Shown: positions 1-64,000 of the stretch, piece after piece
Layout: each line of letters begins with the position of its first letter
How positions within the stretch are numbered: the first letter of the stretch is position 1
NCBI GenBank assembly: GCA_050633305.1
Contig: JBOEGF010000014.1
Location: 64,001-128,000 of the forward strand
Direction: 5' to 3'
Length of the DNA: 64,000 bases
From: Nannocystales bacterium
GTDB lineage: Bacteria > Myxococcota_A > Polyangia > Nannocystales > Nannocystaceae
Notes under the pieces: generated by a model
The model's database searches: none
What the model saw: the letters and a program-made list of their open reading frames with translations, nothing else
Told to the model about the DNA's origin: nothing
Program-made: the position numbers and the translations under genes

Positions 1-891
1 CGAGGAGCACAACGTCTCCATCGCGCGGTCGGCCGGACGTCTCCGTTTGGCAGACCTCGACGCCGACGACGACCTCGACGGCATCGTCAACGGAGACTCT
101 CTGACTCGGTTGCGAAACCAGGGGGCATTTTTCAACGCAACCGTGGTGGTCAACAACTTGTTCGGCAACCAGTTCGATCTATCCGACGTCTTCATCGCCG
201 ATCTCAACGGGGACGACATCTTGGACGTCGCGTACACCGAGGCCTACGGACGTGCCTGGGTCACGGGCGTGCTCTCCAACGGCAACTGGCAGGTTGGCGG
301 AGACGGCGACTTCCCCGGTCCTGGTGAGGGCGCCTCAGGCATGGCGGCGGGCGCATTGTCGGCGGACGGTGCCGACGACGACATCGATGCGTTGATGTTC
401 AACCAGTACGACTCGAGCAGCATGGTGGTCGTCAACGGCGGCAGCGGGGGCCCAGCTTCACGATGTGTCCAGGAGACGTTGCTGGCACACGGTATGGCGA
501 GATCGCCGACTTCAACGATGACGGCTTCAGCGACGTCGTCGTCACGTGCATGGACGGTGATGGAGCTGTGAGTCTGGGCGAAGAAGGGGGCTTCGGTCCT
601 CCCACCGCTCTGCCTCTCGCGGGCGCCTTCAAGCCGTCCGTCGCCGACCTCGATGGCGATGGCGACCTCGACGTCTTGCTGAGCAGCCGCACGCTCGACC
701 GAGCGGTGATGTTCATCAACGACGGCGCGGCGGACTTCGAGCTTTCCGACATCCAGTTCATGGCGCCCGGCGCGGTGTGGGGTGCTGTCGCAGGGGACCT
801 CGACGATGATGGAGCCACGGACGTCGTCGTGATCTCCAATGCCGGCGTCGACGGCCCGGGGCGCGTCGACGTTTACACGGCGGATCCGTAA
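1..891 (+). pseudogene. FG-GAP/VCBS repeat (beta-propeller) protein, 5'-truncated by the window edge and split by an apparent frameshift at the G5 run 446-450
   Basis: ADLDxDxxxD repeats occur in ORF 47..571 up to about 450 and continue in the other frame (ORF 463..891: ADFNDDGFSD, ADLDGDGDLD, GDLDDDGATD). Adding one G at 446-450 fuses the two frames. Could be a sequencing error. Confidence 0.7.
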
Positions 892-931
892 GTCCGAGAG
901 CTCGGCGGAATAGACCTGACCGCTCGCAGGT

Positions 932-1636
932 ATGGCGCGGACCGTGTTCGACCGCATGATGTCCATGATCCGCGCCAACCTCGACCACATGCTTTCGAAG
1001 GCAGAGGACCCGCGGAAGGTGTTGGACCTCGCGATCCTCGACATGCAGGCCGCCCTGGTCGAAGCGAAGAAGCAGGTGGCCGTTGTCATCGCCGATGAGC
1101 GCCGACTACACAAGCAGGCCTCCGAGGCGGGGAGCGCGGCGTCGCAGTGGGAGCAAAAGGCCATGCTCGCGGTTCGGTCTGGCGCCGAGGACCTGGCTCG
1201 TGCCGCGCTGATCCGCAAGAAGGAGCACGACGAGCTCGCGACGATGTACAGCGAGCAATGGCAGTCCCAGAAAAACTCCAGCGATGCGCTTCGCTCCGCG
1301 CTGGTGGGCCTGAGCCAGAAGATCGCGGAAGCCCACCGCACGCGCCGGATGCTGGTCGCGAGGATGCGTAGGGCAGAAGCGCAGCGAACGATCAACGCCA
1401 CGCTTGCAGGCCTCAATGCCTCGGGTCACGACGGAGCGCTGGAGCGGATGGAGAACCGAGTCACGCAGATCGAAGCGGAAGCCGATGCCACGCTCGAACT
1501 CGGCGGTGGTTTTGAGCCCTCGCTCGAGGAACAGTTCAGGGCGCTCGAAGCCGGTTCGGTGGACGACGAGCTAGCGGAACTCAAACAGCGCGTGGCGCTG
1601 GAGGGACACCGTCCCAAGGCGCTGGCCTCGGCGTAG
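932..1636 (+). CDS. pspA: PspA/IM30 family (ESCRT-III-like) membrane-stress protein
   Basis: 234 aa coiled coil with AEDPRKVLDLAILDM, W..KAMLAV..G.EDLARAAL, LERMENRV...EAEA, LEEQF..LE, VDDELAELK. Confidence 0.9.
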   Translation: MARTVFDRMMSMIRANLDHMLSKAEDPRKVLDLAILDMQAALVEAKKQVAVVIADERRLHKQASEAGSAASQWEQKAMLAVRSGAEDLARAALIRKKEHDELATMYSEQWQSQKNSSDALRSALVGLSQKIAEAHRTRRMLVARMRRAEAQRTINATLAGLNASGHDGALERMENRVTQIEAEADATLELGGGFEPSLEEQFRALEAGSVDDELAELKQRVALEGHRPKALASA

Positions 1637-1637
1637 C

Positions 1638-2387
1638 TCAACGACCGATGTTGGCTGACGCGGCCTTCTCCAAGAACGCCGCGACGCCGTCGCCGAACCG
1701 GTTCAGGTTTTTCGTGAAGCGGTCGTCGGAGGTGTAGCGCGACGCGACCTCCCGGAACATGTGCGGCGGGCAGGGGTAGAAGTAGCGGTCAATGTGCAGT
1801 CGGTACGCATCGGCGAGTGCGTTGCCTTCGGTCGATGAGGGGGAGTCGCCCCGTTCGACCGCAGCGGCGACCCGTCGGAGGATCGCGTCGGCCTCGCCCT
1901 TGATTCGCACCCAGTCTTCTTCGGAGTACGACTGCGTCCGCCGACGGCTCTCGGCGTAGGCTTCGGTTCCACCCCATCGCTCTTCGACCTCGCGCTCGTA
2001 TCGCTCTGGCTCGAAACCGTCGAACAGGGATGCGGGCTCGACGCGGGCGTCTCCGCGAAGTCGGGCCAGCGCTTGGTCCACCGAGGCGAGCATCCGCGCG
2101 GTGGCCTCGGCCCTCTGCGCGAGTTTGACCCGTTGCTCCTCAAGCGCTCTCTCGGGGGAGAATCCGGGCTCATCGAGGAGCGCCTTGATGCGCTGCAGTG
2201 GCAGGCCGAGTTCTCTGTAGATCAGGATCTGCTGGAGCCGGAGCAGATCCTCCGAGCTGTAAATCCGGTAGTCCGCCTTGCCACGAGCAGGGCTGAGCAG
2301 CCCGATCTCATCGTAGTAGTGCAGGGCGCGCGGTGTGACCCCGCTGAGTTCGGCTACGGCTTGGACGGTGAGTCGTTGCTTGGACAT
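1638..2387 (-). CDS. MerR-family transcriptional regulator with TipAS antibiotic-binding domain (TipA/Mta-like)
   Basis: HTH VAELSGVTPRALHYYDEIGLL..YRIY; C-terminal EVEERWG, HIDRYFYPC, YTSDDRF. ATG 2387 chosen because it follows the MerR-type promoter. Confidence 0.9.
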   Translation of the reverse strand: MSKQRLTVQAVAELSGVTPRALHYYDEIGLLSPARGKADYRIYSSEDLLRLQQILIYRELGLPLQRIKALLDEPGFSPERALEEQRVKLAQRAEATARMLASVDQALARLRGDARVEPASLFDGFEPERYEREVEERWGGTEAYAESRRRTQSYSEEDWVRIKGEADAILRRVAAAVERGDSPSSTEGNALADAYRLHIDRYFYPCPPHMFREVASRYTSDDRFTKNLNRFGDGVAAFLEKAASANIGR

Positions 2388-2393
2388 GGGGAA

Positions 2394-2424
2394 ACCCTGC
2401 GGCCTCACGCCGCGAGAGGGTCAA
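2394..2424 (-). promoter_or_regulatory. MerR-type promoter/operator (-35 TTGACC, 19-nt spacer, -10 CAGGGT) with dyad
   Basis: Minus strand reads TTGACC-CTCTCGCGGCGTGAGGCCG-CAGGGT-TTCCCC-ATG. The dyad CCTCTCGC-G-GCGTGAGG lies at 2403-2419. Confidence 0.85.
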
Positions 2425-2621
2425 GGACCGAGCGGGGATGGGACAGCCCCCGAGTCGGGTGCGGGTGGAAAATATGCTTTGATTCCGAAGGTATACCGGT
2501 TGGACTCTAAAAATCGTCACGGGGCGTGTCATTGAGGGCCACGTCATTGCGAACGAAGTTCGCCGGCTCGCAATCCGGCTCGCCTGTCGCCGACTCTTAG
2601 AACTCAAAGCACCTCTCCAAC

Positions 2622-4607
2622 ATGAAATTTAGCACGCTCCTCACCCGTCACCTGACCTGCTTCCTCCTGAGCTCCAGCGCGTTCGCGTGTTCGGCGGAGG
2701 GGGAACTCGACGCTCCCGAGGCGACTCCTCGAGCCGCGCCCACTGAAGCTGAGTCGCGGGCTGAGGTGTGCGACCTGTCTAACCAGGTCGTCGTTTTCAG
2801 CCAGGAGAGTAGTTGCGACGACGTTGGACCTTGGGAGGGGGAGCGGATCTTTGGCGGGTCCGGAGAGCCTCAGCCACCGGCAGGGTTGAGGGGCTACTGC
2901 CGCTACACGAAAGCGAGCAACACAACCCAGGGCCATGTCGACGCGCTTGCTGCCGGGCTGACTGCCGGGGACAACTCTCCAGCCTTTGAGATCGGCACGG
3001 ACTGCCGGGCTGTCGAGACTCAGAACTCCGCAATCGCGGATGAGGTTGGCACAGATCTGGAGGACTTCTTTGGCTGGCTGTCTGGCCGTTTCGACCCGCA
3101 GGACATCACCGTTCCCCCGCCGATCTCAGTCCACACTGCCATCGTCGACACCTATCCCAACGACTCACCGGACAAGCCCAAATCGAGTCATGGGCCCGTT
3201 GTCGCCAGCATCGTCGAATCATTTCTCTGTCCGACCGGCGTCGGTTGCACCCATCCGGTTCGCAACTACCTCGGGCTGCCTCGAACCAACGACGGTCTCA
3301 ATCTCGAGAAGGGAGGCCAGATTGGGCTTCAGTCCGATCTGGCGAAGGGCATCTACGCCGCACTGGTGGAAGACTCGCAGCTCGGCACCGACCGTCTGAT
3401 CATTAACCTGAGCGTCGCCTGGGAGGCAGAGCAGTTCGGCGGAATGGGGCTCGCCGACATGGACCCCGCTGCCCGCTCCGTCTTCGACATCATTCGTGTT
3501 GCTCGCTGTCGCGGCGCACTTATTATCGCAGCTGCGGGCAATGAAAGCAGTCTGTCATGCACCGGGGAGCCCATGGCCCCCGGGCGCTGGGAACAAATCC
3601 CCGCCCCGGACGAGGCGGAGTGCGTCCAGCTGGGCGTCCTAGACTGGGTCGAAGACACTGCTGCGTACACGCCGCTGGTCCATGCCGTCGGCGGACTGTT
3701 TGGCCCGGACACCGCGATGGCGACATCGCGGTCTGCCGGCATGCCACGGCTCGCCGCAGCCTCGAGCCACGCCGTCGCGCCGGCGCGCCTACCAGGCCTG
3801 CCCGGCGCGGCAATTCGGACCGGCACATCGGTTGGTACCGCTGTTGCGAGCGCGACCGCGGCCATGGTCTGGGGCTACGCTCCGGCCCTGACTCCTTCCG
3901 GGGTGATGGAGAGGCTCTACCTGTCCGGTCACCCCGTTGGGGACCTGACAGCCGACTTCGGCTCGGCCGGATCCACGCCCGTGCATCGCATCGATGCCTG
4001 CGCTGCCGTTGCCCTGTCCATTCCCGGCCCCGGCCCAACATGCGACTTCAGCACGCAGCCGGTCACCATTGGCCAGCTCGTTGGTGACCTGGAGGCGGTC
4101 GTGTCGATTTCGCACTCTCTCTCCGTCGACGATCCGCTCGAGTGCACGAACGTCTGCGGCGAGCAGTACTCGTTCCATCCTGTCCCCGGGTCTGCCAGAG
4201 ACTGCGCCGAAGTCGAACCTGACCCCTGGCGTTGGCTCACCACTCCGCAGCCTACCGAGGCAGGCTGCGACGAGTGCGTGCTGACAACGGAGACGTCGAC
4301 GGACCAGGCGACGGCATTGCTCACCGTCGGGGACCACTTCGATGCCGGCAATATCAAGTCGGTAGACCTCGAGATTATCGACGTCTTTGGGATGCCGCAC
4401 TTCTTCGGGATCACCGACAAGGAGCTTCAGCAAGCGGCTGTTGTGGAGCCGCGCTCCGGGTTCATTGATGAGTTCGTGGTGCCTATGAAGCTCGACGGAG
4501 TCTTGGCTGAGCGTGGCTTTGTCATCATGTCGTTCCTCGACCCAGCCGATCCCAACGGGGCGTCGATCGAGACCCGGGACCCGCTGATCCTGCGGACCTT
4601 GCCGTAG
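2622..4607 (+). CDS. S8 (subtilisin-like) serine peptidase, predicted lipoprotein
   Basis: Lipobox SAFAC; catalytic motifs AIVDT, SSHG, IINLS, IIAAAGN (oxyanion Asn), RTGTSVGTA; Cys-rich C-terminal extension. Confidence 0.85.
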   Translation: MKFSTLLTRHLTCFLLSSSAFACSAEGELDAPEATPRAAPTEAESRAEVCDLSNQVVVFSQESSCDDVGPWEGERIFGGSGEPQPPAGLRGYCRYTKASNTTQGHVDALAAGLTAGDNSPAFEIGTDCRAVETQNSAIADEVGTDLEDFFGWLSGRFDPQDITVPPPISVHTAIVDTYPNDSPDKPKSSHGPVVASIVESFLCPTGVGCTHPVRNYLGLPRTNDGLNLEKGGQIGLQSDLAKGIYAALVEDSQLGTDRLIINLSVAWEAEQFGGMGLADMDPAARSVFDIIRVARCRGALIIAAAGNESSLSCTGEPMAPGRWEQIPAPDEAECVQLGVLDWVEDTAAYTPLVHAVGGLFGPDTAMATSRSAGMPRLAAASSHAVAPARLPGLPGAAIRTGTSVGTAVASATAAMVWGYAPALTPSGVMERLYLSGHPVGDLTADFGSAGSTPVHRIDACAAVALSIPGPGPTCDFSTQPVTIGQLVGDLEAVVSISHSLSVDDPLECTNVCGEQYSFHPVPGSARDCAEVEPDPWRWLTTPQPTEAGCDECVLTTETSTDQATALLTVGDHFDAGNIKSVDLEIIDVFGMPHFFGITDKELQQAAVVEPRSGFIDEFVVPMKLDGVLAERGFVIMSFLDPADPNGASIETRDPLILRTLP

Positions 4608-4610
4608 CGG

Positions 4611-7184
4611 CTACGGTGTGATGACCCTGAACTGTTCCCATGGCAGCTCGGGGTCATCTGCACGCAGACGAAGAAGGGCCTCTCGGAGTCGCGTCGGGCC
4701 ATCGAGGGCGACTGCGTTATGGACAGCGACACCGACATCCGCCGCGAAACGATCCGCGACCTCCGCGTCGGCCGCGATGACCCAATCGCTGCCAGAGAGT
4801 ACGAAGGCTCGCCCGATATTCATGCCGCCGCCGACGGTGTCCGGGCTGGGCGCAGCGGTCTCGCAGCCTGTCAGTACGACCCCGCGGGGCACGTCAGGAA
4901 GTGTGAAGACGTCGTGGATGCCAAAGCGCTCGTCGTTGGCGAGCAGCAGAGCGGAGTCCCACCCCGAGAGTCCCGAGCGGACGCCGTGTCCGGCGTAGTG
5001 GAGCAGGTCGACCGAGGCGGTGTGCTCGAAGAGGCTTGAGCGCGTCGCGTCCGAGCCTCGGAGGTCGATGACCGTCCAGTCTTCGGCCTCCAAAACGTGT
5101 CCGATGGCGTCCGCTTCGCTTCGGGCCATCGGCAGATCGTCGCGAGGGTCGGAGAGAATGAGCGCAGCGCGAGCTTCCGTGTCCAAGACGTCGCGTGGTG
5201 GCAGGTCGAGACTGTAGCTGACCGGGGCAAGGTCGAGGAGTGACTTTGCATGTCGCCAGGGCCTGAGATGCAGTGGCTCGGCCACCTCGGCACCTGTCTC
5301 GACGAGGGTGAGCCGAGAGGCTTCGGCCAGGGTCTGCAGCGATGACAAGTCGGTTCGTTGAGACACTTCGATCTCCGAATCGCTGAGTGCAAATACATCG
5401 GATCCGAACGCCACGAGGATGACCTCGCCCGGTGAGGGCGGTCGAAGCTCGGCACACGAGCGAGCGTTCGGCTCGAGACCTAGCCCCCGAATCGCGGCGT
5501 CGAGTGCTTCGCGGTTCCTTCGGGCCTCGGCTGCAAGCTTCGCCGCGGCCGAGACCTGTTTGTCTTCTGAGAGCTCCCAAAGGCTCGCCTCCCCGCGCGC
5601 AACAGCACGTCGGTCGTTCGCGATCTCGGCGACCGCTCGCTCCCAACGTGCCCGCTCGTCTCCTGTCGCAGCACCCAGTCGAGCTGTTCGGTCGAGCCGG
5701 GAAAACTCCCTTGCGCGTGCGAGGCGGATGGCGCATGCGGCTTCCCCAGGACGGCCCATACGCACAAGGGCCTGGACGAGACCCTCGAGGCTCGCGGAGC
5801 GGCCCGCCAGGTACAACTCGCCGCCTTTGTGGGTCCCAACCTGTTCGAATGCTGAACTTAGCTGGGCTTCGCTTGCTGAGTAGGCCTCCACGGCCAGTGC
5901 GTCAAAGCCCCACGCCGCGAGCAGGTTGCCGCGTTGCACGTTTTGGTTCCATGCCAGCTCGATGTCGGACGTCTGGCTTGGCTGTGCGAGCAGCGGAGGT
6001 TGGTTTGACACGTCTCCGCTCTCAAGTGCGGCCGCAGACTCGGCCAGCTCGATCCAACCCCGATGTCTCGCGGGAGTGATGTCGAGTTGTGCCAGCCATC
6101 CCTGCGCCTCCAGCGGTCGCCCGTATTCGAGTTCGGCCAAGGCGAGGTCGAGAAAGAGGGCGGCTTCCCGGCGTGGATGCGGACAGCTGCGAGCCCGCTC
6201 CAGGGCGGCAAGGAGAAGCGGGCGTGGGTCGTCGTGTTCGTGACCTGCGGCCGCGAGTACGAGCTGGCCCCATGCGAGGTTGTTGGCGACGCGGAGCCAC
6301 TGAGAGCAACCCGGGTCCTTGTCCGATTGTCCGGTCTCCAGCTTCCGCAGCAAGGCTCGAGCTTCCTCGGCTCGTCCGAGCTCCGCCAACGTGTTCGCAA
6401 GCATGTCGAGGACGTTGGGTTGACCGTAGTTGAGCCGCTCGGAGAGCACCCGCGCATTCTCGAATCCTGCGATCGCGGTGCCGAGGTCTCCTGCACGCCG
6501 TGCGAGTAGGGCGTTGTAGTACTGCCATCGAGCTTCAGCGTACGGGTTTGTCTCAGTCAAGGGCTCGAGGGCGCCGAGAGCGTCCCGCGCTCGTCGGTGA
6601 TCGTGCGTGAACTCGGTGTGGGTGTACGCGCGCGAAGCCAGAGCCGAGATCTGGTGACGTACCGCGTTCAACTCGCGGGCGAGCTCCAGTTCGGCGTCCC
6701 CGTAGCGTAGTCCGGCCGGTTTTCCTCCCGACCCGCGCCGGAGTAGTTCGAGGGCACGAAGCTTTGCCCAGCCCGAGTTCTCGTTTGCGAACGCTTCGAG
6801 CGCCTTGGGGGAGATACCATCGATGGGAGGTCGAGCCCTCCACTCAAACGCCAGCGTGACCTCAGGGCTCCAGCGTCGGCCGGGGGTTTCGACCTGGACG
6901 GACTTGGCACCTTCGGGAATCGCAACACGGAGCCGTACGCCGCCTTCGATCACGCGTCCGGTCGCTGGGACCGCCACTCCATCGACGCGGACGAGCAGCG
7001 GCGTGGTTGGCTGTACGTCGAGCCAGATGCTGAGCCGGGGTGAGCTTTCTAGGATGCACGTCGCGGGCGCAAACTCCACGCATCCTCCGTAGACGACCTC
7101 CGGCGCAGGGTCGACTCGAGGTTCCTCGCTCGCTTCACATCCACCGGCCAGCAGTGCGGCCGCCATCCATCGAGTCCAGCTCAA
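4611..7184 (-). CDS. TPR-CHAT (caspase-like cysteine protease) protein, predicted lipoprotein
   Basis: C-terminal CHAT motifs DPRDDLPMARSEA, LLHYAGHG, VVLTGCET, GRAFVLSG, W..F; TPR-like helices in the middle; N-terminal AAALLAGGC lipobox. TTG 7184 overlaps the upstream TGA (alternative ATG 7166). The extension to 7661 is rejected. Confidence 0.85.
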   Translation of the reverse strand: MSWTRWMAAALLAGGCEASEEPRVDPAPEVVYGGCVEFAPATCILESSPRLSIWLDVQPTTPLLVRVDGVAVPATGRVIEGGVRLRVAIPEGAKSVQVETPGRRWSPEVTLAFEWRARPPIDGISPKALEAFANENSGWAKLRALELLRRGSGGKPAGLRYGDAELELARELNAVRHQISALASRAYTHTEFTHDHRRARDALGALEPLTETNPYAEARWQYYNALLARRAGDLGTAIAGFENARVLSERLNYGQPNVLDMLANTLAELGRAEEARALLRKLETGQSDKDPGCSQWLRVANNLAWGQLVLAAAGHEHDDPRPLLLAALERARSCPHPRREAALFLDLALAELEYGRPLEAQGWLAQLDITPARHRGWIELAESAAALESGDVSNQPPLLAQPSQTSDIELAWNQNVQRGNLLAAWGFDALAVEAYSASEAQLSSAFEQVGTHKGGELYLAGRSASLEGLVQALVRMGRPGEAACAIRLARAREFSRLDRTARLGAATGDERARWERAVAEIANDRRAVARGEASLWELSEDKQVSAAAKLAAEARRNREALDAAIRGLGLEPNARSCAELRPPSPGEVILVAFGSDVFALSDSEIEVSQRTDLSSLQTLAEASRLTLVETGAEVAEPLHLRPWRHAKSLLDLAPVSYSLDLPPRDVLDTEARAALILSDPRDDLPMARSEADAIGHVLEAEDWTVIDLRGSDATRSSLFEHTASVDLLHYAGHGVRSGLSGWDSALLLANDERFGIHDVFTLPDVPRGVVLTGCETAAPSPDTVGGGMNIGRAFVLSGSDWVIAADAEVADRFAADVGVAVHNAVALDGPTRLREALLRLRADDPELPWEQFRVITP

Positions 7185-7879
7185 GAGGGGAGGATGATGA
7201 CCTCGATCGGCAGCCGCTGCCAGTGACTGTCTCGAACCTCGTCGGGCGATGACGGGGCTTCGGAAGCGTGGGAGAAGACGACCTCGACGGTCCACTGACC
7301 GGGGGGGAGATCGATGAAGCCGTCGAGTGGACCGCGGAGGCGGGCAGAGCCCGAAGCCTTCAGGTTCGCATCCACCGCTTTCGCGAACACAACCTGGCCG
7401 TCCTTGGAGGTTGCGAGCAGACTGACCGCGACGGACTGCTCCACCGAAGATGCTGCCGAGAACTTCCAGTCGATGTTGTCGTCGGGGCCACGCAACTCTA
7501 GCTGACTCGCCACGGCGTCGTGGTCTCCACGTATTGCCGCAGGACCCCCTGCAATCTCGATCGCGTTGTAGGTCGGCAATGCGTCGACGACGGGTGCGCG
7601 GACTGCGAACCAGAGCACAAGCGCGGCGGCAGCCGCCAAGGCCACGGCGGCTGCGACCCACACCGTCGAGCGGCGTTGCGGCAGCTCGGTGACGTTCGGC
7701 GGTTGTGCGGCGATCGACGGCGCCGCGGCAATTGCTGCCTTCGCATCCAGCTCGGCAAACATGTCGTCCAACAACGCGTCCCCGGCTTCACCGTCGAAGT
7801 CGTCGAGCGGGATCGGGGGGTCCTTCGCGTCCGTCTCTCGCTGATGTTGGGCGAGTGCTTCGAGGAGCTCGTCAGCCAT
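7181..7879 (-). CDS. Putative single-pass anti-sigma factor with periplasmic beta-rich domain
   Basis: Acidic N-terminus, TM VWVAAAVALAAAAALVLWFAV, about 140 aa beta-strand-rich C-terminus. ATG 7879 overlaps the sigma stop by 8 nt. Confidence 0.7.
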   Translation of the reverse strand: MADELLEALAQHQRETDAKDPPIPLDDFDGEAGDALLDDMFAELDAKAAIAAAPSIAAQPPNVTELPQRRSTVWVAAAVALAAAAALVLWFAVRAPVVDALPTYNAIEIAGGPAAIRGDHDAVASQLELRGPDDNIDWKFSAASSVEQSVAVSLLATSKDGQVVFAKAVDANLKASGSARLRGPLDGFIDLPPGQWTVEVVFSHASEAPSSPDEVRDSHWQRLPIEVIILPS

Positions 7880-8516
7880 GCGTTGCACCCCCACAGGCGG
7901 CGGTCTCAGCTGGCCTTGCATCCGCGCACAGGGCGGTGGCTCGGGCCAGTTTCCGCATCCTATACGACCAAGCATTGACCGCCCCCCGCGTCATGTCCAT
8001 GTGCTCGGCAACCGCATCGGGGGACATCTCCTGGACGAAAAGCAGGTCGAACAGCTCGTGGTCGCGCTCGTTCATCTTGGCGTGCATCGCAGCGAGGACC
8101 TGATCGAGTTGGTTGCGCTGCTCGAGCCGCTTGGCAAGGTCCGCGTCGTCGGCAGTGTCGATATCGGCCGGATCGAGGGGGGCATCGGCCCAAGGATTGC
8201 CGCGCCCACCGCTGAGCATTCGCGGAATGCGCCGCCGGGCGATGAGTTGCACGAAGCTCTCGAGGCTGCGGCCGCGCTGCGGGTCCCACCGGCGGAGCTG
8301 ATTGCCATCGTTCTCGAACAAGCCCAACAGGATATCGTGGACGAGGTCCTTGACCTCTTGCCGGGGGTCCCGGCCCTCGGCGGCGGCAAGCCGGGAGACC
8401 GCGAACGATGCTTCGCGAGCGACGGCCTGCATGAGTCGCCGCCCAAGCTCCCGACGCGCCGCGGCGTCCCCCGCCAGAGCGCGGGCTACGAGCTCGACAT
8501 CGTCCAGATCGGACAC
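7872..8516 (-). CDS. ECF RNA polymerase sigma factor
   Basis: DVELVARALAGDAAA, sigma2 EVKDLVHDILL..F..LRRWDP..GRSLESFV, sigma4 MSPDAVAEHMDMTRGAVNAWSYR. Confidence 0.9.
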   Translation of the reverse strand: MSDLDDVELVARALAGDAAARRELGRRLMQAVAREASFAVSRLAAAEGRDPRQEVKDLVHDILLGLFENDGNQLRRWDPQRGRSLESFVQLIARRRIPRMLSGGRGNPWADAPLDPADIDTADDADLAKRLEQRNQLDQVLAAMHAKMNERDHELFDLLFVQEMSPDAVAEHMDMTRGAVNAWSYRMRKLARATALCADARPAETAACGGATHG

Positions 8517-8698
8517 GCGCCGAGCGTAGCAGGATGTGTGGCCGGTGGTTGCCCAGGACCCTCATTCACGCCGAGCGGAACGCGAATGACGCAGCGTCTG
8601 ACAAATTGTCGAAACCGCACCCTCTGGGTCCGTGTCCCCGTCGCGAGGCCACCCCCACAGACAGATTTGGTCGGCGGTTGGCTCGGAAACCCGAGGCC

Positions 8699-9544
8699 TC
8701 ACCCGAACGGGATGGAGATCCCGAGCGCGGGACCAATACCCATCGTGCAGTTGCCGCGGACCGGCCCGCACGTGAACGTCTGGTTCCATTTTCTGGTGGG
8801 GACGCGCCCGTCGACCTCGACGCCAACGGTCAGCATGAATCGGCGACCCAACAACATGATGAGGCCACCACCGGCGGACCAACGGCCGTAGGTTCCCAAG
8901 CCTTTGTTGAAGGTATCCAGCCCGAAGCCACCCCAGAACAACGGAGAGAGGCGACGTCGCGGGAGCATGAGGAAGGTGGCCTGGGGCGTGAGCTGGAACT
9001 CGTAGTAGCTGCCCTGGGGATCCCACGAGAAGACGTTGACCAACTCCGCTCCCAACCCGATGTGGGGAATGACGAAGTAGGTCGCGGACGCTCCAATCGC
9101 GAACAGACTTCCGCCCGCGCCGATGACGGGCCCGGCCCAAAAACGCCCGTACAACGAGTCAGGCTTGCGTCTCCCCTCGGAGTCCCCCGGCGGCTGCAGT
9201 TCGGCGATCTCGGACTTGGGTTCAGTCGGCGTGAACTCAACCGCGGCGGGCTCGGGCTCGGGCTGACGCGGGGGAAGGACCGGGGCTGGACTCGCCTCGG
9301 TCGGCGACGGCTCGGCCGGGGCGGCCTCCGTTGGTGGCACCTCGCCCTCGGGCGAACCCTCGGGTGGACTCGCCTCGGCAGGCGGCGTCGCCTCAGCGGG
9401 TGGAGCGGCCTCGACAGGCGGGGTTGCCTCGGCGGGGGCGGGCGCGTCGGGGTCGTCCAGCTCCTCCCACTGCATGGCATCCGGATTGCTGGGGGCGGGT
9501 GGGGCGAGACCGACCCAGGCGGCAATGATGATCGCTGCAGACAT
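8699..9544 (-). CDS. Exported protein with Pro/Glu/Ala-rich linker and C-terminal outer-membrane beta-barrel-like domain
   Basis: Hydrophobic N-terminus, EATPP repeats, alternating beta-strand pattern ending GISIPFG; GGAG Shine-Dalgarno upstream. Confidence 0.6.
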   Translation of the reverse strand: MSAAIIIAAWVGLAPPAPSNPDAMQWEELDDPDAPAPAEATPPVEAAPPAEATPPAEASPPEGSPEGEVPPTEAAPAEPSPTEASPAPVLPPRQPEPEPAAVEFTPTEPKSEIAELQPPGDSEGRRKPDSLYGRFWAGPVIGAGGSLFAIGASATYFVIPHIGLGAELVNVFSWDPQGSYYEFQLTPQATFLMLPRRRLSPLFWGGFGLDTFNKGLGTYGRWSAGGGLIMLLGRRFMLTVGVEVDGRVPTRKWNQTFTCGPVRGNCTMGIGPALGISIPFG

Positions 9545-9637
9545 CTTCGAAGCTCCTGCTCGGCCCCTTCCTTGTAGCAGAACCGCACCAGCGCGACATC
9601 AGCGCGATGCGGCCCGGTGTGGGCTATCCTGGAAGAC

Positions 9638-11386
9638 GTGAGTCAGGCCGATGCCAAGATCGTGGAGCACGAAGAGGCGGCCCACGAGAAGCGCAACTGG
9701 GTTCGGCTGACGTACGACTGCAACGACCGCTGCATCTTCTGCCTCGACTCACACACGCACGATGGGACGAACCGCGACCGCGAAGAAGTTCGGGCGCAGA
9801 TCCTCGACGGGCGGCGCAAGGGCGCGCAGCGGCTGATCCTCTCGGGGGGAGAGCCGACGATCCACCCGGACTTCGTCAAGTTCGTGAAGCTCGGGGCCCT
9901 GGCCGGTTACCGCAAAGTGCAAACCGTCACGAACGGCCGGATGTTCGCGTACCCCGACTTCCTCAAGCGGAGCCTGGACGCTGGCCTCTCGGAGATCACG
10001 TTTTCGATCCACGGTCCCAACGCCCGGGTTCACGACGCGTTGGTCGGAACGAAGGGGGCATTCGAGCAAGAGGTCACGGGCCTGAAGCACGCGATGGCGG
10101 ATGGTCGGCCGATCATCAACATCGATGTCTGCGTGAACAAGGGCAACGTGAAGGTGCTGCCCGACATCCTGGAGACGTTCGTCGGCATGGGCGTCAAGGA
10201 GTACGACCTGCTCCACGTGATCCCGTTCGGACGCGCGTACACCGAGGGCAAGGAAACGCTCTTCTACGACCTTGAAGAGATGCGCCCGTTTCTCCTCGAG
10301 GCGTTCGAATATTCGAAGCGTCCGGACATCCACATCTGGCTCAACCGCTTTCCCGTTCCTCACCTCGAGGGCTACGAGTCGCTCATCCAGGACCCGTACA
10401 AGCTCGGTGATGAGGTGCGCGGTCGCAAGGAAGAGTATGCGCAGCTGCTCGAGCGAGGCATCCCGTTGGACTGCCGAGAGCCGGACCGGTGTCGCCACTG
10501 TTACCTCGAGCCGCTGTGCGACCGGCTCGATGAGGTTCGGGAAACGGTCGCGGAGCAGACCTACGCCCGGGTGCGTCTCGAGCCCGGGTTCGAGGCGTCG
10601 ATGCAGCCGGTCTACGGCGGAGACCCGGCGACCAAGAAGCGCACAGAGGAGCGCAGTCAGATCGCTCAGGAGGCGCAGGCGGGCAACGTTCAAGCTCGGC
10701 ATCGTCTTCAGGTGATCGGGGCGGGCAAGTCGGTGCAGTACCCCAGCGTGGCGCACCACGTTGCCGCGGCCAAGACGGTGTGGATCGTTGCACCGACGCT
10801 GGCGGACGCACAGCGGGCGCTGAAGGGGTTGGAGGTCGCGGCGGTGGAACTCGAACTTGCGGACCCCACCGGCATCGAGCCAACCCTCGATGGAGTTGCG
10901 GTGACCCGCGTGCTGGTCAAGACCACCGAGCACGCGCAAGCGCTGCTCGAGATGGAGGCGCCCTTCGAGGTTGCGATCACGTTGTCGAAGGCCACAGCAC
11001 CGTGGCTCCTGTCGCTGGATGCGGCGCCAGATCGCCTGTGCATCGTGCAACCCAGCCACGATCGGCTCACAACCGCGGCGTCCGAAGATGTTGAGCTGGA
11101 TGCCTTCTTCGAGGCGTTCGAGCTCCCCGTTCCGGTCGAGGGTGTTCCGGCCTGCATCAGCGCAGAGCGAGCCCGCGCGACACCATCCACCCTGGACGCA
11201 GCGATGATGACGCCGCAGGGCGAACTCGAGATCTTCCGTTTCGCAAGGCGGTACGTGCAGTCCGACTACCGGGTGAAATCGCTGCGCTGCAAGACATGCA
11301 AACACGTCGGGTCGTGCGAAGGGCTGCATGTCAACCACGTGCGGGCGTTCGGATTCGCAGCGTTGCAACCGGTGACCGACGGATGA
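9638..11386 (+). CDS. Radical SAM enzyme (HxsC-like) with two auxiliary Cys clusters
   Basis: CNDRCIFC, LSGGEPTIHP, TNGRMF, SIHG...HDALV; internal CREPDRCRHCYLEPLC and terminal CKTCKHVGSCEG. GTG 9638 follows a TATCCT box (ORF-track start 9617). Confidence 0.9.
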   Translation: MSQADAKIVEHEEAAHEKRNWVRLTYDCNDRCIFCLDSHTHDGTNRDREEVRAQILDGRRKGAQRLILSGGEPTIHPDFVKFVKLGALAGYRKVQTVTNGRMFAYPDFLKRSLDAGLSEITFSIHGPNARVHDALVGTKGAFEQEVTGLKHAMADGRPIINIDVCVNKGNVKVLPDILETFVGMGVKEYDLLHVIPFGRAYTEGKETLFYDLEEMRPFLLEAFEYSKRPDIHIWLNRFPVPHLEGYESLIQDPYKLGDEVRGRKEEYAQLLERGIPLDCREPDRCRHCYLEPLCDRLDEVRETVAEQTYARVRLEPGFEASMQPVYGGDPATKKRTEERSQIAQEAQAGNVQARHRLQVIGAGKSVQYPSVAHHVAAAKTVWIVAPTLADAQRALKGLEVAAVELELADPTGIEPTLDGVAVTRVLVKTTEHAQALLEMEAPFEVAITLSKATAPWLLSLDAAPDRLCIVQPSHDRLTTAASEDVELDAFFEAFELPVPVEGVPACISAERARATPSTLDAAMMTPQGELEIFRFARRYVQSDYRVKSLRCKTCKHVGSCEGLHVNHVRAFGFAALQPVTDG

Positions 11387-12480
11387 AGTGGCCCGATGCC
11401 GAAGGGCTGGTGCTGGATGACCTCACGGTCCCGAGGCCCGGCTCGAGCACGTTGCGTGGCGTATGGTCCAGAGCGCTCCGTCGAACGGTCCTCGATTTGC
11501 TTTCGCTCGAGGCCCCGCCGACCTGCCGCACGTGGGGCGTGAGCCGGGCCGCCGTCGCAGGGTTGGCAAAGTCGAACCCCGGGGCGTTGTTCAGCGTGTT
11601 GCGTCAGCCCGGTGTTGGAACGCGGATCCGGTGCCTCCGAGATCCGTCGCGCGATGACATCGATCGCGTTGCCGTCTGTGAATCCCTGCAGGCGGTGCTG
11701 GCACACGAGTTGGGAGCGTCGTGGACGGGCCCGGTCGTTCTCGATGCCACGTTTACCTCGTGGCGCGAGCGAGGCGAGGTCCGCGGCGGTCGGGTGATGA
11801 CCCAAGACGAGCACGGCCTACTGTTCGCGCCATTGGGTGCAGGCGTGATGTTGTGCCGGGCGGACGACAGCCCGCTCGCCATGCACGAGGCGCACCCGGA
11901 CAAGGATGGCAACCGCACCTCGCTCGGGGGGCAAGCGCAGTCACAATGGGTCGAGAGCCTGCGAGCCGCACTGGAGCTGATCGGAGTCGGACTCCCGGAC
12001 TTACACGCAGAGATCGAGCTCGCCCTGCATCAGATCGTCCCGGTCGGCTACGAGGAGTCCCGCCATCTCTCCGCATCGTTTCAGGAAAACCTCGGCACGG
12101 CGTACATGACGCTGCACCCGCAGCGGATGACGATGGTCGAGGCGATCGTGCACGAGTTCTCCCACAACAAGCTCAACGCCCTGCTCGAAATCGATCCGGT
12201 GCTTCACAACGCTTTCGAGCCGCTGTTCTCATCTCCAGTACGGCCGGATCCGCGGCCACTGCACGGCGTCCTTCTTGCGGTACACGCGTTCACGGCGGTG
12301 GAGTCGCTGTATCGCTCACTTCGCCGCCAGGGCCACCGTGTCAGCGAGGGACAAGGTTTTGAGCAACGCCTGAGAACGATCGCGGAAGGGAATCGCGAGG
12401 GGCTCGAAACGCTCGAAAACGCCGAGCCGACAGCGGCGGGGAAGTCGTTGTTGTCCGAGCTTCGCCGCCTCGCGGTGTAG
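11383..12480 (+). CDS. HEXXH-motif peptide-modification protein (aKG-HExxH family)
   Basis: HLSAS..ENLG, EAIVHEFSHNKLNAL, SPVRPDPRPLHGVLLAVHAF, TAAGKSLL. ATGA overlap with the radical SAM stop. Confidence 0.85.
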   Translation: MKWPDAEGLVLDDLTVPRPGSSTLRGVWSRALRRTVLDLLSLEAPPTCRTWGVSRAAVAGLAKSNPGALFSVLRQPGVGTRIRCLRDPSRDDIDRVAVCESLQAVLAHELGASWTGPVVLDATFTSWRERGEVRGGRVMTQDEHGLLFAPLGAGVMLCRADDSPLAMHEAHPDKDGNRTSLGGQAQSQWVESLRAALELIGVGLPDLHAEIELALHQIVPVGYEESRHLSASFQENLGTAYMTLHPQRMTMVEAIVHEFSHNKLNALLEIDPVLHNAFEPLFSSPVRPDPRPLHGVLLAVHAFTAVESLYRSLRRQGHRVSEGQGFEQRLRTIAEGNREGLETLENAEPTAAGKSLLSELRRLAV

Positions 12481-12591
12481 CGTCCGGCGCCACCGGATAC
12501 GCGCGGAGTCGCCCAAAACCGGCTGGCAGAGCACCTTGCGGCTGTATGCCGGTTCAGGCATCACAAGGGGCGGGGTATTGGGTTTGTTGTT

Positions 12592-12618
12592 CGCGGAGGT
12601 CTACGCCGCGGCTTTTTT
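12592..12618 (+). terminator. Weak candidate intrinsic terminator after the rSAM-HExxH pair
   Basis: CGCGG-N9-CCGCG followed by GC and T6; the stem is only 5 bp. Confidence 0.3.
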
Positions 12619-12666
12619 CGTCGTGTTCACGCGCCCTGCCATCCTGTGTGCTCGAGGGCACCAGCC

Positions 12667-14118
12667 ATGCTTACTGCTAGTACTTCCGTTCTCATCGCTC
12701 TTGCTCTGACCCAGGCGGCCCCGGAAGGGGATGCTGATGCCTCGGGCAGCATCTCCCTTGGAGGCGGTGATGGCTCGGCGTCGGCCGAAGGGGGCGCGGA
12801 GGGGACGGAGGACCCGAACAAGCGCAAGGACCAGCGCTGGATCAAGCGTTGGGCGCCCGAGCGCAACATGGTCGAGCTCGGGGTGTTTGGCGGGCTGATG
12901 TTCCCACACCCTCGACTCGAGCTCTTCGAGCCGATCGAAGGAGCCCCCGATCAGGGGTTCAAGCCGCTAGCATCACTCTCACCCGAAGTCGGTGGCAGAC
13001 TCGGATACTACCCGGCGCGGTTCCTCGGTCTGGAGGCAGAGGGCGCCTGGTTACCCACAGAGACGGACGCGGGCGACGCGGTCAACCTCTGGGCGGTTCG
13101 TGGACACTTGGTGGCTCAGGTCGCGCGATGGAGCATCACGCCGTTTGCGTTGGCCGGGGTCTCCGGGCTGGCAGTGGCCAGTGGGAGTGACGCGGTGGGC
13201 AACGACGTCGATCTTGGCTTCCATTTCGGAGGCGGTCTCAAGTTCTTCTTCACGCGCCGCTTCATGATGCGGCTCGACGTTCGCGACACGATGACCGCGC
13301 GGCGGGGGTTGGGGCTGGGCGTGGTGCACTCGCCCGAGGTGCTGCTCGGCATTGGCTTGGCGCTCAACCGCAAGAAATCCCCGCCGCCACCCGATCTCGA
13401 TCGCGACGATGACGGCATCCTCGATGCCGACGACAAGTGTATCGACGTACCAGGGGTCGTCGAGTACGAGGGGTGCCCGGTGCCGGATACTGACGGCGAT
13501 GGCATCATGGATCCGGACGACAAGTGCGTCGACGTGCCGGGCGTACCCGAGTACGAGGGATGCCCGATCCCGGATACGGATGGGGACGGCATCATGGATC
13601 CGGACGACAAGTGTGTCGACGTGCCGGGCGTGCCCGAATACGACGGCTGTCCCATCCCCGACACCGATGGGGACGGCATCCTGGACCCGGACGACAAGTG
13701 CGTGGACGAGCCGGAGACGGTCAACCAGTACGAGGACGAGGACGGCTGTCCCGATATTGTGCCGGAGAAGGTCCAGCAGTTCACCGGGGTCATCGAAGGC
13801 ATCTTCTTCGACACCGCGAAGGCCTCGATCAAGAAGCGCTCCACGGCCAAGCTCGACAACGCGATTTCGGTCCTCAAAGAGTTCCCGAAGCTCCGGATCG
13901 AGATCAGCGGACACACCGACGACCGTGGCAACGACGATTACAACACGAAGCTGTCCGCCGACCGGGCGGAGTCTGTGAAGGAGTACATGGTCGCAGCAGG
14001 TATCGACGGAAGTCGGATCGAAACGCGTGGCGCCGGCGAACTCGAGCCACGCGAGAGCAACAAGTCCAAGACCGGGCGAGCCAAGAACCGCCGGATCGAG
14101 TTCAAGCTGCTCAAGTAG
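12667..14118 (+). CDS. OmpA-family outer-membrane protein: beta-barrel + TSP3 repeats + OmpA C-terminal domain (TraB-like architecture)
   Basis: Signal peptide, beta-barrel strands, DxDGDGIxDxDDKC repeats, IFFDT...IEISGHTD..G...YN.KLS.DRA.SV...NRRIEF. Confidence 0.9.
   Translation: MLTASTSVLIALALTQAAPEGDADASGSISLGGGDGSASAEGGAEGTEDPNKRKDQRWIKRWAPERNMVELGVFGGLMFPHPRLELFEPIEGAPDQGFKPLASLSPEVGGRLGYYPARFLGLEAEGAWLPTETDAGDAVNLWAVRGHLVAQVARWSITPFALAGVSGLAVASGSDAVGNDVDLGFHFGGGLKFFFTRRFMMRLDVRDTMTARRGLGLGVVHSPEVLLGIGLALNRKKSPPPPDLDRDDDGILDADDKCIDVPGVVEYEGCPVPDTDGDGIMDPDDKCVDVPGVPEYEGCPIPDTDGDGIMDPDDKCVDVPGVPEYDGCPIPDTDGDGILDPDDKCVDEPETVNQYEDEDGCPDIVPEKVQQFTGVIEGIFFDTAKASIKKRSTAKLDNAISVLKEFPKLRIEISGHTDDRGNDDYNTKLSADRAESVKEYMVAAGIDGSRIETRGAGELEPRESNKSKTGRAKNRRIEFKLLK
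13399..13755 (+). repeat. Four tandem 87-nt (29-aa) TSP3-like Ca-binding repeats
   Basis: Unit DTDGDGIMDPDDKCVDVPGVPEYEGCPIP; the middle copies are near-identical in DNA. Confidence 0.9.
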
Positions 14119-14140
14119 GCACACGTAGGGGGGATTGACG

Positions 14141-16507
14141 ATGGATACGAAAACGATGCGCTGGCTTCTGTCGAGTGGACTTGTGGCGACCGGACTCACG
14201 GGGTGTGCGGACCCGTGTTCAGACGATGGGCTTCTCCAGGACGAGGTCTCGGAGTGCCCTGTGGACGTCGGTGGCGGAGGTGAATCCGACACCGAATCCG
14301 ACACCGACTCTGTGACGGACTCGGACTCGGACTCGGATTCGGATTCGGACTCGGACTCCGACTCGGATTCAGGCACGGACTCGGACACCGACTCGGAGAC
14401 GGAGAGCGGCACGGACTCGGACACCGAGGGTGGCGGCGACTGCATGGACGGGATGCAGAACGGCGACGAGACCGACGTGGACTGCGGCAATACCTGTGGC
14501 GCCACGTGCGAGGACGGCGAGGGCTGCGATGACGGAGACGATTGTGTCTCCGGTGTCTGCAACGAGGACACGCTGACCTGTGAGCAGGGGGAGCCGGTGT
14601 CCTACTGCGAGGATGCCGACGCCGACGGGTTTGGTGACCCGGACACCTGTGTCGACGTGCCTCCGGGCGAGGATCCTCCCGACGGCAGCGTGCCCAACGG
14701 GGACGATTGCGCCGACGACAACGGCAACGCATACCCCGGGGCGGCGGCGGAAGAGCCGGACCTGTGTGCCGAGGACGAGGACGGCGATGGCTACGGTGAT
14801 GCTGACCCTCCCGATGGCGTCGACCCCGGTTCTGACTGCGTCGACACCGAGGCGGACATCTATCCCGGTGCCGCCGAGCTGGAGCCGGAGTTGTGTACCG
14901 CTGATGTCGACGACGACGGCTATGGTGATGACAGCGCGACCGAGATCGACCCGGGCGCAGACGACGGCACCGACTGTGCCGATGACAACCCGAACGCATT
15001 CCCGGGGTCGGCCCCCAACGATAGCCCCACCGCGTGTCTCGAAGACGAGGATGGCGACGACTACGGCGACGCCGATCCCCCCGAGGGCGTTGAGGCGGGC
15101 ACGGACTGCAACGACATGGATGAGTCCGTGCCGTTCATCGTCGAGGGCATTCCCGACGACTGTCCCACCGCGGAACTCCTCGATGGGTCGCTAGGTTGCG
15201 AGTTCTACGCGATGCCACTGGCCAACGACGCTGGGGCTCCGCCGACCTACCAGCTGCTGCTGGCGAATGCGCATCCGTCCAACACGGCGTCGGTCACCAT
15301 CGAGACGCTCATCGGTGGTGTGTGGACTCCGCTGGTCGGACCCGTCGACATCCCGCCCGAGGCTCAGATCGTTGAGGATGTTCCGTACAACGCGTCGGGA
15401 TCGACGGCGATCTCCGTGGGCGGTGCGTATCGGGTCGTGTCCGATGTTCCGATCGCTGCGTACCAGGCATCGATCTCCCAATTCACCTCTGACGCCTCGC
15501 TTCTCATCCCGGTGGCGTCGTGGGACTCCGACTACGACGTCGTTGGATACGACGGTGTCAACGGGACCTTCGGAGAGTATGTCGCAGTCGTCGCGGGGGA
15601 GGATGCGACCGACGTGACGATCTCCCCGTCTCAGACGATCATCGGTGGCGGTGGAGTGCCGGCCATCCCAGCCGGGGGCTCCGATGTGATCACGCTCGAT
15701 GAGGGTGACGTTGTCGTCATGATGGCGACGGGCACGAACGGGACCTCGGACGCCTCTCTCACCGGGACGCTCATTTCCTCGAGCGCCCCCGTCGGGGTCT
15801 TCACGGGGAGCGAGTGCAGCAACGTCCCCGGTGGGAACAGCTTCTGCGACCACCTCGAGGAGATGCAGACGCCCACCAATACGGCTTCCAACACCGTTGT
15901 CGCCGCTCGTATGCCTCCACGCGGCGTGGTGGTCGAGGATGCGGTGTGGCAGATCTACGCCGTCGAAGACGCGGAGGTCAGCTTCGATGCGCTTCCGGGC
16001 GTGACGGGACTTCCTGGCGCTCCGGTCAGCATTGCAGCGGGAGAATCCCTGGAGTTGTCCGTCGGCGGGACGGTCGCCGAGCCCGGTGACTTCGTGGCGG
16101 AGTCCGACGCTCCGATCATCATCTCTCAGTTCCTCGCTGGCTCCACCACCGTCGGTACCGTGGCTCCCGGGATGGCCTCGGGCGACCCTGCCCACGTGAT
16201 CATGCCCGGCGCTTCCCAGTTGCTCGAGGCCTACGTCGTGAGCACCGTGAGCGGCAACGTCGCCAACCACCTCACGGTCACGCGCCAGACCGGGTCCGGC
16301 GACATCGACCTCAACGGGGTCGCGCTGGCGGCCGCAGACTTCGTCGCGATCTCGGGCGAATGGGAGGTCGCGCGGGTCGCGATCACCGAAGGCTCGCACG
16401 TACTGACGAGCGCGGATGCGTTTGCGGTTGTTGTGTCCGGCTACAACGAAGACAACAGCTACGCGTATCTCGGTGGTGGCCAGGCACGCGCGTTGGTCTG
16501 CGAATAG
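14141..16507 (+). CDS. Surface lipoprotein: Ser-Asp tract, Cys/Asp-rich (MopE-like) repeats, C-terminal IgGFc-binding-like domain
   Basis: Lipobox GLTGC; CMDGMQNGDETDVDCG; repeated DxDGDGYG..DCxD..YPGA; GCEFYA, SDVPIAAYQ, TSDASLLIP..W..DY, CDHLEEM, GDP, SYAYLGG. Confidence 0.8.
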   Translation: MDTKTMRWLLSSGLVATGLTGCADPCSDDGLLQDEVSECPVDVGGGGESDTESDTDSVTDSDSDSDSDSDSDSDSDSGTDSDTDSETESGTDSDTEGGGDCMDGMQNGDETDVDCGNTCGATCEDGEGCDDGDDCVSGVCNEDTLTCEQGEPVSYCEDADADGFGDPDTCVDVPPGEDPPDGSVPNGDDCADDNGNAYPGAAAEEPDLCAEDEDGDGYGDADPPDGVDPGSDCVDTEADIYPGAAELEPELCTADVDDDGYGDDSATEIDPGADDGTDCADDNPNAFPGSAPNDSPTACLEDEDGDDYGDADPPEGVEAGTDCNDMDESVPFIVEGIPDDCPTAELLDGSLGCEFYAMPLANDAGAPPTYQLLLANAHPSNTASVTIETLIGGVWTPLVGPVDIPPEAQIVEDVPYNASGSTAISVGGAYRVVSDVPIAAYQASISQFTSDASLLIPVASWDSDYDVVGYDGVNGTFGEYVAVVAGEDATDVTISPSQTIIGGGGVPAIPAGGSDVITLDEGDVVVMMATGTNGTSDASLTGTLISSSAPVGVFTGSECSNVPGGNSFCDHLEEMQTPTNTASNTVVAARMPPRGVVVEDAVWQIYAVEDAEVSFDALPGVTGLPGAPVSIAAGESLELSVGGTVAEPGDFVAESDAPIIISQFLAGSTTVGTVAPGMASGDPAHVIMPGASQLLEAYVVSTVSGNVANHLTVTRQTGSGDIDLNGVALAAADFVAISGEWEVARVAITEGSHVLTSADAFAVVVSGYNEDNSYAYLGGGQARALVCE
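14282..14430 (+). repeat. Hexamer (GACTCG-like) tract encoding Ser-Asp/Thr-Asp dipeptide repeats
   Basis: GACTCGGACTCGGACTCGGATTCGGATTCG... encodes ESDTESDTDSVTDSDSDSDSDSDSDSDSDSGTDSDTDS. Confidence 0.85.
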
Positions 16508-16673
16508 GGCTTGCGCTTCTCGCGCCGAAAAAAGGGGCGAACCAGGGTTAAACCGTTTGCGGCAAGCGAGGCTCTTAGGGGGGACCGCCATGAAAGCCTG
16601 CGCGTTTGCTTCCCACAGTCTTGTCACAACAACCCTTTCCGAGATGCCCGTGCGTCGTGGAGAAGGGGCGTAG

Positions 16674-18059
16674 ATGGGACCTGCCTACTCTATCGCCCTG
16701 CTGGGCGTGATTGTCGCGTTCGGAAACTCCGGCAACCTGGCCGCGCAACGCGATCCGCAGGCCATCCTCGGAGGTGCGCCGGTGGATGCATGCGCGTGGC
16801 CTTCGGCGGCTCGGGTCACGGTCGGCCCCGCCATCCAGGGGGCAGTGCTCATCCATCCGCGTGTCGCTCTGCTGACCAGTGCCCTTCAGAGATACGCCGG
16901 GCCTGGTGACTCATACCGGTTCATCTTCGGCCACTCCGGGACCGGGGACCTGGATGGCGTCGCCGACCTCCAGAACTGCCATTTCGACGGGGTCTTTGGT
17001 GTTTGCGTGCTCAACGAACCCGTTGATCTGCCGTTCGCACCGCCGCTGTTCGGGTGCGAAACGACGAACCTTGGGGTGGGTGCCGCAACCACGCTCGTCG
17101 GTTTTGGTGACGTCGGAAAACAGCCGAATGACGTTAGGCGAGCGGCTCTGGCGACGGTCGACGAGGTCCTCGATACAGGCATCTTCCTGCTGGACGGAGG
17201 GGTGGGCCCGTGTGCGGGCGACGCTGGTTCCCCTGCGTTCCTGCGACTCGAAGATGGCTCCTGGCGGACGGTAGGGATTGCGAGCACCACCGGGTGTAGC
17301 GGTGTTCCGTATCTCACCGTCAGCGACCGGGTGCCTTGGGTCGAGGAAGTGACCGGGATCGACGTGACACCATGTCACGACGCAGACGGGTTTCCCGACG
17401 CTGGGTCTGACTGTGCAGGGTTCTTCGCCGGAGATGCAGATAACATCGGAACTTGGGCCGACGTTTTCTGCGAAGACGGACCGAGGGGAGGGAGTGGAGG
17501 AGTCTGCAGTTCGGACGAACTGCCGCCGAGTGTGACCATCGATGCGCCTGGCGCTGGCACGAGCTACCCCGACGCGCCGTCCTCTGTTGTCGTCGAGGTG
17601 AGTGCCGACGATGCGGAGGGCTTGGGGGTCCGTGACGTCCGGCTGGTGATCAACGGCGAGGTGTTGGGGAGCGAGCGTTCCCAACCTCCGTACACCTTCG
17701 ATGTAGACCTGCCCGAAGGGATTTGGGTTCTCAGGGCCCTGGCTCGCGACTGGGGCGGCAACGAAGCCGAGTCCAGAGAGGTGGAGGTGCTGGTCGGAGA
17801 CGTGATGGTTCCGCCGACGCCAGGCACGGGCACAAGCACAGGCGCAGGACACCCGGGTGAAACCGAATCGGGTGAGTCCTCAGAAACGACGACCTCGGAC
17901 GGTTCCGGTGTTCCGCCCATTGACACCAGCGGTGGCACTGACGTCGACGGTGGGCAAGCCGAACCCGTCGGAGGAGGCTGTGGCGTGGGCGGTCGCAGTC
18001 ATCCCGGGTTGATGGCGGTGTTGCTGATGTGCGGGGTGCTTTTTACTCGGCGACGGTGA
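16674..18059 (+). CDS. Trypsin-fold (S1) protein with degenerate catalytic residues, Ig-like domain and MYXO-CTERM-like tail
   Basis: ILGGAPVDACAWPS N-terminus; LIHPRVALLTSALQ in place of TAAHC; CAGDAGSP in place of GDSGGP; PPSVTIDAP Ig domain; tail GGGCGVGG...LMAVLLMCGVLFTRRR. Confidence 0.8.
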   Translation: MGPAYSIALLGVIVAFGNSGNLAAQRDPQAILGGAPVDACAWPSAARVTVGPAIQGAVLIHPRVALLTSALQRYAGPGDSYRFIFGHSGTGDLDGVADLQNCHFDGVFGVCVLNEPVDLPFAPPLFGCETTNLGVGAATTLVGFGDVGKQPNDVRRAALATVDEVLDTGIFLLDGGVGPCAGDAGSPAFLRLEDGSWRTVGIASTTGCSGVPYLTVSDRVPWVEEVTGIDVTPCHDADGFPDAGSDCAGFFAGDADNIGTWADVFCEDGPRGGSGGVCSSDELPPSVTIDAPGAGTSYPDAPSSVVVEVSADDAEGLGVRDVRLVINGEVLGSERSQPPYTFDVDLPEGIWVLRALARDWGGNEAESREVEVLVGDVMVPPTPGTGTSTGAGHPGETESGESSETTTSDGSGVPPIDTSGGTDVDGGQAEPVGGGCGVGGRSHPGLMAVLLMCGVLFTRRR

Positions 18060-18106
18060 TTGGGCGTCGCGATGCCCTGCCGGGTCAGTACCAGCCTTGT
18101 CGTGGT

Positions 18107-19267
18107 CTACGCGTCCTCGCCCTGCTCGCGCTCCATCGCGATCCCGCTTGCCTCGGTCTTGCGAGCCTCAGCCTTGCGCTTCGCTACATACAGCCGTTCT
18201 CCGCGATCCGTCACCCGACCGACTGGGATGAGAGACGCGTCGCGTTGCGGCGGTGCAGTGTCCATTCCTCGCTCCGCCCGTGTGAACCGCTTCTTCCACT
18301 GTGGGAACGTCAGCGGCTTCTGACTCGGGTCCGTGCCATCGCCCAGAACGTGCTCGACCACGGGTTGGAGCGGAACGAACACGGGGTGGAGTTCGGCGGG
18401 GTCATACCCATCGCCGCGGTCGAACAACCCGCCGCAGATCGATCGCAGCGAACATGCATCGCAGGCCTCGGTGTAGATGTGTCCCCAGGCGGTCTGCCGT
18501 ACGGTCTGCTTGTCGTCCAGGAAGTGAACGATGCGTTCTTCTCCTTTGACGATCTTGCGGGTCTCGGTGCTGGCCCACGCGAAGTCGGTCATGTAGCACA
18601 GCGGAACCTTCTCCACGCGGAAGGTCCGGCCGCTGCGATGCAGGAGCTTCATCGCTCGGTGCAGCGAGAGCTCAAACTCGGCCAGCCGGGGGGTGAATGT
18701 GGCCTGGTTGACCTCGGCACGACCCATCGAGGGGTCGAGGTTGTTCCAGACGAAGTGCCGGATGTGCGGGTGCTGCTTCACCAACACGCGGATGTTCTCG
18801 TGTAGGTGGTCGGCGTTGAGCTTGTTGATGACGCAGTTGATGTTGACTTCGATTCCGAATCGAGCCGCGTTGTCAATGGCGGCGTAGGCTTTGGACAGGG
18901 TGTCTTCGGTGCCGCGGAGCCTGGCCTCGATCTCGGGTCGAACCGAGTAGACCGACACGTGGACCAGCCGAACGCCCGCCTCGGCCAGCGCCTGGGCGAA
19001 GTCGGGTTGTGAGAGCCGCGAGCCGTTGGTGATGAGCCGAACATGCAGTCCTTGCTCGCTTGCGTAGGCGGCGATCTTGGGGAGCTCGGGGTGCAGCGTT
19101 GGTTCGCCCCCGGTGAGGATGATGCCGAAGTATCCGCGCTCGACAAAGTCGTCGACGAGCACGCGCATGCTGTCGAAGTCGTGGGTGTACGGCGTCGTCG
19201 GGTTCGAGCAGAAGCCGCAGACGTGGTTGCAGTGCCGGACGACCTGCAGGTAGCCGATGTTGGCCAG
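18107..19267 (-). CDS. Radical SAM enzyme (HxsC-like), probable CTG start
   Basis: The frame upstream of ATG 19168 reads LANIGYLQVVRHCNHVCGFCSNP; then ILTGGEPTLHP, ITNGSRL, VEKVPLCYM, CDACSLRSICGG. There is an in-frame TAG at 19273-19271. Confidence 0.85.
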   Translation of the reverse strand: MANIGYLQVVRHCNHVCGFCSNPTTPYTHDFDSMRVLVDDFVERGYFGIILTGGEPTLHPELPKIAAYASEQGLHVRLITNGSRLSQPDFAQALAEAGVRLVHVSVYSVRPEIEARLRGTEDTLSKAYAAIDNAARFGIEVNINCVINKLNADHLHENIRVLVKQHPHIRHFVWNNLDPSMGRAEVNQATFTPRLAEFELSLHRAMKLLHRSGRTFRVEKVPLCYMTDFAWASTETRKIVKGEERIVHFLDDKQTVRQTAWGHIYTEACDACSLRSICGGLFDRGDGYDPAELHPVFVPLQPVVEHVLGDGTDPSQKPLTFPQWKKRFTRAERGMDTAPPQRDASLIPVGRVTDRGERLYVAKRKAEARKTEASGIAMEREQGEDA

Positions 19268-19378
19268 AGTCTACACAGTCTACCCGCCCTCTTGCGATCG
19301 GGGCACCACAGTCGCGCGCACCGACACGAATGTCGCGGTGTGGGGCGAGGTGGCGCGGCGGTTACACGGATGGAAGCT

Positions 19379-19394
19379 TGGCACGGCAGTTGTA
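19379..19394 (+). promoter_or_regulatory. Possible sigma-54 -24/-12 promoter
   Basis: TGGCACG-GCAG-TTGTA matches TGGCACG-N4-TTGC except for GC->GT; about 75 nt upstream of the next CDS. Confidence 0.4.
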
Positions 19395-19467
19395 TTCAAG
19401 GCCGTCGGCTTGACTGGATTGGCGGCGAAGCTCCTTGGGGGAGAGCGCTGCAGAATTGGCTTGGTGA

Positions 19468-20241
19468 ATGGGACAACTTCTAGGTCTGATGACGAGCCTG
19501 CTCGAACAACACGAGCAGGTTCCGGGTTGCTGGGGTGGTACGACGGCGGTGGCGGATGCTGCTCGCGCGCTGCGGGGCCGAGGTCATGCCTCGATCTGCC
19601 CTTCCATGACGTTCGCCTCGGGTGCGGACGACGTGGTGGGATCCTGGTTGGCTGAGGCTGCGCATGCGGAGAGTGGCTCTTGGATGGCGTTGCGGGCGGT
19701 TGGGCGAGAGCTCCGAGCCCACGACGCGCCGCGAGAGTTGGTGAGCACGGCCCGCGCTGTCTCGGCAGCCGCGCTCAACAATGCGGCGATGCTCGAGACG
19801 CTTGCGTTGCGGTGGGGTGTTCGGCCTCGACAGCCCAAGGTGGTGTCGATCGCGGTTCGGCCCTTGGAGTCCCTCGCGGTCGAGAACGCGATGGAGGGCT
19901 GTGTGCGCGAGACTTGGGCTGCACTGGAGGCGCGGTACCAATCATTGGCGGCCCGTGACCCCGTGATTCGCCGAACGATGGAGCGAGTCGCGTGCGATGG
20001 AGTCCGACATGCGGAGTTCTCGTGGGCAGTCGATGCTTGGGCGCGCCGCCGCCTGGAGCGCGAGGCCCGAAAGCGTGTCGAACGGTCTCGCCTGGATGCT
20101 GCGCAGGACCTTCTGGGTGCCCTGTGCATCGAGAGGCAACGGGATCTGTGCGTGGAAGCGGGCCTTCCGACCGTCGCGACCGCGCGGGGGTTGGCAGGGG
20201 CGCTTTGCGAAGCGCTCTGGTCACCGATCCTTGCGAACTGA
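19468..20241 (+). CDS. Myxobacterial ferritin-like domain protein (degenerate metal ligands)
   Basis: RELRAHDAPRELV, LAVENAMEGCVRETWAALEA..Q...A.DP.IR, RHAEFSWAVDAW, GLP. Confidence 0.7.
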   Translation: MGQLLGLMTSLLEQHEQVPGCWGGTTAVADAARALRGRGHASICPSMTFASGADDVVGSWLAEAAHAESGSWMALRAVGRELRAHDAPRELVSTARAVSAAALNNAAMLETLALRWGVRPRQPKVVSIAVRPLESLAVENAMEGCVRETWAALEARYQSLAARDPVIRRTMERVACDGVRHAEFSWAVDAWARRRLEREARKRVERSRLDAAQDLLGALCIERQRDLCVEAGLPTVATARGLAGALCEALWSPILAN

Positions 20242-20254
20242 GTTCACCGTCGGG

Positions 20255-21271
20255 ATGCTGTATCGTCCTCGTGACGTGAGCGGGACGAAGTGGACAAAGG
20301 GTGTTCTGTGGGCAGCGGTGCTGGTTGCGGCTGGATGCCCGGCGGACTCGGACGAGACAGGATCTGGCACGGATGGTGAGACGTCGACCGGCGATGTCGC
20401 GACGACGGGCACGGACCCTTCGGGCACCACCGCTGAGCCGGGCTCGACTTCGGGTGTCAACGAGAGCGAGACGTCCGACGGGGATAGCTCGAGTGGCGCT
20501 GCCGAGGAGACCGGCGACCCCTCGGGAGGCGATGTGTGCGGCGACATCCCGACGCGCATGATGTTCTTCGGGGACAGTCTGTTCGCCTGCTTTGGGCAAG
20601 ACGGAAAGATCGAGTCGGAGACGTGCAGTGCTCGTCTCTCGCACGAGTACCTGGCCGAGAACTACGCACCCGATGCGACCTACGAAAACCTGGCGGTCAG
20701 TGGAGCGGTCACCCGGGATGTGGTCAACATGCAGCTTCCCGGAGCGCCCGTAGGCATGCCCGGGCACACGCTGGTGGTCGTTTGGGTGGGAGGCAACGAC
20801 ATCTCGCCGCTTCTGTTGCAGTCGGATGCGGCGGCTGAGGATGCGTACCGCAACGAGCTTGTCCCCGAGTTTGAGATGCTCTGGGATGGGATCGAAGCTT
20901 GGGTCGACGACCCCGCGAACTTCCCCGACGGTGCGACGCTGATCATCAACACCCAGTTCAATCCTTTTGACGACTGCAGCGCTGACCCGTACGCGTTCAT
21001 GAGTCCGCTCAAGACGCAGCTGCTCGGCGAGTACAACGACACCCTCAGAGCGCGGGTCGACGCGCGACCCAACACCTACCTCTCCGACCAGTACCCCGTG
21101 TTCCTGGGCCATGGGCACCACTTCGGAACCGAGGGCTGTCCCAACTACGCGGACGGGTCCGCGTACTGGATGCTGGGCGGCGCAGACTTGGTGCACCCCA
21201 ACGGACTCGGCCACGTCTCGATCGCTGGTACGCTCAACGGGGCGCTCGACGAAGTGTTCGCCTGCGAGTGA
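20255..21271 (+). CDS. SGNH/GDSL hydrolase lipoprotein
   Basis: Lipobox VAAGC, S/T/G linker, FGDS, NLAVSGA, VGGND, DLVHPN. Start uncertain (ATG 20255 or GTG 20276). Confidence 0.85.
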   Translation: MLYRPRDVSGTKWTKGVLWAAVLVAAGCPADSDETGSGTDGETSTGDVATTGTDPSGTTAEPGSTSGVNESETSDGDSSSGAAEETGDPSGGDVCGDIPTRMMFFGDSLFACFGQDGKIESETCSARLSHEYLAENYAPDATYENLAVSGAVTRDVVNMQLPGAPVGMPGHTLVVVWVGGNDISPLLLQSDAAAEDAYRNELVPEFEMLWDGIEAWVDDPANFPDGATLIINTQFNPFDDCSADPYAFMSPLKTQLLGEYNDTLRARVDARPNTYLSDQYPVFLGHGHHFGTEGCPNYADGSAYWMLGGADLVHPNGLGHVSIAGTLNGALDEVFACE

Positions 21272-21273
21272 GC

Positions 21274-22593
21274 TCAGCCGCCGACCTGGGCAAACATCTG
21301 ACCGAAGAAGTCGGTGTAGGTGCTGGAGCAGACCGAGAACAGCGAAGTGCCCACTTGGTCCCCGTCTTGTGTGAACTCCAGCATCCGCACCGGGGGCACG
21401 GCCTCAATTCCACCACCCAGGCACCCAGAGCCGATCCCGAAGGTCGCCTGGAACGAGTTCGGGTTCGAGGCATCGGGGCCGTCGGCGTAGACGACGTCTT
21501 CGGGCCCCTCGTAGAAGTCCGGGACCCCGGTGATGCCGTACGTGTAGACGCCTGCGCCTGCGACCTTGCTCGCCCGAATGGAAGCAAGACTTTTGGCGTA
21601 TCGCGCGAGTGGACGAATGACGGAGTCGGCTTCGCTTGTCGCATCGGAGCCATCCACAGCCTTGTCATGTGCAACACAAGCGTCGTACTGCGGCGTGCCC
21701 GGGCCTGAGCATTGAACCCCGGCGTTCCAGCAGACGGCGGACGTGGGGGAGATCTGCACATCGGGAAGCGACCAGAACACCTGGTTCCCGACCGATTCCT
21801 CACCCACCACGGTTTGTTCGTGGGTGGGATTGAGGGAGCAGTCGACCTCGTCGGTTACGAAGATCACCACGAGGTGTGCGTTGGGTCGGATGAAACCGTT
21901 CTCCGCGGAGCCCGGGGTCTCGCTCAGGGCCATCGCGAGGTGCATCGCCTCGAGCGGCTGTTCGAAGCCACAGCCGTTGATCCCCATCGGAAGAGAGCAC
22001 GTCAGGGCATCGACCATCGACGTGCCAGCGAGAGTGTTCGAGGACAACCATGGCGGTGCGCCGGGGGCCAAGGACAGTTCGTCGAGGCCGCACAGGTCGG
22101 CGCAAGCTTCGTTGTACGCGTCCGTGTCGGTGCCGACGAAGTAGAAGTCTTCGGAACGACTACGACAACTGGCGGGTGGGACCAGGTGCCCATTGTCGGG
22201 GTCGCCCGTTGCTGAACCCACGCACCAGTAGTTCCCGTTGTCCGTCGTCGTCGATCCGATCCGGTAGTCCAAGCCTGTCGCGTCGAGAGCCGCCACGATG
22301 GAAGCGGCGCTCTCCTGAAGCCGTCGTTGCGCCGCTTCCATGGAACCGGAGTTGTCGAGCACGAACAAGACGTCGAGTCCCTCGACATCCCCTTCTGGCT
22401 GGGCGTCGGTGTCGCTGTCCGTCGTTGTGCCCGCACTCTCGGCCGTCGATGTTCCATCCGTCTGAGCGGTGTCGCCTGCGCTGCCCGAGCCTCCCTCTGT
22501 TTCTCCAGGGAGGTCGCCGAGGTCGATGCTGGGGTTGCAGCCGAGGGTCACGGGAGTGGAGAGGATGAGCAGGGCGGTCAGGTAGGATTTCAC
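21274..22593 (-). CDS. vWA-like myxobacterial lipoprotein
   Basis: Lipobox TLGC, DVLFVLDNSGSM (MIDAS DxSxS), GINGCGFEQPLEAM, FIRPNAHLVVIFVTDEVDCS; GGAG before GTG 22593. Confidence 0.8.
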   Translation of the reverse strand: MKSYLTALLILSTPVTLGCNPSIDLGDLPGETEGGSGSAGDTAQTDGTSTAESAGTTTDSDTDAQPEGDVEGLDVLFVLDNSGSMEAAQRRLQESAASIVAALDATGLDYRIGSTTTDNGNYWCVGSATGDPDNGHLVPPASCRSRSEDFYFVGTDTDAYNEACADLCGLDELSLAPGAPPWLSSNTLAGTSMVDALTCSLPMGINGCGFEQPLEAMHLAMALSETPGSAENGFIRPNAHLVVIFVTDEVDCSLNPTHEQTVVGEESVGNQVFWSLPDVQISPTSAVCWNAGVQCSGPGTPQYDACVAHDKAVDGSDATSEADSVIRPLARYAKSLASIRASKVAGAGVYTYGITGVPDFYEGPEDVVYADGPDASNPNSFQATFGIGSGCLGGGIEAVPPVRMLEFTQDGDQVGTSLFSVCSSTYTDFFGQMFAQVGG

Positions 22594-22678
22594 AAGCGAC
22601 TCCAGGATATGTCCACGCCACAGCGACGCGCACGGTTCGATGCGGGAAGGAGCCCGAGAAGGGCGGGGGGATAGTTGA

Positions 22679-23470
22679 CTACTCGCAGGCCGCTTCGATG
22701 CGATCTCGGTGCATCGACTCGGGCCAGCGTTTGTGGAAACGGGATGCGGTGGTGGGACCTGCGGCGTCGCCGGACTCGCACACTGCGAGGGCCCGCAACG
22801 CTTCCCGGTCTTCTGCAAAGGCACCCGACGGATAGGTCGTTGCGTGCCGTCGCGCCAGGTTCAGCACATGCTCATGAGCGCTGCTTCGGAGAGCTGTTTG
22901 CATGCGCTGAATCAACGCGAGCTCCTCCTGAACCGAGGCCTTCGGCTTCGCGGGCGGGCGGACCCGGGTAGGCTTGCTATCGGCACGCGGAGTTCGGGAC
23001 GCCGCATGGGCTGGTGGAGTTGGAGGTGTTGGCTGGGGCCGGACCGCCGGATCGGCTGGCTGGAGCGGCGGTTGCTTGGGCACTGCCGTTGCGGTCGGGA
23101 CGTTCCGAGGCGGGCCCGATGAAGGGCGGGGGGGGCTCGTCGCCGCTCCGCGACCCTGGGGTGTCGAAGAAGCGCGCTCGGTCACCCGGGCCTCGTCGCC
23201 TTCGTCCAAGGTGGTGACACCGACGGCTCCGCCCCCGACGAGTGTGGTTGCGAGCACGACTTTGCCGGCGGTCGTGGAGAGGACGCCCGAGAGCTTTCCA
23301 AGCCCGAGCTTGCCGAGGGTGGAGGCCTTGGCCGTGGCCGTGGGGGCTCCGACGATCGGGACGACGGAAACGAAGCCGCGCTCGATCGAGCGCCAGACCT
23401 CGACGGTTTCGGACTCTGTGGCTTCCGCTGGGGCGGAGCGCTCCGCTGCGATCAGGTCGTCGAGGTTCAT
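22679..23470 (-). CDS. Putative anti-sigma factor (TM, Pro-rich linker, C-terminal TPR-like helices)
   Basis: ATGA overlap with the sigma; Gly/Ala TM; EELALIQR...H...YPSGAFAEDREAL..LAVC...F..RWPESMH. Confidence 0.75.
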   Translation of the reverse strand: MNLDDLIAAERSAPAEATESETVEVWRSIERGFVSVVPIVGAPTATAKASTLGKLGLGKLSGVLSTTAGKVVLATTLVGGGAVGVTTLDEGDEARVTERASSTPQGRGAATSPPRPSSGPPRNVPTATAVPKQPPLQPADPAVRPQPTPPTPPAHAASRTPRADSKPTRVRPPAKPKASVQEELALIQRMQTALRSSAHEHVLNLARRHATTYPSGAFAEDREALRALAVCESGDAAGPTTASRFHKRWPESMHRDRIEAACE

Positions 23471-24102
23471 CGAGCGTCTCCCACCTCACGTCGCTCTCGC
23501 GCGTGCTGTCGTTGTACTGCGCGTTCGAGCTCGGCTCGGGCGAGACGGAGCCGGGAGTAGACGGTGGCGGGCTTGATGCCGAGAACCGATGCGATCTCGG
23601 GCGCGGTCATTTCCTCGAGCTCAGCCATGATGAACACGGCGCGCTTGTCCTCACCGAGCTGTTGCAAGAGGTCGCGAAGCGTACGTGCGGCGTCAGCCTG
23701 GCCGTGAGGGTCGGTGTGGGTCCCGGGGCGGGTCAGCCCATACTGCTCTCGTCGCTTCTGTTCCCGCGCGTAGTCGCGACGCTTCGAGCGGGCGATTCGC
23801 AAGCAGATCGCGAACAACCAAGTCTTGATCGACGCGCGCGCTTCGAACTCGGAGAGGCGTCGGGCGACAACCATGAACACGTCATGCGTCGCGTCAGACA
23901 GCGCGGGGTCGGCGACGCCAAGTCGGGCGAGGGACCGCCAGACGAAGCGCTGATGCTGGCGGTATACGTCTTCGAGGGCTTGCTTGGCGCTCGCCTGTTC
24001 TCCGGCCCGCCCAGGCTCGGAGAGCGGCGGGGCGGTCGGGCCGACCGCGGCGGCGAGGGCTTCCACGCCCAGTCCGTTCCGCGCCGCCGACGAATCCATC
24101 AC
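23467..24102 (-). CDS. ECF RNA polymerase sigma factor
   Basis: YRQHQRFVWRSLARLGV, DATHDVFMVV.RRL..FEARASIKTWLFAI, KRAVFIMAELEEMTAPEIA..LGI...TVYSRLRLAR. Confidence 0.92.
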   Translation of the reverse strand: MMDSSAARNGLGVEALAAAVGPTAPPLSEPGRAGEQASAKQALEDVYRQHQRFVWRSLARLGVADPALSDATHDVFMVVARRLSEFEARASIKTWLFAICLRIARSKRRDYAREQKRREQYGLTRPGTHTDPHGQADAARTLRDLLQQLGEDKRAVFIMAELEEMTAPEIASVLGIKPATVYSRLRLARAELERAVQRQHARERREVGDAR

Positions 24103-24142
24103 TCAATCTTCGCCCGATCCCGCATTTTTCTTCAAAAGCTGC

Positions 24143-25225
24143 TCACAACGGCTTTCCCAGCCGTATTTCGACCCCTGCAAAGCCGCTGACGCCCACGGGG
24201 AGGGTGCGGGCGACCGTGCCAACGCCGCCGACCTTGTACGCCGGTCGCGCCAGCGGGACCAAGGCCTCAGCCCCTGCCCACAGTCCTGCGCGTGGGAGGA
24301 AGCGCCAGTTGACGTGGGGGCCAGCGCGCACGGCGAGCCAGGTCGGGGCCCGGGTTGCTCGGTCCTCAAGCCCTTCGGGAGTCGAGACCATCTGTCCGAC
24401 CTCCATCCCGCCACAGGGTTCGAGCGAGATGCTCTCGGCGAGCGGAATGCGCCAGCAGCCCCCAGCGGCAATGCCCCATTGCGTGAATCGGACCTGTGCA
24501 GCGTTGTCGACGGCGACCACACGCTGCGGAGCGACGACAGCCTCGAGTGAAACGCGTGCACGGCGGAGAAGCAGGCCGCCGCGCAGGTTGAGGACGCCGA
24601 CCGCCTGGTCGAGCGAGCCGTATCGGACGCCGCCTGCGATGCCGAGGTGCCCACCGACGGTCAGGCGCACCGGGGTGGGGGCGGGCGATCGCAACGGAGC
24701 TGGCTCAGGTTGTGCGGCAGGAACGGGTTCGGGTTCGGGCTGCGGGACCAGCTCGGGCTCAGGCTCGGGAGCCCGCCCCGGCACAGACCCGGGTTCGGGA
24801 ACCAGCTTGGGCTCGGGCTCGGGCTCGGGAACTAGCTCGGGCTCGGGCTCGGGTTCTGGACCCGATGCTTTCTGAGGTGCGGCCGTGGACGGTTGCAGGG
24901 CGATGGCGACGACGAGCGCAGCGGCCTCGCTCGCCTCCCGGCAACTGTCGACGGCCGGAAGCGTTCGCGTCGAGTTTGAGGCGCTGGAGCGCATGCCGAT
25001 GATCGCGGACCAACCCTGAGAACCCTTGGACAAGGTGACGGCAAAGTCCGCGTTCGTCTCGATCTCGTTCAGCGCCACGCCGAGGTTCGCCTCGATCATC
25101 GCTTGACCCTGGGCAGCACCTGGGCAAAGCGCGGGGGCTTCCCATCGCACGGCGGGACTCGCCGTGACAGCGAGGGTCCAGAGTGCTCCAGCGGTGGTCA
25201 GCGCGACCAGCAAGGCGCTGAACAT
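24143..25225 (-). CDS. Exported protein: N-terminal Cys-pair domain, Pro-Glu linker, C-terminal beta-barrel-like domain
   Basis: Signal peptide, WEAPALCP...SCREASEAAALVVAIAL, PEPEPE tract, amphipathic strands ending GVEIRL. Alternative start at 25261. Confidence 0.65.
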   Translation of the reverse strand: MFSALLVALTTAGALWTLAVTASPAVRWEAPALCPGAAQGQAMIEANLGVALNEIETNADFAVTLSKGSQGWSAIIGMRSSASNSTRTLPAVDSCREASEAAALVVAIALQPSTAAPQKASGPEPEPEPELVPEPEPEPKLVPEPGSVPGRAPEPEPELVPQPEPEPVPAAQPEPAPLRSPAPTPVRLTVGGHLGIAGGVRYGSLDQAVGVLNLRGGLLLRRARVSLEAVVAPQRVVAVDNAAQVRFTQWGIAAGGCWRIPLAESISLEPCGGMEVGQMVSTPEGLEDRATRAPTWLAVRAGPHVNWRFLPRAGLWAGAEALVPLARPAYKVGGVGTVARTLPVGVSGFAGVEIRLGKPL

Positions 25226-25259
25226 ACCGCGTCGGCTTGGGTCTGCTACGTTCGGCTGC

Positions 25260-25607
25260 ATGAGCGCGTCTGGCTTCAACGTCGGAAAGTTCCTCGGCCT
25301 CACGGCGGCGCTCGCCGTGGGCGCAGGGGCGGGGGCGGGGGCGTACTACGGCGTGAGGGCTTCGTCGTCGGGTTCGGGCGACGCGGTGCCGAGTCCAGAG
25401 GCGGGCGCAGACACAGACGCTGTACCCGCAGAGCCCCAACCCAAGCTCGACATACCCAGTGGTCCCAAGCGGGACATACCCCCGGTGGACGAACCCTCTG
25501 ACCCCAACAACCTGCGACTCGATGTTCCCGCCCCGTGGGGTGCCGACGTCAAAGGCGGGGGCGGCGGTGGTGGAGGCGGCGGCGGAGTCACGCAAGAGAC
25601 GTTCTGA
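25260..25607 (+). CDS. Small membrane-anchored hypothetical protein (115 aa)
   Basis: TM FLGLTAALAVGAGAGAGAYYGV, Pro-rich middle, poly-Gly tail; TACGTT box 7 nt before the ATG. Confidence 0.6.
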   Translation: MSASGFNVGKFLGLTAALAVGAGAGAGAYYGVRASSSGSGDAVPSPEAGADTDAVPAEPQPKLDIPSGPKRDIPPVDEPSDPNNLRLDVPAPWGADVKGGGGGGGGGGGVTQETF

Positions 25608-25691
25608 CGTTCACAAACAGGCCGCCTGTGCGGCCCTGTCCGCGGAGATCTGCCCCACATCGGATCGCGGATCCGCGGTTATGCTCCGTCG

Positions 25692-26882
25692 GTGAGCCAG
25701 TCGCCTCTTCGTGCCCAAGCCGATGCCCACCTCTACGCGTCGCTGATGAACAACGCCGATGTGCGGCGTGCCGCTGAGGCGGCGCTCGAAGACAGCGAGC
25801 AGGTCAAGGTTCGTCGGCAGCTCCTCTCCACCTCGGTCCGGCTCACGCCCACGTTGGCGCCCGAGCTGCACAAGATGATCGACACGTGCAAGGAGAAGCT
25901 CGAACTCGACTCCAAGTTCGAACCGTACGTCTACCCGGACTCCCAAGCCAACGCCGCCGTCGTCAAGCCGGAGGACGGTCGCGTGTTCCTCTTGTTCAGC
26001 TCGCAGCTGCTCGAGATGTTCGATCAGGGCGAGCTGACGTATGTGGTCGGTCACGAGCTGGGGCACCACAAGTTTGGCCACCACGGCCTGCCGGTTCGCG
26101 CGGTCCTCAAGGGGGCGAAGGTTCGCCACGCGGTGGCGCTGCAGCTGTTCTCCTGGTCACGTTTCGCCGAGGTCTCCGCGGACCGAGCGGGGCTGTACTG
26201 CGCGGGGTCGATCGATGCGGTTGGGCGAGGCTTGTTCAAGCTCGCTTCGGGCCTGCGCGGGACCAAGACCAACCTTGCCGTCGACGCGTTGCTCGCCCAG
26301 ATGGAGGAGATCCGGGCCGACGGTATCGCCACCGGAAACGACGGCGATCGTGGGGAGTGGTTCTCCACCCACCCGTTCAGCCCGCTACGACTCAAGGCCG
26401 CTCAGCTCTTCGCGGGCTCGGAGGCCATGAAGAAGGGCGGAGCCTCGCTGGAGCAGGTCGAGATGGAGGTCGGCTCGGTCATGGGAATCATGGAGCCTGG
26501 CTATCTCAAGGCGAAGACCGACCAAGGGCAGGCGTTGCGCCGAGTGCTGCTGGCTGGCGGCATGATGGTGGCCGCTGCGTCCGGAGACATTTCGGAGGAA
26601 GAAATCGACGCACTCGATGGGTTCCTCGGCGAGGGCACGGTCACCGGCAAGCTCAGCGTGGACGCATTGCGCGACGACCTTCCCTCTCGTGTCAGGGCCG
26701 CGAACGCCGAAGCGCCCGTCATGCGTCGGGCCCAGCTCATCCGCGACCTGTGTGTCATCGCAATCGCCGACGGTCACGCCGACTCGAAGGAGCGCGCCGT
26801 AATGGTCGACATCGCGAAGCAGCTCGAAGTGGATCCTGCGCTCGTCGACGAGACGCTCGAAGCATCGCTCGAGCTAGACTAG
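25692..26882 (+). CDS. M48-family zinc metallopeptidase with C-terminal TerB-like domain
   Basis: ANA, ELTYVVGHELGH, WSRFAEVSADRAG, STHP..PLR; C-terminal IAIADGHADSKERAVM..IA..L. Confidence 0.85.
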   Translation: MSQSPLRAQADAHLYASLMNNADVRRAAEAALEDSEQVKVRRQLLSTSVRLTPTLAPELHKMIDTCKEKLELDSKFEPYVYPDSQANAAVVKPEDGRVFLLFSSQLLEMFDQGELTYVVGHELGHHKFGHHGLPVRAVLKGAKVRHAVALQLFSWSRFAEVSADRAGLYCAGSIDAVGRGLFKLASGLRGTKTNLAVDALLAQMEEIRADGIATGNDGDRGEWFSTHPFSPLRLKAAQLFAGSEAMKKGGASLEQVEMEVGSVMGIMEPGYLKAKTDQGQALRRVLLAGGMMVAAASGDISEEEIDALDGFLGEGTVTGKLSVDALRDDLPSRVRAANAEAPVMRRAQLIRDLCVIAIADGHADSKERAVMVDIAKQLEVDPALVDETLEASLELD

Positions 26883-26887
26883 CCGGG

Positions 26888-27505
26888 CTACTTTGCGGGT
26901 TGCGCTGCGGTCTCTCGGAGCGCTCTCGCCCAGGACTCCAGGTCGTCGGTCGCGCGCTGGGAAGGGGCGCCGTCATCCTCGAACGTCCCGAGTTCGCGCG
27001 CGAGCGCTTCCCGAGCTCTGCGCAGGCGGCTCTTCACCGTGCCCTGCGGAATCTCCATGATCTGCGAGAGCTCGGACGTCGTGAGGTCCTCCCAGTAGTG
27101 GAGCTCGACCGTCATTTGGAGCTCCAGGGGAATTCTCCGCAGGGCGGCAAGCAGGAGCGTGTGCTCCTTGGCCCGGGCCACGAGCTGGCTTGGAGAAGTC
27201 CGAAGGTCTTCCACCGAGAGCGACTCGATGTCTTCGCCGTTGTGCCGGGCCGCGCGCTCGTAGAACCGGATCAACTGCCGGCGGGCGAGCACGAACAGCA
27301 GTGTTCGGAAGCTGGCACGACCTTCGAAGGTGTTCTTGGCCTTGGTGCACGCGAGGAACGTGCGCTGGACGAGGTCGTCGACCTCGCGGTCCACCTTGTT
27401 GTGGAAGAACCGACGAAGGCTCGCGACATGTTTGCGGAGCAGCCGGTCTCCCGCGTCTCGGTCACCCTCGCGCCACGCGAAGAACAGCTGCAGGTCCGAA
27501 TCCAC
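26888..27505 (-). CDS. ECF RNA polymerase sigma factor (kinase-associated type)
   Basis: AWREGDRDAG..L, RFFHNKV, DDLVQRTFLAC, SFRTLLF..AR, ALRRIPLELQ..VELHYWEDL, GTVKSRLRRAR. GTG 27505 preferred to ATG 27523. Confidence 0.9.
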   Translation of the reverse strand: MDSDLQLFFAWREGDRDAGDRLLRKHVASLRRFFHNKVDREVDDLVQRTFLACTKAKNTFEGRASFRTLLFVLARRQLIRFYERAARHNGEDIESLSVEDLRTSPSQLVARAKEHTLLLAALRRIPLELQMTVELHYWEDLTTSELSQIMEIPQGTVKSRLRRAREALARELGTFEDDGAPSQRATDDLESWARALRETAAQPAK

Positions 27506-27529
27506 TTCGGCAGACGCTACCATGCAGGC

Positions 27530-30424
<2,895 letters not shown>

Positions 30425-30430
30425 GCAGCC

Positions 30431-31015
30431 CTACCGTTTGACCTTCGGCATCACGAACAACAGCGTCGCGATCATAAAGGACAACAGCGTGATCGGTGGC
30501 AACGACCCCGGCCACGACGGGAGGTCGAACCACCCGCGCACCCCGATCAGCGCGACGTGAACCGCGGTGAAAAACAGCAGGGCGCGCCCGAGGCCCGGCA
30601 CCAAGCTCGTGCGGTGTCGTTGGCCTTCGACGGGGCGCACCTTCGTCGAGTGAAACAGCCACAGCAAGGCGCCCGAGCCGAGAGCGCCTGCGAGCATCGA
30701 CAATGCAGCTGCGCCTGTCATCTGCCCGGAGGCGGTGTACAGCGATGGGAAGTACTCCGGCCCTGCCAAGATCAGCGAGAGCAGCAGGTGCACCGCGACG
30801 AAGCCGGCACCGGCAAGTCCCAGCCCCTTGCGGCGCCCTTTGTCGACGACAACGCGTGAGAGCCCGAGCAGCAACAGGCCGACGAACGCGATCGCCTTGT
30901 TGCTGACGTAGACCGGGAGTTGTTCCCAGGGCACGCCCTTGAAGACGTTGTAGCGAACGATGGCGTATGCCATGCCGGCCGCCGTCAGGCCGGTGATGAG
31001 ACGACGCTCGCTCAC
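30431..31015 (-). CDS. Ferric reductase-like (STEAP/MsrQ-like) transmembrane protein
   Basis: About six TMs; NKAIA, RKGLGL.G.....HLLLSL, second His in AVHVAL, W...LPP. GTG 31015 follows TATGAT. Confidence 0.65.
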   Translation of the reverse strand: MSERRLITGLTAAGMAYAIVRYNVFKGVPWEQLPVYVSNKAIAFVGLLLLGLSRVVVDKGRRKGLGLAGAGFVAVHLLLSLILAGPEYFPSLYTASGQMTGAAALSMLAGALGSGALLWLFHSTKVRPVEGQRHRTSLVPGLGRALLFFTAVHVALIGVRGWFDLPSWPGSLPPITLLSFMIATLLFVMPKVKR

Positions 31016-31036
31016 GCCCAAATCATACACGCCCGA

Positions 31037-31624
31037 TCAGCACGGTCCGGCGCTTTGCACGTCGGACCATTGGTCGCTGCAGGATGTGTTCGCTGGGTTA
31101 TACGCATCGGGGTTGTAGTCGTCGCACGCGATCTCGGACATGCACGCGCCGAAGCCATCCAGTGCGTCGGTGACCTCTGCGCATTCGCCCCAGTAGCCCA
31201 CGGTCGCGTCGATGCAGTCCTGTTCGTCGCTGTAGTACGCGCCGCCGCACTCGAAGAAGCGACGGCAGAACGCCTCGAGTCCGCCCTCCCCGGGAAGCAC
31301 GCCGGGACCCGAGGTGGGGCCCTCTCCCGTGGAGCTCTCGGCCTCGCCGGTGCCGGAGGTCGTGGTCACCGTGCCCGAGGTGTCCGAACCGTCGTCTGTG
31401 GTCTCGTCGCCAGGATCGGTCGTGCTGCTGGTGGAAGTTCCTGTGGTCGCCGGACCCCCCGAGGTTCCGGCAGGGTTCGCGGTGGGGTCCTCATCGGCGT
31501 CCGTCCCAGAGGCGTCGGTTTCGGAACTGGTCCCTGCCGGCATCTCGCCTCCGTCGTTGGTGTCGTCGTCACACCCCAAGGGGCTGAGGAGGGGAAACAC
31601 GAGCAGCAGTCGCTGGAGTCGCAT
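31037..31624 (-). CDS. Lipoprotein with S/T/G linker and small Cys-rich domain
   Basis: Lipobox PLGC; C-terminal FCRRFFEC...C...C...C....C...C...C. Confidence 0.75.
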   Translation of the reverse strand: MRLQRLLLVFPLLSPLGCDDDTNDGGEMPAGTSSETDASGTDADEDPTANPAGTSGGPATTGTSTSSTTDPGDETTDDGSDTSGTVTTTSGTGEAESSTGEGPTSGPGVLPGEGGLEAFCRRFFECGGAYYSDEQDCIDATVGYWGECAEVTDALDGFGACMSEIACDDYNPDAYNPANTSCSDQWSDVQSAGPC

Positions 31625-31682
31625 GCGAACCATGACGTGGCACCTTGTGTCAGGTTGCACGTGAAAGGGTTATCCTTCGCTC

Positions 31683-32900
31683 GTGCGGTGCGGTCGTTGG
31701 GTTCTGGTGTCGTTGATGGCGAGTGGGGCGTGCGGAGGGGAGAGCTCCACGCCGGAATCGATGGGCTCAGCCTCGAGCGAAAGCACGGCGGGGGAGACAA
31801 CCGCGGCGTCCTCCTCGACTGGGCTCGAGACCTCCTCGACCTCGGGTCTCGACGGATCGAGTTCGTCGGGTACCGGTGAGCCCATGGTCTTTGATGGCGA
31901 GCCTATTGACGTACCCGCCGACGGCGCGTGGCACTTCGTCGAGGTGGAAGGCATGGCGTGCAACGGCGGAGTACAGGGCGGCGTCGGTGTGCGCCGGGTC
32001 GAGGACGCGGCACGACTGGTGCTCTACTTCAAAGGCGGCGGCGCCTGCTTCAATCCCGTGACCTGCGGTTTCACTTCGCCCTTGATGCAGACGGGCCCCG
32101 AGGCGATGCAGGCCAACCCCGACGGTGTGCTGGACTTCGCCCACGACGAGAACCCGTTCCTCGACGCCAACGTCGTCTACATGCCGTACTGCACGGGGGA
32201 CGTGCACGCGGGCATCTTGGGTGAGCAGACCGTCCCCGATGTGGAGGAACCATGGAACTTCGTGGGGCACGACAACGTGTTGGCCGCGTTGAATCGCCTG
32301 GTCCCGACATTCAGCGACCCGGAGCAGTTGGTGGTGCTGGGCACCAGCGCGGGTGGGCTCGGGGCGTTGTTCAACTTCCGGTTCATTCGAGCGGGCTGGC
32401 CCGAGACCGATACCGTGATGATCGACGACTCCGGCGTCATCCTCCCCGATGCGTTCCTCGACCCGTGCCTGCAGACCCAGATGCGTGAGCGCTGGGGCTT
32501 CAGCGGACTGTTGCCGGGCGCATGTGATGGCTGCAACCCGGCGGACGGCGGAGGGCTGTCGACGTTGTTCTCCTACTTGCCCGATGCCTACCCGGACGTT
32601 CGCTTCGCGTTGATCGCGTCGAACCAGGACCAGATCCTTCGGCTTTTCTATGGGTACGGCAACGAGGGCTGTTCGCCTGGAGGCGGTGTCCCGGACCTCG
32701 GAGCGGATCGCTTCGGCGAAGGCCTGTGGACGTTGCATAACGAACGGCTCGAGGGTCGTGTCGCGCTGTTCGAGATCGACAGCGACGTTCACACCTGGTC
32801 GACCAAGTCGAACTTCTACGCTGCGGAGACCTCGGGGGTGCGGATGGCGGACTGGTTTCAGAGCGTGCTGGACGGCCCGACTGAGACCGTCCGGCCCTGA
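31683..32900 (+). CDS. Pectin acetylesterase/Notum-family hydrolase lipoprotein
   Basis: Lipobox SGAC; LYFKGGGAC, YMPYCTGDVHAG, GTSAGG nucleophile, DDSG, D..L, H. Confidence 0.88.
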   Translation: MRCGRWVLVSLMASGACGGESSTPESMGSASSESTAGETTAASSSTGLETSSTSGLDGSSSSGTGEPMVFDGEPIDVPADGAWHFVEVEGMACNGGVQGGVGVRRVEDAARLVLYFKGGGACFNPVTCGFTSPLMQTGPEAMQANPDGVLDFAHDENPFLDANVVYMPYCTGDVHAGILGEQTVPDVEEPWNFVGHDNVLAALNRLVPTFSDPEQLVVLGTSAGGLGALFNFRFIRAGWPETDTVMIDDSGVILPDAFLDPCLQTQMRERWGFSGLLPGACDGCNPADGGGLSTLFSYLPDAYPDVRFALIASNQDQILRLFYGYGNEGCSPGGGVPDLGADRFGEGLWTLHNERLEGRVALFEIDSDVHTWSTKSNFYAAETSGVRMADWFQSVLDGPTETVRP

Positions 32901-33062
32901 GCTGTGGCGCCCGAGAGCGCGCGCGCTGGGATGTCGTGGATCGAGGCGAAGACTCGGAATTCGGCCGTATCACGCGCTGCTTGGCCGCAGCGTTGGTTGC
33001 GCCGCGCGAAATTGTTTCGTTTTAACCTTCAAAATTTATGAAAGTTGGATTACCTTTTCTTC

Positions 33063-34103
33063 ATGTCTAGAAGTGCATGGGTTCTGGCTGTCCTCTCGTT
33101 GTCCCTGGGCTGTCAGAAACAGGCCGAGCCCCCACAAGCCCCGATCGTCGCTCAATCGGGAGATGCGGCAGAGGAGCCCGAGCCTGAGCCTGAGCCTGAG
33201 CCCCCCAAGGTTCCCGAGGACGCGATCGCCGTCGGCACGTTCAACCTCGAGTGGGCGTTCGACGATCTCGATGATCGGCCAAAGAAGGCGCGCCCCCATG
33301 TCGCGAAGACCCCTGAGGACTGGGCGTGGAAGCGTGATCAGATCGTCGACATCCTGATCGCCGAGAAGCTCGACGTCATCACGCTGACCGAGCTCGGTGG
33401 AGAGCGGGAGCTGATCGACATCGCAACCGAGGTCGCGCTCAAAGACGGGTACGAGTACGACACGGCCTGGCTGCAGGGTTCGGATCGCGCGACGGGGCAG
33501 CAGGTCGGGATCCTCTCCCGCTTCCCGATCAGCAACGTTCGTCGCTACGACGTGGCCATCGCCAAACATGTCGCGGTGGACGTCGAGCTTCCCACTGGTG
33601 AGGACCTCGCGGTCGTTGCGGTGCACATGCGGGACGGCAAGGCGCCTGCGTACGGGTCGAAACGTCGCAAAGCCGCTCGTGCGCTGCAGCGAGCGGTGAC
33701 GAAGGAGCTCCGCGGTCGACCTTTCCTGATCACGGGGACGATGAACTCGGTCACGCATCCGTACGACGATGGCTACGCCAAGCGAACGCCGGGGATCCTC
33801 TCGGCCAAGCACAACCGTACAGATGAAGACGACTGCGCTGACTCGGCAACCGACGCAGGGGTCACCAACACCGCTGGTGAACCCGCCGATCACATCATCG
33901 CCTGCGGGGTCGAGCTTCGAAGCGCCACAACCTCGGCGGAGGACAAGGTCGTTCGTCAGGACGAGGACCCTGGGGAGTTGCCGTGGGCCGCGGTTCCTGT
34001 CGAAGCCGAGCCGTACCGCGACGTGAGCGACCACTACCTGGTGTGGGCCGAGATCGCGATGCCGAAGCCTCCAGCGGAAGCGTCCGACGAGACCGAGGCC
34101 TGA
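33063..34103 (+). CDS. Endonuclease/exonuclease/phosphatase (EEP) family lipoprotein
   Basis: Lipobox SLGC; GTFNLEW, DVITLTE, ILSRFPI, VHM, GTMN, DHII, SDH. Confidence 0.8.
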   Translation: MSRSAWVLAVLSLSLGCQKQAEPPQAPIVAQSGDAAEEPEPEPEPEPPKVPEDAIAVGTFNLEWAFDDLDDRPKKARPHVAKTPEDWAWKRDQIVDILIAEKLDVITLTELGGERELIDIATEVALKDGYEYDTAWLQGSDRATGQQVGILSRFPISNVRRYDVAIAKHVAVDVELPTGEDLAVVAVHMRDGKAPAYGSKRRKAARALQRAVTKELRGRPFLITGTMNSVTHPYDDGYAKRTPGILSAKHNRTDEDDCADSATDAGVTNTAGEPADHIIACGVELRSATTSAEDKVVRQDEDPGELPWAAVPVEAEPYRDVSDHYLVWAEIAMPKPPAEASDETEA

Positions 34104-34130
34104 GGCCTGCGCCTCGGTCACGCTTCGAGA

Positions 34131-34170
34131 CGCAAAGGAGGCGGTTGGGAAACCAACCGCCTTCTTTGCG
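34131..34170. terminator. Strong hairpin, probable bidirectional terminator
   Basis: CGCAAAGGAGGCGGTTGG-GAAA-CCAACCGCCTTCTTTGCG (18-bp stem with one G-U pair) between convergent genes. Confidence 0.85.
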
Positions 34171-34245
34171 TTGAGCCGGAGCGACATCGCGTGCTCGAGG
34201 TCGAACACCTCGGGCGAGCGGACCTCTTCTCCTGATCCGTCGCCG

Positions 34246-34407
34246 CTAGATCGCCGCGAAGGCGAGCATGGAGACGACGATCGCGGCGACCGTGAGCCCG
34301 GCCCCGACAAGTGCGGAACTCGCCGGTTTCGCATCGGACAGGGGCTGCAGGGGGATCGTGCGGCGACCGGCAGTCGTGGTGGTTTGCGCGGGAATGGACG
34401 AAGACAT
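34246..34407 (-). CDS. 53-aa small protein with C-terminal TM helix
   Basis: GGAG 6 nt before ATG 34407; MSSSIPAQ...LVGAGLTVAAIVVSMLAFAAI; followed by the strong hairpin. Confidence 0.6.
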   Translation of the reverse strand: MSSSIPAQTTTTAGRRTIPLQPLSDAKPASSALVGAGLTVAAIVVSMLAFAAI

Positions 34408-34562
34408 CGGAAACTCCAGCAAGACCGTGCTCCGTCCTGCAGAAGGTTCTACGGCGAAAACTGGCGTAGGTTTCAGAGTCGGGGCATCTTTCCTCGTCGA
34501 TGGGAACGAATTCCCCAGGAACTTGGGAACCTCTGGCCGGGGTGCTTGCACTTACGCCCTAG

Positions 34563-35744
34563 ATGGGACGCATGGGACTCGGATTGTTCGCGGCGCTGGC
34601 TGCATCGACCCTCTTCCCTGGTTGCGATCTTGAAACCCAAGGCCGGCCGGAGAACACCCTCGCGGGCAGCTGTGAGGGATTCTGTGGCGAAATGGCCCCG
34701 TTGGGCTGCTACTGCGACGCCGACTGTGCCGCGGACGGGGACTGCTGCCCAGATGCCGCGCTCGCCTGCGCCTCGGTGGCGGCCAACGAGGACGACCCGT
34801 GGATCGGTAGTCCGTGCAACCCGGGCGAGGACGCGTGCGACTTCGAAGCCAACGGCGCCCGCGCCGAATGCATGGCCTTCGACGACGGTGACGGCGTGAC
34901 CCACGGATTCTGTTCCGTGCCTTGCGCCGGGACCTGCCCAGACAGCGACGGACACGCCACGACGTTCTGCGTGGAGCACGAAGGGGGCGGACAATGCATG
35001 TCGAAGGCTTCCGCCACCTACAACGAAAACTGCGAAGAGCTCCCGGGTACCCGCGCCAAGTCCAAGTCGCGGTACGTCGGTGGCAGCGGCATCTCATCGT
35101 CCTCGGCGAGCGTCTGCGTCCCCGACCAGCGCTCTGCCGTGACGGGCGAGCTTGCGGCGGACTTGCTCGAGCTCACCTCGGACTGTGACCGTCTCGACGG
35201 CACCCAACTCTTTCGCACCGATGCCGGTCGGGCCCGAACCATCGAGATCTGCGAACTCGAGGGCGCGATCTGGTGGAGGGCCGACGCAGACATCGACTGC
35301 GACGGCGGACGCTCCGAGCCCTGCACCTCCGACCCCTGGTATCAAGCCACCACCTCCTCCAAGGACTCCACCGGCAACTTCATCGATTCGGCTGCCGTCC
35401 CACACTTTGTGGTGCCCATGTCTGGCAGTGGGTTCACGCCCAGCGACCACGGCATCCGCACCAGCTGGAGCGCGGTCGGTAGCGCCGGGGCGATCCTCTA
35501 CGACGGACAGCTGCTCTTCGCTCCTTACGCCGACGCGGGTCCCCGACATGTCGTCGGTGAACTCTCGGCGGCTGCGGCGGACGAGTTGGGCATCCCCAAC
35601 CACCCGGTCAGCGGCGGCGTCGCGGAAGGCGTCACGTACATCATCTTCACCGGAGACGACGCCTACGTGTCTCCCATCGAGAGTCGCGCGGCCGCGGAGT
35701 CGATCGGCGAAGAGCTGGCTCAGCGACTGATCGAGAACAACTGA
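34563..35744 (+). CDS. GH75 (fungal-type) chitosanase lipoprotein with somatomedin-B-like and Cys-rich domains
   Basis: Lipobox FPGC; SCEGFCG....CYCDADC...GDCCPD; ADIDCDG, DPWYQATTS, VPHFVVP, ADAGP..VVGELS, VTYIIF. Confidence 0.85.
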   Translation: MGRMGLGLFAALAASTLFPGCDLETQGRPENTLAGSCEGFCGEMAPLGCYCDADCAADGDCCPDAALACASVAANEDDPWIGSPCNPGEDACDFEANGARAECMAFDDGDGVTHGFCSVPCAGTCPDSDGHATTFCVEHEGGGQCMSKASATYNENCEELPGTRAKSKSRYVGGSGISSSSASVCVPDQRSAVTGELAADLLELTSDCDRLDGTQLFRTDAGRARTIEICELEGAIWWRADADIDCDGGRSEPCTSDPWYQATTSSKDSTGNFIDSAAVPHFVVPMSGSGFTPSDHGIRTSWSAVGSAGAILYDGQLLFAPYADAGPRHVVGELSAAAADELGIPNHPVSGGVAEGVTYIIFTGDDAYVSPIESRAAAESIGEELAQRLIENN

Positions 35745-35782
35745 GTTCGGCGACACTCCGTAGAGGTTGGTAGCCTTACGGC

Positions 35783-36244
35783 GTGGAGCGGTTGACCGAC
35801 ATCCTCGGCGCCGCCGACGTCTGGATCGTCGTGGGGTTGGTGTCGGCGGTCATGTTTGGGGCCACGCTGTTGGCGATCCCTTGGCTCGTCGCCCGGCTGC
35901 CCGTTGACCACTTCGTCGGCGCCCGAGGGGTCCTCCAGCCCGAGTCTCGTCACCCCCTCCTGGCGTTTGCGCGCCGCTTGGCTCGCAACACCCTCGGCAT
36001 CGTTCTGGTCCTCGCCGGACTCGCGATGCTCGTCTTGCCCGGTCAGGGCGTGTTGACCGTGCTTTTGGGCGTCGTACTGCTCGACTTTCCCGGCAAGCGT
36101 GGGCTCCAGCAACGGCTCCTACGACAACGGCACGTTCGCAAGAGCCTGCAGTGGCTTCGCAAACGCGCCGGGCGAGAGCCGTTGGTCTTCGAAGACTCTA
36201 TCGGCGACGACGCAGACCCATCAAGCCGAACAGACCCAGCATGA
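35783..36244 (+). CDS. PGPGW-family transmembrane protein
   Basis: RLPVDHF, NTLGIVLVLAGLAMLVLPGQGVLTVLLG, DFPGK, LRKRAGREPL; overlaps the convergent gene by 47 nt. Confidence 0.8.
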   Translation: MERLTDILGAADVWIVVGLVSAVMFGATLLAIPWLVARLPVDHFVGARGVLQPESRHPLLAFARRLARNTLGIVLVLAGLAMLVLPGQGVLTVLLGVVLLDFPGKRGLQQRLLRQRHVRKSLQWLRKRAGREPLVFEDSIGDDADPSSRTDPA

Positions 36245-38066
36245 GCGCAGCGGGCCCGCCCGCGTCGTTGGAGCTGCTGCAGTTGCAGCCACCGTCGTCG
36301 TCGAGTTCGGTGTCTTGGCCAGCGCTGTCGGTGCCGCCACCCTCGCCATTGGAGCCGCCACCGGAGTCGCTACCGTTGGAACCATCGGTGCCCCCGCCGA
36401 CTCCGCCGCACTCCTCCGCGCTGGGGAAGTTGTACTCGCAGTTGTGCATCGCGAGCTGCGTATTGATGGTGTCGGTCTGGTTGACCAGGACCATCGGGGC
36501 GCCGGCCTGCATCATCTCGGCGACCTCTTCTTCCCAGGGCATCTCGTCGTCGAAGTCGGGCCAGCTGCCGTCGGGCGAGTAGATGACCCGGTCGTCGGGA
36601 AGGGTCCAGATGACCGATGAATCACAGCCCGTGCCCTGCTGGGCGAACTGGGCGGTGAGGTCGATGTCTTGGAGGTCTGGGTTCTCGTAGAAGAACGGGT
36701 CGGCCGTCATCTCGCCGGGCGACATCGTGGTGTACATGCGGGTCAGGTACGGGAACGCTCCGAGAATCTCGACCGCACGTTGGCCCGGCGCCACGACGCG
36801 AGCCTCGAGGTCGGTGGTGAACCCAGTGCTGTCCCAAGCCTCCTGGTCGATCTGGTCCTGGTAGCAGCTCAGGCAGCCGTAGAAGTCGACCTCTTCGACG
36901 CCCTCGGGAACCGGAAGGTACTTCTGCAGCAGGCCGCGGAGCAGTGGGTGATTGTACTGACAGGCGAGGCCGTCGCCGCCCGAGCTGCTGCTGGATCCAA
37001 AGCCACCGCCGTCCTCAAAACAGGTCATCAGGCCCTGGTTCTCGAGGACATCGACCACGCCGATCGGTGCGAGATTCGCAAACGGGGCCGAGCTCCATTG
37101 GTCGCTGTACAGGCCGCCACTGGGAACGATCGAACTCGTGCCGGCGTACTCCGTGACAAACGCCCGGCCGTTGGCTTCGTCCGCGTCGACGGCCTGCGTG
37201 ATCACGGATTTGTAGTTGGATGCGAGGTTCGCCCAGTCGAGCTTGAGCGGGTTGACCAACACATGCTTGTAGGTGCTGGGAACGACCCGGGAGTCGCTGA
37301 GGAAGAACGACCGGATGTCCATGTCGTCGACCGCGGCGATCCGGGTGAGCCGCAGCGGGATGCAGGCTTCGTTGTTGGGGAAACGGAGCGTGATCGGGTG
37401 GATCTCGGCGGTCTCGGCGTCGTTGGTGAGCTTGAATGCGGCGAAGATGTAGCCCTCGGAGAGGTACTCCTCGAGGATGGGGTCGGCGTTGGGGTCTTGC
37501 TGGTACCCGTTCGTGTCGAGCCACATCTTGATCTCGTCGAGGTTCTCGCCACTGAGCACGGCGATCTCGAAGGCTCCGACAACCTCCTCGAGCAAGATGT
37601 CGACCCCTCCACCATCATCGGTGTCGCCATCAGAGTCGGAGCCGAAGCCGCCGCTACTGCCTCCGCCCGGGAAGCCGGTGGGATCACCGTCTGCGGTGTC
37701 ACCAGTGTCCTCGCCGCAGGACTGGCCGGTGAACACACTGTTGAACCCGTACCGCGGCACAGACGAACTCAGCACCGCATCAAACAGAAGTTCGGAGCCT
37801 ACGCCAAACTCGGGAAGCTCGGTCAGCGGCACGACCCACGAAAACTCCGCGGCTTCGGCGGTCGGGTCGTACTGAATCTGAATGTGAGCCTCCGTGTAGT
37901 CCTCGCCCATCACAAACAGGATGTTCTCGCCGGTCTGGTCGACGGGCATGGAGGTGGGCCCCGCGTCACAGAAGGTTCCGCCGCAGGCGTTGGCCTCTTG
38001 CGGCGTGGTGAGAACGAGTGCACCGGTGAGCGCAACGAGGGATGCAACAAGGGAAGTCTTCATCAT
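36198..38066 (-). CDS. DUF2330 domain protein with MYXO-CTERM-like tail
   Basis: ACGGTFC, PVDQTGENILF, HIQIQY, FSWVVP, WLDTNGY, IPLRLTRIAA, FVTEYAG, LTRMYTTMS; tail GGCNC...LMLGLFGLMGLRRRR. Confidence 0.88.
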   Translation of the reverse strand: MMKTSLVASLVALTGALVLTTPQEANACGGTFCDAGPTSMPVDQTGENILFVMGEDYTEAHIQIQYDPTAEAAEFSWVVPLTELPEFGVGSELLFDAVLSSSVPRYGFNSVFTGQSCGEDTGDTADGDPTGFPGGGSSGGFGSDSDGDTDDGGGVDILLEEVVGAFEIAVLSGENLDEIKMWLDTNGYQQDPNADPILEEYLSEGYIFAAFKLTNDAETAEIHPITLRFPNNEACIPLRLTRIAAVDDMDIRSFFLSDSRVVPSTYKHVLVNPLKLDWANLASNYKSVITQAVDADEANGRAFVTEYAGTSSIVPSGGLYSDQWSSAPFANLAPIGVVDVLENQGLMTCFEDGGGFGSSSSSGGDGLACQYNHPLLRGLLQKYLPVPEGVEEVDFYGCLSCYQDQIDQEAWDSTGFTTDLEARVVAPGQRAVEILGAFPYLTRMYTTMSPGEMTADPFFYENPDLQDIDLTAQFAQQGTGCDSSVIWTLPDDRVIYSPDGSWPDFDDEMPWEEEVAEMMQAGAPMVLVNQTDTINTQLAMHNCEYNFPSAEECGGVGGGTDGSNGSDSGGGSNGEGGGTDSAGQDTELDDDGGCNCSSSNDAGGPAALMLGLFGLMGLRRRR

Positions 38067-38200
38067 CGGATCAATCCAAGAGTGGCCAAAACCGGAAGGC
38101 GCAAGCCATGCGCCCCAAAGCGCCTCCAGCGTAACAGCTGCCCCCCGGATCGGCCGTATGACAAAGGTGTCACTTTGCAGCGCTCACCCTGACGCCGATG

Positions 38201-39466
38201 TCATGAGGGTTCGTCGACGACGAATTCCATGCCCTGATCTCGCAGTCTCGCGAGCAGCGAACGACCCATGGTCGCCGCCGGTGTGCCCATGCCGCCGGGG
38301 CTCTCGAGGCCATCTCCGTCGAGCGCGAGACAGAGCGCCGACTCTCCGAGCATCTTGGCGGTCTCACCGTAGCCCGGGTCAGCCTTTCCGACCACGCGGC
38401 TTCGAATCTGCACCTCCTGGCCTGTTTCGGTCCGGCCCTTCCCGATCAGGTGGAGGACGAACGAGCCCGCCTTCCGTTGCTCACGGCTCGGCCCCTCGCC
38501 CGGGGAGGGGAGCTTGCGCATGATGAGGTTGCGCGTGGGGGCGAACGTGATGCCCGCCATCAGCCCGGTGACCCCGGCGGCCAACGTCGTGGCGCGCATG
38601 AAGCCCTTCGGGCCATCGCCGGTTCCGGAGCACTCGGAGTATCGGAAGTCGCGGCCGTAGGGGTACCCGAGTAGAGCGTTGCTACGGCGCACGATCCGGG
38701 TGTTGATGGAGGCCATCACAAACGGACCGGTCCAGCCCGGGAGGTCCTCATCGTATCGGACCCCCTTCTGGTCGCTCGAGTCGGAGCCGCGACGTTCTCC
38801 GTCGGGGTTGAGGCCGTAGGGGTTGCCCATCTTTCGCAGGATGCTGCGGTCGGCTTTAACGTCTTCGACGACTTGCAACATGCTGGCGATGGTTCCGCCC
38901 GACACGCCGCCTTTCATACGGCCGGTGATCAGCTTCACCTCATCCAGCACGACCCCGAACCGTTCCTTCGCCTCATGGACCAAGTTCCATGTCCCGAGGT
39001 CCGAGGGGATTGAGTCGAAGCCGCAGCAGTTCACGATGCGTGCACCCGTCTCGACCGCGCGCTCGTGATGCTTGTCGATCATCGCGCGGACGAATTGCGG
39101 TTCTCCGGTGAGGTCGCAGTAGTCGGTACCGGCTTCGACGCACGATTCGACCAACGCCTTCCCGTACTTCGCGTAGGGGCCAACGGTCGTGCAGACGACT
39201 TCGGTGTCTTTGGTGATGGCGTCGAGCGAGGTACGGTCGTGGCTGTCACCCGAGAGCAGCTCGAAGGCTTTCGCCTCAGGGTCGACCGAAGCGAGCTCTT
39301 GTCGAACCCGTTCGAGCTTGTCCGGGTTGCGCCCTGCCAACGCGATGCGCAGACCTTCGCCGGCATGTCGCTGCAGGAGGTATTCCGCCGTCAACTTGCC
39401 GGTGAACCCCGTGGCCCCCCACAGCACAACGTCGAAGCGGCGAGAGCGGTTGCGCGAGCGCGTCAT
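38201..39466 (-). CDS. Saccharopine dehydrogenase-like / trans-acting enoyl reductase family oxidoreductase
   Basis: DVVLWGATGFTG, ALAGRN, TTVGPYAKYG, YCDLTGE, CGFDSIPSDLG, SGGT, DPGYGETAKML. Confidence 0.9.
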   Translation of the reverse strand: MTRSRNRSRRFDVVLWGATGFTGKLTAEYLLQRHAGEGLRIALAGRNPDKLERVRQELASVDPEAKAFELLSGDSHDRTSLDAITKDTEVVCTTVGPYAKYGKALVESCVEAGTDYCDLTGEPQFVRAMIDKHHERAVETGARIVNCCGFDSIPSDLGTWNLVHEAKERFGVVLDEVKLITGRMKGGVSGGTIASMLQVVEDVKADRSILRKMGNPYGLNPDGERRGSDSSDQKGVRYDEDLPGWTGPFVMASINTRIVRRSNALLGYPYGRDFRYSECSGTGDGPKGFMRATTLAAGVTGLMAGITFAPTRNLIMRKLPSPGEGPSREQRKAGSFVLHLIGKGRTETGQEVQIRSRVVGKADPGYGETAKMLGESALCLALDGDGLESPGGMGTPAATMGRSLLARLRDQGMEFVVDEPS

Positions 39467-39587
39467 GACAGACCCATACCGCACCGCCTCGGAGCGCAGC
39501 TGCGGGTTCGGCACCCATTTTTGCAGCCGAACCCCACTTTTTTTCCGCCGGGTGTCCGGTGAGCTTGCGGTTTCCGGTTGGGCCTGT

Positions 39588-40541
39588 GTGAAGAGCTTCA
39601 GACCTACGGTTCTCCTGTCCAGCCTGCTCGTGGTGGCTGGAGGCTGCACCATCGACGTCGACGGCGACGATGACGGCTCGACCGGCGCAACGGCCGAAAC
39701 AGACCCCGCCGCCTCGGGCGGCGACGAGTCGGGATCCGGGACGGACGGCTGGAGCGAATTCTCTCACTGCGAGCCGGACCCTCAGGCGCCGCTGTCGGGG
39801 GACGCGATGGGTTCGTTCTCGGGGGCGAACGAAGACGGCCAGGCATCGACCATGGGGCTGAGTGCACCCGCCGGGGGCTACGTGACCGCCACCTTCACAC
39901 CCGGACTCGCCCGTGGAGGCCTATTCGCGTTCGGGTCCGGAGACGCGGACGTGTTCAACACCGTCGAGCAGGACTACGAAGAACCCGTCGACATCGCGTT
40001 CTTGGCGGCCCCTGGCGTCGCCTACCAACTCGAGGCGAGACAGCAGGGCAACGCAAACCCGGACGAGTATCCGTTTGGTTGGGCCCTCTCGTGGTCCGCC
40101 GTTCCGATCCCCGACTGTTGGGAGCCGAACAACTCGATGGGTGACGCCAGCGATGTCGCCCTGGGGCACGCGATCTCCGGCTACATCAACGCCGGGCAGA
40201 GCGGTGGCGACCCGGTGGCCCCCGCGGACTGGCTGGACTTCTATCGGTTCGAAGTCGAGGAGGCGGGGACGCTGAGGGTCGACATGATGCAGGTGCCTGG
40301 GGATGGCTTGGTCCGGGCACGGGTCCTGGACCAAGCCGGCGAACAGGTGGGGTCGATCGAGCATCCGAGCGAGGAGACGGAACCGTTTTCGGACGTCGTT
40401 GACCTCGGATCCGGAACGTACTTCCTCGAGGTCAATCCGTTCTTGCTGCCGACGCAGCGTGTTGCGGATGACGCTGAGGGCGGAATCCCTAGCTCCTGGA
40501 CGACGCCGTACACGTTCGAGTTGAGCCTCGACCCAGCCTGA
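39588..40541 (+). CDS. Lipoprotein with PPC-like (pre-peptidase C-terminal) beta-sandwich domains
   Basis: Lipobox AGGC; DCWEPNNSMGDA, DWLDFYRF, GTYFLEV, YTFEL. Confidence 0.7.
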   Translation: MKSFRPTVLLSSLLVVAGGCTIDVDGDDDGSTGATAETDPAASGGDESGSGTDGWSEFSHCEPDPQAPLSGDAMGSFSGANEDGQASTMGLSAPAGGYVTATFTPGLARGGLFAFGSGDADVFNTVEQDYEEPVDIAFLAAPGVAYQLEARQQGNANPDEYPFGWALSWSAVPIPDCWEPNNSMGDASDVALGHAISGYINAGQSGGDPVAPADWLDFYRFEVEEAGTLRVDMMQVPGDGLVRARVLDQAGEQVGSIEHPSEETEPFSDVVDLGSGTYFLEVNPFLLPTQRVADDAEGGIPSSWTTPYTFELSLDPA

Positions 40542-40551
40542 GCAACGCTGC

Positions 40552-41127
40552 CTATAGCTCGAGCCCTCGCATGGTGGCGTGCATCCAAGTCCGGGCGCGC
40601 TGCCATTGTCGCTGAACGGTGCGCGCTGAGATGCCGAGCGTCTCGGCGATCTCCTCGTTCTCCAAGCCGCCGAAGAAACGCGCTTCGACGATGTCCGCCT
40701 TTTGTGGGTCGTGCTCGTGGAGTTGCCGCAAGAGCCGATCGATCGTGATGACCGTGTCGGCCCTTTCGGCATCCATCACACCCGCCGGGTCCGCATCTGG
40801 GTCGTGCGGGGTCCCGCCCCCGCGCTTGTGTGCCAGCTGTCGCTCCGCGTAGTTCAGGAGGAGCTGACGCATGGCTTTAGAAGCGACTGCGAAGAAGTGC
40901 TTGCGGTCGTACCACTGCGCGCCGGTCCGCTCGATGAGGCGGACGTAGGCCTCGTGGACGAGCGCGGTGGGGCCAAGGGTGTCGTTGCCTGACCAACGGC
41001 GGCGCCGCTCGACCGCGATCGCACGCAGGTCGTCGTACACCGAGGGCATCAAGGCCTCGATGGCTCCGGGTTGCCCTTCGGTCACCGCACGAAGGAGTCC
41101 GGTGATGTCCACGTGCTCGGACGCCAC
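40552..41127 (-). CDS. ECF sigma factor, TIGR02999/ECF43-like (kinase-associated)
   Basis: ITGLL, LMPSVYDDLRAIA, TLGPTALVHEAYVRL, RKHFFAVASKAMRQLL, KRGGG, RFFGGL..EEIAE.LGIS.RTVQRQW..AR.W. Confidence 0.9.
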   Translation of the reverse strand: MASEHVDITGLLRAVTEGQPGAIEALMPSVYDDLRAIAVERRRRWSGNDTLGPTALVHEAYVRLIERTGAQWYDRKHFFAVASKAMRQLLLNYAERQLAHKRGGGTPHDPDADPAGVMDAERADTVITIDRLLRQLHEHDPQKADIVEARFFGGLENEEIAETLGISARTVQRQWQRARTWMHATMRGLEL

Positions 41128-41146
41128 GCCTTACGGTAACAAGCAA

Positions 41147-43459
41147 TCAGTCCGCGGTGAGCTTGGCGAGTTCGAGTTCGATACGCTCGACCCGGTCTGG
41201 GGGAACCTTGTGGCTTCGGGTTGCCTCGAGCGCTGTCTCCAGGACGTCTCGCGCGGCCTTGGTTTCCCCACGTGCGGCCCGGGCCCGTCCGAGGTGAAAC
41301 CCGACCGTGATGCAGGACCGCTCGGGGGGGTCGAGATGACTCCACGCAGTCTCGAGGACTTCGCTGGCTGCGTCGAGCTGGCCTTCTCCGAGCAAGACGG
41401 CGCCCAGATTGGCGGCGGCCATCGAGCGTCTCGGAGAGCCTTCCGGTTCGTGGAACTCGACGATCGTGAGGGCTTGGCGGAGCAGGTCGGCGGCGCGAGC
41501 GGGGTCGTTCGATTCGAGCATCAGCCCCAGGTCGTTGAGGCTGTTCGCGACCCAAGGGTGGGTGGGGCCAGCGACAGCGACCTCGATGGCCAGCGCCCGC
41601 TCCAGCGTGGCCACCCGGACGCTGGGCTCGCTCTGCTGGTGCGCGAGTTTTTGCAGCGCGTCCGCCACGCGGAGGTGTTGCTCGCCGTGAAGGTGCACGA
41701 GGATTCGGATGCCCCGTTCGATGAGCCAAGCACCGACCGACTTCGAGTCCCACTGCGCGAACCCGAGACCGATCAGCGCGACGGCGGCGTCCTCAGACCA
41801 CGGTCCGTCGTGCATGAGCACGAGGGCGAGACCGAGCGCATACCTCGGCGTGGCGTCTTGCGGGGCGTTGCGGTCGAGGGCGTCGGCTTGGGCGATCAGC
41901 CCCCGTCCGGTCCACCCGCTCCACAGGCCGCGGTGCGCCGTGGCCTCGCGGACCAGGCGGGTCGCGGTGGCGAGGGCATCGTCGTGTCGCGTGGCGCGTT
42001 CTTCCGCCAGCGACTGCACATGGAGTGCTTCGAGCCCGCGGGTGTCGCCGGGCTGAAGTTCGCGCGCCGCCACCGTCCATGCTGATGAGGCGAGTTCGGC
42101 CGCTGCGTCGTGCTCTCCTAGCGCAGACTGGGCGCGCGCGCTCAGCAACAGGAGGTCGAGGTTGTTCACGTCATCCGTGTCGAGCGTGGCTTCGGCCCGC
42201 TCGAGGATCGTCGCGACGGTGACCGCCTCACCCACATCCGAGCCCCGAACCCCGCGCAGGAGCATGCCCTCGAGAAAGTCCGAGGATCGCCGCGCCCGCG
42301 TGGCCTCTTGCCGTGCCCTGTCTCGTTCCAACTCGAGCGCCTGCTGTTGGAGCGTCAAGGTGACCGCGTAGGCGATGAGGAGCGCAAGGCAGAGGGCGGC
42401 GAGCGAGACGGCGACCGCGTGTGCTCTTGCAAACGCCCATGCCCGGTACACCCGGCCCTCTCGCGCGGCGACTCGGAGTCCTCCGGCCAACGCACGAAAG
42501 TCCGCCCCCAACGCGCCTGCGGATGCGTAGCGCTCCTCAGGCGACTCGGCCATGGCTCGCTTGAGTACGAAGTGGAGGTCGCCACTTCCGGTCCGCGGTG
42601 TCAGGCGTGCTTCGGACGGCCGGGGACCAACCAGAATACGCTCGGCGACGAGGCCGAGGGCATAGACATCTGCAGCGGTGCCTACGAACCGGCCCTCACG
42701 TTGTTCGGGTGCCGACCACCGAGGCGTGAAGGCACGATCCCCCGTCTTGGTGAGCTGGTCCGCCTCGGGCGATGAAAGCAACTTCGCGATGCCAAAGTCG
42801 AGGAGGACAGGATGACCGTTGTCCCGGACGCGAATGTTGGCGGGCTTGATGTCGCGGTGAACGATCAGCCTCCCATGCGCGTGCTCAACCGCGTCGCAGA
42901 GCCTGGCCAACAGGTGGAGCCGAGCTGAAATCTCGAGGTCTTGTTCGTCGAGGTGCTCGAGCAGGGAGGCGCCTCGAACGTATTCCATGATCAGGTACGG
43001 GACCCCTTGCCACGACCCGGCGTCGAGCAGCCGTGCGATGCCGGGGTGTTCGATCGCGGCGAGGATGCTGCGCTCACTCGCAAACCGCTGGACCAGCGCA
43101 GTGCGCACGACCTCCGCTCGGATGCGTTTGATCGCGACCTCCGTCTCGAACGCCCCATCGACTCGGCGGCCGCGGTACACCCGGCCCATCCCGCCCTCGC
43201 CGAGCACGTCTTCAACCCGGTAGGGCCCCACCTCGACGCCAATCCAGGGATCGGCCGGATCGGGGACGTCCAGAAGCATGGCTGGGGCGTCGAGGGGGCC
43301 GTCCTCTTCGGCGGCGCGCAGCAGTCGCATCGCGGATGCGAGCAACTCGGGCTCGTCGGAGAACAGTTTGCCGGCGCGGTCGGTGCGAACACTGGGCGGA
43401 AGATCGAGCAGTTCGTCCAGCGCGGCATCGAGTCGGGCGAAACGGTCGGCCGTAGACAT
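41147..43459 (-). CDS. Ser/Thr protein kinase with TM and TPR repeats (PknS-like architecture)
   Basis: LDELLDLP N-terminus, LGEGGMGRVY, RFASERSILA, HRDIKPAN, DFGIAKL, FTPRWSAPEQ; TM; TPRs. Confidence 0.92.
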   Translation of the reverse strand: MSTADRFARLDAALDELLDLPPSVRTDRAGKLFSDEPELLASAMRLLRAAEEDGPLDAPAMLLDVPDPADPWIGVEVGPYRVEDVLGEGGMGRVYRGRRVDGAFETEVAIKRIRAEVVRTALVQRFASERSILAAIEHPGIARLLDAGSWQGVPYLIMEYVRGASLLEHLDEQDLEISARLHLLARLCDAVEHAHGRLIVHRDIKPANIRVRDNGHPVLLDFGIAKLLSSPEADQLTKTGDRAFTPRWSAPEQREGRFVGTAADVYALGLVAERILVGPRPSEARLTPRTGSGDLHFVLKRAMAESPEERYASAGALGADFRALAGGLRVAAREGRVYRAWAFARAHAVAVSLAALCLALLIAYAVTLTLQQQALELERDRARQEATRARRSSDFLEGMLLRGVRGSDVGEAVTVATILERAEATLDTDDVNNLDLLLLSARAQSALGEHDAAAELASSAWTVAARELQPGDTRGLEALHVQSLAEERATRHDDALATATRLVREATAHRGLWSGWTGRGLIAQADALDRNAPQDATPRYALGLALVLMHDGPWSEDAAVALIGLGFAQWDSKSVGAWLIERGIRILVHLHGEQHLRVADALQKLAHQQSEPSVRVATLERALAIEVAVAGPTHPWVANSLNDLGLMLESNDPARAADLLRQALTIVEFHEPEGSPRRSMAAANLGAVLLGEGQLDAASEVLETAWSHLDPPERSCITVGFHLGRARAARGETKAARDVLETALEATRSHKVPPDRVERIELELAKLTAD

Positions 43460-43462
43460 CTC

Positions 43463-46171
43463 TCAATCCCTGTTGGGTGCGCACGGCGGGAACTCGGCAA
43501 TCGCCTGTCCCCAGCCGACAAGGGAGGCCCGGAGCCCTGCTCGCGCTTCCTCGGAGATGCCCTCCGCGCTGTCGATCCGCACCCGGGCTTGGCTCTGCGC
43601 GGCCGCGGGGTCACAGACAGCGTGCGCTTGGCACATCAGCGCCGCGACCCCAAGTTCGAGACGGGTCGTCGCATCGGCGGCGAGCTTGGACGCACGTGTC
43701 GCGAGAGATTCGGCGAGCTGTGCCTCGCCTCGGGCAAGCTCGAGCTGTGCGAGCAGCGAGAGTCCGTCGACCAGGTCGGGGTGGTCCGACTTCACGACCC
43801 TCTCCTCGAGTTCGAGACCGAGCCGGACCTCCGCGACGGCTTCGTCCAGCCTTCCGATCATCATCAGCATGCGACCGTGGTTGATGTGGAGGCTCGCGAG
43901 GCGGCGGTCTTCGGTGGTGAGGGATTCGGAGGCGAGGGCGAGAACCTCGACCATCATTCTTTCCGCCTCGAGGGGGTCACCGCGCATCGCCTCGAGGATG
44001 GCGCGCGACTCTCTTGCCATCACGCGTTCCGCGGCTCCGCCTTCGACGTTGGCAAAGATCGCGGCGGCAGATTCGAGCTGTTTCTGGGCCGAGTCGAGCT
44101 GCCCGAGTTCGATCAGCGTGCGCCCCAGCATGAAGCGCGAATGACCGACCTCCCGGTGGTCGTCGCCCAGCGCTTGTGACCGTTGCTCGATCGCGAGCCG
44201 GAACTCGGTTTCGGCCTGTTTGTGCTCCCGCAGCGAGGAGTAGAGGTCGCCGAGGTTGTTGTGCAGCGTCCCGGTCTGCCCGGGGCCGAGGAAGGGGCCC
44301 TCCGATTCGAGGAGCGCTTCCAGTTGCTCGACGGCCCGATTCGACTCGCCCTGATGGCGCAAGACGACTGCGCCACGCAGGCCCAGATTGAAGCGCTCGT
44401 GGTGTGAGAGGTCCAGCGACTCGGCACGGCTGGTGGCGCGGTCCATCCACACTTCCCCCGCAGGAATGCGATCGAGCTCCGAGGCTTCGACGAATCCAAG
44501 GACCGAGGCCACTTGCACGAACGCGACATCGTCCCTGGCCCGGTCGGCGGCACGCGCGGCCCGGAGCCAGGCATCTCTTGCCTCCGAGGTGCGGTCGAGC
44601 TGACGGAGGGCTTCTGCCCGTGAATGCTCGACGGCATGGGTGACCGACGGATGTGTGGAAGTATCCAGAGCCACCGCCTCGAGGACCTGCAGGGCAGCTT
44701 GGGCGTCGTTGGCGAGGGTCGCTGCGGCGTACTGTTGGGCAGCAACCTGCAGCAACGTGTCGTATCGATCTCGCTCAGGACCCGGTGGTGGTGGTGGCAC
44801 TTGGCGGAGAATGGCTTGAGTTCGGCAGCGGTTGCTGTCGCGGCCGAGGGCGGGGCGGGTCGCGGCACGCTGCAACACATCGCGACCCCCGCGCTCGAGC
44901 TGTTGCACGAAGGCCTCCACCACGACCCGGTCCGCGTGCAAGCACGCCATCCGTTGGTCGAGCAATGCCTCGGACTGGGTCTCGTGAATGTGGGTGGCCT
45001 CGCAGGACTCCCGCCATGCGGTGCTCCAGCGCGCTTCGAAGGCGTCGAGCTGCTCGCGAATGGCTGGCCACGCGGGGGCGCCTACATATTGTCGATCGAG
45101 GGCTCTGCGGATGTCGGCATCCCAGACCCCGGTGAGTTGCTCGCTCGCAGCTGTGCACGGTGCCGGGCCTCCGAGCATCGAGACGGTACCGGCCGCGGCG
45201 AGGACGCCCAGGCCAGCACCCGCGAGTCCGAGCGACCTGCGCCGCTGTCGAACCGGATCCAACGCACGCAGCAGGGCGCGCATGTCCGGATGTCGATCGC
45301 CCGGAGCGAGCTGGAGGCCGCGCTCGACCTCTCGCCAGACCCAGCCTGGCATCTTGGCACCCGGATTCTCGTACGCGCCGTCCAGCACGGCTTGGGTGAG
45401 CTTGATGAGGCCGCGCTGCGGGAACGGTCTCTTGCCAACGAACGCCTCATACAAAGCGACGCAGAATGCGAACTGATCCGAGGCCGGTGTCGCACGCTCG
45501 TAGCAGTGCTGCTCAGGAGCCATGTACGCAGGCGTCCCTGCGCCGTGGGTGGCGCCGTCTTGGCTGCCGTCTCGGAGAGTTTCCGGGTCCATCCGCGTCC
45601 GGGCGAGCCCAAAGTCGAGCACCACGGTGCGGCCCGAACTGTCCACCATCACGTTGGCGGGCTTGAAGTCTCCGTGAATGATGCCCGCGTCATGGGCAGC
45701 GGCGAGTGCGGCGCCCGCCTCCAGGTAGTGGTGCAGAAGCTCGCGGGCGCTGGGTTTGTTGTCTCGCTGCCAGGTGTCGAACGTCTTGCCCTCGACGTAC
45801 TCCATCGCGATGAAGAGCTCGCCCTCATGCCAGCCGATGTCGTAGACCGAGACGATGTTGGGATGTCGCAGGGACGCCAGCGCTCGTCCCTCGCGGAGGA
45901 GTTGGTTGGCGCCACTGGAGGTGTGCGTCGCGCGTCCCTCGAACAGAACCTTGATCGCGACGCGTCGGTCGAGTTCTCGGTCATGGGCGGAGAACACTCG
46001 TCCCATCCCGCCGCTGCCGAGCGCGTCGAGCACGAGGTAGCGCGCCACCTCCGTGCCCCGGCGGATCGTCGGGCTTGGAGAGGGGAGCTTGTCCTCCTCG
46101 GGGTGCGTCACAGCCACGCTTGCGGGCTGGGCGGTGGCGGAGCCGTCGGAAACCACGGTCGAGCGGACCAT
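43463..46171 (-). CDS. Ser/Thr protein kinase (non-RD, HGD) with TM and TPR repeats
   Basis: LGSGGMGRV, VAIK, HGDFKPAN, DFGLA, GTPAYMAPEQ, SDQFAFC; TM; TPRs. Start uncertain. Confidence 0.9.
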   Translation of the reverse strand: MVRSTVVSDGSATAQPASVAVTHPEEDKLPSPSPTIRRGTEVARYLVLDALGSGGMGRVFSAHDRELDRRVAIKVLFEGRATHTSSGANQLLREGRALASLRHPNIVSVYDIGWHEGELFIAMEYVEGKTFDTWQRDNKPSARELLHHYLEAGAALAAAHDAGIIHGDFKPANVMVDSSGRTVVLDFGLARTRMDPETLRDGSQDGATHGAGTPAYMAPEQHCYERATPASDQFAFCVALYEAFVGKRPFPQRGLIKLTQAVLDGAYENPGAKMPGWVWREVERGLQLAPGDRHPDMRALLRALDPVRQRRRSLGLAGAGLGVLAAAGTVSMLGGPAPCTAASEQLTGVWDADIRRALDRQYVGAPAWPAIREQLDAFEARWSTAWRESCEATHIHETQSEALLDQRMACLHADRVVVEAFVQQLERGGRDVLQRAATRPALGRDSNRCRTQAILRQVPPPPPGPERDRYDTLLQVAAQQYAAATLANDAQAALQVLEAVALDTSTHPSVTHAVEHSRAEALRQLDRTSEARDAWLRAARAADRARDDVAFVQVASVLGFVEASELDRIPAGEVWMDRATSRAESLDLSHHERFNLGLRGAVVLRHQGESNRAVEQLEALLESEGPFLGPGQTGTLHNNLGDLYSSLREHKQAETEFRLAIEQRSQALGDDHREVGHSRFMLGRTLIELGQLDSAQKQLESAAAIFANVEGGAAERVMARESRAILEAMRGDPLEAERMMVEVLALASESLTTEDRRLASLHINHGRMLMMIGRLDEAVAEVRLGLELEERVVKSDHPDLVDGLSLLAQLELARGEAQLAESLATRASKLAADATTRLELGVAALMCQAHAVCDPAAAQSQARVRIDSAEGISEEARAGLRASLVGWGQAIAEFPPCAPNRD

Positions 46172-46230
46172 AACAAGCGGGCGTTGGCCATGCGGCAGAA
46201 GACGTGCGGACTGGAGTAGTCTTGCCGCGC

Positions 46231-47160
46231 ATGCTCCGTGCTTCGCTCTCGCTGATGGCGCTCGTGTTGGCCGGGTGTTCCGCGCTTCCACACCCGGTCG
46301 AGCCGCTCCAGGGGCCACTCGCGGTCGCCTCGGAGCCAGCACCCAACAGCTGGAACGAGGTCTTTGCGGAACCTTCGGACGTGGAGGTGCGGGTCGAGGT
46401 CGCTGCGCATTGGCTCACTTGGCGCCGCGGGCTCATCGACTTCAGCCATCCCACGGCGAAGCGGAGCGAGCTCGAGGCCGGTCCGCAGCTCATCTCGCTG
46501 CTCGTTGGGGTCATCCGGCACCCCGAGCATGGAGACTTTCTGATCGATACGGGGATCGACCGCAGCCTTGCGGAGGGAAAGCCCGAGGCGGTCCGCGGCT
46601 CTGTGGAGCGTCTCCTCGAGACGCTGATGCCGGTTGAGGACATCTCGTCGATGCGGCGGAGGCTCTCCCTCGACCTGCGTGGCGTCTTCCTCACGCACAC
46701 GCACTTCGACCACGTCCTGGGTCTGCCGGACTTACCCACGGACCTTCCGGTCTACGTCGGAGAACGCGAAGCCGATCGTGGTGGACTCGTCGGGACGTTG
46801 TCTCGCCGCGGCCACAAGCAGCTCTTCTCGGGCAGACCACCCTTGAGCGGACTCCGTGAGGCCGATGGCATTCCGCTTGGGCCGTTCTCATACGCCATCG
46901 ACCTGTTCGGAGACCGTTCTGTGTGGGGGATCCCGATGGCCGGGCATACCGACGGCTCGATGGTGTACCTGGTCAACGCGAAGAACGGACCGGTCCTGTT
47001 CCTGGGAGACACGTCGCACACGCGGTGGGGGTGGGAGCACAGCGTCGGCCCGGGATGGTTTAGCGAAGACTCCGAGACGAACGCTCGCGAGCTCGAGACA
47101 CTACGTGTCTTCGCGGCGTCTCATCCGCAGGTCCGAGTCGTGGTCGGCCACGAGTTCTAG
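46231..47160 (+). CDS. Metallo-beta-lactamase-fold hydrolase (AHL-lactonase-like), lipoprotein
   Basis: Lipobox LAGC; LIDTG, THTHFDHVLG, DLFGDRSV, GHTDGS, LGD, GHE. Confidence 0.85.
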   Translation: MLRASLSLMALVLAGCSALPHPVEPLQGPLAVASEPAPNSWNEVFAEPSDVEVRVEVAAHWLTWRRGLIDFSHPTAKRSELEAGPQLISLLVGVIRHPEHGDFLIDTGIDRSLAEGKPEAVRGSVERLLETLMPVEDISSMRRRLSLDLRGVFLTHTHFDHVLGLPDLPTDLPVYVGEREADRGGLVGTLSRRGHKQLFSGRPPLSGLREADGIPLGPFSYAIDLFGDRSVWGIPMAGHTDGSMVYLVNAKNGPVLFLGDTSHTRWGWEHSVGPGWFSEDSETNARELETLRVFAASHPQVRVVVGHEF

Positions 47161-47165
47161 CCGAT

Positions 47166-47606
47166 CTAGCGCTGCGCTTTGCCGAGCTTTCTGAACTCCC
47201 CGGTCCCCCCGCTGGTGCGGGTGGTGTACCGGCCAACGTCATGGGCGGGTTCGACCGAGATGTTTTCGCGAGTCTCTCGATACGAAGGGAACTCGCTTTG
47301 GGGCTTCCGGCCGACGAACTCCAGCTCGCATCCGCCCATCGTCACCACATCGCCCGCTCGCAGCGGGGTTGGCTGCACGATCTGGGTCCCGTTGACGTAG
47401 GTGCCGTTGGTGCTCGCGACGTCGGCCACGGCCAACGTTTCGCCGTCATCGTGGAAAATGGCGTGTTCGCGCGAGATGCCCGCTTCGCCCAGGACGACGT
47501 CGCAGGAGGGGTCACGGCCTGCCACCATGCGGTGGCGTATCTCGAGCAGAGCGCCCGCATTGGGCCCTTTTACGATGTAGAGGCACGCCCGCCGGCGCTC
47601 GGCCAT
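47166..47606 (-). CDS. Stand-alone FHA domain protein
   Basis: GRDPSCD, ISREHA, DVASTNGTYVNG, LRAGDVV. Confidence 0.9.
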   Translation of the reverse strand: MAERRRACLYIVKGPNAGALLEIRHRMVAGRDPSCDVVLGEAGISREHAIFHDDGETLAVADVASTNGTYVNGTQIVQPTPLRAGDVVTMGGCELEFVGRKPQSEFPSYRETRENISVEPAHDVGRYTTRTSGGTGEFRKLGKAQR

Positions 47607-47833
47607 GTCAGGATTTCCAAGCTGATCGATGTCCTTAGGCTACGCGAGAAGCCCCCGACGCGCTGCCGTTTTCAACCGATGTTGGGGTCGCCGAAGGTGC
47701 GCCGGGGTCTCGCAACCTCGGATCGAGACCGTAGTGTACTGGAGCTTGCGCGTCTTGCCGAACGACTGGGGCTAGGAGGCGACGGCTGTAACGTGGGATG
47801 GCTGGCTACGTCTACGAGCTGCGGCCGTGACGC

Positions 47834-48505
47834 TCAGTCGCCAAATCGGCGTACACGTGCGTGGCAGTAGGGGGTCTTCCCCGTTCGTGCGTAGTAGTCC
47901 TGGTGGTAGCCCTCGGCGATCCAGAAGTCGCCGGCGCCTCGTACCGTCGTGGCCACATCGTAGCCTCGCTCCCGCAGAATCTCGATCAGCTCTTCGGTGT
48001 CCTTCTTCTGGGCGTCGTCGACTGCGAACACCGCGGAGAGGTACTGGTTGCCGATGTCGGGTCCCTGGCCATCTTGCTGCGTCGGATCGTGGATCTCGAA
48101 GAACCGCTTGGCCAACTCGCGGTACTGAACCTTCGACGGGTCATAGCGGATCCGGACGGTCTCGAGGTGGCCTGTCGCGTGGGTCAGGACATCGTCGTAC
48201 GTTGGGTTGTCCGTGGTGCCGCCCATGTACCCGGACTCCACGGCGAGCACGCCGTCCATCTGTTCGAGGTAGTGCTCCACGCCCCAGAAGCAGCCACCGG
48301 CGAAGTACGCGAACTGTTGGCTCTGCGGAGCTTGTGTTGCACCGCGTTCGAGCTGCGTGTCAGGAGATGGTGCTTGGCTCGAGGCGGTCTCGGACGCGGG
48401 GGCCCCGGTGCACGCTCCGAGAAAAACCGCCGCGGCCACAACCATGGGCCAGTGCGGCTTGAAAGAGACGACACGTCGTGGAAAGCGGAGCATCGGCGTG
48501 GACAT
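47834..48505 (-). CDS. msrA: Peptide methionine sulfoxide reductase A, with lipoprotein-like N-terminus
   Basis: FAGGCFWGVE, GYMGG, PTYDDV, HDPTQ..GQGPDIGNQY.S, AEGYHQDYY, YCH; lipobox FLGAC. Confidence 0.93.
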   Translation of the reverse strand: MSTPMLRFPRRVVSFKPHWPMVVAAAVFLGACTGAPASETASSQAPSPDTQLERGATQAPQSQQFAYFAGGCFWGVEHYLEQMDGVLAVESGYMGGTTDNPTYDDVLTHATGHLETVRIRYDPSKVQYRELAKRFFEIHDPTQQDGQGPDIGNQYLSAVFAVDDAQKKDTEELIEILRERGYDVATTVRGAGDFWIAEGYHQDYYARTGKTPYCHARVRRFGD

Positions 48506-48560
48506 CGTGCAGAGTCTACGGGCCAGTGCTGCAGATGCTACGTCTTGTGGCGTGTCTCTG

Positions 48561-50150
48561 ATGGACCTCGACGTCTTGGTGCTCGATGCCCAAGCCACGG
48601 GTGCTTCGCCGAGGCATGGCAACCTGCTCGAACTCGGCTGGGCCTGGGCCCAGGCACACGAAACCGACGTCGAGGTGCGGGCGCGTTTGATCGCCCAATC
48701 CGAGGGCAGCGAACTCCCCAAAATCATCACCCGGGTCACCGGCATCGATGACACGATGCTGGAGCGTGCCCGGCCACTCGATGAGGTTTGGTCGGAGGTC
48801 GCGGCGACATGCGCCAAGCGAGCGCCTACCCGAGCCGTCATCCACTGCGCGCGCTTTGAGCTTTCGTTCTTGCAGTCTCTGATGCCGCTGGGGAAGGCGC
48901 TGCCCTTTGACACCCTTTGTACGCTCGAGCTTGCCCGGCGGTTACTGCCGGGGCTGCCACGTCGCGGATTGCGAGCATTGGCGGGCTATTTCGGCCTTGG
49001 CGTCGAGCAGCTTCGGCGCAGCGAGGACCACGTGCGGGCGACCGCATTTGTGTGGCACCACCTCGCCGCGATGCTCGCCGGGAAAGGGATCGAGGACTGG
49101 GATGACGCAGTCGCGCTCACCCACGAGGACGCGCCGAAGCGGGGGCGCAAGGAGTTTCCGATCCCCAGGGAGACTCGGCTCGCACTTCCCGACGAGCCGG
49201 GCGTCTACCGCATGCTCCGGAGCAACGGAGACGTGCTCTACGTCGGCAAGGCCACGTCGCTCAAGCGCCGTGTGAACAGCTACTTCCAGAAACAATCGCG
49301 CCGGGATGAGCGAGTGCTGGAGTTGCTCTCGCAGGTTCGAGACCTCGACATCACACGCACCGCCACGCCGCTCGAGGCGGCGCTGCTCGAGACCGATACC
49401 ATCAAGCTGCTGGAGCCGCCGTACAACGTGGCGTTGCTCTCGGAAACACGGGAGCCGTGCTTCGTCTCCCGGGACCTGCTCGAGGTTTCGACGGAGCACT
49501 CCGACGCATCTCCTCTGGGTCCGATCCCCTCCTCGTGGCGACAGAGACGATTCGTGGGGTTGTCTCAACTTCTTGCCGGGGACACGTCCGAGCAGGCCGT
49601 GGCCCGAGCCTTTGGGTGGACACCCGAGGAGCTGCCCGAGGATATCTTGGTGGAGGGTCTTCGAGCGTTTGAAGACCGAAACGTCGGGGCGGGGCGGTCG
49701 GCTGCTGGGTTCCGGGCGGCTGGGATGCGTCGCTGGAACACTCAGGCTCGAAAAGAAGACCCCGCCGAAGGAGTGGACGAAGACGACGACACCTGGGATG
49801 TGGCCCGCGTTTTGCGAAACCTCGAAGACACCTTGGTGTTCTTCGCGCTCGAACTCCGCAGAGGTGCTTGGCTTCGGCGGTTGAGCAACGCATCGATGAG
49901 CTTCGATGACGGTGTGCAACGAACGTTGGTGATGCGCGGCGGTCGGGTCCGCTCGCGGCGTGACGGCCACCAGCTCAAACTCGTTCGCCCCGGCGTGCCG
50001 ACGTTCGACATCGCGACGTACGACCGCCTGAGGGTGCTGACCACCGAGCTGCGCCGCGTCGTGCAGGACGGAGGTTCGGTGTCGATGCAGTTTGCCGGGG
50101 GCCGGGTGCTGAGCCCGGACGCTGTCGCCCGTATGCTTCCCTGGGTGTAG
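48561..50150 (+). CDS. DnaQ-like exonuclease domain (degenerate) fused to UvrC-type GIY-YIG nuclease
   Basis: VLDAQATG, ITRVTGI, CTLELARRL; LPDEPGVYRM...LYVGKATSLKRRVNSYF, EAALLE..IK..EPPYN. Confidence 0.85.
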   Translation: MDLDVLVLDAQATGASPRHGNLLELGWAWAQAHETDVEVRARLIAQSEGSELPKIITRVTGIDDTMLERARPLDEVWSEVAATCAKRAPTRAVIHCARFELSFLQSLMPLGKALPFDTLCTLELARRLLPGLPRRGLRALAGYFGLGVEQLRRSEDHVRATAFVWHHLAAMLAGKGIEDWDDAVALTHEDAPKRGRKEFPIPRETRLALPDEPGVYRMLRSNGDVLYVGKATSLKRRVNSYFQKQSRRDERVLELLSQVRDLDITRTATPLEAALLETDTIKLLEPPYNVALLSETREPCFVSRDLLEVSTEHSDASPLGPIPSSWRQRRFVGLSQLLAGDTSEQAVARAFGWTPEELPEDILVEGLRAFEDRNVGAGRSAAGFRAAGMRRWNTQARKEDPAEGVDEDDDTWDVARVLRNLEDTLVFFALELRRGAWLRRLSNASMSFDDGVQRTLVMRGGRVRSRRDGHQLKLVRPGVPTFDIATYDRLRVLTTELRRVVQDGGSVSMQFAGGRVLSPDAVARMLPWV

Positions 50151-50191
50151 CGGCCCGTGGTGCGTGAAAGAGGTGGCTCAGACTCTCCACA

Positions 50192-51217
50192 CTACGACGC
50201 GCAACAGAGCGTGACGGCTTGGCTCGGGGTGGCTTCCCCCGAGGGCACAACGTCGGAGGCCTCGCAGCTGCCGTTGTCGACGACGGCGCTCACCGAGTAG
50301 GACCCCGACACGGCGATGTTCGTGCACGCGCCAAGGGGAACCTCTTGGCCGGTGCCGCCGCAGGAGCCACTGTCGTACGCGAACGCTTGCGCGTCGCAGG
50401 TGCTGGGCCCACTGCACGTGCAGCCTTCGCAGGTGCGTTGGTCATCGAACGAGCGGTGCACGAGGGTCCGAGCACTCCAACCGTCGCCGGGGCACTCCAC
50501 GTCGCCCTCGCTCGAGATGCACAGTTGCGTGGCGTAACCCTCCGGGCTCTGTGCGATGCAGACGTCCGAGCCGCAGTCGCCGCCCCGTGCCGGGGCGGCG
50601 CAGAATGTGGTTGCAGAGGCCCACGTTGCCTCCGGGGTCGCGGTGATGACGTCCGCGACGCACGAGACGGGAGCTCCAGCCTGTTCGGCTCGCATGCGGA
50701 TGTTGGCGCCCACCGCTTCATACGCGCGGCATGTCCCATCTTCCAGCGTGTCGCTCACCAGGGGGCCGAAGCACGCGGCGGTGATCGTGAGCTCGAAGTC
50801 GACGCGACAGTCCCCGACTTCCTCAACGCAGTTGCATGTGCAGTCGGAAGCCTCGGCGGTCAGTCCGCTGAACCCGAGGTCTTGCCGGGCGAACCCGGTG
50901 GGACAGTCGATCGGATTTGCGGCCTCCACGACGTGGAAGGGACCATTCCAGCCGCCCGGAACGGTTGGCGCGCATGAGTCGACGCAGGGTTCGTCGTTGG
51001 CGACGGAGGTGGAGCCGGCGACGGAGGATGTGGAGCCCTCGCCACCTTCTGACGCGTGGCTGGTACCGCTCTCTGTGTCGCTTCCGGACGCCGTCGGCTC
51101 GGTTCCCATGGATGAACCGAGCTCGTTGGAGTCATTCGTACCGTCGCTCTCGAACGAGCAACCAATGCCCGCGATGACGATGACGAGCCCGGAAAATCGC
51201 CGTGCAACCTTCCCCAT
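50192..51217 (-). CDS. Cys-rich myxobacterial lipoprotein
   Basis: Lipobox GIGC, S/T/G linker, PGGWNGP, more than 20 Cys, ends TLCCAS. Confidence 0.8.
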   Translation of the reverse strand: MGKVARRFSGLVIVIAGIGCSFESDGTNDSNELGSSMGTEPTASGSDTESGTSHASEGGEGSTSSVAGSTSVANDEPCVDSCAPTVPGGWNGPFHVVEAANPIDCPTGFARQDLGFSGLTAEASDCTCNCVEEVGDCRVDFELTITAACFGPLVSDTLEDGTCRAYEAVGANIRMRAEQAGAPVSCVADVITATPEATWASATTFCAAPARGGDCGSDVCIAQSPEGYATQLCISSEGDVECPGDGWSARTLVHRSFDDQRTCEGCTCSGPSTCDAQAFAYDSGSCGGTGQEVPLGACTNIAVSGSYSVSAVVDNGSCEASDVVPSGEATPSQAVTLCCAS

Positions 51218-51256
51218 TGTGGAGAGCGTACCAGCGCTGCTCCGCGGTGGGAGGGC

Positions 51257-51913
51257 TCACCGCGCCCAGTGCGGAGGATGGGCTCTGTCCACCCCTGGGA
51301 GCGCAGCGAATCGGCGCTTGAAGTCCGCCAGTCGAGGGTGCGCGTGTGCCAGCGTGGAAACGCCGAGGTCGAGTTCTGCGACCTCGGGGCGCGCCGCCAT
51401 ACGATCGATGAGGCACGCGGTCGGGTAGAACACGATGTCGACTGCGCTGATTCGCTCGCCAGCCAGCCAGGGGGAGGACTCCAGGAGGCGGTCGAACGCA
51501 GCGAACTCTTCGTGCATCACCTGGGCACGTTCGCGAATATGGTCGGCGCGTTCGGACGCTTGACCCCTGAACAGCGGCGCCATGACTTCTCCGGCGACCT
51601 TGCCGACGTAGCTCTCGTGTTCGTAGAACCGTTGCGCGATCCGAGCGGTCTCGGCCGCCGTCTCGCCGAACAGCGGGGGATTGGGAACCTTGCGGTCGAT
51701 GTACGTCAGGATCGCGAGTGACTCGGTCACGACGGTCTCTCCGTCGACGAGGGCAGGGACCTTCCCTCGGGGAGAGAGCGCGAGGTACTCGGGCGTCTTG
51801 TGTTGCTTCTTTGAGAACTCCAGCAGTTCGTCCTCGAACTCGACCCCCTTGATGATGAGCGCCAGCATCGCACGCCAGGCGTACGGACTTCCGCTTCCCC
51901 AGTAGAGCTTCAT
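51257..51913 (-). CDS. Glutathione S-transferase family protein
   Basis: MKLYWGSGSPYAWRA, SPRGKVPALVDG, ESLAILTYID, WLAGERISAVD. Confidence 0.92.
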   Translation of the reverse strand: MKLYWGSGSPYAWRAMLALIIKGVEFEDELLEFSKKQHKTPEYLALSPRGKVPALVDGETVVTESLAILTYIDRKVPNPPLFGETAAETARIAQRFYEHESYVGKVAGEVMAPLFRGQASERADHIRERAQVMHEEFAAFDRLLESSPWLAGERISAVDIVFYPTACLIDRMAARPEVAELDLGVSTLAHAHPRLADFKRRFAALPGVDRAHPPHWAR

Positions 51914-51992
51914 ACTCGGCGAAGATACTCCGTGACGCTCGCGCGCGTACGAAAGCCGCGCCGGGGCCACGCTGTGGTCTTCAGGACGGTCC

Positions 51993-53501
51993 CTAGCTCG
52001 CGAGTTCCCATTGAGCCGGGCCGTCGAAGAGGGCGCCAAACGTGTCGTCGTCGGGGTTGACCCAAACGACTCTCGTTTGGAACACAGCCACTCTCGCCAG
52101 GCGTCCTTCGCCCAGTCGGACTCGGATGCTGACCAGGTCCCCCGGCTCGACGCCTTGTTGGCCCTCGACCCGCAGCCCACCCGCGCTGATGTCGAGGATT
52201 CGAGCCGCCGTTGTTTCGGCTCCCTCCTCCCCAATGCTCGCGGTGAACTGACACGGAAGTCGGGTCCAGCGACGACGGTTTGCCTTGTTGCGATGCGACT
52301 CCCGCAACACGCCTTCGAGCCGGCGCAGGTTCTCCCGGTCTTGGATCTTGAGCAGCGCGCCCCCGCTCTCTTTTGCGCGCAACTTGAGCAGCCGAACCAC
52401 AGCGTCCAAGGTCCGCAGGGCTGCTTCGTGTCCAACATCGTCGCCGTCCGCCGGCTCGTTGCGGGGCGTCCCGTGGCTCGCAGGCGCCGGTGGCTCGGGT
52501 TGTGCCTTCGGCCGCTCGGGCTCGACCTGCTGGGGCAGAGGCTCGGGCTCGAGTGAGCCAGGGATAGGTGTGTGCACGCGCTGGGAACGGGGGTCGAGGG
52601 GAACCGTGGTCAGGTTCATCCCTGGCGCGAGTGGATCCAGTGAGGGCTTCTCGGCCGGGGCCTTGACTCTGGAGATGGGGGGCTCGACGCGTGAGACCGG
52701 GGGCTCGTCTCTGGGAACCGGGCGCTCGAATCTCGCCGTTGGGGGCTCGACACGTGACGCGGGCGGCTCGGCGGCCGGAGGTTCGAGCGGCGTCTCGTCG
52801 TTCCGAGGGTCGGGTTCGGACTCGTCGGCCTTCTCGTGCAGGCTCCACTCGAGTTCGCCGGGCATCGGAGTCGGGAGTCGTACGGCGCGCTCCCGCTGGT
52901 CGCGAAGGTAGGCGGGCTCGGATTCTTCGGGCTCCGACGCCTTGGCTGGTGGATCGTTTGGTGGCGGGCTCGGCGGGGCCTGTCCCCCCGATGCAGGCCG
53001 TGCAGGCCGCTCCAGTCGTTGCTCGGAAGGACGCTCCGCCGCCTCGGCTGCGACGAGTTCTTGCGTCGTTCGCTGGGCGGGCATGTCCTGCGTCCGAGAG
53101 GTCAAGATCTCCGTTGCCATGCGTCGCTTCACGGCGGTCGCGCCCATGGTGTCCTTTGTGGTCAGCTTGTTGAGGAAGATCGCCGAGGTCAGGACTCGGC
53201 CCTTGAGCTGGTCGATGACGTACTCCGAGACGCCGATCGAGACCTTGTCCCCGGTGCGCAGCGGTCTGCGGACGACCTTGAGCCCGTGCACGAAGGTCCC
53301 GTTGTGGCTGCCAAGGTCCTCGAGCAAAACCTCATCGGCGGTCACGAGGATGCGGGCGTGTTCCCGCGAGACCCTCTGATCGAGAATCTGAATGTCGGCG
53401 GCCGCAGAACGCCCCAGGATCACGCTCTCGTTGAGAACGTAAATCGCATGGGCGTGAGCCCCCCGGACTCCCTTTAGAATCCAGTTCGTCTTGCCGAACA
53501 T
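51993..53501 (-). CDS. FHA domain - Pro-rich linker - PilZ domain protein
   Basis: LGRS, VSREHA, DLGSHNGTFV at the N-terminus; NRRRWTR (RxxxR) and DISAGG (DxSxxG), RVVW at the C-terminus. Confidence 0.85.
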   Translation of the reverse strand: MFGKTNWILKGVRGAHAHAIYVLNESVILGRSAAADIQILDQRVSREHARILVTADEVLLEDLGSHNGTFVHGLKVVRRPLRTGDKVSIGVSEYVIDQLKGRVLTSAIFLNKLTTKDTMGATAVKRRMATEILTSRTQDMPAQRTTQELVAAEAAERPSEQRLERPARPASGGQAPPSPPPNDPPAKASEPEESEPAYLRDQRERAVRLPTPMPGELEWSLHEKADESEPDPRNDETPLEPPAAEPPASRVEPPTARFERPVPRDEPPVSRVEPPISRVKAPAEKPSLDPLAPGMNLTTVPLDPRSQRVHTPIPGSLEPEPLPQQVEPERPKAQPEPPAPASHGTPRNEPADGDDVGHEAALRTLDAVVRLLKLRAKESGGALLKIQDRENLRRLEGVLRESHRNKANRRRWTRLPCQFTASIGEEGAETTAARILDISAGGLRVEGQQGVEPGDLVSIRVRLGEGRLARVAVFQTRVVWVNPDDDTFGALFDGPAQWELAS

Positions 53502-53557
53502 CCGTAACCCCCGCTACCCAAGGATAGGTCGGGAGAACGAAAAGAGAAATCGCGCGA

Positions 53558-53971
53558 CTAGCGAGTTCCGACGCGGACCGAAGTTGGGACGATCTGGACG
53601 GTGATCGTGTGCCCGTCGGCCTGGAGTTTTTCGGTGACTCGGCCGTGGGACGCGGTTCGGCTCGCCAACTCGCCGCCATCGCGGCTGTAGCGGAGCTGGG
53701 CGCCGTCGCCTGCGGAAGAGATATCGATCGTGTGCTTATGAAGGTCGCTGATGACCTCGAAGGAGGCCGCGTCACCCATGCGGATCGCGCGCGTCTTCGC
53801 GCGGTACACGCGGCCGTTGGCCTCCCGGACGGTCACCTTCACGACAGCGACGGCAAATTCGGTGGATTCAGCCGCGTGAGCGGTCGCAGCGGGCGTCCCG
53901 ACGAACGTCGCAGCGCTCAAGGTGGCTCCAAGGATCCAGGCGAACGCTTTGTGGTGACGATGTCGGCTCAT
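53558..53971 (-). CDS. Secreted hypothetical protein
   Basis: Signal peptide ending AHA; beta-rich mature part. Confidence 0.6.
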   Translation of the reverse strand: MSRHRHHKAFAWILGATLSAATFVGTPAATAHAAESTEFAVAVVKVTVREANGRVYRAKTRAIRMGDAASFEVISDLHKHTIDISSAGDGAQLRYSRDGGELASRTASHGRVTEKLQADGHTITVQIVPTSVRVGTR

Positions 53972-54085
53972 GTCGGCTTACCCCGCACTCAATATGACAC
54001 CTGATCCCCCGGGTTGTCCGGTCACATCGATGTCATCGCGAGAAAAACCTACATGTGGAGCGAGATCGCTCCTCAGTTGCGCGGT

Positions 54086-54787
54086 TTAGCCTTCTTCGTC
54101 GACACCGAGCTCGGTCTCCGCGTCCGAAGGGGCACCCACGGCGTGCCAGTGTGCTGCCGTCGCGGCGAGTTCGTCGACTTGGTAGCGGTGATACATGCTG
54201 GCCTGACGCCACGCGAGGAGCGCGGAGGCGAGCAGAAGCAGGCCGAGCACCGCGGTCACCGGGAGCGTGGCTCCGAGTTCCCAGACTGGCAGCAGCCACA
54301 GCAGGGCTGCGAACCCGATTCCGTCGTAGGCGGCGCCCAAGATCCAGTACCGCCGTACGAGCGAGTAGGTCTCGCGCAGCCCAGCTTCCGTACGAACGAG
54401 AACCCACAGCCGGCTGTAGAGGGCGTCGGGCTGCCCTGCGTACCGGGCAAAGTCGCTGACCCGGCCGAGGTCGTGTTCCTTGAACAACTCCGCCATCCGC
54501 CGCGCGTTGTTGTGGCCCTCCAGCATCGGAATGCGCTCGAGACCTTTGCGACGGACGGCGCGTCCGAGCGCGTAGGTGACCAGGCCGAGGATGTACGCGG
54601 CGATGACTGCAACGAGGGCCCGGTCTGCCGACAGCCCCTCGGGGATCGCGACCCCGTTTTGCGAGAGCCAGACCAAGAATGCGCCCAACGCCGCCGAGCC
54701 GGCGACGAAGAACGAGAGGTCGAAGACGTCCAGGACGTCGGCCAGCTTCTCGGCAAACTTGCCGGCGGCTTCAGCGAGGCTCCCCAT
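54086..54787 (-). CDS. Membrane protein of unknown function (about 4 TM)
   Basis: Hydrophobic segments FDLSFFVAGSAALG, IAAYILGLV, GIGFAALLWL, VLGLLLLAS; GC3-biased codons. Alternative GTG at 54796. Confidence 0.7.
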   Translation of the reverse strand: MGSLAEAAGKFAEKLADVLDVFDLSFFVAGSAALGAFLVWLSQNGVAIPEGLSADRALVAVIAAYILGLVTYALGRAVRRKGLERIPMLEGHNNARRMAELFKEHDLGRVSDFARYAGQPDALYSRLWVLVRTEAGLRETYSLVRRYWILGAAYDGIGFAALLWLLPVWELGATLPVTAVLGLLLLASALLAWRQASMYHRYQVDELAATAAHWHAVGAPSDAETELGVDEEG

Positions 54788-54908
54788 GGAAGCCACCAGG
54801 GTACACGCGGCCTCGCGCCGGAATCACCTTTGTGGCGGGTCAGGTCATGGGCGCGCGCACAGCCCTGAACGTGCGGGGGGTCGGCCAGAGCGTGGCAGAC
54901 TCTTCGCC

Positions 54909-56096
54909 GTGGGTGAGTCTCCATCGCTTCCCGACGACCGGTACATCCCGGTGCGGATCGAGGCGTTGATGGCCGAAATCGCGTTGGAGCAGGAGCGCTT
55001 CGGCGAGGTCGCGACGGCGATCGAGCCCTTGGAGCTGGCGTTTGAGTATGCGGTCAGGCAGGAGACCGCGGCGTTTCGGCGGTTGGTGAGCCGGCGCTAC
55101 GAGCCGTTCAACCCCGCACGCGAGACCATCGCGCACGCGGAGGACCCGCAGGGCGAAGAGCGCATCGGATCGCTTCGGGCGATGGTCGCGTACCTGCTCG
55201 ACAAGGCGAACTACGAACCGCTCGAGGAAGGACAGCTCGAAGAAACGCTGCACCTCGCCAGCACCCACGGGATGAGTATTCGTGTGAATCCCGATCGGGT
55301 TGCGTTTCTCGATCTGTCTGTTCGGGGCAGGTCCGAAACGACGCGCACCGTTCGGACCTGGCGGCATCCGTTCTCGGGGGAAGAGCGACGCGTCGAGATC
55401 TTTCGGCGACTCGCGGTCGTGTTCAGGCCTTCCGACGAGGCCCGCGTGAGCCTCAAGCTCTTTCGCGAGATCCCCTTGGAAGACGTTGAGGCGTTGCTGC
55501 CCCACGCCGAGCCGCAGATGACACGGCTGGACAAGCTGAAGATCGTGGGTGGAGGACTGGGGGCGTTGGGCGGGATCGCAACGAAGCTGTGGGCGGTGCT
55601 CGTCAACGGTGCCGCGATCGCCTCGGGGTTCATGTGGGCCGCAACCGTCGCGATGGTCGGGCTGTCGGTTCGCTCGATCCTCGGATACCGGCACGCCAAG
55701 AAGGTGCGGTCGTCCCAGATGACCCATCACCTGTACTTCCAGAACGTCGCCAACAACGCGGGCGTGCTCGATCAGCTGCTCGCGAGCATCGGGCACGAAG
55801 AGCTCAAGGAAGCGCTCATCGGGTATGCGGTCGTGGCGTCGGATGCGTCCATCCACGACATGGCTTCGTTCGAGGCAGCCGCAGAGGGATGGCTGACGGA
55901 AGCGTTCGGGGTGCGGGTCGACTTCGACGGCGCCGATGCCCACGAGTCGCTCACGCGAATGGAACTGTGGGCCGATGCCGAGGCGTGGACGTTGGTCCCA
56001 CCGCAAGAGGCGATCGCTCGCTTGGACAAACGCTGGAGAATGAGGACGGGCGCGGACTATCACGTCCGGGCGTGGCACGAGCACTACGCGAGGTGA
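54909..56096 (+). CDS. DUF3754/TMEM143-like membrane protein
   Basis: RYIP, YEPFNP, LDKANY, LKLFREIP..DVE.LLP, two TMs, LYFQNVANNAGV, EELKEALIGY, VDFD..DA. Confidence 0.75.
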   Translation: MGESPSLPDDRYIPVRIEALMAEIALEQERFGEVATAIEPLELAFEYAVRQETAAFRRLVSRRYEPFNPARETIAHAEDPQGEERIGSLRAMVAYLLDKANYEPLEEGQLEETLHLASTHGMSIRVNPDRVAFLDLSVRGRSETTRTVRTWRHPFSGEERRVEIFRRLAVVFRPSDEARVSLKLFREIPLEDVEALLPHAEPQMTRLDKLKIVGGGLGALGGIATKLWAVLVNGAAIASGFMWAATVAMVGLSVRSILGYRHAKKVRSSQMTHHLYFQNVANNAGVLDQLLASIGHEELKEALIGYAVVASDASIHDMASFEAAAEGWLTEAFGVRVDFDGADAHESLTRMELWADAEAWTLVPPQEAIARLDKRWRMRTGADYHVRAWHEHYAR

Positions 56097-56289
56097 ACAG
56101 CCGGGGCCGGCAGCGAGCCTTAGAGTGAGACGGAGCAGAGGGCTCGCAGCGCTACGCGCTCACGGGCGAGAGCGTGTTCTCGTTTGGAGGGCGGTTCCTC
56201 TCCGCAGCCCCTGCGATCGAGGGCCCAGAGGCGAAGTCCCCGAGCGCCCCGAGCCCATCGGCAGACCTGCGCAGCCGCGAGCGAGCGGA

Positions 56290-57231
56290 TCAGGCTCGGC
56301 TAGCCTTGAACCGCTTCTTTCTTACCGCGGCTGCAACGCCTTGACCGTTGAGGTTGATATCCATGGCAAGCGTCGTTCGCGTGCTCGCCGACTCCAACCC
56401 GTGGGTCTCCAGCAGGTCCGCAAACAGCGCATCCACCTGCTCGCGGCAGAACGTGTCGATCGCGTCGCCCTCCCGGTCTGAAGCAAAGGCCTCCTCGACA
56501 ATCGCGCCGTAGCGATCCAGCTGCGGGTGGAGCAGCCCCGCGACCCCGGCCAGATCCGTCACACCACCGGCGTGGGTCAGGTACGCGGTCTTGGCTCCGG
56601 TCGCGACGATTCGGTCGACGCTGGCCTTGGCAGCCGCGGCATCGAAATCGGTCGGTGAAGTCGACGGTAGCGCGAACAGCCCCTTCTCCTGCAGGCGTGG
56701 ATAGACCAAACCGAACGCATCTCCGGTGAACACGCCTCTGCTGGCAGGGTCGTGGATGCAGAAGTGGTGGTTCGCGTGTCCCCGTGTGTGGAGGAAGCGA
56801 AGCTCCCTTCCGTTCCAATCCAGCACCTCGTCGTCGGCCATGATGCGAACGCGATCCTCGGGGATCGGATCGATCGTCCCGTACATCTTGGCGAACATGG
56901 CCTCGCCATACACAGCCGTCGCGCTTCGGACGAGCTTGCTCGGATCGATCGCGTGCTTGGCCGCGTTGGGGTGGGCAAGCAACGTTGCGTTCGGGCAAGC
57001 CTTCATCAAGTCCGCAGCACCCCCAGCATGGTCGAGGTGGACGTGTGTGATGACCACGTAGTCGACCTGCTCGGGCGTCATGCCTTTGTCCGCCAGAACC
57101 TCGAGCATCCGCGGGACTGCCGGAGCGTTGGCTGTCTCGATGAACGCGGCCCGGTCACCCTGCTGGAGCAGGTATGTCGTGACGAACTCTTCGTGGCCGA
57201 GGTATTTTGCGTCGATCGTGGTGACGGTCAC
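56290..57231 (-). CDS. Metallo-beta-lactamase-fold hydrolase
   Basis: ITHVHLDHAGG, HTRGHANHH, FTGDAFG, TSPTDFD, LTH. Confidence 0.9.
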   Translation of the reverse strand: MTVTTIDAKYLGHEEFVTTYLLQQGDRAAFIETANAPAVPRMLEVLADKGMTPEQVDYVVITHVHLDHAGGAADLMKACPNATLLAHPNAAKHAIDPSKLVRSATAVYGEAMFAKMYGTIDPIPEDRVRIMADDEVLDWNGRELRFLHTRGHANHHFCIHDPASRGVFTGDAFGLVYPRLQEKGLFALPSTSPTDFDAAAAKASVDRIVATGAKTAYLTHAGGVTDLAGVAGLLHPQLDRYGAIVEEAFASDREGDAIDTFCREQVDALFADLLETHGLESASTRTTLAMDINLNGQGVAAAVRKKRFKASRA

Positions 57232-57247
57232 TCGCGGAGGGTAGCAG

Positions 57248-57922
57248 TCACTCGGCGGTGCCGAACATCATGTCCCACAGCGGGGTGAGTGAGGCGAAGT
57301 TGCCCCCGCGCATGCTGACGTGGTGCGTGGCGTGCTTGCGGGCCAGGGCGCTGAACAGGCGCAGTCCAGGGACCGGAATGTCGAGGCCTGCGTGCACGAT
57401 GATGTTGAGGTTGGAGTGCACCAGCAGGATCACGCCCCAAGTCAGCGGGTCGAGCGGGCCCATGACACAGGCAACGGCGGTGAGCAGGAACTGTCCGAGG
57501 AAGGTCTCCATCGGGTGGAGGAACAAGCTCTCGATCGCGGTCGGCGCTCGCACGATGTGGTGCACGGCGTGGACCTTCTTGAGCCACCCGACGCCGTGAA
57601 AGGCGAAGCGGTGCATCAAGTAGTAGAAGAAGTCGTAGACCAAGAGGATGGCCGCAGCGAGGACGAGCTTGCCCATCCCAAACACCTCGCCCGTGTCGAT
57701 CAACCACCCCCCGGCGCCGTAGGTGAGGGCAAACACGGTGATGCCCGATAGGACAAGGTTGCCGCCGATGCGCTTGTAGAGCTTGGGGCCCTTCACCTTC
57801 TTGGACATCTCGGGGCGGATCCGAAACCGCTCGCAGCGTGTCGAATTCCACGCCGCCTGAACGCCAAAGAACATCGCGCCAGACGAGGCCAGCACGAGGA
57901 TCAGGATCCAAAGAAGCGACAT
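57248..57922 (-). CDS. Sterol desaturase / fatty-acid hydroxylase family membrane di-iron enzyme
   Basis: DFFYYLMHRFAFH, VHAVHH, HPME, IVHAG, HATHH, NFA..TPLWD.MFGT. Confidence 0.9.
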   Translation of the reverse strand: MSLLWILILVLASSGAMFFGVQAAWNSTRCERFRIRPEMSKKVKGPKLYKRIGGNLVLSGITVFALTYGAGGWLIDTGEVFGMGKLVLAAAILLVYDFFYYLMHRFAFHGVGWLKKVHAVHHIVRAPTAIESLFLHPMETFLGQFLLTAVACVMGPLDPLTWGVILLVHSNLNIIVHAGLDIPVPGLRLFSALARKHATHHVSMRGGNFASLTPLWDMMFGTAE

Positions 57923-58066
57923 CTGCGGGAGGGTAGGGGAATTCCAACCATCGACGCCGTGCGGCGAAGCACGCGAGAAGCTTCGGTTTCGCCTCTGGAT
58001 GGTTGGTTTGCGCGTCCGCGTGTCGCGGAGCACGCGACGGCCCAGGCGTGCGTGCTATTTTTTCGC

Positions 58067-59125
58067 ATGATTTATCGGTTGAGCATCGGTGCGATGTCGC
58101 TGGCCCTCGTCGGCTGCTTCTCAGAGCCACCGGGGAGCGGGAGCAGCGGGAACTCCACCGCAGGGGGCACCTCCAGTACAGGGACGCCCGTCGATGCGAC
58201 GAGTGCCGGAGACACCGGATCGAGTTCTGGCTCCGTCGACACGCTCGACCCCGATACCGGCAGTGGTAGCGAGAGCTCAACGGGGGACCTGCTCGACTGC
58301 AATTTCGACGATCCGGTTCAGACCGGGCAAGTGCCCGCTGACGTGGTGGTCCTCGTTGGGGAACAAGCTTCCCTCCCCGGCGACTTTCTCGAGCAGTTCG
58401 ACACCAACACCAACGTTGCGATCATCGCCTCCGAAACGGTGACGACCGGCCTGCAGCGGGGGGTCTTGGAGGCGTGTTGGAGTGGCTGCGGTTCGTGCAC
58501 TCCCGCAAACCGCGTGTTGATTCCGCTCCCCGCGGGGGGAGGCGGTGAAGCCTTCAGCTCGTTCTTGACGAACACCTACAGCTGCATGCTCCGCCCGCCC
58601 CCACCTGGGGTTGCGACTTCGGGCCCAAGTCGGCAGCTCTGGCTGTTCACGGAAAGCCCTGGCATCAACGTCCCCGAAGAGGTCGAAATCCGAATCCTCA
58701 CTGAGCGATTCCGGCTGCATGTTGCGTGCCCGGGTTGCGGGAAGAGGTCTCTGCCTGCCAACTCGGATCTTGCTCGCCTCGTGGAGCAGACCCAAGGGAG
58801 CGTTGGGGACAGCACCGGGGCACTGGCGGGCCAGTTTCCGTCCGTCACGGCGGCGCGAACCTCGTGCATCTGGGCCGATGACGACCCGCCTGATGTCCTG
58901 CTCATCGACAATGGTTTCGCACCGATCAACGAGCCGTTCTTCGCTGACGACAGGGACGCGCTTGGGCTCGACCAGTGCGAAGAGGTGTTCGAGACCAAGG
59001 AGGGCGAGGAGCTGTTCCCGCTGTTCTTCGTGAACCAGGACGACGACGTCGAGCTGTGTCCGGTCGCGTGTCGCCTCGCGCAGCTCCCCGCAGGCGACGG
59101 AACCGACATCTATCGCTGCAACTGA
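58067..59125 (+). CDS. Lipoprotein of unknown function (possibly a degenerate vWA-like domain)
   Basis: Lipobox LVGC, S/T/G linker, PADVVVLV, C-terminal VELCPVAC. Confidence 0.7.
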   Translation: MIYRLSIGAMSLALVGCFSEPPGSGSSGNSTAGGTSSTGTPVDATSAGDTGSSSGSVDTLDPDTGSGSESSTGDLLDCNFDDPVQTGQVPADVVVLVGEQASLPGDFLEQFDTNTNVAIIASETVTTGLQRGVLEACWSGCGSCTPANRVLIPLPAGGGGEAFSSFLTNTYSCMLRPPPPGVATSGPSRQLWLFTESPGINVPEEVEIRILTERFRLHVACPGCGKRSLPANSDLARLVEQTQGSVGDSTGALAGQFPSVTAARTSCIWADDDPPDVLLIDNGFAPINEPFFADDRDALGLDQCEEVFETKEGEELFPLFFVNQDDDVELCPVACRLAQLPAGDGTDIYRCN

Positions 59126-59142
59126 TCGACGACGCTGGCACG

Positions 59143-59175
59143 AAGAAACCCTCGCTCCGCGGCTGCGGGCGAGGG
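59143..59175 (-). terminator. Intrinsic terminator-like hairpin between convergent genes
   Basis: Minus strand CCCTCGCCCGC-AGCC-GCGGAGCGAGGG-TTTCTT. Confidence 0.65.
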
Positions 59176-59204
59176 CCGACTTCGGGGCCGCAGACTCGAC
59201 GGCG

Positions 59205-61283
59205 CTAGCCGCCCAGGGAACCCTGGACCACCGTGATGCCGGGTTGTCGAACAGCCTCGTCGATCTCGATCGCGATGAGGGCGCTGCCGGGGGGCAGTCC
59301 GAGCGAGTCGCTGAGGTCGATCTCTGGCAGCTGAATCCCGCCGAGCGAATCGCCTCCGAGGCCGCCGATCAGCCCATCGATCAGGGCGCCTTCGAGCACT
59401 CCGATGAGGGTCTCCTCGGTGGCGATCGCCGAGTCCTCGTTGACGTTGAGTTCGGTCTCGACCGACTGCAGGTCGCCGATGGCGATCCCGATCTCTCCAT
59501 CCTCGGCACTGATCTCCACCCGGACGACCGCGGTGGTGAAGGCGGTGAAGCTCACCGGAGCGCCCAGGAGTTCGAGGCTGGCGTCGATGCGAATGTCGCC
59601 CAAGTGAGCGAGAAGCTCCCCGGTCGAGCAGTCCATGCCGACTGGCGGCAGCATACCGCTGACGTTCACATCGAGGTTCTGCACGAGGTTGCTCTCCGGG
59701 ATGAGGTCCGCGGGCAATGGGAACTCGAGCAGGCCACCCTTCCAAGCGCCGTAGAGGATCTCGTTGATGAGGTCGTCGTGGAGGCCGATCTCCATGACCG
59801 AGGTGCGGGTGAGGTTGACGCTCGCGGGGCCAACTTCGCAGCCGTTGCGCAGCGGGAAGCCGAGGCCCTCATGCGCGGGCTCGCCGTCAGCGAAGCCGCC
59901 GCCGCGCAGAATGATCGCGCCGCCTTGGGGGGGGGAGGGCTCGGGTGGTGCAACACCATCGTGGAAGTCGGTGTCGCCGAAGTCGGTGATGAGATCGATC
60001 GTGATCGACTCCTTCGGGTTGCCGATGTTGGGCAGGTCGAGGGAGGTGCTGAAGTTGAAGTTCTGCAGACCCTCGGAGAGCAGCGGGGCCAACACGCCTT
60101 CGAGTTGCTCGTTGAGCGTGGCTTCGAGATCGCCAACCGCACCACCGATGATCGCGCCTTGAGCGATCGTGAGCAGGAAGTTGGTCCAGCCGTTGTTGGA
60201 GTAAAGGTCGAGCCCCGAGATTGTCGTGTCGGGGTTGACGATGTCGACGAGCAACTCGTGGGACTCGGGATCGACACTCAGCATCACGTCCGCGGTGATG
60301 GTGATGGCGTCGATCGTGAGGCCTCCAGTTCCATCTCCCCCGGCGAGGACGCAGCCGATCGAACCGTCGCAGTCGAAGACGAGGTCGCCGTCGATGTCCA
60401 AGAGGCCCGCGGTGAGACCGATGCCGCCGTCGATCCCCTGGAGGGCGAGGCTGGTGTCGGTGACGTCGAGTGAGGTCAGGTAGATGTCGAAGCCGGCACT
60501 GCTCGCGATCGCGGTCTCCGCATCGAAGAACGACGAGGTGTCGAACCCGTCGAACGCGAGACCGAGCAGCGAGGCGAGGTCGTTGTAGGGCTCGCTGTGG
60601 TCGCCGTCGTCGAGGCCCTCCTGGCTGAAGTAGATGGCGATCCCCGCGGGGGCCATGCCCTCGACGGGTTCGGTGGGTTGGACATACTGCGTGCCCCACA
60701 GGAAGGACTGCACCCGGCGTCGGGTCTGCTCCGCCGAGTCGGCGGTCTCGAAGATGAGGGTGTTTCCGCCGACCGTCGGCGTCACCTCGTGGGTGAAGGA
60801 ACCGTCCTCCTCGAGGTCGACCGTTTCGCCGTTGAGCTGGAAGTCGGTGATGTCGCCCTTGAGGCTGGTGACGGTGCCGCGGACCTCGACGAGTTCGTCC
60901 GAGGCCTTGGCCTGGATGGTGGCTCCGCGAGGCGGGTACTCGATGTCGATCATCGGCCGGCACTCGACGGTGTCACCGTCCATCGTGCCGCAGGTCCCGT
61001 CGTCACCGCAGACGTCGATGGTGCATGGGTCGCCATCGTCACAGTCTTCGGGGACCTCACATCCCATCGGACCGTCGCCGGTCTCGGCGGAGTCCGAGTC
61101 CGAGTTGACACCGTCGCTATCGCTGTCGCTGTCGGTATTGCCGTTGGTATTGCCGCTTCCGTCGGTTTCCGCGGAGGAATCGGTCTCCCCATCGGTCCCT
61201 GAGCCACCTGCGATGTCGTCATCGCCACAGGCGGCAGTGGCCCCAACCAACGTCATGCATGCAACCCAGTACCTCAACCGCAT
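59205..61283 (-). CDS. Large acidic lipoprotein: Cys repeat, Ig-like domain, possible BPI/LBP (TULIP)-like region
   Basis: Lipobox TAAC; CDDGDPCTIDVC; IEYPPRGA..VRGTV..NG..GSF..GGNTL; GIAIYFSQEGLD and EIGLHDDLINEILYGAWKGG. Confidence 0.7.
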   Translation of the reverse strand: MRLRYWVACMTLVGATAACGDDDIAGGSGTDGETDSSAETDGSGNTNGNTDSDSDSDGVNSDSDSAETGDGPMGCEVPEDCDDGDPCTIDVCGDDGTCGTMDGDTVECRPMIDIEYPPRGATIQAKASDELVEVRGTVTSLKGDITDFQLNGETVDLEEDGSFTHEVTPTVGGNTLIFETADSAEQTRRRVQSFLWGTQYVQPTEPVEGMAPAGIAIYFSQEGLDDGDHSEPYNDLASLLGLAFDGFDTSSFFDAETAIASSAGFDIYLTSLDVTDTSLALQGIDGGIGLTAGLLDIDGDLVFDCDGSIGCVLAGGDGTGGLTIDAITITADVMLSVDPESHELLVDIVNPDTTISGLDLYSNNGWTNFLLTIAQGAIIGGAVGDLEATLNEQLEGVLAPLLSEGLQNFNFSTSLDLPNIGNPKESITIDLITDFGDTDFHDGVAPPEPSPPQGGAIILRGGGFADGEPAHEGLGFPLRNGCEVGPASVNLTRTSVMEIGLHDDLINEILYGAWKGGLLEFPLPADLIPESNLVQNLDVNVSGMLPPVGMDCSTGELLAHLGDIRIDASLELLGAPVSFTAFTTAVVRVEISAEDGEIGIAIGDLQSVETELNVNEDSAIATEETLIGVLEGALIDGLIGGLGGDSLGGIQLPEIDLSDSLGLPPGSALIAIEIDEAVRQPGITVVQGSLGG

Positions 61284-61375
61284 GGTCCGAAGGTTAGCAC
61301 TGGATGCCAGGCCTCGGGTGCGCCGCAGGCGTTCTGAGGCACATCTCCTCGCCGGAGGTGTTCGCGCAGATTCGC

Positions 61376-62707
61376 CTATCTCGGGTCGACCACCCGGCCG
61401 ATGAACAGGATCGCGCCCGTATTCGTGTCGCGAATGAAGAAGAGGAACGGCCGGTCGAACGCCACGGGAACCGGCTCTGCGGGCATGCTCCCTGCTCGCA
61501 TCATGACGACTGCTGTCGCCGCGGCCGCCTCGGTGCCGTTCTCGTCAACCTCGATGAAGCCCTTGTGAAAGACCTCGTCGATCTTGAGGCGTTCGTCCTC
61601 GGGTGCCGCCATGCCGTCGAACTGTGCGAGGTCCGTAAACGCCCTCTTCAGCCCCAGCGCCTTGAGCGGTTCGCTGAGCGTGATTGATTTTTCAGGTTCG
61701 ACGCGAAACCTGGGCATAGAAAGCGCGACGCGCTGGTACCTCATTGCTGCCGACCACTGCGCGAGGGAGTCCGGCGCGAGGGATGCCTCGAGTTCGCCGA
61801 GTCCGTCTGGCTTGTGGGGCATCGCGAGCGTCATCGAGAACGAGCTGCTCGCGTACGAAAGCTCGAGCACGGTGGCGTTGTCCACCACGGTGTACTTGTA
61901 GTTCTCTGTGTTCCGCATCGTGGGGACCTGGACCTCCTCCGTTCCGCTGGCGACGAAGGTCGCGTCGTGGGTGGACGCCTTGTTGAACGCTTCCTGCCAC
62001 TGGGCCTTGAAGTAGATCGCGTTGGCGAGAACGAGCAGGGTTTGCCCCGTAATTGCGCCCGAGGGAATGAGGTCCTGGATCCGATCCCGCGTCTTGGCTT
62101 CCACCCAGTTGTTGATCGTTGTGCGGGCTGCCTCGGAGGCGCCAAAGTCGAGCCGCTCCATGGGTGCTCGGTAGTCGCGAGCGCTCTGCGTGATGAAGGA
62201 GTCCTTGAACGGAGTCTCGCGCGCTCCGAAGAGCCGGTTCGCCAGCGCAATCTCGGGCGCCGCGGGGCGCCCCTCCTCGGCGGGGACCTTCGTCATCCAC
62301 CGCTGTGCGAGCTCGCCGGCTGCCGCATGCCATCGGGTCGCGTCAGTATCCTGGACATGCAGCACGCTCTCGAACTCGTCCGCAGTGGACTCGGTGGCGC
62401 CTTGGTACGTCATGCCCAACGCGAGGACCACGCTCGCGGGTGACATGACGAGGTTTCCATCGGCGCCCGACACTTGCTTGTACAGGTCGACTGAGAACGT
62501 GTTGATGCTTTGGCTGACAGCGGCGATGTCTTCGTCGGACACGGGGAGAGGTTCCGGGATGGGTGTCGGCGTAGCGTTCGCAGACGGGGGCTGGCCTTCG
62601 GAGGGCCCGGCCGTGGCGTTCGACTGTTGCTCCGAGTCGGAGGGCGCGGTGCCCTGGGTCGCGGAACAACCAAGCAGCACAGCGAGAGGAAGAGCGCGAC
62701 GCACCAT
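61376..62707 (-). CDS. Serpin (serine protease inhibitor), lipoprotein
   Basis: Lipobox LLGC; NLVMSPAS, INNWVEAKTRDRI, LANAIYFKAQW, VFHKGFIEVDENGTEAAAAT, FDRPFLFFIRD...ILFIGRV.DP. Confidence 0.95.
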   Translation of the reverse strand: MVRRALPLAVLLGCSATQGTAPSDSEQQSNATAGPSEGQPPSANATPTPIPEPLPVSDEDIAAVSQSINTFSVDLYKQVSGADGNLVMSPASVVLALGMTYQGATESTADEFESVLHVQDTDATRWHAAAGELAQRWMTKVPAEEGRPAAPEIALANRLFGARETPFKDSFITQSARDYRAPMERLDFGASEAARTTINNWVEAKTRDRIQDLIPSGAITGQTLLVLANAIYFKAQWQEAFNKASTHDATFVASGTEEVQVPTMRNTENYKYTVVDNATVLELSYASSSFSMTLAMPHKPDGLGELEASLAPDSLAQWSAAMRYQRVALSMPRFRVEPEKSITLSEPLKALGLKRAFTDLAQFDGMAAPEDERLKIDEVFHKGFIEVDENGTEAAAATAVVMMRAGSMPAEPVPVAFDRPFLFFIRDTNTGAILFIGRVVDPR

Positions 62708-62837
62708 AGTGGGACACATCAACGCACCTTCTCGGTTGCCGGTCTACTCGACACCGACAAGCGCAGCGACCCCGTTGCCGTTTCCCAACCCTGCGCGATT
62801 TTCACGAAGACCCGGTCCGGAGTGGTAGCGTGATCCC

Positions 62838-64000
62838 ATGTCGGCAACCGGCCGTGAGCCGAAGAAGTGGGAGCGCCCCGGCGCGCGAGTTCCGGCGTTC
62901 GTGGACCGATGGGGTCGCGTTCCGTTCTTCGTCGTATTGGCGATCATGGTGGCTGCGGCCGTGGGGATGTTTGCGGTGGCTTGGCCCGTGGGTGTGCTGC
63001 TGGCGGCCGTGGCGGTCGCTTTCGGGGCGATGGGCTTTGCCGACATCACGCAGAAGAGCCACACCATCCTGCGCAACTTCCCTGTTCTGGGTCGACTCCG
63101 CTACTTCTTCGAGTCGGTGCGGCCAGAGCTCCGGCAGTACTTCGTCGAGTCGGACCAGGAAGAGAACCCGTACAGCCGGGAGAAGCGGTCGATCATCTAC
63201 CAACGCGCGAAGAACGTATTGGCGACCACGCCGTTTGGAACACGGGCCGACGTGTACGGCACCGGCTACACCTGGATCGCGCACTCGATGGTGCCGAAGC
63301 ACCCCAAGCCTTCCGCCGGCCGGATCCTCGTGGGGGAGAAGCGGTGCAAGCAGCCCTACGATTCCTCGATCTTCAACATCTCGGCGATGAGCTACGGCTC
63401 ACTGTCGAGCAATGCCGTACTCGCGCTCAACACCGGAGCCAAGCTGGGAGGCTTCGCCCACAACACGGGAGAGGGCGGCGTCTCGCCGTATCACCTCGAG
63501 CCCGGCGGCGACCTCGTGTGGCAAGTTGGAACCGGGTACTTCGGATGCCGCGGGGCGGATGGAAACTTCAGCGAGGAGAAGTTCATCGAGATGGCGAAGC
63601 ACGCTGAGATCAAGATGATCGAGCTGAAGCTCTCGCAAGGTGCGAAGCCCGGGCATGGCGGCATCCTGCCCGCCAAGAAGGTCACGCCCGAGATCTCCAA
63701 GATTCGCGGCGTTCCCATGGGGAAGGATGTGAACTCTCCTCCCGCCCACACCGCGTTCTCCACCCCACGTGGCCTCATCGAGTTTGTGACCAAGCTCCGC
63801 GAGCTCAGCGGCGGAAAGCCGATCGGCATCAAGCTGTGCATCGGTCACCCCAGCGAGTTCCTCGCGATCGTCAAGGCGATGGTCGAGACCGGCGAAGGTC
63901 CTGACTTCATCGCCATCGACGGGGGCGAGGGGGGAACCGGTGCCGCTCCTTTGGAGTTCTCCAACTCCGTCGGAGCACCCCTGCGAGACGGTCTCCTCTT
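62838..64000 (+). CDS. FMN-binding glutamate synthase family protein (membrane-anchored), runs off the window end
   Basis: Translated by hand (not in the ORF track): HTILRNFPVLGRLRY, RPELRQYF, YQRAK, SAMSYGSLS, HNTGEGG, IELKLSQGAKPGHGGILP, DGGEGGTGAAP. Confidence 0.92.
   Translation, partial: MSATGREPKKWERPGARVPAFVDRWGRVPFFVVLAIMVAAAVGMFAVAWPVGVLLAAVAVAFGAMGFADITQKSHTILRNFPVLGRLRYFFESVRPELRQYFVESDQEENPYSREKRSIIYQRAKNVLATTPFGTRADVYGTGYTWIAHSMVPKHPKPSAGRILVGEKRCKQPYDSSIFNISAMSYGSLSSNAVLALNTGAKLGGFAHNTGEGGVSPYHLEPGGDLVWQVGTGYFGCRGADGNFSEEKFIEMAKHAEIKMIELKLSQGAKPGHGGILPAKKVTPEISKIRGVPMGKDVNSPPAHTAFSTPRGLIEFVTKLRELSGGKPIGIKLCIGHPSEFLAIVKAMVETGEGPDFIAIDGGEGGTGAAPLEFSNSVGAPLRDGLL

Follow-up and report, generated by a model that had tools for sequence, protein, structure and literature searches.

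Whether a caspase-like CHAT protease in the periplasm can act as the site-1 protease of an ECF sigma factor pathway was left open in the available text of the paper on DdvA from Myxococcus xanthus (PMC11506125), because the trigger was not identified and because enzyme and substrate are one protein. The question returns with four adjoining genes of a myxobacterium-like genome, found in the 64,000-nucleotide stretch of DNA analysed here (the window), in which sigma factor, anti-sigma factor, TPR-CHAT protease and a subtilase are separately encoded. These genes are a conserved unit, arranged as follows.

2622..4607, forward strand: S8 subtilase of 661 aa, a predicted lipoprotein (Cys23) with a pro-region, catalytic D176/H190/N307/S403 and a Cys-rich C-terminal part
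4611..7184, reverse strand: TPR-CHAT protease of 857 aa from a TTG start, a predicted lipoprotein (Cys16)
7181..7879, reverse strand: predicted anti-sigma factor of 232 aa
7872..8516, reverse strand: ECF-type sigma factor of 214 aa, with a TIGR02937 match

All four open reading frames were confirmed where the original prediction had placed them, as were the 8 nt shared by sigma and anti-sigma (7872-7879), the TTGA shared by anti-sigma and CHAT (7181-7184) and the 3 nt between the convergent CHAT and S8 stops (4608-4610). Support for the TTG start of CHAT comes from the nearest two relatives, L037 and L038, both of which keep an identical 4-nt overlap of anti-sigma and CHAT.

The distribution of the cassette was surveyed in 60 genomes of the family, where 58 of 87 sigma and CHAT cassettes carry the S8 gene, in ten gene orders, and the co-conservation that had been proposed was thus borne out. 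All three genes stand together at 58 of 110 sigma places, and CHAT lies within 6 kb of S8 at 62 of the 91 S8 places outside the source genome; this linkage is far beyond chance. The subtilase is nevertheless not required for the cassette, being absent from 29 of the 87, and no listed CHAT was found within 6 kb at 23/110 sigma places and 29/95 S8 places. Some of the cassettes without S8 have another lipoprotein in its place. The source genome itself holds five paralogous cassettes, four of them with S8. The anti-sigma gene directly follows sigma wherever it was found (64 first-round loci), even where CHAT has moved or is divergent; the four genes are co-inherited (rho 0.55-0.70), and CHAT and S8 share their nearest neighbour in 33 of 45 loci. 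Copy number is patchy, individual genomes having between 0 and 10 sigma matches. Homologues which carry names belong to the Nannocystaceae/Myxococcota, and a scan of named genomes with the single sigma sequence gave matches in 3 uncultured genomes only. Clustered at 50% identity, the family comprises 2,215 clusters (E up to 1e-10), and no function was described for it in the literature searched, which was mostly outside subscription papers.

The sigma factor matches the sigma70-ECF family (TIGR02937, E 6.6e-12). For the anti-sigma protein the family search found no match, and an Atlas search returned only Myxococcota clusters without names; its predicted anatomy comprises cytoplasmic helices (2-51), one transmembrane helix (72-93) and a periplasmic Ig-like beta-sandwich (104-229), with a single strong transmembrane segment and a mean Lys/Arg count of 2.9 before it and 0.7 after it. 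A zinc motif is absent; there is no Cys in the source protein and HxxxCxxC occurs in 0 of the 150 best relatives, which are 221-403 aa long. The periplasmic domain gave generic Ig-like matches in a fold search (best Z 9.1, rmsd 2.6, 93 aligned), and a family is therefore not named. One apparent natural fusion of anti-sigma and CHAT resembling DdvA (L070) was discarded; it forms one ORF but includes out-of-frame stretches, taken to be frameshift errors.

The protease has a CHAT match (PF12770, E 1.7e-16) and weak TPR matches below the cut-off, with an N-terminal beta domain (~24-115), TPR-like helices (~126-495), a long helical hairpin (508-567) and the CHAT domain (~587-857). The top Foldseek matches of its AlphaFold model (pLDDT 92.9) were DdvA (8ROT, E 1.2e-12, 15% identity), Csx29 (8EEY, E 1.9e-12), 7ZOQ and 8RW5, with separase among them; as modelled, the protein is of the separase/craspase-type fold with a His-Cys dyad. 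When solved structures were searched by sequence with the profile of CHAT, the best 60 matches listed were all TPR proteins, DdvA and Csx29 not being among them, and the likeness of the model to these two appears only by fold. As claimed, the dyad is intact, H733 and C774 being present in 63/63 aligned homologues; in two distant cassettes (L144, L149) Phe replaces the catalytic His. The subtilase matches Peptidase_S8 over the cut-off (E 3.3e-5), and its catalytic residues were likewise found intact, in 57/57 homologues.

The lipoboxes which had been read in both proteins stood only in part. The textbook pattern did not, as AGG-C and AFA-C in the source proteins misfit it and it fits just 10/56 CHAT and 16/53 S8 sequences, but the N-terminal Cys is kept; a Cys follows the hydrophobic N-terminus in 56/63 CHAT and 53/57 S8 proteins, with G, A or S before it in 49/56 and 53/53, respectively. 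Conserved CHAT Cys pairs, 35/43 and 484/577, also fit export. Judged by these sequence features, CHAT and S8 are likely exported, in agreement with the envelope location suggested for them.

The residues on which a proteolytic reading depends are these.

7529..7531, reverse strand: anti-sigma Arg117 codon, predicted P1 of the CHAT cut (R/G, cut between the two) from conservation and a complex model
4986..4988, reverse strand: catalytic His733 codon of CHAT
4863..4865, reverse strand: catalytic Cys774 codon of CHAT, in the modelled interface
4752..4754, reverse strand: CHAT Asp811 codon, inferred S1-pocket acid, kept in 58/61 and covarying with anti-sigma position 117

Of 57 anti-sigma homologues (21-55% identity), 54 have Arg at position 117 and 55 have G, S or A at the next position; Arg117 recurs in 19/20 loci from other families and in 150/150 best library matches, the profile used for the latter itself favouring Arg. 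The original prediction had proposed modelling the two proteins together, and the CHAT active site is predicted to engage the periplasmic domain with a score of 0.75, against 0.00 for the best of 3 controls; the mark set for such scores is reached by 116/157 solved complexes and by 2/215 mismatched pairs. At least 95% of the contacts recur between runs, the partner has pLDDT of at least 86, and His733 and residue 734 touch Arg117 with an expected error of ~1 A, residues 772-775 and 808-811 being also in the interface. The Asp811-Arg117 pair is not among the 25 closest pairs listed, and the model may pass from likeness, since CHAT-substrate complexes have already been solved (Csx29-Csx30, separase-Scc1). 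Positions 117 and 811 read Arg/Asp in 81 of 95 cassettes, Arg/Asn in 1, Leu/non-Asp in 13 and Leu/Asp in none; the source genome has a paralogous cassette of the Leu type (C49). Two changes on the tree (2-3 over bootstraps) suffice for the switch from Arg/Asp to Leu/non-Asp, and a sign test of paired change cannot reach significance (p 0.5). Acidic S1 residues are described for Arg-specific clan CD proteases in the text available (PMC4626109). Taken together, the near-invariant Arg117, the complex model and the Arg/Asp covariation point to a cut site.

Two putative promoters suggest what the sigma factor would control.

2527..2556, forward strand: predicted promoter, ECF-type, for S8, TGTCATTG-16 nt-GAACGA, 15.0 bits with the family matrix
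8562..8591, reverse strand: promoter of the operon of sigma, anti-sigma and CHAT, predicted to be autoregulated, CGTCATTC-16 nt-GAATGA, 14.0 bits

The matrix was built from 53 S8 upstream regions, that with 2527-2556 included, and without sigma upstream regions. Its two-box motif, (C/T)GTCA(G/T)..16 nt..(C/G)AA(T/C)G, reaches at least 11 bits (leave-one-out) in 39/53 S8 upstream regions as against 2.2% of shuffles, with 5/53 on the opposite strand and 0/65 before CHAT as controls. At 9 bits a spacer of 16 is found in 40/53 regions and other spacers in at most 17. Among held-out S8 regions of the family 14 bits was reached in 4 of the 5 scoreable; in other families the motif is weak (1/8 held-out, 3/11 with a wider window). 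The region 2430-2621, put forward earlier for a reporter, holds within it a conserved, ECF-like predicted promoter. Upstream of sigma the motif is present in the three closest relatives (L037-L039) as in the source locus, and in just 11/63 loci overall; it also reaches at least 11 bits in 17/58 stretches before the anti-sigma gene, that is, inside the sigma gene. A genome-wide scan at 14 bits gave 240 matches with 121 expected, which is too noisy, and no regulon was therefore defined.

The cassette is a putative split relative of the DdvA-DdvS switch, and the novelty at first claimed for it was overstated. DdvA/DdvS (PMC11506125; PDB 8ROT, 8RW5) likewise combines, in the part of the paper available, an ECF sigma factor, a single-pass anti-sigma and a TPR-CHAT His-Cys dyad, so that an envelope TPR-CHAT proposed as site-1 protease is already published. 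In that account the periplasmic TPR-CHAT and the anti-sigma are fused in one polypeptide, the CHAT domain is without the three-helix motif of separase/Csx29, and the ddv operon includes a C25-type peptidase gene. Here, by contrast, TPR-CHAT is a separate predicted lipoprotein from its own gene, the anti-sigma lacks the cytoplasmic zinc-binding (CHCC) domain of DdvA and carries an Ig-like periplasmic domain of its own, in which the conserved Arg lies, and an S8 lipoprotein is predicted as target rather than the CBASS-CRISPR target of DdvS. A neighbourhood of ECF sigma factor, subtilase, TPR-CHAT and a small beta-domain protein at +1 had also been catalogued already, for ECF54, with proteolytic control proposed (PMC7826278 supplement; PMC8999054). 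As far as these sources are available, ECF54 is 100% actinobacterial, has no anti-sigma and has a carboxypeptidase-regulatory-like +1 protein, whereas the +1 protein here has a transmembrane helix, 0 of 57 anti-sigma homologues match the carboxypeptidase-regulatory-like Pfam family, and CHAT and S8 have lipoprotein-type N-termini; the two are likened by description. The motif found here partly resembles the promoter reported for ECF54, GTATCAG (-35) and CTCC (-10), in the -35 box only, and plasmid searches for a sequence link to ECF54 gave no sigma match, only cyanobacterial CHAT matches. Craspase (Csx29/Csx30/CASP-sigma; PMC10028731) has a separate TPR-CHAT of similar fold, as modelled, and a sigma inhibitor whose C-terminal domain is cut, a cut being predicted here; it is, however, cytoplasmic and RNA-triggered via Cas7-11, and no RAMP gene was found in the source genome (92% complete). 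HetF of Anabaena, according to the text available (PMC9457339), is a CRISPR-free CHAT protease which cleaves PatU3, in the HetF/PatU3/HetZ system, at R117|S118; the cut of a transcription-regulator inhibitor after Arg and before a small residue is what is predicted here, but the HetF substrate is soluble, its TPRs are described as periplasmic beyond a transmembrane helix and there is no subtilase. No cassette of split lipoprotein TPR-CHAT, transmembrane anti-sigma and S8 was found in the literature searched, mostly outside subscription papers and with the ECF and DdvA supplements incomplete.

The best reading, predicted from sequence and models, gives CHAT the role of site-1 protease and S8 that of output; that TPR-CHAT docks on the periplasmic domain of the anti-sigma, cuts after Arg117 and frees sigma to induce both the subtilase gene and the operon of sigma itself is given a probability of about 0.6. 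At rest, gene order and anatomy suggest, the N-terminal helices of the anti-sigma would hold sigma at the inner membrane. By analogy with Csx29 and DdvA, an envelope signal may align the His-Cys dyad through the TPR arm. The cut would leave a periplasmic stub of ~24 residues open to attack by an RseP-type protease, much as loss of the periplasmic part of DdvA leads, in the available text, to an RseP-dependent intramembrane cut of the truncated protein (PMC11506125), and the S8 lipoprotein would be the usual output.

Arg117 sits in the loop that follows the first strand of the beta-sandwich, so that the domain could stay in place even after a cut. CHAT might nick Arg117 constitutively, the first strand staying inserted, and the real switch would then be whatever parts the halves afterwards (S8 activity, ligand binding or force); other anti-sigmas are described, in the sources available, as being cut constitutively while the products stay associated (PMC11506125; PMC10328401). 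A TPR arm of such size and a fold like that of separase/Csx29 nevertheless suggest a regulated enzyme, and S8 cannot be the general trigger because so many cassettes lack it, and we regard such a priming cut as unlikely. It is also the case that a bound inhibitor or pseudo-substrate would give the same complex model as a substrate. The anti-sigma loop could occupy the CHAT active site in the manner of securin, with CHAT shielding the anti-sigma from other proteases or staying inactive until it is freed to cut something else, for example the S8 pro-form. A second large contact in the model (CHAT 536-543 with anti-sigma 139-146 and 174-180), which makes the helical hairpin a second docking site, fits such a stable complex, and in the DdvA text available self-cleavage was not seen on phage infection and dyad mutants were without effect at rest (PMC11506125). 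Docking without cleavage is yet quite unlikely given the true P1-Arg/small-P1' pattern at position 117, as in HetF-PatU3, and an S8 pro-region without a conserved Arg; the RAA motif of four paralogues, considered as a CHAT site there, is not conserved among 57 homologues.

A role in defence, which the original prediction had named as one option beside signalling, would have the cassette sense an invader and start a caspase-like and subtilisin-like anti-phage or cell-death cascade, comparable to the CBASS-CRISPR controlled by DdvS or to SAVED-CHAT/PCaspase. The closest solved folds do come from defence systems and copy number is patchy, but PADLOC gave 0 matches for the four proteins, the genome-wide RAMP search was negative, and the flanking genes are pspA, a MerR/TipAS regulator and membrane proteins, so that within this scope no CBASS/CRISPR defence island was found; inheritance of the four genes as a unit and predicted outputs that are exported lipoproteins also argue against it, and a defence module is very unlikely.

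With CHAT as site-1 protease, the paralogous cassettes may be insulated from each other through differences in P1/S1 pairs, docking surfaces and promoters. Since enzyme and substrate are separate in the split form, and Arg117, the Asp811 pocket and the target promoters are predicted, two soluble proteins and a single reporter are enough to test the site-1 question, the natural Leu-type variants serving as a swap control for P1/S1 specificity. More tentatively, and at somewhat less than even odds, caspase-like proteases of this kind may form a whole family in myxobacteria, dedicated to site-1 cleavage in the periplasm. Every lipoprotein TPR-CHAT would have its own anti-sigma as substrate and a defined P1 residue at which to cut it, either Arg matched by an Asp pocket or Leu matched by a neutral one, so that a genome would run several insulated envelope channels with an exported protease or lipoprotein as output. 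If true, it would provide ECF signalling with its first site-1 protease from clan CD, and one with a natural specificity switch.

All four genes lie where the original prediction had placed them, with the sigma and anti-sigma genes overlapping by 8 nt, the anti-sigma and CHAT genes by TTGA, and the convergent stops of S8 and CHAT 3 nt apart. The CHAT, S8 and ECF sigma families proposed for three of them were matched in Pfam and NCBIfam; searches of these databases returned no family for the anti-sigma, which we infer from the gene order to bind the sigma.

2622–4607, forward strand: S8 subtilase gene (ORF; Pfam/NCBIfam match)
4611–7184, reverse strand: TPR-CHAT gene (ORF; Pfam/NCBIfam CHAT match)
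7181–7879, reverse strand: anti-sigma gene (ORF; without a Pfam/NCBIfam family match)
7872–8516, reverse strand: sigma gene (ORF; Pfam/NCBIfam ECF sigma match)
2527–2556, forward strand: predicted S8 promoter (motif match)
8591–8562, reverse strand: predicted sigma-operon promoter (motif match)

A pspA/IM30 gene and a MerR/TipAS regulator gene were noted as neighbours flanking the S8 promoter (932–1636, forward, and 1647–2387, reverse), and the pspA 3' end is also found upstream of S8 in loci L037 and L039. At 9617–12480 (forward) a radical SAM gene overlaps a gene with an HEXXH-like motif and no Pfam match; these are possibly peptide-modifying enzymes.

The catalytic residues reported as intact are conserved throughout the homologues, the CHAT dyad His733/Cys774 in 63/63 (aligned, with the frameshifted L070 left out) and the four S8 residues in 57/57. 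The proposed lipoboxes fared less evenly: the N-terminal Cys is kept (CHAT 56/63, S8 53/57), but the boxes are mostly non-canonical, and the export of CHAT and S8 is therefore a prediction. The CHAT model (pLDDT 92.9) joins the CHAT fold to a TPR-like arm, with a small beta domain and a helical hairpin as further elements; Foldseek placed DdvA at the top of its matches, followed by Csx29 and separase, at 10–16% identity. The anti-sigma model (pLDDT 85.9) has cytoplasmic helices, a transmembrane helix at 72–93 and an Ig-like sandwich which, judging by charge bias, would lie outside. An apparent DdvA-like fusion at L070:5756–9446 has anti-sigma and CHAT in one ORF, yet contains out-of-frame stretches and was rejected as probable assembly frameshifts.

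The genome of the window (11.0 Mb, 66% GC), probably of a Nannocystaceae member judging by the source names of homologues, contains five sigma/anti-sigma/CHAT cassettes of one family, at 22–41% identity, four of which have S8 adjoining. Three of the four paralogues carry S8, arranged in two different orders; the fourth, with Leu at anti-sigma position 117 (Leu-type), is without S8.

C14:319894–326462: paralogous cassette L001
C23:132978–139398: paralogous cassette L002
C13:298868–305148: paralogous cassette L003
C49:29335–35774: paralogous cassette L004

Profile searches with S8, CHAT and sigma were carried out over 60 family genomes and the match coordinates intersected; merging split matches gave 95 S8 places and at least 136 CHAT places, and the strongest 110 sigma places were used, 23 weaker rows being dropped. 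As the top 15–51 candidates per genome were scored in each search, the cassette counts are lower bounds: CHAT lies within 6 kb of at least 87 of the 110 sigma places, and at least 58 of these 87 have S8 within 9 kb, spread over 33/60 genomes and ten gene orders, that of the window being the commonest (25 cases). CHAT was likewise within reach of at least 66/95 S8 places (62/91 once the window's genome is excluded). The switch would not require S8: across fetched loci, with contig ends not controlled, S8 was present in 63/85 Arg-type and 0/13 Leu-type cassettes. The similarity pattern is common to all four genes in 45 complete cassettes (rho 0.55–0.70, kin not being independent), and paralogues within one genome each match a cassette in another. 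Phylum-wide, 46/301 genomes match the anti-sigma profile at E 1e-5, many weakly. Outside the family, 20 strong loci were retrieved; CHAT is present in 12 of them, and in 11 it is accompanied by S8.

Seven sigma/anti-sigma pairs from other families (L096, L098, L101, L103, L106, L109, L114) keep the Arg with no CHAT within ~6 kb, and may use a CHAT in trans. A sixth sigma/transmembrane anti-sigma/TPR-CHAT operon in the window's genome (C7:169906–176312) has another sigma type; its anti-sigma carries Arg-Ala shortly past the transmembrane helix, and a divergent lipoprotein-like gene resembles, by eye, a trypsin-type protease.

The predicted cut site lies past Arg117 of the anti-sigma, which is kept in 54/57 sequences, with G, S or A as the next residue in 55/57, within a poorly conserved periplasmic part where the background Arg frequency is 8.6%. 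Arg117 also occurs in 150/150 best library matches of the anti-sigma profile, a profile that itself favours Arg, and in the anti-sigma model it sits in a loop past the first strand. The structure prediction proposed for CHAT and anti-sigma was run with CHAT 25–857, anti-sigma 97–232 and three controls. The complex scored 0.75, whereas the best control reached 0.00; it thereby passed a mark attained by 116/157 solved complexes and 2/215 mismatched pairs, although similar complexes are already solved and the pass may therefore reflect likeness. Runs share at least 95% of contacts (partner pLDDT at least 86); in the predicted complex His733 contacts Arg117 and CHAT 772–775 and 808–811 line the interface. 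HetF cleaves PatU3 at R117|S118 (PMC9457339), and in clan CD proteases a P1 Arg is described as bound by acidic S1 residues (PMC4626109); Asp811 would be the S1 acid of CHAT.

Among the first-round loci, chosen mostly for the presence of S8 so that per-locus counts are not a random sample, Leu117 occurs in three anti-sigmas, and Ala replaces Asp811 in the CHAT of precisely these three. A further 60 loci gave 44 readable pairs, of which 31 were Arg/Asp and 10 Leu/non-Asp, with a single Arg/Asn; the 2 left, from distant cassettes, combined Phe or a gap with non-Asp. In a tree of 95 cassettes, leaving out two distant cassettes without the catalytic His and two fragments, the Arg/Asp versus Leu/non-Asp label switches only twice, each time jointly, and as these changes are too few a paired-change test cannot be significant; a 39-row IQ-TREE check gave 2–3 changes. 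In the distant cassettes L144 and L149, Phe replaces the catalytic His of CHAT and the anti-sigma is without Arg; these are possible non-proteolytic versions.

Gibbs sampling over the upstream regions of 53 S8 genes found the motif (C/T)GTCA(G/T), a 16-nt spacer and (C/G)AA(T/C)G, at 14.2 bits versus 10.9–11.3 in shuffles. Leave-one-out scores of at least 11 bits were reached by 39/53 of these regions, compared with 2.2% of shuffles and 5/53 on the opposite strand, and by none of 65 regions before CHAT. The enrichment before S8 is spacer-dependent, and 4/5 scoreable held-out family S8 regions attain 14 bits. The region 2430–2621, originally proposed for a reporter, does hold a candidate promoter at 2527–2556, and the three closest relatives share both placements, before S8 and before sigma. 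However, just 11/63 sigma upstream regions attain 11 bits, as do 17/58 stretches before the anti-sigma, and scores are weak in other families. Where S8 precedes sigma on the same strand, both genes could be transcribed from the S8 promoter. In the Leu-type paralogue L004 the motif precedes a small lipoprotein gene directly after CHAT; two lipoprotein-like genes without Pfam match lie behind this cassette. Promoter variants (e.g. CGTCAGA..AGA, CGTTGGA..TA) track cassette subfamilies (L002/L035; L003/L036/L040/L045/L053; L044/L046/L050/L082), which may reflect sigma specificity or common ancestry. Strong intergenic matches at C16:116073, C23:186311, C13:312482, C40:50322 and C13:92878 of the same genome precede genes with signal-peptide-like or lipoprotein-like starts; these genes may belong to the regulon, though the scan was noisy.

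We favour, at a probability of about 0.6, a reading in which CHAT would be a signal-gated site-1 protease cutting the anti-sigma past Arg117; RseP-type proteolysis would come next, the sigma would be set free, and S8 and the sigma operon would be switched on. The same cut could instead be a constitutive priming event, which seems unlikely, and docking without cleavage, for which the predicted contact of Arg117 with His733 might equally be read, is slightly less likely again. The defence role put forward for the system found nothing in its favour in a PADLOC check of the four cassette proteins, a search of the genome for RAMP genes, or the neighbouring genes, and a defence cascade is the least probable of these explanations.

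DdvA/DdvS shares the logic of the cassette, with DdvA a fused form whose CHAT cleavage is itself treated as a hypothesis in the sources (PMC11506125, PMC6061681). ECF54 has the same combination of sigma, subtilase and CHAT as neighbours but, as described, occurs in Actinobacteria without a recognised anti-sigma (PMC7826278, PMC8999054), while Craspase (PMC10028731) and SAVED-CHAT/PCaspase (10.1101/2023.06.23.546230) are reported as CRISPR-linked. The caspase, ECF sigma and DUF1822 neighbourhoods noted in PMC8195603 are not the present cassette. By analogy, the cassette would work in the manner of DdvA and Craspase while belonging to neither; it is real and widespread, and its predicted role is in signalling.

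Follow-up and report, generated by a model that had tools for sequence, protein, structure and literature searches.

Two radical SAM genes and a gene of the aKG-HExxH family bracket three cell-surface genes in a stretch of Nannocystales DNA (the window, i.e. the whole 64,000 nucleotides analysed). What do these enzymes modify, and do the genes between them belong to the same system? The sequence-only reading had offered two answers: a split RiPP pathway with its precursor elsewhere in the genome, or modification of the Asp-rich surface neighbours. The analysis favours the former. All three enzymes probably belong to an expanded type-4 His-Xaa-Ser pathway, scattered over the genome, whose predicted substrates are His-Gly-Ser peptides encoded on contig C18. 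A probability of about 0.85 is given to the joint claim, chemistry excluded, that the enzymes serve HxsA4 and that the surface genes are passengers.

Layout of the locus

The HxsC-like radical SAM rSAM1, identified by profile search and motif, is encoded at 9638–11386 on the plus strand (GTG 9617 was the start given by the ORF finder). Its stop overlaps, via ATGA, the start of the aKG-HExxH peptide β-hydroxylase family gene (11383–12480, plus strand; TIGR04267, HEFSH at residues 257–261). Three further plus-strand genes follow: an OmpA β-barrel with Asp/Cys (TSP3-like) repeats and an OmpA C-terminal domain (12667–14118); its partner, an Asp/Cys-rich lipoprotein with an IgGFc-binding domain (14141–16507); and a trypsin-like protein with an Ig domain (16674–18059), which matched only Big_7 in Pfam and in which what we take to be the catalytic His and Ser positions of the trypsin motifs are replaced. 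The HxsC-like radical SAM rSAM2 (18107–19267, minus strand) is convergent with rSAM1–HExxH, with 5,627 bp between the end of the HExxH gene and its own. The overlap, the opposed HxsC-like gene 5.6 kb away and the nature of the three intervening genes had all been described beforehand and were confirmed.

An in-frame TAG sits just upstream of CTG 19267, so the start of rSAM2 must be this CTG; six aligned relatives have TTG (five) or GTG (one) at this codon. An Rfam search of positions 8000–21000 gave no matches at E ≤ 0.1, and a promoter/terminator scan did no better than shuffles (1 versus 1.1 and 5 versus 5.1).

Precursors and further genes of the system

The whole genome was scanned in six frames for His-x-Ser (HxS) repeats. 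No such frame was present in the window, and the four intergenic gaps of the locus (93–221 bp) held no precursor-like frame; the idea of a precursor hidden between the genes was dropped on this basis. The earlier statement that a precursor is absent holds for the window only: runs of at least three HxS triplets were confined to C18, where two HxsA4 precursors (NF038313; 99.6 and 64.4 bits, cut-off 55) lie at 686453–686776 and 686887–687189. They are 100–107 aa long and consist of a leader followed by HCS(HGS)n-W, with 15 and 11 HxS triplets and a terminal Trp. Neither has a signal peptide, and neither matched HxsA or a peptidoglycan-binding family in NCBIfam or Pfam.

An HxsD-like protein is encoded beside them (C18:686167–686406; NF038315, 70.5 bits, cut-off 41). 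HxsB (C14:59129–60610; TIGR03978, 570.6 bits, cut-off 370) lies 13 kb left of rSAM1; a second HxsD-like gene (C14:60607–61092) and a B12-type radical SAM fusion accompany it, so that the group spans 10–13 kb to the left of rSAM1 and falls beyond the window. HxsB scored 47.9 bits on AmcB (cut-off 425). More HxsC-like radical SAMs are encoded in the genome, about eight intact radical SAM genes being attributed to the HxsA4 system, and the system genes occupy at least three places in the genome, spread over C14 and C18. True HxsC4 (NF038332) exceeded its cut-off in eight of 40 genomes; it was not found in the seven genomes of the genus, including this one, the assembly of which is 92% complete.

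The radical SAM enzymes and the HExxH protein

rSAM1 carries the CxxxCxxC motif (C28/C32/C35), an auxiliary Cys motif (C279/285/288/294) and a second α/β half that ends in a further Cys motif (C551/554/560). Its best NCBIfam matches were HxsC4 (113 bits, cut-off 500) and HxsC (TIGR03977; 90 bits, cut-off 267.9); that of rSAM2 was HxsC (101.7 bits). There is no named family for the HxsC-like paralogues of this genome, rSAM1 and rSAM2 among them. No cyclophane-forming family appeared among the 25 best matches shown for rSAM1 and rSAM2. A fold search with rSAM1 returned generic radical SAM barrels only (212–287 columns, TM ∼0.3 of the query) and no specific match for its C-terminal half; the closest solved folds include BlsE, viperin, MoaA, SkfB and PqqE, each at ∼20% identity. 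A predicted rSAM1–rSAM2 complex scored 0.00, which was counted neither for nor against. Several observations count against the assignment to the dispersed pathway: both proteins fail the HxsC and HxsC4 cut-offs, HxsC4 was not found in the genus, and the precursors of this genome lie on another contig and are devoid of the signal peptide and peptidoglycan-binding domain of E. coli HxsA.

The HExxH protein passes TIGR04267 with 95 bits (cut-off 40), and H257, E258 and H261 are invariant across seven orthologues. A Foldseek search with its model gave ChlH (8S5F; E = 5.8e-8) and SjiH (22OB; E = 1.7e-7) as the sole structure entries at E ≤ 0.001, with TM 0.50–0.61; the profile search matched 22NU and 8S5F. 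The ChlH His downstream of SPxRxDxRP, presumably its third metal ligand, aligns with Leu298, and an invariant His301 follows three residues on, one turn away; the metal site may therefore differ from that of ChlH. The protein is a predicted Fe/aKG-dependent hydroxylase and a likely accessory member of the HxsA4 system.

Co-occurrence and gene neighbourhoods

Since a loose DNA pattern of three HxS triplets matched all 40 relatives and also its control, it was uninformative and an HCS-HGS pattern was used instead. Among the 40 genomes rSAM1 was found in 22, rSAM2 in 21, HxsB in 20 and the HCS-HGS pattern in 19, all of the last within the 22 rSAM1 genomes and in none of the 18 others. Across 251 Myxococcota genomes, in which related genomes are not independent, HxsA4 was found in 87, rSAM1 in 90 and rSAM2 in 89; HxsA4 and rSAM1 occurred together in 84, HxsA4 alone in three, rSAM1 alone in six and neither in 158 (HxsA4 with rSAM2, 85; rSAM1 with rSAM2, 88). 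rSAM1, usually present in single copy, is a marker of HxsA4 systems. Presence varied within families, gene by gene alike, the carrier counts being identical with all four queries (f7, 5/18; f15, 3/17; f19, 1/4; f26, 4/5; f38, 1/2). This near-complete co-occurrence, with the two C18 precursors and the HxsB and HxsD-like genes just outside the window, supports the suggestion of a split RiPP pathway.

All 52 genomes with the HExxH gene hold at least one of HxsA4, rSAM1 and rSAM2 (48 have HxsA4 and 51 rSAM1). The link of this enzyme to the system is weaker, because it was not found in 39 of the 87 HxsA4 genomes and precursors from genomes without it showed no obvious difference from those with it.

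At least one of the three enzymes lies within 20 kb of HxsA4 in 27 genomes; for rSAM1 this holds in only 22 of 84, many assemblies being fragmented. In 49 of 88 genomes the gene next after rSAM1, in the same orientation, is rSAM2. Enzyme orthologues share a cluster with a precursor at L180, L188 and L189, which are compact, and at L112/L041. Cultured genera with such loci include Nannocystis, Enhygromyxa and Plesiocystis. The sequence-only reading had itself named orthologues that adjoin a conventional precursor, and never these surface genes, as evidence against surface-protein substrates. Its idea is refuted on that standard: orthologues do adjoin a precursor, and the OmpA gene comes after rSAM1 in five of 80 loci only, those of the closest relatives.

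Alternative substrates and reactions

It is most improbable that the enzymes act on the OmpA/TSP3 protein or the lipoprotein by Asp β-hydroxylation, as had been speculated. The OmpA and lipoprotein genes do lie between the enzymes here and in all five other genomes of the genus with this stretch assembled, and aKG-HExxH enzymes can hydroxylate Asp (PMC12636437). However, the OmpA gene lies 3′ of rSAM1 in five of the 80 loci alone (57 of which had at least 4 kb of downstream sequence), and these five are 78–91% identical. In another genome (G018) rSAM1–HExxH converges on rSAM2 across a 10-bp gap without surface genes. The OmpA gene is one of eight such genes in the genome and the OmpA/lipoprotein pair is present four times, three of them away from these enzymes; five genomes of other genera gave 4–12 OmpA homologue matches each, none listed as adjoining rSAM1. 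The OmpA protein and the lipoprotein contain 0 and 1 HxS motifs, respectively, and an Asp content of at least 13% is shared by 51 of the 4,596 long proteins of the genome. Synteny and copy number, together with the clustering of orthologues with a precursor, largely refute the surface proteins as substrates. The surface genes are likely a later, unrelated insertion; of the loci examined, that of this genome is the only one with the trypsin-like gene at this position.

Improbable, though less so, is a role within the HxsA4 system in which the three enzymes have a target other than the peptide, either a small molecule (cofactor or building block) or the Tat-signal partner protein. Eight intact radical SAM genes exceed the apparent need of one near-uniform repeat, and small-molecule enzymes (BlsE, viperin and MoaA) are among the fold neighbours of rSAM1, as are SkfB and PqqE. 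Against this reading, E. coli cannot mature HxsA without HxsC, the closest named family (PMC13128918), and the HExxH family members described in PMC12636437 and PMC13060819 act on peptides. Somewhat less unlikely is that the HExxH protein cleaves the precursor, by leader removal or oxidative backbone cleavage, instead of hydroxylating His side chains. PflC/PosC cut the peptide chain at small residues, Ala or Gly for example, and PflC hydrolyses as well (PMC12636437). The precursor core is one-third Gly, maturation of E. coli HxsA includes cleavage, and among those genes of the 80 loci that carry a label (reference-set matches only) no family of dedicated proteases turns up repeatedly. Against cleavage, β-hydroxylation is the commonest reported activity, and absence from 39 of 87 HxsA4 genomes means that the enzyme is not the general processing enzyme.

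Proposed pathway

In the dispersed type-4 pathway that we favour, HxsD-like proteins and the conserved leader would recruit the peptide for HxsB and for the HxsC-like radical SAMs, rSAM1 and rSAM2 among them. These enzymes would then modify the His-x-Ser triplets by oxidation, with His-to-Ser i/i+2 cross-links and/or a +C/−4H change as the likeliest outcome. HxsB, HxsC and HxsD mature HxsA in E. coli, with an unexplained +C/−4H, +8 Da change (PMC13128918), HaaB makes cross-links from His C2 to Cβ (PMC11002830) and ChlH hydroxylates His and Asp once the cyclophane has formed (PMC12636437); His–Ser cross-links and His hydroxylation are predicted here by analogy. The B12-type and methyltransferase fusions would be the probable carbon donors, and β-hydroxylation of His by the HExxH enzyme would be a later, optional modification. 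The destination of the mature peptide would be the cell envelope, reached by its own twin-arginine signal in distant lineages and probably by a partner protein here, and it may have an envelope role, perhaps anti-phage. A phage-entry barrier like HXS is our best guess, though less likely than not, and metal binding follows at slightly lower probability.

We suggest, with similar reserve, that about a third of Myxococcota use a radical SAM line of at least eight enzymes, its steps including B12-type, methyltransferase and aKG-HExxH ones, to make from ribosomal (His-Gly-Ser)n a repeatedly cross-linked, hydroxylated imidazole polymer that is placed in the envelope as a barrier to phage DNA or a metal trap. 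If so, few known routes of peptide maturation would employ as many enzymes, and this one would be working though scattered over the chromosome. Two unnamed radical SAM families and a stand-alone aKG-HExxH enzyme are now tied to a predicted (HGS)n substrate, and a short uniform substrate with many single-copy enzymes suits the assignment of reactions singly.

Comparison with known systems

What the locus holds is likely just one piece of a type-4 His-Xaa-Ser system in expanded form, only some of which has been catalogued. From the NCBIfam type-4 set (NF038313, NF038315, NF038332, TIGR03978) two HxsA4, an HxsD-like protein and HxsB pass here; HxsC4 was not found, HxsC4/HxsC-like rSAM1 and rSAM2 being present instead, aKG-HExxH is added and the genes are spread out. 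A literature search found no study of this system, with subscription journals thinly covered; supplements of the HXS paper may list rarer arrangements.

The E. coli HXS anti-phage system (PMC13128918) has in common a His-x-Ser substrate and HxsB, HxsC-like and HxsD-like maturases. There they form a four-gene operon (HxsD-HxsB-HxsC-HxsA), whereas here the genes are scattered over two contigs, with about eight radical SAM genes, and the canonical cut-offs are not reached by rSAM1 or rSAM2 (HxsC) or by the C14 HxsD-like protein (TIGR03976; 31.4 bits, cut-off 50). E. coli HxsA is a periplasmic effector on the scale of 214 residues with a signal peptide, a domain that binds peptidoglycan, and five basic repeats; the peptides here have 100–107 aa, with 11–15 neutral HGS triplets and no such domain.

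Triceptide systems (ChlBH, SjiH and HaaB) share the HExxH fold and family; the His-x-Ser triplet, with its aromatic-x-x spacing, would fit an i/i+2 cross-link. They differ in that the HExxH protein here is stand-alone rather than fused, with the downstream His, a presumed ligand, placed otherwise than in ChlH, and in that rSAM1 and rSAM2 are HxsC-like rather than members of cyclophane-forming families. The OmpA/TSP3 protein resembles TraB (NF033763) in its β-barrel, Asp/Cys repeats and OmpA domain and in the Cys-rich lipoprotein gene beside it; it reached only 146 bits where the cut-off is 700, and belongs to a multi-copy family outside the enzyme system.

The window locus is very likely a fragment of an expanded type-4 His-Xaa-Ser system, a variant of the kind represented by HXS, the E. 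coli anti-phage system HxsD–HxsB–HxsC–HxsA.

Enzyme genes of the window

The three enzyme genes of the sequence-only reading were borne out in existence and position by ORF and profile checks. The HxsC-like radical SAM gene rSAM1 (9638–11386, + strand) encodes a CxxxCxxC motif and resembles both HxsC4 and HxsC, scoring below both cut-offs; its predicted model (pLDDT 83.5) comprises a radical SAM barrel and then a second α/β half with its own Cys motif. The αKG-HExxH gene (HExxH; 11383–12480, + strand) passes TIGR04267 and begins on the end of rSAM1, in the ATGA overlap claimed from the sequence. Its predicted model matched only ChlH and SjiH in a structure search, and one His position differs from ChlH. 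The second HxsC-like gene, rSAM2 (19267–18107, − strand), was assigned a CTG start (19265–19267) because an in-frame TAG lies just upstream; six aligned relatives carry TTG or GTG at this position. A hairpin, CGACA-TTCG-TGTCG, is located upstream of rSAM2 at about 19315–19330 and is kept in the genus with small changes.

HxsB block and precursors

The window spans C14:64001–128000 of the own genome (G000), and three minus-strand genes are located just left of its edge on contig C14, 10–13 kb from rSAM1. They encode HxsB (TIGR03978, passed with 570.6 versus 370 bits), an HxsD-like protein and a 766-residue rSAM–rSAM fusion, the first part of which weakly resembles B12-binding methyltransferases. 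Two small precursor ORFs on contig C18 have a common leader and both pass the model of the His-Gly-Ser repeat precursor HxsA4 (NF038313). Their cores contain 15 and 11 His-x-Ser triplets with Trp at the end, and runs of at least three HxS triplets were found only there when the whole genome was searched in all frames; an rSAM–methyltransferase fusion and two HxsD-like genes lie upstream. Further HxsC-like rSAMs lie at C14:48256 (of the rSAM genes the least certain member of the set), C18:604109 and C18:616180. In total, the genome's rSAM genes that resemble the His-Xaa-Ser set comprise eight that are intact and a single half gene.

Directly after HxsA4 lies a gene for a PAS-GGDEF-EAL protein (C18:687244–689520). 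The same order was seen in three further genomes among those examined, a hint of a connection with c-di-GMP. At one HxsA4 locus (L095, G023:C58) no stop codon separates HxsA4 from HxsC4, and this single reading frame is either a precursor–enzyme fusion or an assembly error.

Co-occurrence and linkage

A survey of 40 genomes, counting the own one, detected rSAM1 in 22, rSAM2 in 21, HxsB in 20 and HExxH in 17. An HCS–HGS DNA pattern was present in 19/40, all among the 22 with rSAM1 and none among the other 18; two of the three rSAM1 genomes lacking it have a precursor beginning HGS (L112, L113). Across 251 genomes of the phylum, with counts inflated by kin, HxsA4 occurred in 87, rSAM1 in 90, rSAM2 in 89 and HExxH in 52. 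HxsA4 and rSAM1 were found together in 84 genomes, HxsA4 alone in three, rSAM1 alone in six and neither in 158, some absences possibly being false because only 8–19 candidates were scored per genome. HxsA4 and rSAM2 were common to 85 genomes and the two rSAM genes to 88; all 52 HExxH genomes carried at least one of HxsA4, rSAM1 and rSAM2, and 48 carried HxsA4. Presence is also split within several families, with gene-by-gene agreement (f7, 5/18; f15, 3/17; f19, 1/4; f26, 4/5; f38, 1/2).

rSAM1 lies within 20 kb of HxsA4 in 22/84 genomes, rSAM2 in 20/85 and HExxH in 12/48, and in 49/88 genomes the two rSAM genes are tandem neighbours on the same strand, no more than 3 kb apart. In the best 80 rSAM1 loci, taken from 411 relatives, a B12-type fusion (by best BLAST label) was found at 59, HExxH at 19, rSAM2 at 12, and HxsB and HxsA4 at six each. 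At L180, L188 and L189 the precursor, HxsB, HxsD-like genes, rSAM1 and rSAM2 all lie within 22 kb, in L180 together with HExxH.

Precursor diversity and possible export

The repeats of all 36 distinct precursors collected end in Trp and number 9–27 triplets; 25 of the 36 have a short leader pattern resembling that of the own genome. Precursors of four distant families bear twin-arginine-like leaders, three of which pass the strict pattern. A 173-residue twin-arginine protein (C18:615581–616102) recurs in HxsA4 clusters, at 11 of the best 80 rSAM1 loci. It had no match in Pfam or NCBIfam, and one query did not find it in the four genomes whose precursors bear their own signal. On a small number of genomes, themselves incomplete, this hints that the protein may act as carrier for the peptide that lacks a signal. 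The half gene noted among the HxsC-like paralogues (C18:615081–615584; L111:15082–15585) survives, in the own genome and in 5/5 genus genomes searched, only as a C-terminal half of 165–173 residues without CxxxCxxC; in the four genomes with the twin-arginine gene intact it always follows that gene.

Relation to HXS and proposed chemistry

The system is predicted to work like HXS but departs from it in HxsC, HxsD, HxsA architecture and operon. Three of the four features of the NCBIfam type-4 set are present in the own genome; a profile search of the genus genomes did not find HxsC4. A literature search found no published account of HxsA4 or the expanded enzyme set.

According to the HXS report (PMC13128918), E. 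coli HxsB, HxsC and HxsD are each needed for HxsA cleavage, HxsA carries a +8 Da (+C/−4H) change on an SHRSS motif, and the mature protein acts from the periplasm to keep phage DNA from entering. Other papers describe rSAMs that join His C2 to the Cβ two residues further (PMC11002830), hydroxylation of His and Asp by ChlH on an already formed cyclophane and backbone cleavage by PflC/PosC (PMC12636437), and state that HExxH reactions cannot yet be predicted (PMC13060819). The enzyme set is established in gene content and linkage. The HGS triplets would be the target of rSAM1 and rSAM2, working together with HxsB and the remaining paralogues. The outcome would most likely be His–Ser links or the +C/−4H change, and HExxH would hydroxylate His as an optional step.

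Surface genes between the enzymes

Three genes lie between HExxH and rSAM2. The first encodes an OmpA/TSP3-like protein and the second an Asp/Cys-rich lipoprotein that contains an IgGFc-binding domain; the product of the third is trypsin-like but, judged by the trypsin motifs, lacks the catalytic residues. The OmpA and lipoprotein genes occupy this site also in five genomes of the same genus (G002–G006), and the trypsin-like gene in the own genome only. Among the best 80 rSAM1 loci, 57 of which have at least 4 kb of downstream sequence, OmpA follows rSAM1 at five, which are those of highest identity, and four have a close orthologue of the lipoprotein. In a genome of another genus (G018), rSAM1–HExxH and rSAM2 converge 10 bp apart, which is probably the arrangement before insertion. 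The own genome contains eight OmpA/TSP3 genes and six lipoproteins that share an N-terminal Cys motif, four of them paired with OmpA. The locus distribution, the G018 layout and these copies therefore identify the pair as an independent multi-copy module, resembling a TraB/TraA surface module. The pairs are located at 12667–16507 in the window and at C1:105635–108650, C2:149873–153109 and C18:2–2551; their lipoproteins have a Cys-x-Asp-Pro-Cys motif in common and range from 379 (partial) to 788 residues. A further inserted cassette at 2622–8516, comprising a subtilase, a CHAT-domain protein, a probable anti-sigma factor and an ECF sigma factor, separates the HxsB block from rSAM1; only some members of the genus have it.
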